In this document: positions 1 through 24,000 of the stretch, in pieces
Layout: the number at the start of each line of letters is the position of its first letter
Position numbering within the stretch: position 1 is the first letter of the stretch
Origin: Bacillus aerolatus
Lineage (GTDB): Bacteria > Bacillota > Bacilli > Bacillales > Domibacillaceae
Direction of reading: 5' to 3'
NCBI RefSeq assembly: GCF_009183655.1
Contig: NZ_WEIO01000010.1
Coordinates: 21,416-45,415, forward strand
DNA length: 24,000 nt
Position numbers and translations under genes: made by a program
The notes under the pieces: model-generated
Told to the model about the DNA's origin: nothing
Database searches by the model: none
What the model saw: the letters and a program-made list of their open reading frames with translations, nothing else

Positions 1-51
1 TTTTGCAACACGTGGGCTTGTAATTTTTTTAGAACCTGGTTTTTTTGGCAT
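1..51 (-). CDS. 5' end of an unknown element gene that runs off the left edge (MPKKPGSKKITSPRVAK...)
   Basis: The reverse complement of 1-51 reads ATG CCA AAA AAA CCA GGT... with no stop. AAAGGAG lies 7 nt upstream of the ATG (complement of 59-65). Only 17 codons are visible. Confidence 0.35.
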   Translation of the reverse strand, partial: MPKKPGSKKITSPRVAK

Positions 52-104
52 GGCTTGTCTCCTTTTAGGGAAAATATGTTCGCATTTACAATTGTATGCT
101 ATTC

Positions 105-154
105 TATATATTGTGTCAATCGTTAAGAAAGGGATACTCTATATTGTGTCTCGG
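105..154. repeat. Two direct copies of TATATTGTGTC in a divergent intergenic region; candidate operator pair
   Basis: TATATTGTGTC occurs at 107-117 and 140-150, 33 nt apart (about 3 helical turns). The pair lies between the leftward gene (start 51) and the rightward gene (start 246). The second copy extends to TATTGTGTCTCGG, which recurs at 8902-8914. Confidence 0.5.
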
Positions 155-245
155 GGAGTTTGTTCTTCTTCAGAGTTTATCGTTCTTTTTTATACCTACT
201 TTCATATAATTACGAAAGTAACATTATTTAAAGGGGAGGATATCG

Positions 246-1073
246 GTGAGGGAATATAACGTACACGAAGCACTAGCTATTCTTAAGAAATACTATATAA
301 CTGATTCACAGCAAATGGTCACTCGATGGATAAGGCAGGGGCGGATACAAGGAGTAAGAAGTGATTATCGTAAAGAAGGATATTTAATTAGCGAAGAATC
401 TTTGTTTGATTTTATTGAAGAAGAAAGACCTGGGCTGTCGTCTGTTTATGAAATTTATGATGAGTTTATTAAAAATCTTCAAGTAGAGAAAAACAGGAAA
501 CTTGATATAGAGTTGGATATAGAAGAGATTCACCTTAAATTAAGAAACTTAGAAGAACAGTTACTAGAAGTGCAACAGGAAAAACAAATTGTAGAAATGA
601 ATTTAATTGAGCAGTTAGAGGAAAAGAGAGAACTTGAAGAAGAAAATGAATTACTTACTGAACTTTATGAACTCATTCAAGCTGACAATGAACAATTAAA
701 AAAACAGTTGAAACAATTGAATACGAGCACTCTACCAACAAAGCAAAATAAGGATTCACACAATACTAAATCTAAATACAATGTTTCTTACTCTGAATTT
801 GAACGAACGAGCACGGATTTGTTAGATGAATTAAATGTTGACTTGAAAGACTTAAGTAATCAAGAACAATTAAAAAAGGTTTACAATGAACTATTTGAGA
901 AGAATGGAGAGTTAAGAAGTGAACTTCTAGACAGTGGAAACATTATTTGTCCGTATACCAAGAAGTCACTAAAACAGGTAAAGAGGATAATAAATAATGC
1001 GTTACGACATCACTTTTCATCAGTTATGCGAGAAGATCAAGCAATAGAATCAATGATACAGGTAAGTGAGTGA
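246..1073 (+). CDS. HTH (excisionase/MerR-like N-terminus) plus coiled-coil protein; function unknown, possible recombination directionality factor or regulator
   Basis: The GTG start is preceded by AGGGGAGGA. The N-terminal HEALAILKKYYITDSQQMVTRWIRQGRIQG resembles excisionase-type HTH domains. The middle ~90 residues are E/K/L/Q-rich and heptad-like. A terminator follows directly. Confidence 0.6.
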   Translation: MREYNVHEALAILKKYYITDSQQMVTRWIRQGRIQGVRSDYRKEGYLISEESLFDFIEEERPGLSSVYEIYDEFIKNLQVEKNRKLDIELDIEEIHLKLRNLEEQLLEVQQEKQIVEMNLIEQLEEKRELEEENELLTELYELIQADNEQLKKQLKQLNTSTLPTKQNKDSHNTKSKYNVSYSEFERTSTDLLDELNVDLKDLSNQEQLKKVYNELFEKNGELRSELLDSGNIICPYTKKSLKQVKRIINNALRHHFSSVMREDQAIESMIQVSE

Positions 1074-1110
1074 AAAAAAGAGCTAACGTTATTCGTTAAC
1101 TCTTTTTTTA
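1073..1110. terminator. Bidirectional rho-independent terminator between convergent genes
   Basis: The stem GAGCTAACG (1080-1088) / CGTTAACTC (1094-1102) pairs at 8 of 9 positions. It is flanked by an A-run on the left and a T-run on the right. Confidence 0.6.
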
Positions 1111-1112
1111 TT

Positions 1113-2780
1113 CTATTTCACCATAAGGGAATGGATGAGAAAGTTCTTTTTTTGATTACAAAAAGTCGAAAAGAGAGTGTGAACTTTTTGGGAGTTGTCT
1201 AAACCTTTTACCAATTCTCCTTTAAAAAAAGCAATTGCTTCTTTATTATTGTATCTCAATTTTGCATGTTCTTTATTCTTTCCAAACGTATTAAAGGTTG
1301 GCAACATGCCAGGAGGACAATAAAAAAGTGGTTTTGGAAAATTAATACCATATGGTTCTAAATAGTCAATGTCGGAAAAGAGTTCATCATAGAAGTGACA
1401 TATATTTATGGGTTTCACGTATGTTAAAACAGCTTGATTGAATGTTTCCTCATTTGCTGCAAGTTGTACAGCTTTTCGAAATAAGTTGACTTGATTTATA
1501 TCTGGAACAATTGAAAGACCAGCCGCAGCTTGGTGGCCGCCATGCTTAGTAAGATACATACTTGCTGTATTAATCACATTCACAATGGAAAATCCGCTTC
1601 CGTTCACACTTCTTGCTGAACCTGTCCCCGTTTTAGAAATCACAATAGACGGCTTTTTGTATTTCTCTACTATTTTTGAGGCGATAATGCCAATGATTCC
1701 ATTGTGAAAATCTCCAAATACAACAATAACTTTATCTTTATAAAGTTGATCTTGTAAGATTAAGGTGTCTGCAATAAGCGCTTGTTGTTTAGTTAGCTCT
1801 TTACGCTTTTTATTTAGCCCAATTAAAAATGATATCTGTTGCTTGGTAGTAGTCACTCCAGTTAAGATATTCACCGCTGTATTTGGATCATCTATTCGTC
1901 CACATGAGTTGAATATAGGTCCTAATGTGAAGCCGATAGTAGAGCTATCTACATCTTTAACAGAAGTTTCATCGAAAATCCGTTTAAATACAGGAAGAGG
2001 GCTTGTATTCATCTTTTGCAGTCCGATTTTACAAATAACCCGATTTTCATCTTTGATTGGCATCAAGTCAGCAATAGTTCCTAAAGTAGCCAGTTCTACA
2101 TATTCAAAGAATGGGAGATCAAAATCCTTACAGGCAACCTGGTATAATGCTTGTACAACTTTTAAGGCAACTCCTGCACCTGATAGGGAAGTAAATGGAT
2201 AGTTGTTATCGTGACGCATCGGGTTAATAAAAGCTAGACAATCGGGATGCATGCCAAGTATTTCATGATGATCAGTTACTATTACGTCGATCCCTCTTGC
2301 TTTTGCAATACGCATAGCTTCATGTGAACTCGTCCCGTTATCGACTGTAATAATAAGAGACGTACCATCGCTCACTTTTTCCATTGCTTGGGCAGAGAGA
2401 CCGTATCCTTCGCTTCGTAACGGTAGTCGAAACGACACATCTGCTGTAAAACGTTTTAGGGCTAATAACAATATAGAGGTAGAAGTAACACCATCGACAT
2501 CGTAATCACCAAAAATAAGGATTTTTTCTTTTTGCCTGATTGCCTTAATAATACGAATAACTGCCTTTTTCATGTCATTTAACAGAAAAGGATTGTAAAG
2601 ATCTGTTTTTATGCTTGGTGTTAGAAACTTCGTTAGCTTTTCATAATCATTGATCCCGTGATGGAAAAGATAATGGCCAAGTATAGGATCGATAAGGAAT
2701 TGTCTTGAATGATACATTATAGATGGATAGTTAGGATGTTGTTCTAAAGGGATATCAAAATGACGCCAATTAACTGTCAT
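1113..2780 (-). CDS. recJ: RecJ-like single-stranded-DNA exonuclease (DHH/DHHA1 family), element-borne paralogue
   Basis: DHH motifs occur in RecJ order: ILIFGDYDVDGVTS, ITVDNGT, VIVTDHHE, and the DHHA1 motif GGHQAAAG. GGAGGG lies 7 nt upstream of ATG 2780. The 555 aa length is shorter than housekeeping RecJ and is reminiscent of prophage RecJ-like proteins such as SPbeta YorK (from memory). Confidence 0.85.
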   Translation of the reverse strand: MTVNWRHFDIPLEQHPNYPSIMYHSRQFLIDPILGHYLFHHGINDYEKLTKFLTPSIKTDLYNPFLLNDMKKAVIRIIKAIRQKEKILIFGDYDVDGVTSTSILLLALKRFTADVSFRLPLRSEGYGLSAQAMEKVSDGTSLIITVDNGTSSHEAMRIAKARGIDVIVTDHHEILGMHPDCLAFINPMRHDNNYPFTSLSGAGVALKVVQALYQVACKDFDLPFFEYVELATLGTIADLMPIKDENRVICKIGLQKMNTSPLPVFKRIFDETSVKDVDSSTIGFTLGPIFNSCGRIDDPNTAVNILTGVTTTKQQISFLIGLNKKRKELTKQQALIADTLILQDQLYKDKVIVVFGDFHNGIIGIIASKIVEKYKKPSIVISKTGTGSARSVNGSGFSIVNVINTASMYLTKHGGHQAAAGLSIVPDINQVNLFRKAVQLAANEETFNQAVLTYVKPINICHFYDELFSDIDYLEPYGINFPKPLFYCPPGMLPTFNTFGKNKEHAKLRYNNKEAIAFFKGELVKGLDNSQKVHTLFSTFCNQKKNFLIHSLMVK

Positions 2781-2952
2781 GTTCTATCCCTCCATGATAT
2801 ACCTTGACAGACCTTATCAATCCTTTAGAAAAGATTACCTTTAACTGTTTAAATCGAACTGAAAAAATTGTTAGGCGTAGTAGTTTGTCGTAACAGCTTG
2901 TGCCTAGTGTGTTTAACAGTGTTGTATATTTCATATTATTTGCTCCTATCAT
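2770..2952 (-). CDS. Small hypothetical ORF (60 aa) bridging the recombinase and recJ
   Basis: Its ATG (2952-2950) overlaps the recombinase TGA in an ATGA arrangement. Its 3' end overlaps the recJ start by 11 nt, suggesting translational coupling. No recognisable motifs. Confidence 0.35.
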   Translation of the reverse strand: MIGANNMKYTTLLNTLGTSCYDKLLRLTIFSVRFKQLKVIFSKGLIRSVKVYHGGIEHDS

Positions 2953-4409
2953 GGTGTTGTTAAGACAATTTCTATATTTTTGTCACCGTGTATAATTACT
3001 TTTTCTACTAAAGTTTTGATGAGTGACTTTGCTTCTACGACAGGTAAAGTGTCAATAGCATCGATGAGAGAGGAAATTTTTCCGTTCAATTTTTCCTCTA
3101 ATCCTTCTGTATTAATCGTCGTAGTCGATTGCCTAGTTTCAGCCTCTTGCACTATCTGCTCCATTCGGGACTTTTCTTTTTGAAGATCTCCTAATTCAAT
3201 TAGTCCAGCTGTGTAGGCCTCTACCTTACGTGCATAGCGGTTTTTTGCACTCTGTATTTGTTGATTTATTACTTGTTTTTCATCATTTCTCGCTTGCTCA
3301 GCAAGCTTAAATATATAAGAGGAATTCATTGATTTTGACAATCTTAAAAGTCCTTCCTTGAACCAATCTTCGACATCACTTGCATTATAAGGCTGGCTTG
3401 TACAAGTTCCTTTATTCTTATTAGCAGAACATCGATAGCTTCGTTTTCTATTTGTTTTAGGGCCTGTCCAGCTAATCGTCATCGCTGCTCCACATCTACC
3501 GCATTTTAGAAATCCCCCTAATAAATGCGGGCTTGTTTTTGCCCGTGGTGGTACACTTGCCTGATTAATTCTTTTTTGAACCGCCTCCCATGTAGACTCA
3601 TCAATAATTAGAGGGTGAGCATTTTCTACAACAACCCAGTCTTCATCATCTTTTTCAACTTGTTTGTTGCTACTTCTATCTATACGATTCCAGACCAGAG
3701 TTCCTTTATAAACTGGATTGGTGAGTAACAATTTAATGGAACGAATAGACCATCCTCTTTTTTTCTTAGAAGGAATCCCTTCTTGGTTCAGCTTTTTCGC
3801 AATACTGTAAAACCCCAGTCCCTCATTTAGATATAGATCATACACACGTTTTACAACTTCAGCTTCTGTTTCATTGACCACAAGCTCTTTATGTATGAGG
3901 TCATATCCATAGGGGCTCTGAGTGAGCCATTTTCCATGATTTGCTGCATGAAGCATGTTTTCAAAAACACGTTCTCTTATGCGTTCTCTTTCAAACTCTG
4001 CAACTGCTCCGAGGACCTGAAGAGTTAATCGGCCAGAAGGTGTATTCGTATCAAAAGATTCACTGATAGATATAAAAGACACTTTATTTTCTTGAAAAAT
4101 ATCGATGATTTCCAGGAGATGTTTTAGCCGCCTGCTTATGCGATCAAGTTTTGTTACCAAAATCTTTGAGATAGTACCTTTTTTAACTTCTTTTAACAAA
4201 CTAATAAGTTGTGGACGATCCATATTTTTGGCAGAATATCCGTCTTCTATATAAACGTGAGGGATCTCTGTCCAGCCCATGGCTCGGCAATATGATTTAA
4301 GCCTTTGTTGTTGTTCATCAAGTGACACTCCTTCTCTTGCTTGCTCATCAGTTGATACACGACAGTAGAGAGCTATGTTTTTTGTTTCGTCAGAATACTC
4401 GTCTCTCAT
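2949..4409 (-). CDS. Large serine recombinase (LSR-1)
   Basis: Catalytic motif ALYCRVSTDEQ, the KLDRISRR motif, a recombinase domain, the zinc ribbon CGRCG...YRCS...C and a coiled-coil C-terminus are present. The track starts at 4454, but ATG 4409 has GGAGG 7 nt upstream and gives MRDEYSDETKNIALYCRVS. Confidence 0.9.
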   Translation of the reverse strand: MRDEYSDETKNIALYCRVSTDEQAREGVSLDEQQQRLKSYCRAMGWTEIPHVYIEDGYSAKNMDRPQLISLLKEVKKGTISKILVTKLDRISRRLKHLLEIIDIFQENKVSFISISESFDTNTPSGRLTLQVLGAVAEFERERIRERVFENMLHAANHGKWLTQSPYGYDLIHKELVVNETEAEVVKRVYDLYLNEGLGFYSIAKKLNQEGIPSKKKRGWSIRSIKLLLTNPVYKGTLVWNRIDRSSNKQVEKDDEDWVVVENAHPLIIDESTWEAVQKRINQASVPPRAKTSPHLLGGFLKCGRCGAAMTISWTGPKTNRKRSYRCSANKNKGTCTSQPYNASDVEDWFKEGLLRLSKSMNSSYIFKLAEQARNDEKQVINQQIQSAKNRYARKVEAYTAGLIELGDLQKEKSRMEQIVQEAETRQSTTTINTEGLEEKLNGKISSLIDAIDTLPVVEAKSLIKTLVEKVIIHGDKNIEIVLTTP

Positions 4410-4530
4410 TGTTTTTCCTCCAAGTGTTATTTGTACATGCATATGAAAATACACAGGAAATCATGAAGAAAGAGATTTGATGGATTATCACTCTTTCATG
4501 TCGCATACACATTAACCAGGGGGGGAGTGT

Positions 4531-4761
4531 ATGGACGATTTGAAGGTTAGCTATCTTTTTGACAACGCTTCTTTTGAATGCTTATCAGATTTACATGCCG
4601 AAGCTAGAGAGAAATTATCCCCTATGTTTCTTAAATGGGAGAAGAAGATAAGACACAGTTCAGCGGTCGAGACATTAAATAAAGAACTATCAGTAGATTC
4701 CACCAAGCTCCTTACAGTTTCAGTTGAAAATAAAGAAGAGAGTCAAACCTTCAAAGGTTAG
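4531..4761 (+). CDS. Hypothetical protein (76 aa)
   Basis: A G-rich RBS (GGGGGGAG) lies upstream of the ATG, and the ORF is divergent from LSR-1. No motif recognised. Confidence 0.4.
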   Translation: MDDLKVSYLFDNASFECLSDLHAEAREKLSPMFLKWEKKIRHSSAVETLNKELSVDSTKLLTVSVENKEESQTFKG

Positions 4762-4783
4762 ACTCTCCATTTTTTTGTATGGT

Positions 4784-4820
4784 ATTCATAATTATGAACA
4801 GATTGTTCATTTTTATGAAT
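4784..4820. repeat. 37-nt imperfect palindrome between convergent genes (bidirectional terminator or operator)
   Basis: ATTCATAATTATGAACA-gat-TGTTCATTTTTATGAAT has 15 of 17 arm positions complementary, with a perfect inner ATGAACA/TGTTCAT. Confidence 0.4.
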
Positions 4821-4856
4821 AGAATTTTGTTTACTGGAAATAATACTAATACAAGA

Positions 4857-5186
4857 TTAACTTTTTAGAAGTAATTCAATTCCATTTTCTAAAGTTGAAA
4901 GAAGGTATTTTACAGCGTCGGGATTTTGAGTTTGTAGTTCTTTCATTTTTTTATTTGCGTGAGTGAGCCTTATATCAAGTTCATCCATGCTCTTTTTTTC
5001 AAATGGAAAGAGGTGAAGTTCGGTTTGCAATTTTTCTAAGAGTGATAATTGTATCGTATTTGTTTTCCCTGTCTCTAAATTACTAAGATATCCAGGGGAT
5101 ACACCTAACTTTTCAGCAAAGGCATTCAAGCTTATTCCCTTATTAGTTCTGATTGTTCGGATACGTTGCCCTAAATCGTATAGCAT
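4857..5186 (-). CDS. XRE-family (SinR/cI-like) transcriptional regulator
   Basis: The HTH IRTIRTNKGISLNAFAEKLGVSPGYLSNLETGKTN is typical of the XRE family. The gene is divergent from the micro-ORF and tandem LSR operon. Confidence 0.85.
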   Translation of the reverse strand: MLYDLGQRIRTIRTNKGISLNAFAEKLGVSPGYLSNLETGKTNTIQLSLLEKLQTELHLFPFEKKSMDELDIRLTHANKKMKELQTQNPDAVKYLLSTLENGIELLLKS

Positions 5187-5329
5187 CTAATACCTCCTGT
5201 TCGTATCTATTAACGTGTATGAAAGAATCAAATTGTCCTATTACGGTTTTATTCAATAAGTTTTCAGGGAAATCCTGCTAAACGCTTTCTCTTCTTTGTA
5301 TAGTATTAAAAAAGAAAAAGGAGAAAAAA

Positions 5330-5479
5330 ATGACCAAAAAAATGATAAAGACAGTTTCAGTCAGTTATGTGCATGATCCTGAAGCAGCAGAGAAATGGTT
5401 TCAAATCTATATGGATTTATTACTAGATGAAATGAAAAAGGACAAGTTATCTATCGAGGCCTCATACAATGAAACATAG
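5330..5479 (+). CDS. 49-codon ORF upstream of the tandem recombinases (MTKKMIKTVSVSYVHDPEAAEKWFQIYMDLLLDEMKKDKLSIEASYNET)
   Basis: Not in the ORF track (under 60 aa). A strong RBS, AAAGGAG, lies 7 nt upstream of ATG 5330, and the ORF stops at TAG 5477-5479. It sits between the Xre gene and LSR-2, like a Cro/Xis-position gene. Confidence 0.45.
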   Translation: MTKKMIKTVSVSYVHDPEAAEKWFQIYMDLLLDEMKKDKLSIEASYNET

Positions 5480-5509
5480 GAGAAGGAGGGGTTACTTCTG
5501 AAAACAGTC

Positions 5510-6985
5510 ATGTATGTTCGTAATTCCATTAGTAAGGAAAAACAAAAGCTATCAATCGAAATGCAAAAGGATCATGTAAATAAATTGGCCCAGAAAGAAA
5601 ATTTGCTAATAGATGATATATATAGCGACGATGAAACATCTGCTCGAAAGACAAAGGTGAAAGAACGAACCCAAATGTCTCGTATGTTGCGAGAAATTAG
5701 GAAAGGTGAGATAAAAACAGTTTTGGTATATAGCCGCTGCCGTTTCGCAAGAAACGTTCATGACTATATGGAGATATACCGAACTTTTAAAGAACATAGT
5801 ATAAAGGTGTTTTTTGCAACAGAACATGAATTCCCCATGTTATTTACAATCGAAGGGGAATTAATAGAGCGCATAATGGCTGCATTCAATGAGCACGAAG
5901 CAGAAAATCTGGTGAAGAAGTTAAAAGATGCAAAGCTCACAAAGGCAAGACAAGGAAAGCATGCAGCTGGAAAAATATCTTTTGGATATGAACAAAGTGC
6001 CGAAGAAGATGGAGATTGGACCATTATTAAGGAGGAGGCCCAGGTTGTTCAGGATATATTCAACTTATTTACAGTTACTAGGCTTGACAGCTTGAATCAA
6101 TTCGTCGAAATGGTAAATCAACAAGGACTAACTTACAAGGATGATAAACCATGGACCTATGGAAACATTCGTAATCTGCTCAAAAATCCGATTTATAAGG
6201 GGATACGTAAGTATCAGGATATTAAGGTTCCTGTTCTACATTTGCAAATTGTTGAGGAGCAAGTATGGAAAGAAGCTCAAGTGAAACTATCGACATTTAC
6301 CCGAGATTCATTCAAGGAGGAAGAAAAAGAAAAACCGTTCTTCCTGTTAGACGGCATGATACAGTGCATGGAATGTGAAGAAGTTCTTATTTCCAATAAA
6401 GCTCAGATGCGCGGGAAGAAGATAGAAGTATATCGTTGTAAAAATCATTCAAAAATTAAGTTTGAAAAAGAAAAGATAGAAAAAGAAGTGATGCTCCAAG
6501 CGAACAATTTCTTTAATGAAATTTTGTCACCTTTCTTTAAAGAGCATCTAAAAAAGATGGCAGAAAAGGATACGAAAATTTTTAAAGATATTGGGAAAAT
6601 GATTGAAAATGTTAGGAGTAACTTAAAAGATGAGATAGGAAATAGACTAGATGTTTTACTAAATATAGACAAAGTTTCTGATGTGTCACCAAGTATGATG
6701 AAATTGTATGAAGAATTACAAGAGGTTACAAAAAGTCATGAAACATTTAAGGAAAAATGGTTTGAATCAATCGAAACACTTAAGGAATTAGAGGCGTATC
6801 ATGATAGATATGATGATGGCTCCACAGTAATTCTGCATGAAGATTTAAACGGTGAAACTGCAAGAGATTTATTACAGAATGTCGTAAAAGGCATTTATGT
6901 GCATAGCGACAAGGAAGTAAGTATTATTTTTAAACATCCTTATCTTGAAGGAGTAGGAGGCAGAGAGATTATTGGGCTTAAATAA
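5510..6985 (+). CDS. Large serine recombinase (LSR-2), first of an overlapping tandem pair
   Basis: Present are YVRNSISKEKQ (Arg-x-Ser catalytic motif), VLVYSRCRFARN, the zinc ribbon CMECE...YRCKNHS and a long K/E-rich coiled coil. GGAGG (5485-5489) is ~20 nt from ATG 5510. An in-frame CTG at 5498 would give the more canonical (M)KTVMYVRNS N-terminus. Confidence 0.85.
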   Translation: MYVRNSISKEKQKLSIEMQKDHVNKLAQKENLLIDDIYSDDETSARKTKVKERTQMSRMLREIRKGEIKTVLVYSRCRFARNVHDYMEIYRTFKEHSIKVFFATEHEFPMLFTIEGELIERIMAAFNEHEAENLVKKLKDAKLTKARQGKHAAGKISFGYEQSAEEDGDWTIIKEEAQVVQDIFNLFTVTRLDSLNQFVEMVNQQGLTYKDDKPWTYGNIRNLLKNPIYKGIRKYQDIKVPVLHLQIVEEQVWKEAQVKLSTFTRDSFKEEEKEKPFFLLDGMIQCMECEEVLISNKAQMRGKKIEVYRCKNHSKIKFEKEKIEKEVMLQANNFFNEILSPFFKEHLKKMAEKDTKIFKDIGKMIENVRSNLKDEIGNRLDVLLNIDKVSDVSPSMMKLYEELQEVTKSHETFKEKWFESIETLKELEAYHDRYDDGSTVILHEDLNGETARDLLQNVVKGIYVHSDKEVSIIFKHPYLEGVGGREIIGLK

Positions 6986-8552
6986 TGTTATTGCACCAGG
7001 GATGAAAGCAGCATTTTATGGAAGACATTCAACGGATAAACAAAATATGGATACACAATTAAGAAGTGCTTATGACTTTGCCAATCATTATCAATGTAAA
7101 ATTATAGGAGAATATTTAGATGAGGCTGTATCTTCCCGTAGAAAAGAGAGAAAGGGACTTGAAGCTTTAATAAGGGATGCAGCTGAACAGAAATTTGATT
7201 TTATTATCATTTACTCTGCTTCACGCCTTGCGCGTATTCCTAAAGAGCATGATACATTACGCACAACAATGAATATACTAGGTATTCATATTGTGGAGAG
7301 CAGTACAGAAACTCTTTATAGTTATGGAGACATAGTTTATTCCTCAATAAAGGATGCTTTAGCTAAATATGAAATGGACAAAATCAGGGCATCAACGCGA
7401 GATTCCATTAAAACATTGCTAAATATGGGCCTATGGACAGGTGGAAGAGCACCCTTCGGCTATAAATACCATCCAAAATTAAGCAGGACAGGTGAAAAGG
7501 ACAATAGTGAGGCCGTAAAAGAATTTACAAAACATCTACCTATTGAGGATTCTATGGCCATACAAAGAGGGAAGTTTGAAATAATTGATCATGAGCTTAT
7601 ACTTGCCAAGAGAGTATTCTCACTCTATAAGGATGGATATGGTTTTCAACAAATTGCTGAAAAAATGCCTGCAAAAAGTTACAGAGGTAAAAATTGGGAT
7701 AAAAATAAAGTGAAACAAATTATTATTAATCCTTTCTATTCTGGAGTTGTCGCGATTAGAAAGCGTAATCCGTCTTCTAGAAGCTCTCTAAATGATCGAG
7801 AAGATTGGCTGATGAACAAGAATTCCAATATTCAACCCATTATATCTTTTAATGAATGGGAAGAGTGTTTTCGAATCTATGAACAAAGGAAGGAAAAAAG
7901 GCTTCCTCCAAATTATTACAAGACAAGTTTTCTATTGGCGAACCTTTTATTTTGCAAAACATGTGATCAAGAGTTAAAAGGAAAAGATCAACGTTCAAAA
8001 GGATATGGTAAAAGAATATATATTTGTAACGGGTGTGGCTTTAAGGTTTCAATAGACGATGTTCATCAAGAGGTCATGAATCTTTTCTTAAAAATGCAAA
8101 CAAAGACTGCTGAGCAGCTAGTAAAGACTGTACAGGAGAAAATCTTAAAGGACTGTTACGAAATGGAAAGTAACATAGCTGTTATTAGTAATGCTCTTGA
8201 GCAGGAAAAACAAAAACTTTTCAATCTCAATGAAAAAATTGAAAAAATGTTTTCATCAAATGGAGATGAAACCATCATAAAGTTATTAAATATCGGTAAA
8301 GAAACTCTCCTTGCCTCTATTCAGGATAAGACCAGTCAAATTAGTCAGTTGGAAAAATCTATTAAGGTTTTGAAAGATATTGATGCCAATGAAGAGTTGA
8401 TTAAAGACAAGATGATGGACTTTAAACGGCTTGTTGAGCTACCAAAATCCAAGATAAGAAGAATATATTTGTACTTCATAGAAAGGATTTATGTGGAGCC
8501 ACCTGGTAGGTTGGAGTGTAAATTCCGTATTAATCTAGAAGAGGATGTATAA
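6972..8552 (+). CDS. Large serine recombinase (LSR-3), second of the tandem pair
   Basis: Present are FYGRHSTDKQ, IIYSASRLAR, the zinc ribbon CKTCD...YICNGCG and a coiled-coil C-terminus. The TTG 6972 start (AGGAGG at 6955-6960) overlaps LSR-2 by 14 nt. The alternative ATG 7002 gives MKAAFYGRHS. Confidence 0.85.
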   Translation: MGLNNVIAPGMKAAFYGRHSTDKQNMDTQLRSAYDFANHYQCKIIGEYLDEAVSSRRKERKGLEALIRDAAEQKFDFIIIYSASRLARIPKEHDTLRTTMNILGIHIVESSTETLYSYGDIVYSSIKDALAKYEMDKIRASTRDSIKTLLNMGLWTGGRAPFGYKYHPKLSRTGEKDNSEAVKEFTKHLPIEDSMAIQRGKFEIIDHELILAKRVFSLYKDGYGFQQIAEKMPAKSYRGKNWDKNKVKQIIINPFYSGVVAIRKRNPSSRSSLNDREDWLMNKNSNIQPIISFNEWEECFRIYEQRKEKRLPPNYYKTSFLLANLLFCKTCDQELKGKDQRSKGYGKRIYICNGCGFKVSIDDVHQEVMNLFLKMQTKTAEQLVKTVQEKILKDCYEMESNIAVISNALEQEKQKLFNLNEKIEKMFSSNGDETIIKLLNIGKETLLASIQDKTSQISQLEKSIKVLKDIDANEELIKDKMMDFKRLVELPKSKIRRIYLYFIERIYVEPPGRLECKFRINLEEDV

Positions 8553-8554
8553 AA

Positions 8555-8583
8555 ATCCGCGACATATGTTGTGGATTTTTATT
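8555..8583 (+). terminator. Rho-independent terminator after LSR-3
   Basis: AUCCGCGAC-auau-GUUGUGGAU forms 9 bp including two G-U pairs, followed by TTTTTATTT. Confidence 0.6.
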
Positions 8584-8720
8584 TGGCAGTTATAAGAAAA
8601 GGATAAAGTTACAAAAGTAAAAATACATAGATAAAGATACCTTAAGATTTTATTCAATTAAGTTTGTGAGTCACTAATCATAAATAGGATTGATAGAGAC
8701 TTAATTTTTATTTTGTGAAT

Positions 8721-8918
8721 TCTCGGTTTTTAGGTTATCTTTTGGAATTGTTCTCGGTTTTAAGATAGGTAATCGATCGATTACCTATCTAAAAGCCGAG
8801 AGGAAACCTTAAAATTCTAGCTGGCTCAACGGGTTTACAAGGGAAAAGCTCCTTTGGGGATTATTAGAAAATGAGCATCTCGGTTTTTTAGGTCTGATTA
8901 TTATTGTGTCTCGGTTTT
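8721..8918. repeat. Iteron-like array of four direct TCTCGGTTTT copies plus one inverted copy
   Basis: Direct copies lie at 8721-8730, 8752-8761, 8878-8887 and 8909-8918, forming two pairs each 31 nt apart. An inverted, one-mismatch copy, AAAAGCCGAGA, lies at 8791-8801. Copies 1 and 3 extend to TCTCGGTTTTT(T)AGGT. I found no convincing ORF in 8553-9243. Confidence 0.7.
8752..8801. repeat. 50-bp dyad symmetry element (perfect 28-bp core AGATAGGTAATCGATCGATTACCTATCT)
   Basis: Base-by-base pairing about the 8776/8777 centre gives 23 of 25 complementary pairs. The core 8763-8790 is perfect. The outer arms are iteron copy 2 and the inverted iteron. Confidence 0.8.
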
Positions 8919-9243
8919 TTATATAGTAAAAATAACGTGATAATGATCCGCTCGTATTATTATGTCTGTAATGTTACTAAAGTAACGTAATGACCAACAA
9001 TCCCTCTTGATATTAAATTTTCTGGATTTTATTTTCTCAAAATGTATATGAAGGACAGTGGATAGAACAGCATTAAGGTTTTAGCTTTTTATTTAGTTCT
9101 TTTAGTTAAGCAACATACCACATTTTTTCTTGCTAGTCTCAGCTTTAGCCAAAATACTGTGATGAGAGGGATGAAAAACAATGGATTATTTTTACATAAT
9201 AGGATAAAATTCAAGTATATATTGTGTTTATTTGGAGGATAAT

Positions 9244-11037
9244 ATGGAGCTAAAGTCTTCTTTACAAGAAAATATGAAGCAAGGTGATCCGTTCATTGAA
9301 AGAATGGATAAAGTCTTTGCAAGTCTAAGAGCTGACTTCGATGTTGCTTCGGCTCAATCTTCAAAGAAGAGGATTGCGGAGTTAAAAAAAATCCATGTGG
9401 ACTCAACTAAAAAGGTATCGACCTTAGCAATACAGTGCCAAGAGTCAAATGGGTTTATTAAGGGGTTAAGGGGAACTGGAAAATCCCACTTACTTTTGCT
9501 TGCAAGGGATAAAGTTAATACTGAATCCAACCATCTTTGTATTTACATTAATCTTCAGGAACATTTAAATATAGGTGGTTCAGTTGTAGTACAAGAAAGG
9601 TTTTACGTTTGGGCATTATTAAAACAGTTAAAAAGGCAATTGTTTTATATAATCGATCAAAAAGAAGACGAGAACACAACTATAACAAATATTGCAAAAA
9701 ATTTAGCTCGCTTTTTTTTGATTGATAAAGAAAAAGAAATAGAGCATAAATTAATGTCTATCTTTCAAAAACTAGAAAATTTAATTAGGATAGGTGAAGA
9801 AGAACTACATCTCTTTTCTTTTCAAAAAAAGGATGCACAACGTCTGGAAAGTAATGATGCCTGGGGTCTTGGTGGAGAGGTAAGCAAAGGGAAAACAAAA
9901 TTAAAAGCGAAGTGGAATGAGTCTAGAAAAGAAACAGATTCGACTGAAATAGGTTACCGCGTCGAAAAGATACTTGATACTGATGGACTTAAAACTTTTC
10001 TTATTGAAATTGTAAATGTACTTAACATAAATGGTATAACATTTTTTTATGACGAGTGGAGTATGCTTACCAATAAAGATCAAGAAACATTATCCGTGTT
10101 GATTAGAGCATTGAGTTCTTCACCGATATTTCATTGGATTGCATATATTCCATATAAATCGAGTCTTGGAGTTTTGGAACAACTTGCTGATATGCCGCAT
10201 AATATCGATCTGGACTTGCAATTTATTTTTGAAGAAGATAATAAAGTTTGCACCAATTATTTTAAGGAGTTTATAGATAACCGCTTGAAGTTAGTATTTG
10301 AATCTGACGTGTTTAAAGCACATGCTTTAATTAGACCAAGTGTGTTGGAAATAATGGTTAAGAGTTGCATGGGAAATACTAGAGATTTTGGAGTAATGTT
10401 AAATAAGGCTTGGAATAACTTTAGACAGGATTATTTAGTAACGCAAAAGAATAAGGTTATATCTAAGAAGCATGTTGAAAGAGCAATAAAATCTTTGGCT
10501 GAGGAAAAACAAGATAATTTAAGAGCTAAAAGCTCAAGTAAATATTCTGAACGGCTGTGGATAGAAATTGCAAAATTTATTTCGGAAAAAAAACACACTC
10601 ATTTTTGCATAGAATTATCGGATAAAAATGTTGATTTTATTAAGGAAGAAGAATTCATTGACCTCTTGTATCATAGACTGGTCCACTTAAGAAAAAAGGA
10701 TTATCCGCCTAAAGATGGCGAGAAGAATAGATTATCTATTTATGCTGCTGATGTGAGTGTCTTATTTTATCAAATATTCGAGGTGCGAAGTGAAAACAAG
10801 AAGATAAAGCTGGTGACAGATCTTTCAACTATTCACAACCGAACCAGACGATATATTTTCAACATAGAGAGATGTATTAATGAATTTAGAATGGAACAAG
10901 GTAAACAAGTTCAATGCGCTGCTTGTCGTAAGATAATAACTGAAGAGATGAAACTTGCCTGGGAAAAAGGGATTTGTATTTATTGCATGACACCTTTTTT
11001 GAATGAGGATAACACTTTAAAAGTAACATTGACATAG
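9244..11037 (+). CDS. Unassigned P-loop NTPase (AAA+/archaeal-ATPase-like) with a C-terminal CxxC-x16-CxxC zinc ribbon
   Basis: ATG 9244 lies 5 nt after GGAGG (9234-9238); the track start TTG 9232 is in frame. Motifs are Walker A GLRGTGKSHLL, Walker B-like ITFFYDEWS, a sensor-2-like GNTRDF, and CAAC-x16-CIYC at the C-terminus. Confidence 0.8.
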   Translation: MELKSSLQENMKQGDPFIERMDKVFASLRADFDVASAQSSKKRIAELKKIHVDSTKKVSTLAIQCQESNGFIKGLRGTGKSHLLLLARDKVNTESNHLCIYINLQEHLNIGGSVVVQERFYVWALLKQLKRQLFYIIDQKEDENTTITNIAKNLARFFLIDKEKEIEHKLMSIFQKLENLIRIGEEELHLFSFQKKDAQRLESNDAWGLGGEVSKGKTKLKAKWNESRKETDSTEIGYRVEKILDTDGLKTFLIEIVNVLNINGITFFYDEWSMLTNKDQETLSVLIRALSSSPIFHWIAYIPYKSSLGVLEQLADMPHNIDLDLQFIFEEDNKVCTNYFKEFIDNRLKLVFESDVFKAHALIRPSVLEIMVKSCMGNTRDFGVMLNKAWNNFRQDYLVTQKNKVISKKHVERAIKSLAEEKQDNLRAKSSSKYSERLWIEIAKFISEKKHTHFCIELSDKNVDFIKEEEFIDLLYHRLVHLRKKDYPPKDGEKNRLSIYAADVSVLFYQIFEVRSENKKIKLVTDLSTIHNRTRRYIFNIERCINEFRMEQGKQVQCAACRKIITEEMKLAWEKGICIYCMTPFLNEDNTLKVTLT

Positions 11038-11191
11038 TCCCTAAGGGTTAACTAAGAACTAATTCATTTTAATAGCATTTATTTGGTAATTATGCGACTT
11101 GAAAGCTATCTCAGTATTCATCTTTGTTTTCAATTTGAAAAATAATTTTTTGAATAAAAAACAAAGTCGGGGAACTGACATACAGCATAAT

Positions 11192-11224
11192 AAAAAAGCG
11201 CTGGTTTTTTCCGACGCTTTTTTG
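11192..11224. terminator. Probable bidirectional terminator between the convergent ATPase and restriction genes
   Basis: AGCGCTGG-tttttt-CCGACGCT forms 6 Watson-Crick pairs plus 1 wobble, flanked by an A-run and a T-run. Confidence 0.45.
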
Positions 11225-11308
11225 TTAAACAAAACATTAAAATTGAAGAAGGTGCGGATAATTCCAAGTTAAAGAATTATTCGCCTTTTTTAATCTGCCA
11301 GACCCCTA

Positions 11309-12283
11309 TTACGTTGCCCCAATACTAAAATCCATAAAATATGTTTCAGAATCGATTTTATAGACTCTAACTGATGTTCTTCCATAGTTTATTACGTCTT
11401 GGGGATCTACTCTTTCTCCTAATGGAACACTCAGCCTATTTCTGAAATATTGTCCCATAATGCTGTTGTTTTCAGTGGTATGAATGGCTTTTCGCTCTGC
11501 CTGAGCCATTTTGCAGACAAGATGCTGCCCGTCATCTGTCAGCATTGTAAATGATTGTTCAAGCGGAGGGAAAAAGTCAGGATGCTGATTATTAAATGGC
11601 GTCGGAACTTTTAAGTAAGCCTGATTGGGGTCACGGCCTTCTCTCTGTCCCCAGTTTAAGCCAGCTCTTTCTTGTATAGCAGTATCATTTCGAATCAAAA
11701 GCGGCAGGTCAACATATTCCAGGTGCTGAAGATTAGGAGTTTCCGTATCCTCACCATCTAACTCCAATTGAACGATTTCATCGGTTTGTGGTCTTCTTTG
11801 TACGGTAACATGCTGAAAATTAATATGGTTTTCCACATCAGGATCGGTGCATAAAATGGCATCAGTTACATTAAACACATCGTCCACATTTTCAAAATAG
11901 CAGGGTACCAATAATTCATGCTGATCCCTAAATCCATTCCAAGAAAAATTGGCAGAGCCTGTAAAAGTAACACTGTTATTTAATAATCTGCCGTGAGGCC
12001 AATGGTAGATTTTTGTATGTATTCCAGGACGTGATTTTTGATAACTGATGGAAACATTTTGATATTCCTCCATTATTCGAACGTATTGTTCATGATCCCA
12101 TCTTCTGATCCCGTCTTTTTTTGCCATCCCAATAACAAGCTCAATTTCTAAGTCAGGATACTTTGTTAGAATATGTGTCAAAAAAGCAGATGAAGCGTAT
12201 CCTGATAAAATTCTTAAGGTTCTGTACCCTTCTTCGTATGGTGCGTCAAAAACAATATGTTCTAAATTTGTGACATAATACAT
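11309..12283 (-). CDS. PLD-superfamily restriction endonuclease, NgoFVII/BfiI-like (N-terminal HKD nuclease, C-terminal B3-like DNA-binding domain)
   Basis: A single HKD-type motif, GIHTKIYHW...GSANFS, lies in the N-terminal half. The C-terminal half carries LNWGQREGRDPNQAYLKVP, resembling the BfiI/NgoFVII C-domain. AGGAGG lies 8 nt upstream of the ATG. The gene is divergently paired with a C5-MTase. Confidence 0.78.
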   Translation of the reverse strand: MYYVTNLEHIVFDAPYEEGYRTLRILSGYASSAFLTHILTKYPDLEIELVIGMAKKDGIRRWDHEQYVRIMEEYQNVSISYQKSRPGIHTKIYHWPHGRLLNNSVTFTGSANFSWNGFRDQHELLVPCYFENVDDVFNVTDAILCTDPDVENHINFQHVTVQRRPQTDEIVQLELDGEDTETPNLQHLEYVDLPLLIRNDTAIQERAGLNWGQREGRDPNQAYLKVPTPFNNQHPDFFPPLEQSFTMLTDDGQHLVCKMAQAERKAIHTTENNSIMGQYFRNRLSVPLGERVDPQDVINYGRTSVRVYKIDSETYFMDFSIGAT

Positions 12284-12400
12284 GAGGCATTCCTCCTATT
12301 TGAAATTATTAAATTAATAATATCAAAAATTGGAAAATCAGTCATCAACAATTTTAGAGTTGCTTTGGCATGCTGAGTGTGTTATTTTTCGACATATTCT

Positions 12401-12408
12401 TGTATAAT
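12401..12408 (+). promoter_or_regulatory. Extended -10 promoter element (TGTATAAT) for the methyltransferase
   Basis: TGnTATAAT lies 36 nt upstream of ATG 12444 and is bracketed by two GGCATGC copies (12367-12373, 12412-12418). The -35 is poor. Confidence 0.4.
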
Positions 12409-12443
12409 AGAGGCATGCAACAATAAAAATGGAGTTGTCCTAG

Positions 12444-13640
12444 ATGATATTTAAAAAAGGTGAACTGTTCTGTGGACCTGGAGGATTGTCTTTAGGAGCA
12501 AAATTAGCAGAGGCAGTAAGTAAAGATGGAGAAATTTTTAGAGTAGAGCATGAATGGGCAAATGACTATCATGAAGATACATGTGAAACATTTCGCCTGA
12601 ATATATGTCCAGATAGACCTGAATCCGTTATTTGCGGAGATGTCCGCGAATTAGATATTGAGGGCTTGCCAGAAATTGACCTTTTCTGCTTCGGTTTTCC
12701 ATGCAATGATTATAGTATTGTAGGAGAAACCAAAGGGCTTGAAGGTGATTATGGACCTCTTTATACTTACGGCATCAAAGTATTAAAGCACCATCAGCCG
12801 AAAGTTTTCATTGCTGAAAATGTAGGAGGGCTTGAAAGTGCGAACGATGGGAGGGCGTTCATTCAAATCCTAAAATCAATGGAAGAGGCGGGATATAACA
12901 TTACTCCTCACCTGTACAAATTTGAAGAATACGGAATTCCGCAGGCTCGACATCGAATTATCATTGTAGGAGTACACAAATCTCTTGGATGGAAATTTCA
13001 AGTGCCAATGCCTCCCTATAAAAATGATCCAGAGAATTGGACTTCGGCTAAAAAGGCAATTGAAAACCCTCCAATTCTAGAGAATGCTTTCAATCATGAA
13101 TTTACCAACCATGCAAAGAAAGTAGTGGAGATGCTAACCATCATCAATCCTGGAGATAATGCATGGGCGGATTATATTCCAGAAAATCTACGGCTGAATG
13201 TAAAAGGGGCAAAAATGTCCAATATATACAAGCGGCTTGATCATAAATCTCCTGCCTATACGGTAACAGGAAGCGGAGGTGGCGGGACTCACATGTATCA
13301 CTATGGTGAGCCTAGGGCCCTAACGAATCGCGAACGTGCAAGGCTTCAGACATTCCCTGACTGGTATCAATTTGTAGGAAAGAAAGAAAGTGTGCGCCGA
13401 CAGATCGGAATGGCTGTTCCTGTTGACGGAGCCAAAATCATTGTCCAAGCCATTCTGGATTCTTTTGCTGGGAACGAATATCCAACGGAGCCATCCAAGT
13501 GGGAAGAGGAGTTGGCTGAAATGCTGGAGACAGGGAAAAAAGCCAAAAAGAAAAAACGCACTAGAGGAACGAAAGTAAAAGTTGAGGCTTCTGAAGAACA
13601 AACCGAATTGGAACTGAAAACCGAAGAGCCTGTTAAATAG
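12444..13640 (+). CDS. DNA (cytosine-5)-methyltransferase
   Basis: Motifs are I FCGPGG, IV GFPCNDYS (PCN instead of PCQ), VI ENV, VIII QARHRIIIVG, then RERARLQTFPD and GMAVPV. There is an unusual ~55-aa K/E-rich C-terminal tail. Confidence 0.92.
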   Translation: MIFKKGELFCGPGGLSLGAKLAEAVSKDGEIFRVEHEWANDYHEDTCETFRLNICPDRPESVICGDVRELDIEGLPEIDLFCFGFPCNDYSIVGETKGLEGDYGPLYTYGIKVLKHHQPKVFIAENVGGLESANDGRAFIQILKSMEEAGYNITPHLYKFEEYGIPQARHRIIIVGVHKSLGWKFQVPMPPYKNDPENWTSAKKAIENPPILENAFNHEFTNHAKKVVEMLTIINPGDNAWADYIPENLRLNVKGAKMSNIYKRLDHKSPAYTVTGSGGGGTHMYHYGEPRALTNRERARLQTFPDWYQFVGKKESVRRQIGMAVPVDGAKIIVQAILDSFAGNEYPTEPSKWEEELAEMLETGKKAKKKKRTRGTKVKVEASEEQTELELKTEEPVK

Positions 13641-13664
13641 GAGACCTTGATGGTCTCTTTTTTT
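13641..13664 (+). terminator. Rho-independent terminator after the methyltransferase
   Basis: GAGACC-ttgat-GGTCTC followed by TTTTTTT. Confidence 0.6.
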
Positions 13665-13729
13665 GTCTGTTTTAGCTTCTATGGTTATGGGAATAAAAAT
13701 AGTAAAACTCTATGAAAAAGGTGACATTT

Positions 13730-14146
13730 ATGGCGGATATGAGCAAGGAAAAAAGGTCAAAGACAATGAAAGCCATAAAGTCTGTTTCAAAGCTTGAAAA
13801 CAGAGTGACGAAAGCTCTCTGGGAAAAGGGATTTCGGTTTAGGAAGAACGCAAAATTGTTCGGAAAGCCAGACATCTCCATACAAAAATATAAAATAGCC
13901 ATCTTTATCGATTCCTGCTTCTGGCATGTGTGTCCAATTCACAGCAATATACCAAAGACCAATCAGGAATACTGGATAAAAAAGCTGAAGCGAAACCAGG
14001 AGCGCGATAGAGAAGTAAGTGATTATTATAATGAAAAGGGATGGCATGTGTTGCGGATATGGGAACATGAATTAAAAGGTGATTTTCAGAGTACAATTAA
14101 TAAAATAGCCATCTTTATTAACGAACACAAAACTAAATATAAGTAA
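13730..14146 (+). CDS. vsr: Very-short-patch repair endonuclease (Vsr)
   Basis: GKPDISIQKYKIAIFIDSCFWHVCP and the N-terminal KEKRSKTMKAIKS match the Vsr core pattern. ATG 13730 has AAAGGTG 7 nt upstream (track start 13712). The gene is adjacent to a C5-MTase, as is typical. Confidence 0.88.
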   Translation: MADMSKEKRSKTMKAIKSVSKLENRVTKALWEKGFRFRKNAKLFGKPDISIQKYKIAIFIDSCFWHVCPIHSNIPKTNQEYWIKKLKRNQERDREVSDYYNEKGWHVLRIWEHELKGDFQSTINKIAIFINEHKTKYK

Positions 14147-14164
14147 ATCGCTAATAAACGAAAA

Positions 14165-14192
14165 AAGGAGCCCTCAAAAGGTGCTCCTTTTT
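14165..14192 (+). terminator. Rho-independent terminator after vsr
   Basis: AAGGAGC (14165-14171) pairs with GCTCCTT (14183-14189), followed by a T-run. Confidence 0.6.
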
Positions 14193-14353
14193 CATCTGTA
14201 AGTTTAGTGCGTCCGTTGGAAGAATAGCTGTTTCATAACTGTTAAATAAAGCGGATTATTCAGATTTATTTTGAAAATAATGTTAAAGTATTAATTGGAT
14301 ATTCTGAAAAATTGATCAATGAAGTTTTTATGGAATTACAAGGAGAGAAAGAT

Positions 14354-15331
14354 ATGGACAGAGATCATGCTAAAGTTTTTGTAAGTTATAGTTGGGATAA
14401 TCCTGATCACCAGAGTTGGATTCGATATTTCACTAATGAATTAAGAAAGAAGGGGATAAATGCAAACTGCGACCAATTCATCTTGCAGAGACAAACTAAG
14501 AATTTAAATCAAATGATGATTGAGGGAATCCGAGATAACGATTTCGTTATATATGTCTTGACGGAAAATTATAAGACTAAATCCGACCAGTTTCAGGGAG
14601 GGGTTGGATTCGAACAATTGCTTTCTCTTTCTACTCTTCGAAATAATCCAGATAAATTTATTCTTATTAAGAAAAGTGCAGCAAGTTTTGAGGATGTATT
14701 GCCATTTCATTTAGAAGACTATTCTGTGTTTGATTTTTCAAATGAGGATAAGTTTGATGAAAACATAATCAAACTAGTCTATCGTATTTACGGTATTGAC
14801 TACTATGAAGTTGCCCCTCTAGGACCTGTTCCTGATTTAGTGGCAAAGACAGAAAAATCGAGTGAGCAAGTCCAAACAAGTAATTGGTTGTCGGCAATAG
14901 AAGCATCCATTCCAATCAAAATAACTGACTTAGATAAAAATAATTTTATACGGAGTGCGTTTACTGAAATTATTGAAAAGCTAAAAGAACTATTGGACTA
15001 CGTAAAACAAAGGGATCCAGCCGTGAACTATACTATTGATCAAAGCTTAAGACAGGTAGTAGTAAAATTGTATCAAAACGGAGAATACAGATCTGGAACT
15101 AAAATATGGGTTGGAGAATTTTTTGGGAGTCGTACAGAAAGCATTTTTATATCAAATGATGTCTCATCCATTTCGAACAACTCGTACAACGAACAGATCG
15201 TTTGTAAAGTTTCAAAGGAGAATCAATTAATTCTTGAAATGAACTTTGGTGCTTTTTACTCTCAGGATGCTGATTTATTGACGCCAGAAAAGATTGCTCT
15301 TCAAATTTGGGATAGACAATTGAAGAACTAA
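14354..15331 (+). CDS. SEFIR/TIR-fold domain protein with an unassigned ~160-aa C-terminal domain (candidate single-gene NAD-depleting defence protein)
   Basis: ATG 14354 has AAGGAG 8 nt upstream (track start 14312). The N-terminal [37 protein letters not shown] matches the SEFIR/TIR_2 opening pattern (hFhSYS..D..H..Wh..h...L...Gh.h..D). A candidate catalytic Glu lies in GGVGFEQLL. The C-terminal half has no recognisable motif. Confidence 0.72.
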
Positions 15332-15390
15332 GGGGAAGGTTGCTATTTCACGGATATTGCTTATTCTGGAAAACATCTTTGCGAAAGGAT

Positions 15391-16020
15391 GGCTGGGCTT
15401 CCTACTGGCATCAGCGCATCGTCCGCGAACTGGATTTAACGTCTGGAGAAGCGATTGAATTCGCCAAGCTGAACGCAGGAGTTGTGCAGCCGTCGCGCAC
15501 ATCAATTAATCCGTATTATCTCGGCTTAAAAATGTTTGAAGACATTGAAGAACGTTATAATAATCCGACAGAAGAAATGAAACGGCACGGCGTTCAACCG
15601 GGGTCTGGCCGGGAAAAAATGTTTGAAGTCCGGGAAATTGAATCTGATATTTCGTTTTTGCGCAATTACTTAACGAAAGAGCTTGTCTCAAGGGAAGACA
15701 TGTATTTATTTCAGAAAAAAGGAAAAGATTATAAAATTACTGATAAAGAATGGACAAACGTGCGCGACCAGCTCGTCAGTATGAGGGTAAATGGCGGTTT
15801 TCCTTATTTGACTGTCAATGACAGCGATTATATGAAAGCAGGAGAGTTGTATGTGAAGCACTGGTATGAAGGAATTGAACTCGACTTAAGGTACTTGGAA
15901 AAAGTTCTTCCGCATTTATATACGCTCTGGGGGAGAACAGTTCACTTAGAGACAATTGTCGAAGACCGTGAAATTCTCTTCAGTTTCAGCGGCAATAAAA
16001 TGCAGCGCAAGTATTTATAA
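15391..16020 (+). pseudogene. spoVR: 3' segment (last ~209 codons) of the split sporulation gene spoVR
   Basis: [35 protein letters not shown]...[13 protein letters not shown]...[16 protein letters not shown]...[11 protein letters not shown]... is near-colinear with the C-terminal half of B. subtilis SpoVR (468 aa, recalled from memory). The 17 residues before G18 of the track ORF do not match, and ATG 15340 has no RBS. Confidence 0.85.
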
Positions 16021-16023
16021 CAG

Positions 16024-16060
16024 ACGGGTGTCCGGCCTTTCCCGGCCGCCCGTTTTTTTA
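16024..16060 (+). terminator. Rho-independent terminator of spoVR
   Basis: The GC-rich stem ACGGGTGTCCGG / CCGGCCGCCCGT is followed by TTTTTTT. Confidence 0.75.
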
Positions 16061-16128
16061 ATGAGTTTTGTTTGTAAATAAGAAGGGAAAAATATGAAAG
16101 GAATATTTGGCTGGGAGGAGGAAAAAGA

Positions 16129-16818
16129 ATGACGGGATTCATCTTTATGTTTCTTTATTTTTTGATCGTCACTTTCGTTATTGAGATTTCAGTCATTTTA
16201 TTTAACTTAACCGGATTAGAAACAGCTGTTTCCCGTTATCAAGTCGTTTCCATGCTAACTGGAACAGGATTTACGACAGATGAATCGCAGCTGATTATTG
16301 ATCATCCGGTCCGCCGGAGACTCAGTATGTTTCTCATTTTATTCGGCGCTTTTTCTCTCGCAGTGATTATTTCTTCCATTACAAATATTTTATCAGATGA
16401 TTTAAGGATCAAGGAATTATCCATTATTAATGTTGTCCTGCTCACTATGCTTCTTATTGGAAAAACGCCATTTATTAGAAATAAGCTGAACAAAAAATTT
16501 CATTATGAGATGGAAAAGAAACTGGAACTTTCGGAACTGCCTGTTAAAGAGGCGCTTTACTTAGGGGAAGACGATCTAGTGACGGATGTATTTATCAGCG
16601 AAGAGTCTGACTTTATTGGAAGAAAAGTGACAGATCTTATTGGCAGAGATGAAGACATTAGTGTTTTGTTTATTAAGAGGGGAAAAGTGAATATCCGAAG
16701 GCAATTGGAGAAGGAGAAAATTCAGGAAGGCGACCAGTTGTTTATTTATGGTAATAAGGAGCAAATTGTGGAGAGGTTCCTTAAGAGCAAAAATGAAAAA
16801 GAAAGCTCATCACACTGA
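16129..16818 (+). CDS. Membrane protein with a C-terminal TrkA-C (RCK_C) domain, putative ion-channel/transport regulator
   Basis: GGAGGAGG RBS. Hydrophobic N-terminal helices flank a pore-loop-like LTGTGFTT. The C-terminus GRKVTDL...ISVLFIKRG...IQEGDQLFIYG is typical of TrkA-C. Confidence 0.7.
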   Translation: MTGFIFMFLYFLIVTFVIEISVILFNLTGLETAVSRYQVVSMLTGTGFTTDESQLIIDHPVRRRLSMFLILFGAFSLAVIISSITNILSDDLRIKELSIINVVLLTMLLIGKTPFIRNKLNKKFHYEMEKKLELSELPVKEALYLGEDDLVTDVFISEESDFIGRKVTDLIGRDEDISVLFIKRGKVNIRRQLEKEKIQEGDQLFIYGNKEQIVERFLKSKNEKESSSH

Positions 16819-17631
16819 GCTCTCCTGTCGATTCTTTTCCTGCAGCCTCTCCATTACACGGCGTTTCCGGTAAAGCATCATGCCGGTTTCAGCAATGTCA
16901 TGAATAGCCGAGCGATTCGTGAAAGCCCCAAACACGATGCCGGCAATTGGAACGAGCTGCATCATTTTTTTCCAGCCAAATTGATCGCGGTACGTATAAA
17001 TAACTTCCCGCCAGCCCTGCAATTGAGAAATCATCTCCCTGCTTTGTTTCCGGCTGCTATAAAAGTTGGACAAGTCATTCAATATCACTTTTTTGCCAAC
17101 CACGTCTGACGAAGAAAACTGCAGGCATTTAATAATAAAAATGCGTTCTTCTTTTTGTTTTGGGTCGTAACCGTAGGCGATGGCAATTTCCTGAAGCGTT
17201 TTTAATGACAGTCCGAGCAGCAAAGGGATGTCCACTGCAAGGGTAAACACTCCGCCCACGCCTGTTGAAGCTCCCTGTACAGTCGCCATATTCGCGCGTG
17301 ACTTTTTCAAGGTTTCACTTATAGCGTCCATTTTTTCAAGCGGGGCGGCACCGGCGTCTTGAATAGAATGAATGGCTGTTTCGGGATTTGCTTCTTGTAT
17401 TTTCTTTAATACGCTTTTTTCCTGGATTAAATATTGTCCGCCCGTCTGAATAAAGCTGCCAATTTCATCGAGCAGCTGGCCGATCTTATTTTGAATGACT
17501 TTTGGTGTAATCCGGTCAAGCAGCTTGAATGGAAGGCGGGCGATTCTTTCCCAAATCCATAGCTGTTTTTGTTCTTGTTCCCACTTTTCAATTGCCGCGA
17601 GTTCCGTTAATAAATGTTCCTTCGTTTCCAT
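16810..17631 (-). CDS. EcsC-family protein
   Basis: GASTGVGGVFTLAVDIPLLLGLSLKTLQEIAIAYGYDP and the C-terminal PIAGIVFGAFTNRSAI resemble B. subtilis EcsC (from memory). ATG 17631 is preferred over the TTG 17652 track start, which has no RBS. The 3' end overlaps the convergent gene by 9 nt. Confidence 0.7.
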   Translation of the reverse strand: METKEHLLTELAAIEKWEQEQKQLWIWERIARLPFKLLDRITPKVIQNKIGQLLDEIGSFIQTGGQYLIQEKSVLKKIQEANPETAIHSIQDAGAAPLEKMDAISETLKKSRANMATVQGASTGVGGVFTLAVDIPLLLGLSLKTLQEIAIAYGYDPKQKEERIFIIKCLQFSSSDVVGKKVILNDLSNFYSSRKQSREMISQLQGWREVIYTYRDQFGWKKMMQLVPIAGIVFGAFTNRSAIHDIAETGMMLYRKRRVMERLQEKNRQESSV

Positions 17632-17770
17632 TTCTATCCCAACCTTTTTCAAATGTTAATACATATACGCCAGCGGTCCGTATGAAGTTTCAATAAAATG
17701 GCTGATTTATATGAGAAAGAAGATTACGCGCTTTTTATCGCCTTTCTTGCATATTTTACATGCTTATGGA

Positions 17771-17812
17771 AAAAATGGCCCCTTTACCAACAGAAGAAAT
17801 TAGGTAAAGGGG
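17771..17812 (-). terminator. Rho-independent terminator of the ArsC-like gene
   Basis: A perfect 10-bp stem, CCCCTTTACC (17779-17788) / GGTAAAGGGG (17803-17812), has a U-run on the minus strand (A-run at 17771-17776). Confidence 0.7.
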
Positions 17813-17813
17813 C

Positions 17814-18233
17814 TTATTTTAATGCTTCTTTTAAGTTTCTCACATGGTCAGCTAATTCATCGCATACGATTTGATAAGCTGCCCATTTTTCCAGCGCATC
17901 TTTGCAGTGTGCCGGGTTAGTTATGTTCCAGCGGAGGACTTTCTTATTAGAAGTAAGCGGAAGATCGGGGTGCTGATCACGTTGAAAATCATAAATATTC
18001 ACAATTAGATCCGCACTCTTAATTAAGTGAGGCGCTAGCAGTTTCGGCTCCTTATTTGTGATATCTATATTGACTTCTTTCATTGCTTCTATAGGAAGGT
18101 CATCATCTTGGGCTTTCAGAAATGATGCACTAACAAAGTTTAATGAAGGCTCATTTAATCTAGAGGCCCATCCCTCCGCCATGATGCTTAAATCGTTAGA
18201 TGTAGAAAGAAGTAAGATATTTTTATTGTCCAT
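17814..18233 (-). CDS. ArsC (thioredoxin-type)/LMW-PTP-fold protein lacking all catalytic cysteines
   Basis: IMAEGWA and AMKEVNIDITNK align with B. subtilis ArsC (CTGNSCRSQMAEGWA, AMKEVGIDISN). The P-loop reads STSNDLSI instead, and the Cys82/Cys89 region reads NIYDFQRDQHP. AAAGGGG RBS. Confidence 0.75.
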   Translation of the reverse strand: MDNKNILLLSTSNDLSIMAEGWASRLNEPSLNFVSASFLKAQDDDLPIEAMKEVNIDITNKEPKLLAPHLIKSADLIVNIYDFQRDQHPDLPLTSNKKVLRWNITNPAHCKDALEKWAAYQIVCDELADHVRNLKEALK

Positions 18234-18379
18234 TATTTAAGCCCCTTTGCCGTCATTCTATTTCTTTTTTACCCTTTTTTTCAAAGAATAAGCATAAAGC
18301 CAAAAAAAATTTCCTTCGAATTTAATCCGAAAGTATCAGATCTAAAGTTTTGGGTGCAAACTGGGAGGTTCGTGAAGAT

Positions 18380-18685
18380 TTAATGATGTTTCGCATGCTC
18401 AATCGCCTGGGATAAAAGGTCAATAACATGTTCGTCGTCGTGTGAGTAAAATAAGGTCGTTCCTTCCCGGCGATATTTAACGAGCCTTAAATTTTTTAAA
18501 AAACGAAGCTGATGCGAAACGGTGGATTGGAGCAGCGATAATTTTTCAGCAATGTCGTTTACAGAGTGTTCGCCGTTAAAAAGCAGATTCAAGATTCTTA
18601 ACCGTGTCGGATCTGACAGCGCTTTAAAAGTTTGGGAAACGATAAACAAGGTTTCTTCATCCAATTCTATATGTTTCTTTTTCAT
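18380..18685 (-). CDS. ArsR/SmtB-family metalloregulator (CzrA-like alpha5 site)
   Basis: The wHTH is [13 protein letters not shown]...[25 protein letters not shown], and the C-terminus carries DDEHV...IEHAKHH ligand candidates. ATG 18685 has GGAGG upstream (track start 18748). Confidence 0.85.
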
Positions 18686-18883
18686 TGCAGTTTCCTCCAG
18701 ATAGATTCTTGTTAAGTTATCGTACCAAAAAAGTGAAAGGGCTGCCATGCAGTAAAGAAAAGGTAAATATGTTTGGGTAGTTGGAAAAAGCGGTAAACTT
18801 AACTATATTTTTGTAATTCTTGTTTTTGTCAGTTATGATAGAAATTGTGTCTAATTAATGAACTAGGGAAAGGGGAACGGTTA

Positions 18884-20119
18884 ATGAAACTTACTGGCCG
18901 AATTATCATCGCTTTAATTGCTGGTGCTATAGTAGGGCTGCTGCTCAATATATTTGCACCAAACGTCTATAATGTATTAGATCCTTATCTTTTTACCCCG
19001 CTAGGCCGAATTTTTCTTAACCTTATCAGTATGCTTGTCGTACCAATCGTATTTCTTTCCATCATTTTAGGAGCAGCCGGTTTAGGTGATCCTAAGAAAC
19101 TTGGCCGAATCGGATTGAAAACGATTACTTATTTTTTGATCACTACAAGTATTGCCATTATTATTGGTTTAATCGTCGCCGGAGTCGTTCAACCGGGAGA
19201 AGCCGGAAACTTTGATGTCGAAAGTGCAGAATTCTCCGCTGAAAAAGCTCCTCCTGTAGGAGAAACTTTGCTCAATATCATTCCAAAAAATCCGCTTGAT
19301 GCAATGACTCAAGGCAACATGCTCCAAATTATTGCTTTCGCTCTCTTTATTGGACTCGCATTAACTGCACTCGGTGAAAAAACAAAAGGCGTCTTAAACT
19401 TAGTAGAACAAGGTAATGACATTATGATGTACCTTGTCGGAGTCGTTATGAAGTTTGCCCCGTACGGCACATTTGGATTAATTGCTTCAGCTATTGGAAG
19501 CCAGGGCTGGTCTGCTATTAAAGCGATGGGCATTTATATGATTTGTGTTCTTGCTGCATTGATTATTCACGGGCTGTTAACTTATGGGGGCACGATTTTG
19601 CTGCTTGCTAGAAAAAGCCCAGTCTGGTTCTTTAAAAACTTTGCGCCTGCAATGAGTGTAGCTTTTAGTACGTCAAGCAGTAACGCGACACTGCCGATTT
19701 CCATGGAAGTGGCGCAAACACGTTTGAATGTACCAAAGTCAATCAGCTCATTCGTCCAGCCTCTCGGCGCAACGATTAACATGGACGGAACTGCAATCAT
19801 GCAAGGGGTTGCTACTCTTTTTATCGCTCAAGTTTATGGAATTGACTTATCCCTCGGTGAACTTGCAACTGTAGTATTAACAGCGGTATTGGCAAGTATC
19901 GGAACAGCCGGCGTACCCGGAGTAGGGCTGATTATGCTGGCGATGGTATTGAGCAGCGTCGGTCTTCCGGTAGAAGGAATTGGTTTGATCCTCGGAATCG
20001 ACCGTGTGCTTGATATGGCACGAACAGCTGTCAACATTTCCGGTGACGCTGCTTGTGCGGTCTATGTCGCTGAAACAGAAAAGAAAAAAACAATTAAAGC
20101 ACAGCGTTCAGGCGCTTAA
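18884..20119 (+). CDS. Dicarboxylate/amino acid:cation symporter (DAACS family, GltP/GltT-like)
   Basis: Polytopic membrane protein with SSSNATLP and the NMDGTA family motifs. ATG 18884 follows AAAGGGGA (track start 18845). Confidence 0.88.
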   Translation: MKLTGRIIIALIAGAIVGLLLNIFAPNVYNVLDPYLFTPLGRIFLNLISMLVVPIVFLSIILGAAGLGDPKKLGRIGLKTITYFLITTSIAIIIGLIVAGVVQPGEAGNFDVESAEFSAEKAPPVGETLLNIIPKNPLDAMTQGNMLQIIAFALFIGLALTALGEKTKGVLNLVEQGNDIMMYLVGVVMKFAPYGTFGLIASAIGSQGWSAIKAMGIYMICVLAALIIHGLLTYGGTILLLARKSPVWFFKNFAPAMSVAFSTSSSNATLPISMEVAQTRLNVPKSISSFVQPLGATINMDGTAIMQGVATLFIAQVYGIDLSLGELATVVLTAVLASIGTAGVPGVGLIMLAMVLSSVGLPVEGIGLILGIDRVLDMARTAVNISGDAACAVYVAETEKKKTIKAQRSGA

Positions 20120-20127
20120 ATCAGCGA

Positions 20128-20170
20128 CAGCAAGTGTGGCAAAAAAAGCACACTTGCTGCTTTCTTATTT
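20128..20170 (+). terminator. Rho-independent terminator after the symporter
   Basis: A perfect 11-bp stem, CAGCAAGTGTG / CACACTTGCTG, is followed by a T-rich tract. Confidence 0.8.
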
Positions 20171-20239
20171 TCATTTTAATTATTTTTATATATAATAAGG
20201 CAATCAACAGCTTATAAAAGCAAAAGGAGATAATCGCAT

Positions 20240-20413
20240 ATGAATCTCGGCTTTGGAGAAGTGGCAATTATTCTTATTGTAGCACTATTGCTTTTTGGCC
20301 CTTCCAAGCTTCCGCAGCTCGGCAAAGCAGCCGGACAGACACTTCATGAGTTTAAACGTGGCATGAAAGGCGTAATGGAAGAGGAAGAAGAGAAAAAACC
20401 GAAGACACACTAA
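20240..20413 (+). CDS. tatA: Twin-arginine translocase TatA/E-family protein (57 aa)
   Basis: Not in the ORF track (under 60 aa). AAGGAG lies 9 nt upstream of the ATG. MNLGFGEVAIILIVALLLFGPSKLPQLGKAAGQTLHEFKRGMK carries the TatA signature (FG.....LP.LG...G..h..FK). A terminator follows. Confidence 0.88.
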   Translation: MNLGFGEVAIILIVALLLFGPSKLPQLGKAAGQTLHEFKRGMKGVMEEEEEKKPKTH

Positions 20414-20428
20414 TTTCATTAAATCGAA

Positions 20429-20461
20429 GGGCTGCCGGTTAATAACCGCCAGCCTTTTTTA
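20429..20461 (+). terminator. Rho-independent terminator after tatA
   Basis: GGCTGCCGG / CCGCCAGCC (one mismatch) followed by TTTTTT. Confidence 0.7.
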
Positions 20462-20503
20462 TGTGCAGATGTACTACAACAGATAAGGAGAAATCGGTGA
20501 AAA

Positions 20504-20532
20504 TTGGCGATTTAAGGCGAATAAGTTATAAT
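20504..20532 (+). promoter_or_regulatory. Candidate sigmaA promoter of the PBP gene
   Basis: TTGGCG (20504-20509), a 17-nt spacer and a perfect TATAAT (20527-20532) would give a ~165-nt leader. Confidence 0.45.
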
Positions 20533-20702
20533 GAAATTCTTATTGTGTGCAGCTAAGTGTCCGAAGCAAAATAAACGGCGCCGGCGAAACGCAATTTGGT
20601 TGAAATCTTAGCCGCTGAGCTGTCCCAAAAGCAAAGAGCCGAGCAACTATGGGACAGCCTGTAGATTGAATTGGGCTTATTCAGGAGGAACAAAAGAAAA
20701 GT

Positions 20703-22649
20703 ATGAATGCAATTACCAAGTTTATGAAAAGTTTGTGGAGAAAGTTTCACCTTACACAAATTATGGTCTTAGCCGTGTCCGTCATTGTTTTAGCCGGACT
20801 CGGGTTTATAGTCTTTTTTATGAAATCAGCAGATGTCGAAACGTTAAAGCGCGGACTGTCTCAATCAACTGTTCTTTATGATGCAAATGGCGATAAGGCG
20901 AGTAAGCTGTCGGCGAACCGTTCGGACAGCGTACCGATCGGGAAAATGCCTGAGCACTTGCAAGAAGCCGTCATCTCAATTGAAGACCACCGCTTTTATG
21001 AACATAACGGTTTTGACTTAAAAGGAATAGGGCGGGCGTTTTTTAAAAACACTTTTACGAGTAGCGTGCAGGGCGGGAGCACCATTACCCAGCAACTGAC
21101 GAAAAATGCTTTGCTCTCACCTGAACAAACGTATAAAAGAAAAGTGGAAGAACTTTTTCTAGCGATTGAAATTGAAAAGGTTTATAAGAAAAAAGAGATT
21201 TTGGAAATGTATTTAAATACGATTTATTTTGGCAGCGGTTCGTGGGGAGTTCAAAATGCCTCGAAAAAATATTTCGGAAAGAGTGCAAGTGAACTGACCC
21301 TCAGTGAATCGGCGATGCTTGCTGGAATTATTAAAGCGCCATCTGTACTTGATCCGTATAAAAATTTGGAAAAAGCCACCGCGCGCAGAAATTTAGTACT
21401 CGATCAAATGGCGAAGTACGGCTATATTACGAGCGAAGAAGCAGAGAATGCTAAGAACAAACAAACTGTTCTCGATGATACGAGCGGCGACCCATTAAAA
21501 GGAAAATATCCTTATTACGCTGATGCGGTCATAAACGAAGCGATTAATCGTTTCGGGCTGACGCAAAATGACCTGTTAACGAAAGGTTACGAAATCTATA
21601 CAGCAATGGATCAGGGCGTGCAAGCAGGATTGGAAGATGTATATGAAAAAGACTGGCTGTTCCCGGATTCTGTGAACGGGGATCCATCTCAAAGCGCCGC
21701 TGTTTTAGTGAATCCGAAAACAGGCGGAGTAATGGCCGTTGTCGGCAAGAGGGGAGAGCATGTGTTTAGAGGATTTAATTACGCGACACAGTCGAAAATA
21801 GAGCCGGGCTCCACGTTAAAGCCGCTCGTCGTCTACACGCCGGCTTTGGAAGAAGGCTATACGCCCGATTCTATGCTGAAAGATGAACCTCAAGACTTTG
21901 GCGGCTACACGCCAGAAAATTATGGGGGAACTTACCGGGGGGAAGTAACGATGAACAAGGCGCTGGAAAAGTCGCTTAATCTGCCAGCAGTTTGGCTGTT
22001 AAATGAAATTGGCATCTCCAAAGGCCTGGATGCTTTAGAGAGATTTGGCATTCCGGCCGAAAAAGTAGATAGGGAACTGGGCATTGCTCTTGGCGGGGGC
22101 ATGGTCGTGTCACCTCTGCAGCTCGCCCAGGCGTATACGACTTTCCCAAATAGCGGTGTGCGCAAAGACAGCTTCTTCATCCAAAAGATTATCGGTCCGG
22201 AAGGTGAAGTTAAACCGAAATGGACACCTGAAGAAACGCAAGTTACGACGAAAGAAGTGTCAAATGAAATTAACGCGATGCTGTTAAATGTAGTGAAGCA
22301 CGGAAGCGGCAAGAAAGCAAAAGTTTCAGGCGTGGAACTCGCAGGGAAAACCGGCTCCACTCAAGTTCCTGCAGGAGGAAGCGGTACGAAAGATCAGTGG
22401 TTTGTCGGCTACACGCCTGATGTCGTCGGTACGGTATGGATTGGAGTAGAAAATGCAGACCAAGAAAACCATCTCGCCAAAAACAGTTCGGATGGAGCCG
22501 TTCCGTTATTTAAAGAAATTATGCAAGAAATTATGCCAGAGCTGGAAGGTACTTCTTTCGATGTAGAATCTATTGAAGAAGAAAAGAAAAAAGAAGAAGA
22601 AAAAGACTGGTTTGACAAAGCCGTTGATAAATGGAATGAACTATTTTAA
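20703..22649 (+). CDS. Class A penicillin-binding protein (glycosyltransferase GT51 plus transpeptidase)
   Basis: GT51 motifs are EDHRFYEHNG, GGSTITQQ and RKVEE. Transpeptidase motifs are STLK, SLN and KTGST. There is an N-terminal membrane anchor and an AGGAGG RBS. Confidence 0.92.
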   Translation: MNAITKFMKSLWRKFHLTQIMVLAVSVIVLAGLGFIVFFMKSADVETLKRGLSQSTVLYDANGDKASKLSANRSDSVPIGKMPEHLQEAVISIEDHRFYEHNGFDLKGIGRAFFKNTFTSSVQGGSTITQQLTKNALLSPEQTYKRKVEELFLAIEIEKVYKKKEILEMYLNTIYFGSGSWGVQNASKKYFGKSASELTLSESAMLAGIIKAPSVLDPYKNLEKATARRNLVLDQMAKYGYITSEEAENAKNKQTVLDDTSGDPLKGKYPYYADAVINEAINRFGLTQNDLLTKGYEIYTAMDQGVQAGLEDVYEKDWLFPDSVNGDPSQSAAVLVNPKTGGVMAVVGKRGEHVFRGFNYATQSKIEPGSTLKPLVVYTPALEEGYTPDSMLKDEPQDFGGYTPENYGGTYRGEVTMNKALEKSLNLPAVWLLNEIGISKGLDALERFGIPAEKVDRELGIALGGGMVVSPLQLAQAYTTFPNSGVRKDSFFIQKIIGPEGEVKPKWTPEETQVTTKEVSNEINAMLLNVVKHGSGKKAKVSGVELAGKTGSTQVPAGGSGTKDQWFVGYTPDVVGTVWIGVENADQENHLAKNSSDGAVPLFKEIMQEIMPELEGTSFDVESIEEEKKKEEEKDWFDKAVDKWNELF

Positions 22650-22675
22650 AGCGCCCTCTGCAGGCGCTTTTTTCT
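22648..22675 (+). terminator. Rho-independent terminator after the PBP gene
   Basis: AAAGCGCC / GGCGCTTT stem followed by a T-run. Confidence 0.75.
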
Positions 22676-22858
22676 TTAGAAAGATAAGACAGACAGAATG
22701 GTGCACAATCAGGATGAAAAAGCAATAAAAAAATATTCGAATTTTTTACGAATTTCTATAAAAAAATTAAAACCACATATATCAACCTTGTAAGCGATTG
22801 CATTTTATCTAGGTTAAAAGCCAATAATTTTAATTGTCTAAAGATTTGCCAAAAGGTG

Positions 22859-22887
22859 TTGACCTGGACAGAAAAGCAGGATATGAT
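22859..22887 (+). promoter_or_regulatory. Candidate sigmaA promoter of ilvD
   Basis: TTGACC (22859-22864), a 17-nt spacer and TATGAT (22882-22887), ~140 nt upstream of the ilvD ATG. Confidence 0.55.
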
Positions 22888-23028
22888 TGTCCTCAATATA
22901 AACTTAATTTTCAGATTTGACCGATAAAAACTTAAAATTAACTTAAGAGTGTGAGGCTAATTTAACAGCGGGAAATCACATTCAGCAAGAACATCACATG
23001 TAGCCTGAAGACACCTGGAGGAGATACT

Positions 23029-24000
23029 ATGCGCAGCGACATGATAAAAAAGGGAATCGATCGTGCTCCCCACCGCAGTCTGCTTTATGCGACAGGAGTA
23101 AAAACAGAAGATTTGCATAAACCTTTTATCGGGGTTTGCAATTCTTATATTGATATTATCCCGGGTCACGTCCACTTAAACAAATTTGCCGAAGTCGTCA
23201 AAGAAGCGATTCGCGAAGCGGGAGGCGTGCCTTTCGAATTTAATACGATCGGGGTAGATGACGGCATCGCAATGGGCCATATCGGCATGAGATATTCACT
23301 GCCGAGCAGGGAGCTGATCGCCGATGCGGCGGAAACAGTCATTAACGCCCACTGGTTTGATGGAGTATTCTACATTCCTAACTGTGACAAAATCACTCCC
23401 GGCATGTTAATGGCAGCTGCCAGAACAAATGTCCCTTCTGTTTTCGTTTCCGGAGGTCCGATGGAAGGCGGCAAAACAGAAGCCGGAAAGCCGCTTTCAC
23501 TCGTTTCCGTTTTTGAAGGAGTAGGAGCTCACCTTTCAGGAAAGATGTCCGCGGAAGAACTTCTTGAAATTGAATCTAGCGCTTGCCCGACATGCGGATC
23601 GTGTTCAGGAATGTTTACAGCCAACTCGATGAATTCCTTGATGGAAATTCTCGGAGTAACTCCACCGGGCAACGCAACGATCGTAGCCACGTCAAATGAG
23701 CGTCACCGGTTAATTAAGCAGGCGGCTCAGCATTTAATGGACTTAGTCAAAAATGATGTGAAGCCGAGAGACATCATTACAAAAGAGGCCATCGACGATG
23801 CGTTTGCGCTCGATATGGCAATGGGCGGCTCCACGAATACCGTTCTTCATACACTCGCCATCGCGAATGAAGCGGAAATTGATTATGATTTAAGCCGAAT
23901 CAATGACATCGCTAAACGGGTGCCGTACTTATCAAAAATTAGCCCGGCCTCTGATTACACGATGCAAGACGTTCATGAAGCAGGCGGGATCAGCGCCATT
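23029..24000 (+). CDS. ilvD: Dihydroxy-acid dehydratase, 5' 324 codons (continues beyond the window)
   Basis: Manual translation from ATG 23029 (GGAGGAG RBS) gives [50 protein letters not shown]...[21 protein letters not shown]...[15 protein letters not shown]..., nearly colinear with B. subtilis IlvD. It is absent from the track because no stop lies in the window. Confidence 0.93.

Follow-up and report, generated by a model that had tools for sequence, protein, structure and literature searches.

A candidate single-gene defence ATPase of the ORC-CDC6 family on a spoVR island of Bacillus aerolatus

ATPases of the ORC/Cdc6 clade are components of several defence systems, among them BrxC/PglY and BrxD of BREX, DUF499, SspC and the Orc/Cdc6-HerA/FtsK 'capture' systems, and in these anti-invader systems they have been proposed to act as DNA-bound scaffolds or scanners (PMC12839542, PMC10853773). 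ORC/Cdc6 ATPases have also been described as paired with, or fused to, nuclease, TIR or STAND modules (PMC10853773). A different kind of system is represented by Reve (UnknownSys7, pFD425), a single-gene P4-hotspot defence system of 586 aa that is experimentally protective and lowers the plating of Drexlerviridae phages to about 1e-6; it is a P-loop NTPase without a recognised effector, and its reported top Foldseek match is the human ORC ATPase motor module (PMC13586616). The interval between int and psu of P4-like satellites is a recognised defence hotspot (PMC9122126), and six of eight randomly chosen unknown loci from P4 hotspots gave phage protection (PMC13586616).

Here we analyse a gene for a 597-aa ATPase that lies in a stretch of 24,000 nucleotides of Bacillus aerolatus DNA (contig NZ_WEIO01000010.1, positions 21,416 to 45,415), referred to below as the window. 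A sequence-only reading had described it as an orphan P-loop ATPase that was either a new defence gene or the initiator of a mobile element. Our literature search found no experimental test of this ATPase or of any member of the PF24389 family discussed below, and no tested bacterial stand-alone Orc/Cdc6-like defence protein.

The gene and the domains of its product

The open frame at 9244–11037 on the forward strand translates without a stop into 597 aa, and a database search returned a protein of the same length that is 100% identical to it, the hypothetical protein F9802_15215 of Bacillus aerolatus. A GGAGG ribosome-binding site, read from the sequence on the same strand at 9234–9238, precedes ATG 9244 by 5 nt; because of this spacing, and because the database protein also has 597 aa, we assign the start to this ATG and not to the upstream TTG at 9232. 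The frame is therefore genuine. It had also been suggested that the gene is monocistronic with a terminator at 11192, and at 11188–11227 we found a strong hairpin between A and U runs (fold dG -23.5 kcal/mol; z = -4.9; 0 of 200 shuffles equally stable). This candidate bidirectional terminator, which was overlooked by a simple pattern scan, lies between the ATPase gene and a convergent NgoFVII-type restriction gene. As the gene upstream of the ATPase terminates in a palindrome of its own at 8549–8582, a monocistronic unit is plausible. A consensus scan for the promoter of the ATPase gene gave no signal above the shuffled background. A conserved upstream RNA or small ORF was also considered and dropped, since the gene-free stretches of 0.7–1.8 kb upstream of the homologues held no ORF of more than 112 aa, there was no sequence conservation between homologue loci, and there was no Rfam match in the window.

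Motif conservation was read from an alignment of 28 homologues at 30–83% identity. All features of the protein lie on the forward strand. In the Walker A motif or P-loop, GLRGTGKSHLL (aa 74–84; 9463–9495), residues G74, R76, G77, G79, K80, S81 and H82 are invariant, as are F267, D270, E271, W272 and S273 of the Walker B motif FFYDEWS (aa 267–273; 10042–10062). The sensor-2-type motif MGNTRDFG in the lid helices (aa 376–383; 10369–10392) is also invariant, and so is R347, which may or may not be an arginine finger of the kind found in the ORC/Cdc6 clade. The four cysteines of a predicted C-terminal zinc ribbon, C558-x2-C561...C578-x2-C581 (aa 558–581; 10915–10986), are each at least 90% conserved; in sequence searches the ribbon weakly matched those of eL43 and RpoP. 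Since they are invariant or nearly so across homologues of such divergence, these motifs are not chance features, and the four that had been picked out before any homologue was aligned (the Walker motifs, GNTRDF at aa 377–382 and CxxC-x16-CxxC) have all held up.

Secondary structure and pLDDT delimit a large helical and partly disordered insert (aa 118–260; 9595–10023) that separates strand 2 from the strand of Walker B; its residues 198–241 are disordered. It is poorly conserved: the frequency of the top residue is 0.47 at aa 118–197 and 0.34 at aa 198–245, compared with 0.71–0.72 in the ATPase core. By its place in the model, the insert may correspond to the initiator-specific (HEH/ISM) insert after strand 2, but it is far larger.

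A helical region that had been thought a possible winged helix is predicted to be one. Two AlphaFold models give the topology a1-b1-a2-a3-b2-b3 at aa 433–502, and together with fold matches and a conservation of 0.70 they define a winged helix-turn-helix at aa 433–503 (10540–10752). Its recognition helix and wing contain the invariant residues T452, H453, F454, E470, L474, R478, R483 and K490, of which R478, R483 and K490 are basic. Weak fold matches were obtained to the winged helices of TFIIE-alpha, ScpB and CodY, and a TFIIE-alpha-like order of winged helix followed by ribbon turned up in the fold search. The conservation of the winged helix is high for a fast-evolving immune sensor, which counts against a role in defence. 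The model of the full protein has a pTM of 0.76, and its N-terminal part, ahead of the AAA+ module, is a helical region; for the C-terminal model (pLDDT 88) the fold matches were to winged helix and zinc ribbon proteins only. Profile and fold searches found no effector domain in the 597-aa protein, which agrees with the initial impression that it has no nuclease, protease, TIR or SIR2 module. We infer that the protein would hydrolyse ATP, bind DNA and oligomerise.

Membership of the ORC-CDC6 family

The top Foldseek matches were Orc1/Cdc6 of S. solfataricus (2qby_B, E 9e-6), human ORC1, TnsC and Cdc6, and ranks 1–3, 5, 6 and 18 were all Orc1/Cdc6, ORC1 or Cdc6 with a probability of 1.00, at TM-scores that are low (0.27 query-normalised and 0.41–0.47 target-normalised). 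Together with the invariant motifs, these ranks bear out the assignment to ORC/Cdc6-type AAA+ ATPases that the motifs had first suggested.

Searches with the protein itself yielded no significant match in Pfam, NCBIfam, PADLOC or PHROGs, so that, in line with the sequence-only reading, it corresponds to no named defence model; PADLOC-DB v2.0.0 returned 0 families at E <= 10 for the ATPase and 0 at E <= 1e-5 for P0030, a member of the wider family. PDB sequence searches gave marginal zinc-ribbon matches only. PF24389 was absent from an hmmscan of the ATPase at E <= 10 (the gathering score of this model is 27 bits), and a relative that is 30% identical, P0031, reached 19.8 bits, which is under the gathering score. 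A profile search joined the close family of the ATPase to a wider family at E values of 1e-10 to 1e-37; the wider-family relatives joined in this way exceed the PF24389 gathering score and are labelled 'ORC-CDC6 family AAA ATPase' by their sources. When the close-family profile was compared with a PF24389-type profile using hhalign, the two aligned with a probability of 100% (E 5.7e-61) over 523 columns, covering residues 43–590. It can be seen that GxRGxGK[ST]H, DEWS, G..RD[FY] and C..C-x16-C..C are common to both family alignments, that the Walker A motif of the wider family reads GRRGTGK[ST]H, that DEWS is present in most of its members, and that the sensor-2 motifs of the two families align column by column. 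We conclude from profile comparison that the 597-aa ATPase represents a subfamily of its own, a divergent one, within the ORC-CDC6 family (PF24389). The label 'orphan' has therefore to be abandoned, as there are about 30 close clusters and 545 wider-family representatives. This assignment corrects the misleading family names 'metallopeptidase' and 'DnaA', and it shows that the Pfam PF24389 model misses a whole Firmicutes subfamily.

Genomic context and possible roles

In the window the ATPase gene is found downstream of a pair of serine recombinase genes, on a low-GC island that ends in a truncated copy of spoVR. The right-hand junction of the island was placed at 15350–15390 from the SpoVR profile, tblastn, a junction alignment with Peribacillus and a step in GC content (32–37% before the junction and 40–48% after it). 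Homology to spoVR codons of about 250–470 begins at this point and the truncated gene extends to 16020; the Pfam SpoVR match is limited to profile positions 260–405 and the tblastn match to aa 250–470. To trace the left end of the island, leftmost genes of the window were looked up as exact proteins, and no record was found. The sequence-only reading had placed the ATPase gene beside a restriction-modification/SEFIR block. The flanking genes are indeed there, namely a restriction-modification system with Vsr, the convergent NgoFVII-type nuclease gene (11309–12283) and a bSEFIR/TIR protein gene (14312–15331), but the last of these is recognised by PADLOC (E 4.5e-46) as a bSEFIR system that stands alone.

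The distribution of the close family is patchy: 185,579 species genomes yielded 11 loci. An all-against-all BLAST of 239 neighbour ORFs across 17 distinct loci revealed no conserved neighbour, and we therefore rejected a conserved partner gene. The neighbours that do occur include two restriction-modification systems of type I, an Old/GajA-like ATPase, a type IV restriction enzyme encoded 24 nt upstream of the ATPase gene, an AbiJ-kinase resembling PD-T4-6, AbiD directly upstream, and a PDC-S35 TIR gene together with a serine recombinase, and also a Tn7-like module and a prophage terminase. At four loci (L003, L013, L015 and L016) no recognisable defence neighbour was found among the annotated genes. 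In the wider family the gene is the sole one between int and psu of P4-like satellites, both in E. coli (at two tRNA sites) and in Pectobacterium. In the individual loci read, the family shows variable, defence-rich neighbourhoods, recognised hotspots and patchy spread. We conclude that the ATPase gene is a self-contained, horizontally mobile cargo gene.

By guilt by association, the most likely role of the ATPase is that of a factor which acts as a single gene against phages or mobile elements, a reading to which we give a probability of about 0.55. The 17 close-family loci, and the wider family alone in the P4 int-psu hotspot, strengthen the earlier proposal of a candidate defence gene. If it does act in defence, the ATP-bound protein would bind DNA through its winged helix and insert, as do Orc1/Cdc6 or TnsC, and its oligomers may assemble either on a conserved protein of the invader or on some conserved feature of DNA that invades or is being replicated. 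Having no catalytic effector domain of its own, it would then interfere directly with replication, helicase loading or packaging, or alternatively might recruit host factors. Both the defence phenotype and the target are thus predicted ones, and because an effector domain is lacking the killing or blocking step is speculative. A more specific proposal, which we offer tentatively and think rather unlikely, is that the protein is an effector-less 'initiator mimic' that would recognise some conserved feature of DNA that invades or is being replicated, through its invariant winged helix and TFIIE-alpha-like zinc ribbon, and arrest the invader by ATP-driven oligomerisation on DNA alone, blocking for example origin firing, helicase loading or packaging with no nuclease, NADase or membrane effector. 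If true, this would be an undescribed mechanistic class of single-protein defence, common to the whole PF24389 family and spanning P4 hotspots, Tn7-like elements and sporulation-gene intervening elements.

A role in defence would have wider consequences. The ATPase would then belong to a widespread single-gene system that is missed by current defence-finding databases, as the family extends over Pseudomonas, Vibrio, Serratia, E. coli P4 satellites, Bacillales and Clostridia. It would also raise the question of how an Orc1/Cdc6-like DNA-binding ATPase without a catalytic effector could stop a phage, a question that is directly testable because close E. coli homologues (WP_023140189.1, WP_001711053.1) stand alone in the P4 int-psu hotspot. 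It also emerges from the context that islands with a recurrent site of insertion in sporulation genes (spoVR, sipL) carry defence cargo.

The ATPase might instead be the sensor or adaptor of modular two-gene systems, activating a variable neighbouring effector (TIR, Schlafen/AlbA_2, HNH or restriction nuclease) in trans once it senses invader DNA; its partner in the window would then be either the bSEFIR/TIR protein or the NgoFVII-type nuclease. Arrangements of this sort are found in the wider family, where on three contigs a PDC-S35/CAP12-PCTIR TIR gene precedes P0030 by 113 bp, on four contigs a SLFN_AlbA_2/HATPase_c_4 gene precedes P0287 by 65 bp, and an HNH_2 gene follows P0195; TIR-type genes also share an island with the ATPase gene at locus L018 and in the window. 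However, the contigs that carry the repeated P0030 and P0287 pairs are nearly identical, and each pair may stem from a single element. Within the close family no partner recurs, and in the E. coli P4 hotspots the wider-family gene is alone. In the window the SEFIR gene, which matches a stand-alone system, is separated from the ATPase gene by 3.3 kb that include a complete restriction-modification module. Loci L001–L005 have no TIR gene within 10 kb, and we judge the TIR association to be facultative or coincidental. A two-gene system is therefore an unlikely explanation.

A third possibility, which we regard as quite improbable, is a role outside defence, in which the ATPase would maintain or regulate mobile elements. 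It might, for example, act in integration like TnsC, as a target selector or immunity factor, or it might organise DNA in a partition-like manner or silence transcription of the element. TnsC (8fcu_Q) is among the top fold matches, and the ATPase gene often adjoins recombinases, as with the serine pair in the window, a convergent serine recombinase at L018 and the Tn7-like module; in P4-like elements the wider-family gene starts 3 bp after, or overlaps, the tyrosine integrase gene. Against this, the recombinases vary in class (serine, tyrosine, DDE) and some loci have none at all, the Tn7-like element near a family member encodes its own TniB, and the int-proximal P4 slot is a variable cargo hotspot and not a core-gene position (PMC9122126). 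As the family is rare and patchy, it is a poor fit to a core element function.

As an alternative, the sequence-only reading had proposed that the ATPase, lying beside an iteron/dyad region, serves the excised circle as its replication initiator or DNA-loading ATPase; the circle would be that of the spoVR island, and the repeats its origin. The repeat and dyad region at 8700–8930 is genuine: the array at 8721–8918 contains four direct copies of TCTCGGTTTT (at 8721, 8752, 8878 and 8909) and one inverted copy (8792–8801), together with a 25+25-nt palindrome at 8752–8801, and the copy number of the repeat was reached in 0 of 100 shuffles. The array lies 320–520 bp upstream of the ATPase gene, the fold of the protein is that of origin-binding initiators, three family loci lie on serine-recombinase or sporulation-gene islands, and a RecJ-like exonuclease is encoded on the same island. 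However, no TCTCGGTTTT repeats were found upstream of homologues at 26 other loci, and neither they nor the upstream region as a whole is kept with the ATPase gene at any other locus. The evidence from sequence comparison says that the array is outside the ATPase unit, and we reject the repeats, present in this window only, as its cognate iterons. The winged helix, moreover, equals the ATPase core in conservation even though the DNA around the gene is different at every locus, which is a poor fit to element-specific origin recognition. Homologues number 0 in 50,697 phage records and amount to one weak match, in a cargo region, in 72,556 plasmid records, and there is no PHROG match. In Peribacillus the ATPase gene stands alone between two spoVR remnants without a recombinase, many homologues have no recombinase or replication module nearby, P4 satellites are already supplied with replication by a primase-helicase, and no helicase or primase partner is linked at any of the 17 distinct family loci examined. 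Given repeats that are confined to the window, a conserved winged helix, absence from phages and near absence from plasmids, and the many loci with no recombinase or replication module, we consider an initiator acting on the adjacent iterons to be very improbable.

Finally, the database name 'putative metallopeptidase' (PF18894, PhageMetallopep) reflects a sub-threshold match at aa 448–504 (E 6e-4; 20.2 bits against a cut-off of 23.7), which is precomputed just as faintly for several homologues, and a metallopeptidase is effectively refuted, since HExxH occurs in 0 of 28 family members, the matched stretch is a winged helix in the AlphaFold models and a protease fold is missing from the fold searches.

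Comparison with known systems

With TnsC and TniB of Tn7-like transposons, which are DNA-binding, ATP-dependent oligomers encoded on mobile elements, the ATPase shares the initiator-clade AAA+ fold (8fcu_Q is at Foldseek rank 4). It differs from them in its added winged helix and zinc ribbon and in having no TniB Pfam match, and it has no linked TnsB/TniQ save by chance at the one locus that has its own TniB.

The best structural matches are archaeal Orc1/Cdc6 and eukaryotic ORC1/Cdc6 (2qby, 7jpo, 7jgr, 1fnn), in which AAA+ base, lid and C-terminal winged helix follow in the same order. The sensor-2 motif of Orc1/Cdc6 is of the G-[DN]-x-R type, like that of the 597-aa ATPase. Identity is, however, only 9–11% and the TM-scores are low; unlike Orc1/Cdc6, the ATPase has a far larger insert between strand 2 and Walker B and an extra zinc ribbon, has no linked cognate origin or helicase, and is a rare bacterial accessory cargo protein.

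The ATPases of BREX, DUF499, Ssp and the capture systems belong to the same AAA+ clade and likewise have a winged helix after the AAA+ module. They work together with methyltransferases, PglZ, nucleases or HerA/FtsK encoded in the same conserved operons, and BrxC has 1200–1300 aa, whereas the present protein has 597 aa, no conserved partner and no PADLOC match, BREX and Ssp models included.

Reve resembles the wider ORC-CDC6 family in being a single gene that occupies the P4 int-psu hotspot. We took its sequence from Dataset E1 of the preprint and found that hhalign against both family profiles gave a probability of 0.6% and aligned the P-loop only, a single Reve sequence being compared. Reve has a KAP-type Walker A, GEWGVGKT, and unlike the ATPase it lacks DEWS, GxxRDF and the zinc ribbon. 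On this comparison of one sequence the two are not detectably homologous, and we reject identity with Reve.

The closest relatives remain the bacterial 'ORC-CDC6-like' proteins of PF24389, of about 550–600 aa. The close subfamily has about 20% identity to them, the Pfam model has no match to the 597-aa ATPase, and the subfamily, which is very rare and found mainly in Bacillales and Lachnospiraceae, is distinguished by about 20 additional residues at the N-terminus and by the greater length of its variable insert. Nevertheless, the two share the same full-length architecture from the N-terminal region to the C-terminal CxxC-x16-CxxC, the winged helix with R..HL, and the GxxRDF and DEWS motifs, and both are solitary mobile cargo genes.

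The ATPase and its family

The frame at 9244-11037 (+) was open and encodes a 597-aa protein identical to the hypothetical protein F9802_15215 of Bacillus aerolatus, with a putative ribosome-binding site (GGAGG, read from the sequence) 5 nt 5' of its ATG (+). All of the motifs described in the sequence-only reading were found and, when 28 homologues (30-83% identity; the close family) are aligned, prove invariant or nearly so: P-loop (Walker A) residues G74, R76, G77, G79, K80, S81 and H82, Walker B residues F267, D270, E271, W272 and S273, the sensor-2-type motif M376-G383, and Cys 558, 561, 578 and 581 of a Cys4 zinc ribbon. The gene and its motifs are confirmed. A palindrome (8549-8582) closes the upstream serine-recombinase operon, and since a hairpin with A and U runs at its flanks (11188-11227; dG -23.5 kcal/mol, z -4.9 against shuffles) parts the gene from a convergent NgoFVII-type restriction gene, a monocistronic unit is plausible; nothing exceeded background in a promoter scan for the gene.

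None of the curated libraries Pfam, PADLOC, NCBIfam and PHROGs recognised the ATPase: a Pfam scan gave sub-threshold AAA_14, AAA_16 and AAA_22 matches and a 20-bit PhageMetallopep match, and the other three returned nothing meaningful. It is nevertheless not the orphan it had been taken for, as a word-indexed search gave about 30 close clusters (Peribacillus, B. mycoides, Geobacillus, Brevibacillus, Paenibacillus and metagenomes) and an exhaustive profile search 545 related representatives at E <= 1e-3. More distant relatives score above the gathering threshold of Pfam PF24389 ('ORC-CDC6-like'); these wider-family proteins, named 'ORC-CDC6 family AAA ATPase' by NCBI and UniRef with a few mislabelled DnaA, carry the same signature as the ATPase (GRRGTGK[ST]H, DEWS, GxPRDF and a C-terminal CxxC-x16-CxxC), and hhalign joined the close and wider alignments with a probability of 100% (E 5.7e-61; 523 columns; residues 43-590, zinc ribbon included). 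From this shared signature, the hhalign result and the relatives that pass PF24389 we judge the ATPase, at the level of sequence, to be a divergent, Firmicutes-centred ORC-CDC6 subfamily missed by the Pfam model. The close family is rare and patchy (11 loci in 185,579 species genomes), and a literature search found no paper testing the function of any ORC-CDC6 family member. The 'metallopeptidase' names of some homologues are spurious, because HExxH is absent from all members of the 28-homologue alignment.

An AlphaFold model built from the family alignment was usable (pTM 0.76), and its best Foldseek match in the PDB was S. solfataricus Orc1/Cdc6 (2qby_B, E 9e-6). Human ORC1, TnsC, Drosophila Cdc6 and human ORC1 in the OCCM complex were also top matches, with RuvB, CED-4, clamp loaders and RdrA ranked lower; since TM-scores were low (0.27-0.47), these matches give the fold class only. 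Residues 405-597, modelled separately (pLDDT 88), comprise a winged helix with the canonical a1-b1-a2-a3-b2-b3 topology (aa 433-502), short helices and the zinc ribbon. The best matches to this model were weak (E about 0.01), namely TFIIE-alpha/Tfa1, in which a zinc ribbon likewise comes after a winged helix, and next the winged helices of ScpB and CodY; none of the matches was an enzyme fold, and no effector domain was found in the ATPase. Conservation in the family alignment is 0.71-0.72 in the core and 0.70 in the winged helix, where R478, R483 and K490 are invariant; in the insert between strand 2 and Walker B it is 0.47 in the helices (aa 118-197) and 0.34 in the disordered part (aa 198-245). 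The protein has what looks like a catalytically complete AAA+ module of the initiator clade.

A recombinase island at spoVR

The ATPase gene lies within a low-GC block (32-37% for 1-15000 vs 40-48% beyond). A RecJ-like DHH/DHHA1/OB single-strand exonuclease (1113-2780, -; phrog_2484, E 3.6e-91) adjoins a large serine recombinase with a zinc beta-ribbon recombinase domain (2949-4454, -); an XRE regulator (4857-5186, -) separates the latter from two tandem large serine recombinases with a 14-nt overlap (5510-6985 and 6972-8552, +), and the ATPase gene follows. One island thus holds three large serine recombinase genes, the third on the strand opposite to the tandem pair, which we take to resemble the ccrA/ccrB pairs of staphylococcal cassette chromosomes. 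Beyond the ATPase gene stand a complete type II restriction-modification module (11309-14146) and a SEFIR/TIR_2 protein (14312-15331; PADLOC bSEFIR, E 4.5e-46) whose C-terminal half matches a ThsB-like TIR. The module comprises a minus-strand gene for a PLD-type restriction enzyme of the NgoFVII family, whose DNA-binding domain is B3-like, a C5 cytosine methyltransferase gene, and a gene for the very-short-patch repair endonuclease Vsr, which would offset 5-methylcytosine deamination.

Only 9 nt separate the end of the SEFIR gene from an ORF with truncated spoVR, and the block ends at about 15350-15390 in this copy (15350-16020), which has only codons ~250-470. Sporulation 'intervening elements' (vrin) are known to target spoVR (PMC4191935). 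The Peribacillus frigoritolerans locus (L001) has an intact spoVR and, besides it, two C-terminal remnants with 57% and 79% identity (copies at 3695-5104, 8816-9046 and 11800-12450). It can be seen that the truncated copies in both genomes all start at one point (...GAAGGCTGGGC...), and ~25 nt of extra element-side sequence is common to the window and the second Peribacillus remnant; the ATPase gene of L001 stops ~20 nt from this junction. spoVR is a recurrent insertion point in these two loci, which suggests serial insertions of related islands, either splitting spoVR or bringing a new 3' end to replace its own; the window does not reach the left junction in B. aerolatus.

At another locus (L018) a 30%-identical homologue lies between two sipL fragments (PF12673; 9433-9846 and 17267-17785, both minus), together with a large serine recombinase in convergent orientation, a fragment of a relaxase and a TIR gene of the PDC-S35/CAP12-PCTIR type. 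Its design is like that of the window: here too, a serine-recombinase island that carries the ATPase and a TIR-type gene sits in a sporulation gene.

The DNA 5' of the ATPase gene is devoid of genes for 1.2-1.8 kb in L001 (8744-10000), L002 (8388-10000) and L003 (8203-10000). Each of these stretches has long palindromes (37-45 nt), and that of L003 a 147-nt direct repeat (8464-8610 and 9333-9479, 92% identical); no sequence conservation was seen between the three. They may be decayed junction DNA, since the L001 gap is partly spoVR remnant.

Neighbours of the homologues and the role of the ATPase

No neighbour gene recurred across 17 distinct close-family loci. Known defence or conflict genes stood beside it in several: in L001 an Old/GajA/AriA-like ATPase with a PIN protein, in L002 genes of dynamin-like, FtsK-like and WHH/SUKH type, in L005 two restriction-modification systems of type I, in L006 a methyl-directed type IV restriction enzyme whose gene ends 24 nt upstream, in L010 an AbiJ-kinase like PD-T4-6, in L014 AbiD directly upstream and in L018 the PDC-S35 TIR gene. 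The neighbouring mobile-element genes were an integrase fragment (L004), an IS transposase (L006), a prophage terminase (L008), a Tn7-like TnsB/TniB/TniQ module (L012) and the serine recombinase and relaxase fragment of L018, and nothing recognisable as defence or mobile stood among the annotated genes of L003, L013, L015 and L016. The ATPase has no fixed partner, and its context is that of defence and mobile-element cargo.

Wider-family contexts are similar. In three contigs (L019-21; L019 1603-4144) the family gene follows a PDC-S35-type TIR gene at a distance of 113 bp, in four (L024-27; L024 5124-8217) a Schlafen gene (SLFN_AlbA_2/HATPase_c_4) at 65 bp, and in L023 it precedes an HNH gene; the tight TIR and Schlafen pairs, in which the partner is a candidate effector, are possibly two-gene variants of the system. 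Most telling is single-gene occupancy of the slot between integrase and psu in P4-like satellites of Pectobacterium and E. coli, in the latter at tRNA-Leu and tRNA-Thr sites in 9 of 5,426 complete genomes (L028 6654-10683; L029 6789-10625, where the gene overlaps the integrase stop by 4 nt). The E. coli genes bear no annotation beyond 'ATP-binding protein' or 'ORC-CDC6 family AAA ATPase'. Rousset et al. (PMC9122126) defined the int-psu slot as a defence hotspot, and of eight unknown loci from P4 hotspots that a study of 2026 picked at random, six gave phage protection (PMC13586616).

We conclude that, by association, a defence gene, one of the two roles proposed in the sequence-only reading, is the best-supported reading (probability about 0.55). 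By analogy with Orc1/Cdc6 and TnsC, the ATPase would bind DNA and oligomerise in an ATP-dependent manner; it might recognise a conserved invader feature and interfere directly with replication or packaging, or alternatively recruit host factors. That it is a sensor working with variable partners, such as those in the tight pairs, is an outside chance, and a mobile-element function other than defence is somewhat less probable still.

The repeats beside the gene that had led to a proposed initiator of the excised circle are real: an array at 8721-8918, just 3' of the paired serine-recombinase genes, has four direct and one inverted copy of TCTCGGTTTT around a 25+25-nt palindrome (8752-8801), a count attained in 0 of 100 shuffles. 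However, the array and the entire upstream region were found at no other homologue locus, the winged helix is conserved as much as the catalytic core though flanking DNA is unrelated everywhere, none of 50,697 phage records has a family match and among 72,556 plasmids there is a single weak one, in a cargo region, the Peribacillus gene stands alone between two spoVR remnants without a recombinase, and P4 satellites already have their own primase-helicase, so a replication initiator with these repeats as origin is very improbable. The array may serve as a binding region for a recombinase or regulator, or as an att-like site inside a composite island.

Comparison with Reve

The ORC-CDC6 family is widespread, absent from the calls of defence databases, mechanistically puzzling and open to direct tests in E. 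coli and B. subtilis. A tested effector-less single-gene NTPase of similar general look is the P4-hotspot system Reve, which cuts Drexlerviridae phage plating to about 1e-6 and for which the supplementary entry names the ATPase motor module of human ORC as the top Foldseek match (PMC13586616). When the Reve sequence was retrieved, translated and compared with ORC-CDC6 family profiles, it was not detectably homologous; because the probability was 0.6% and the P-loop alone aligned, Reve is, on these profile comparisons, an analogue of the ATPase family and not a relative.

Follow-up and report, generated by a model that had tools for sequence, protein, structure and literature searches.

A large-serine-recombinase element splits spoVR in Bacillus aerolatus: a putative vrin-type defence island, probably excised during sporulation

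The sporulation gene spoVR of Bacillus aerolatus is split by a recombinase-bearing element, and we consider it probable that this element was inserted by one particular large serine recombinase (LSR), here called LSR1, and that it excises in the terminal mother cell to restore SpoVR. Both halves of the gene are present and can be joined into a single open reading frame (ORF), the junction has the architecture of a recombinase attachment (att) site, a related species has the corresponding empty site, and recombinases of the LSR1 type are associated with this target in other elements as well. The window analysed here (the whole stretch of 24,000 nucleotides, numbered from its first letter) would contain the right junction (attR) of an integrative element lodged in spoVR codon ~261, together with the right-hand part of the element and the host genes that follow (Table 1).

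The split gene and its empty site

spoVR is a member of the sigmaE regulon. According to the original prediction, made from the letters of the window, only the 3' end of the gene (about 209 codons) is present, behind 17 unrelated codons and some 15 kb of AT-rich DNA with three LSRs. Each of these points was confirmed. The Pfam SpoVR match of the ORF at 15340-16020 (+) is limited to profile positions 260-405 of 407, with the SpoVR_C domain in addition; SpoVR homology begins at the G of GWASY (15391), and 15391-16020 correspond to the last 209 SpoVR codons plus the stop. The first 17 codons of the ORF (15340-15390) lie outside the match and are foreign, since intact SpoVR orthologues read EEMLYFWPQLETKIMNE just before the breakpoint, where the window has 17 unrelated residues. 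The G+C content is 0.31-0.39 across most of 1-15300, rising locally to 0.42 over the methylase gene (12500-14000), and is 0.40-0.49 in most of the host flank on the right side of the window; this profile and the Pfam domains of the three LSRs agree with the description of the left-hand DNA.

The stop codon of the bSEFIR/TIR gene, at 15329-15331, stands directly left of the spoVR ORF, whose annotated start is TTG in GenBank (226 aa) and ATT, at 15319, in RefSeq (233 aa). The claim that this ORF has no RBS stands in part: it is without a convincing translation start, but "no RBS" is too strict a wording, as a purine run, GGGGAAGG (15332-15339), adjoins the TTG at 15340, with zero spacer. No terminator had been predicted between 15331 and the spoVR terminator, and a simple terminator scan of 14000-16300 agrees, with no terminator-like site except one just past the spoVR stop, at 16033-16058.

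Table 1. Features of the window and of its flanks, with GenBank protein accessions where given
Feature	Position	Strand	Accession	Basis or remark
spoVR 5' fragment			KAB7704902 (F9802_15160)
Right-hand 15.4 kb of intervening element	1-15390			Left end off the window, ~3 genes further left
Excisionase-like protein, N-terminal HTH and coiled coil	246-1073	+		Weak Pfam HTH_17 match (E 2.5e-4, under cut-off)
RecJ-family exonuclease	1113-2780	-	KAB7704907	TIGR00644, 422 bits vs cut-off 397
LSR1, predicted spoVR-specific integrase/excisase	2949-4409	-		ORF 2949-4454; likely start ATG 4409 with GGAGG RBS; Pfam
76-aa ORF divergent from LSR1, candidate RDF	4531-4761	+		Weakly conserved counterpart beside LSR1 orthologues
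XRE-family repressor	4857-5186	-	KAB7704910	NCBIfam and PHROG matches; 61% identical to CP033051 counterpart
LSR2	5510-6985	+	KAB7704911	Pfam; CTG start at 5498 with well-spaced GGAGG possible
LSR3, overlapping LSR2	6972-8552	+		Pfam
Five TCTCGGTTTTT repeats, including a 50-bp spacer-less palindrome (8752-8801)	8721-8919
601-aa Walker-A protein, function unassigned	9232-11037			Cargo
NgoFVII-family endonuclease	11309-12283	-	KAB7704914	Pfam, PADLOC; type II restriction-modification
C5 methylase	12444-13640		KAB7704915	Pfam, PADLOC; type II restriction-modification
Vsr endonuclease	13712-14146			Pfam, PADLOC; type II restriction-modification
bSEFIR/TIR defence protein	14312-15331			Pfam, PADLOC (E 4.5e-46)
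Element-side arm (P arm) of attR, AACATCTTTGCGAAAGGAT	15372-15390	+		Near-identical arm in CP033051 attR (L082, 9943)
Core common to attR, attL and attB, GGCTGGGCTTCCTAC	15391-15405	+		Alignment
spoVR 3' part, 209 codons and stop	15391-16020	+	KAB7704917	Pfam SpoVR and SpoVR_C
spoVR intrinsic terminator	16023-16058	+		Terminator scan and direct sequence reading
Downstream host genes: TrkA-C protein, 280-aa protein, ArsC-like, ArsR, GltP, class A PBP	16129-22649
Next host gene after spoVR			KAB7704918 (F9802_15245)

The 226-aa product of the window ORF is 100% identical to a B. aerolatus protein. The missing 5' half turned up when the N-terminal portion of another SpoVR, a related one, served as query. 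It is a B. aerolatus protein of 269 aa (P0166), with the C-terminal end LETKIMNEGWASYRKDV*; this protein and the 3' fragment are each encoded on a 170,187-bp contig, 15 protein accessions apart, and the element genes are numbered between the two halves in window order (Table 1). No proteins other than KAB7704903-905 separate the 5' fragment from the first gene that is complete in the window, and with only these ~3 genes to its left the whole element would measure roughly 17-20 kb. For B. aerolatus, the protein sequence and the order of accessions serve to predict attL, the strand that carries the 5' half and the precise length of the element.

When P0166 up to GWASY is joined in silico to the window fragment, the product has 469 aa; Pseudobacillus wudalianchiensis and Bacillus sp. 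B190/17 have intact SpoVR proteins of 469/470 aa that match it with 92% identity at 100% coverage. P. wudalianchiensis (locus L001) also provides the empty site: downstream of its intact spoVR come counterparts of the genes at 16129-22649 of the window, collinear and with 74-97% amino-acid identity, and none of the element genes (1-15390) is present there. A 5' half upstream, a continuous ORF of ~465 aa on joining, an empty site in close relatives and a short core common to both junctions had all been foreseen, and each was found, the core being GWASY (GGCTGGGCTTCCTAC) at either junction, on the 5' side as read from the protein sequence. The possibility had also been raised that an intact second spoVR exists elsewhere in the genome; a search of the protein database with the joined sequence found no intact B. 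aerolatus SpoVR. Compared with L001, the spoVR 3' part has a dN of 0.04, the lowest among neighbouring genes, with a dS of ~1.8 and neither frameshift nor stop; as dS is saturated, the low dN would also be compatible with a recent insertion followed by loss of function.

Homologues of the excisionase-like protein at 246-1073 occur in most of the related elements (L081, L013, L033, L047), and the RecJ-family exonuclease is 63% and 52% identical to its homologues in the CP033051 and Bacillus sanguinis elements, respectively. Among the locus tags of the element is one that lacks a protein product, and no entry of the protein collection has the exact Vsr sequence; Vsr may be a pseudogene. No phage structural, packaging or lysis genes were found in the visible 15.4 kb (with the ~3 left-end genes lying outside), where the PHROG matches are to an integrase, a RecJ-like exonuclease and a repressor, and for want of phage structural genes the element is better called a defence island than a prophage.

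Attachment sites and recombination genes

In an alignment, four attR sequences, four attL sequences and an intact attB have the core GGCTGGGCTTCCTA(C) in common, and the element arms beside it are inverted repeats. The attR of the window reads AACATCTTTGCGAAAGGAT, then GGCTGGGCTTCCTAC, then TGGCAT, and its P arm and the attL arm CGTAAAGATGTT (L081) are inverted repeats of each other; the P arm is also identical at 17 of 19 positions to the P arm of the complete element in CP033051. In that genome, attR consists of AACATCTTTGCGAAACGAA followed by GGCTGGGCTTCC and attL of AACGAA followed by GGCTGGGCTTCGTATCGTAAAGATGTT, and the element ends are inverted repeats of one another, AACATCTTTGCG pairing with CGTAAAGATGTT. 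The same arm is visible from the 5' side of the B. aerolatus gene, where the RKDV* tail of P0166 is the translation of CGC AAA GAT GTT T.., the inverted repeat of the P arm in the window.

The reconstructed attP is a near-palindrome of ~46 bp with the dyad centre GCTGGG, such as is expected for a large serine recombinase; it would run AACATCTTTGCG...GGCTGGGC...CGCAAAGATGTT, its centre matching the conserved spoVR sequence for NEGWASY, and the attB predicted for the rejoined gene reads ATGAACGAAGGCTGGGCTTCCTACTGGCAT. Because the attL of Peribacillus saganii departs from attB right after GGCTG and the attR of the window departs from it right before GGCTG, the crossover appears to be confined to these five nucleotides (15391-15395), and the dyad centre of attP suggests that it most likely takes place at TG 15394-15395. 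A search of the window for an internal att-like site gave chance-level matches only, so that the visible 15.4 kb show no trace of a composite element.

The three LSRs (each with the Pfam domains Resolvase, Recombinase and Zn_ribbon_recom) are all full length, with the catalytic Ser motif preserved (RVS, RNS and RHS). We compared them with six related elements: those of CP033051, Peribacillus saganii (L013), Bacillus sanguinis (L047), a metagenome genome (L033), an IMG/VR sequence (L084) and GCA_036676095.1 (L125). LSR1 has homologues in five of the six, with 51-71% identity across the elements, the L047 locus ending before one is reached; LSR1 of the window itself is 52-68% identical to the LSR of the related spoVR elements. 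In P. saganii, 116 bp separate the LSR1 orthologue from attL. LSR2 and LSR3 are 26-29% identical to their counterparts in L013, L033 and L082 (CP033051) and 41-49% identical to those in L084; the low value for CP033051 is found despite almost identical spoVR att arms. A minimal element of 7.9 kb (GCA_036676095.1), collinear between spoVR halves and carrying the same core and palindromic arms, contains a single LSR, 60% identical to LSR1, and neither LSR2 nor LSR3. Since LSR1 is conserved and is the sole LSR of this minimal element, we assign integration and excision at spoVR to LSR1, which is likely to be the only one of the three LSRs that acts on spoVR.

A small ORF (~70-80 aa) stands divergently beside the LSR1 orthologue in all five elements that allowed a check, with a weak L..W..+I+ motif in the alignment. 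BLAST gave no link between the small ORF of the minimal element and the 76-aa ORF of the window, which are connected through the alignment and this motif, and these resemblances point weakly to homology among the small divergent ORFs. By analogy with the pairs sprB/sprA and skr/spoIVCA, the 76-aa protein is the natural candidate for a recombination directionality factor (RDF). LSR1 and the ORF at 4531-4761 would form the spoVR-specific recombination unit, and LSR2/LSR3 an optional second module. We also considered LSR1 as a common prophage integrase and rejected this, as in IMG/VR a search with LSR1 alone returned nothing and an alignment query returned generic phage LSRs of at most 37% identity plus two short contigs. 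GenBank phage records held no integrase above 35% identity to LSR1.

Excision and the alternatives to it

The course of events that we propose is an insertion by site-specific recombination with LSR1 as the integrase, and an excision by LSR1, probably with the 76-aa protein as directionality factor, that would give back the precise 469-aa SpoVR. To judge by analogy from vrin, skin and SPbeta, excision would most likely occur in the terminal mother cell during sporulation, and the spore genome would keep the island with its defence cargo (bSEFIR and NgoFVII-type restriction-modification). We infer that the element is still capable of excision, and the same analogy suggests that in B. aerolatus this excision would be specific to the mother cell.

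Four relatives have, upstream of the small ORF, the sequence GGGTTGT-N14-16-GCATAnnnT, whose -10 is of the CATA type known from mother-cell promoters and whose -35 does not match; in the window this sequence is degenerate. Regex scans for sigmaE/sigmaK promoters gave no match at relevant positions upstream of LSR1 or the 76-aa ORF. A candidate sporulation promoter at 98-91 (-), CATACAAT, was discarded as part of the canonical sigmaA promoter TTGACA-N17-TACAAT.

Near the recombination genes we recognised no promoter of the sigmaE/sigmaK type, and the island has an XRE repressor and a strong sigmaA-type promoter, like ordinary mobile elements. These observations would also suit an ordinary integrative element that uses spoVR as a mere conserved landing site and excises sporadically or under stress, in which case B. 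aerolatus would effectively be a spoVR mutant. Beall and Moran are said to have described, in 1994, spoVR mutants of B. subtilis that still form some spores, so permanent inactivation would not be lethal, and the replacement 3' ends of spoVR at loci L054, L069 and L048 suggest a costly disruption that is not always rescued by excision. We nevertheless hold such an element to be unlikely, as neither spoVR half is damaged here or in dozens of other lineages, the site lies within a mother-cell gene, as for skin, SPbeta, vfbin and gin, and excision during sporulation is reported, in papers that cite the original work, for the spoVR element of Geobacillus.

The evidence speaks more strongly against a decayed and immobile relic, in which the recombinases or att sites would be dead and the spoVR fragments pseudogenes in the course of being lost. 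Junction DNA was seen at the right end only, one locus tag lacks a protein product and Vsr is possibly a pseudogene, but three full-length LSRs with their catalytic Ser motif, a P arm that matches a second complete element at 17 of 19 positions, and a spoVR 3' part with a dN of 0.04 and no lesions make a relic very improbable. As for an assembly artefact, that is, a chimeric contig with an intact spoVR in the real genome, nothing specific favours it except that the assembly is a draft, and it is scarcely credible given that the breakpoint coincides exactly with that of independent elements in complete genomes such as CP033051, that the junction bears the conserved att arm of the family, and that GenBank and RefSeq annotate fragments only, with no intact B. 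aerolatus SpoVR in the database.

Related elements and known systems

The original prediction had mentioned intervening elements in sporulation genes, and the literature does describe vrin in spoVR, vfbin in spoVFB and one in gerE. As reported by the papers that cite its description (Abe et al. 2013; see PMC4191935, PMC6957869 and PMC5025042), vrin interrupts spoVR in (Para)geobacillus thermoglucosidasius C56-YS93, and the spoVR element of Geobacillus thermoglucosidasius excises, with spoVR restored in sporulation (Abe 2013, cited by PMC4191935, PMC5025042 and bioRxiv 10.1101/2021.11.22.469490). The element of B. aerolatus resembles vrin in the gene that is cut, the serine-type recombinase and the halves that can be rejoined. 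In Geobacillus sp. B4113 (L083) the break falls at the same codon, after NEGWASF, and the attL arm is homologous (TTCGTTTCGCAAAGG vs TATCGTAAAGATG); the cargo differs, beginning with a Schlafen-like ATPase, a transposase and metal-resistance genes. This att arm suggests that LSR1 would be homologous to the published vrin enzyme. The split gene, both halves, the rejoinable ORF, the LSR and the att sites would together make the B. aerolatus element one of the vrin type, within the skin/SPbeta class.

In that class, skin (in sigK, with SpoIVCA and Skr) and SPbeta (in spsM, with SprA and SprB) of B. subtilis are likewise LSR elements in a mother-cell gene, have an integrase gene with a small adjacent candidate RDF gene (the unit being described as attL-rdf-int-attR), and are kept in the germ line, a further likeness to the B. 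aerolatus element. Unlike them, the latter targets spoVR, is without phage structural genes and has two extra LSRs and a RecJ. The fdxN element of Anabaena (XisF, with XisH and XisI) also involves excision by an LSR from a gene that only a terminally differentiated cell requires, but belongs to another phylum and another developmental programme; LSR1 matches the NCBIfam XisF model with an E of 6e-59 and 200 bits, far under the equivalog cut-off of 375, and was therefore rejected as an XisF orthologue.

The overlapping tandem pair LSR2/LSR3 recalls the CcrA/CcrB pair of SCCmec-type elements, which are also alike in their accessory and defence cargo, and the internal attP-like site of the CP033051 island, which bounds a cassette without a recombinase, recalls composite or pseudo-SCC arrays. 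Identity with SCC elements was ruled out on the NCBIfam CcrA/CcrB scores, 48-90 bits for LSR2/3 and, for LSR1, 118 (CcrA) and 229 (CcrB), all far under the cut-offs of 700-900. In contrast to SCC, where the target is rlmH, the target here is spoVR, and the spoVR-specific enzyme is apparently a single LSR. Integrative conjugative elements of Streptococcus may carry a serine-recombinase triplet (Ambroset et al. 2016, PMC4701971) and so resemble the B. aerolatus element in having three LSR genes as a recombination module; they differ in that LSR1 is divergent and separable from LSR2-LSR3, that conjugation genes are missing in the B. aerolatus element, and that the minimal element has LSR1 alone.

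The same breakpoint recurs widely. The complete element of CP033051, a closed genome, measures 24.6 kb between collinear spoVR halves at 2,471,450 and 2,496,917. A break between NEGWAS(Y/F) and W, with related arms, is found in this genome, Geobacillus sp. B4113, GCA_036676095.1, Bacillus sanguinis and Ureibacillus manganicus, and Peribacillus saganii shares the breakpoint with a different arm. Among the 120 N-terminal SpoVR clusters listed, a list that is biased to short proteins, 93 stop at most 45 residues after NEG, and in ~70 NEGWAS[YF] is followed by short arm-encoded tails (RKGA, RKDV, CKGA); the latter indicate that the halves persist intact in many lineages. These fragment clusters come from Bacillus, Peribacillus, Schinkia, Geobacillus, Anoxybacillus, Aneurinibacillus, Brevibacillus, Paenibacillus and others. 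As judged from these sequences, one spoVR codon is an insertion hotspot across many genera of Bacillales. In a set of 80 species-representative genomes, spoVR is plainly split in three (L013, L047, L070), and an intact spoVR is followed by extra 3' copies in three to five more; some related cassettes bring a replacement spoVR 3' end with them (L054, L069, L048).

With the B. aerolatus element, a phenomenon known since 2013 is extended by one species, and as a headline this will hardly surprise a specialist. The comparative gain lies in the spoVR site as a recurrent hotspot in many genera of Bacillales, and in a minimal unit of one LSR and a small divergent ORF, which offers a testable set of integrase, RDF and att sites that might serve genome engineering. 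The elements are also vehicles for anti-phage systems (bSEFIR, restriction-modification, CBASS, STAND NTPases), which would pass through the spore and yet be removable from the terminal mother cell. A wider reading, suggested by the internal attP-like site in CP033051, is that the NEGWASY codon is a landing pad, throughout the family, for modular defence islands driven by LSR1, and that these islands grow as SCC elements do, by adding recombinase-less cassettes; some cassettes appear to evade the need for developmental excision by supplying a replacement spoVR 3' end; LSR2/LSR3 and the iteron-flanked palindrome of 44-50 bp would then be an independent second system, for the capture or exchange of cargo or as an alternative integration site. 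We offer this extension only tentatively and think it rather doubtful. The TCTCGGTTTTT repeats of the B. aerolatus element number five against 1.0 expected and are all located inside 200 bp, and palindromes analogous to that at 8752-8801 are found downstream of LSR3 in L082, L033 and L013.

Possible tandem accretion and extra spoVR 3' copies

The complete 24.6-kb spoVR element of CP033051.1 carries an internal attP-like site at the boundary between its recombinase-bearing part and a 4.8-kb cassette without a recombinase, which encodes a STAND NTPase and a 303-aa protein and whose end is attR, one of the two element junctions with spoVR. Judged from sequence, this arrangement of an additional attP-like site and a recombinase-free cassette looks like tandem accretion in the style of SCC.

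At L054, L069 and L048 (also at L008 and L074), the 3' part of spoVR is repeated once or twice a few kb downstream of an intact spoVR gene. The att core forms the start of the extra copy in at least L054 and L069, and in L054 the P arm, the element-side att arm, precedes each extra copy. We found no recombinase in the intervening segments of L054 (both segments) and L069, and the outermost 3' copy of L054 is decaying. Such cassettes may have brought a replacement spoVR 3' end with them, keeping spoVR intact without excision.

The minimal spoVR-splitting element carries only one orthologue of LSR1, the predicted spoVR-specific large serine recombinase, and the small divergent ORF; its other genes encode an LtaS-like sulfatase, a PAS-GGDEF-EAL protein and a nucleotidyltransferase. 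This element would be a convenient experimental model.

Positions of features in the window and in related loci
Feature	Locus	Position	Strand	Description
Gene start (MPKKPGSKKITSPRVAK...)	window	51	minus	extends past left window edge
49-aa ORF	window	5330-5479		strong RBS; ahead of LSR2
Repeat cluster	window	8721-8919		five copies of TCTCGGTTTTT in 200 bp, directly downstream of LSR3
Palindrome	window	8752-8801		50 bp, spacer-less, GA|TC centre
601-aa protein	window	9232-11037		Walker-A motif (GLRGTGKSH) and C-terminal Cys-rich motif
Internal attP-like site AACATCTTTGCGATACGAAGGCTGTGATTCGTTTCGTAAAGATGTT	L082 (CP033051.1)	5143-5190		complete; within 24.6-kb spoVR element
Extra spoVR 3' copies	L054	14188-14838 and 18357-18826
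Extra spoVR 3' copy	L069	19181-19810
Extra spoVR 3' copy	L048	16036-16690
Minimal spoVR-splitting element	L125 (GCA_036676095.1, contig JAKFDP010000019.1)	10778-18800		7.9 kb

Repeats and palindrome beside the LSR2/LSR3 pair

The palindrome downstream of LSR3 is made of two of the five TCTCGGTTTTT copies. Palindromes of 40-46 bp occupy the equivalent position in three related elements (CP033051, L082 1460-1690; a metagenome genome, L033 12312-12357; Peribacillus saganii, L013 16121-16160), and their sequence, which is not conserved among these elements and the window, varies in parallel with LSR2/3 divergence. This palindrome and repeat site could serve LSR2/3 as a substrate, act as an origin or form a regulatory hub. 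The window contains the 12-mer ATTGTGTCTCGG in exactly two places, against 0.06 occurrences expected. One copy (143-154) lies upstream of the Xis-like gene at 246, in the divergent promoter region, and the other (8903-8914) within the iteron cluster. This distribution suggests that a single element-encoded DNA-binding protein recognises both sites.

Gene starts

A near-consensus sigmaA promoter, TTGACA-N17-TACAAT (region 1-116), precedes the minus-strand gene at the left window edge, and the listed plus-strand ORF 50-259 is probably not a gene. LSR1 translation most likely begins not at the GTG at 4454 but at an ATG with a GGAGG RBS (4409). LSR2 may start with the CTG at 5498, which has GGAGG 8 nt before it and would give the usual N-terminus (M)KTV.Y.R.S. 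Both starts probably deviate from the mechanical ORF list.

Defence cargo

Defence genes likewise make up most of the cargo of related spoVR elements (L081 11102-14780, L082 3416-8985, L047 12279-18500). The cargo in CP033051 includes a CBASS operon (SMODS cyclase, E2, SAVED) together with genes for a PIN-like protein, a GTPase and a STAND NTPase. Bacillus sanguinis (L047) has a three-gene cluster (products of 1072, 484 and 498 aa) whose layout looks like that of a type I restriction-modification system. In the window, the gene of the 601-aa protein lies between the palindrome and the restriction-modification system. This protein matched no family in PADLOC or PHROG and none significantly in Pfam/NCBIfam, and it has no homologue in the related spoVR elements; its gene may be an uncharacterised defence gene. 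The protein collection lacks the exact sequence of the Vsr ORF (13712-14146), and no protein product is recorded for one locus tag of the B. aerolatus element; the Vsr annotation may therefore be that of a pseudogene or use a different start. Within the Vsr gene, the 19-nt sequence ATAAAATAGCCATCTTTAT forms a perfect direct repeat (13890-13908 and 14100-14118).
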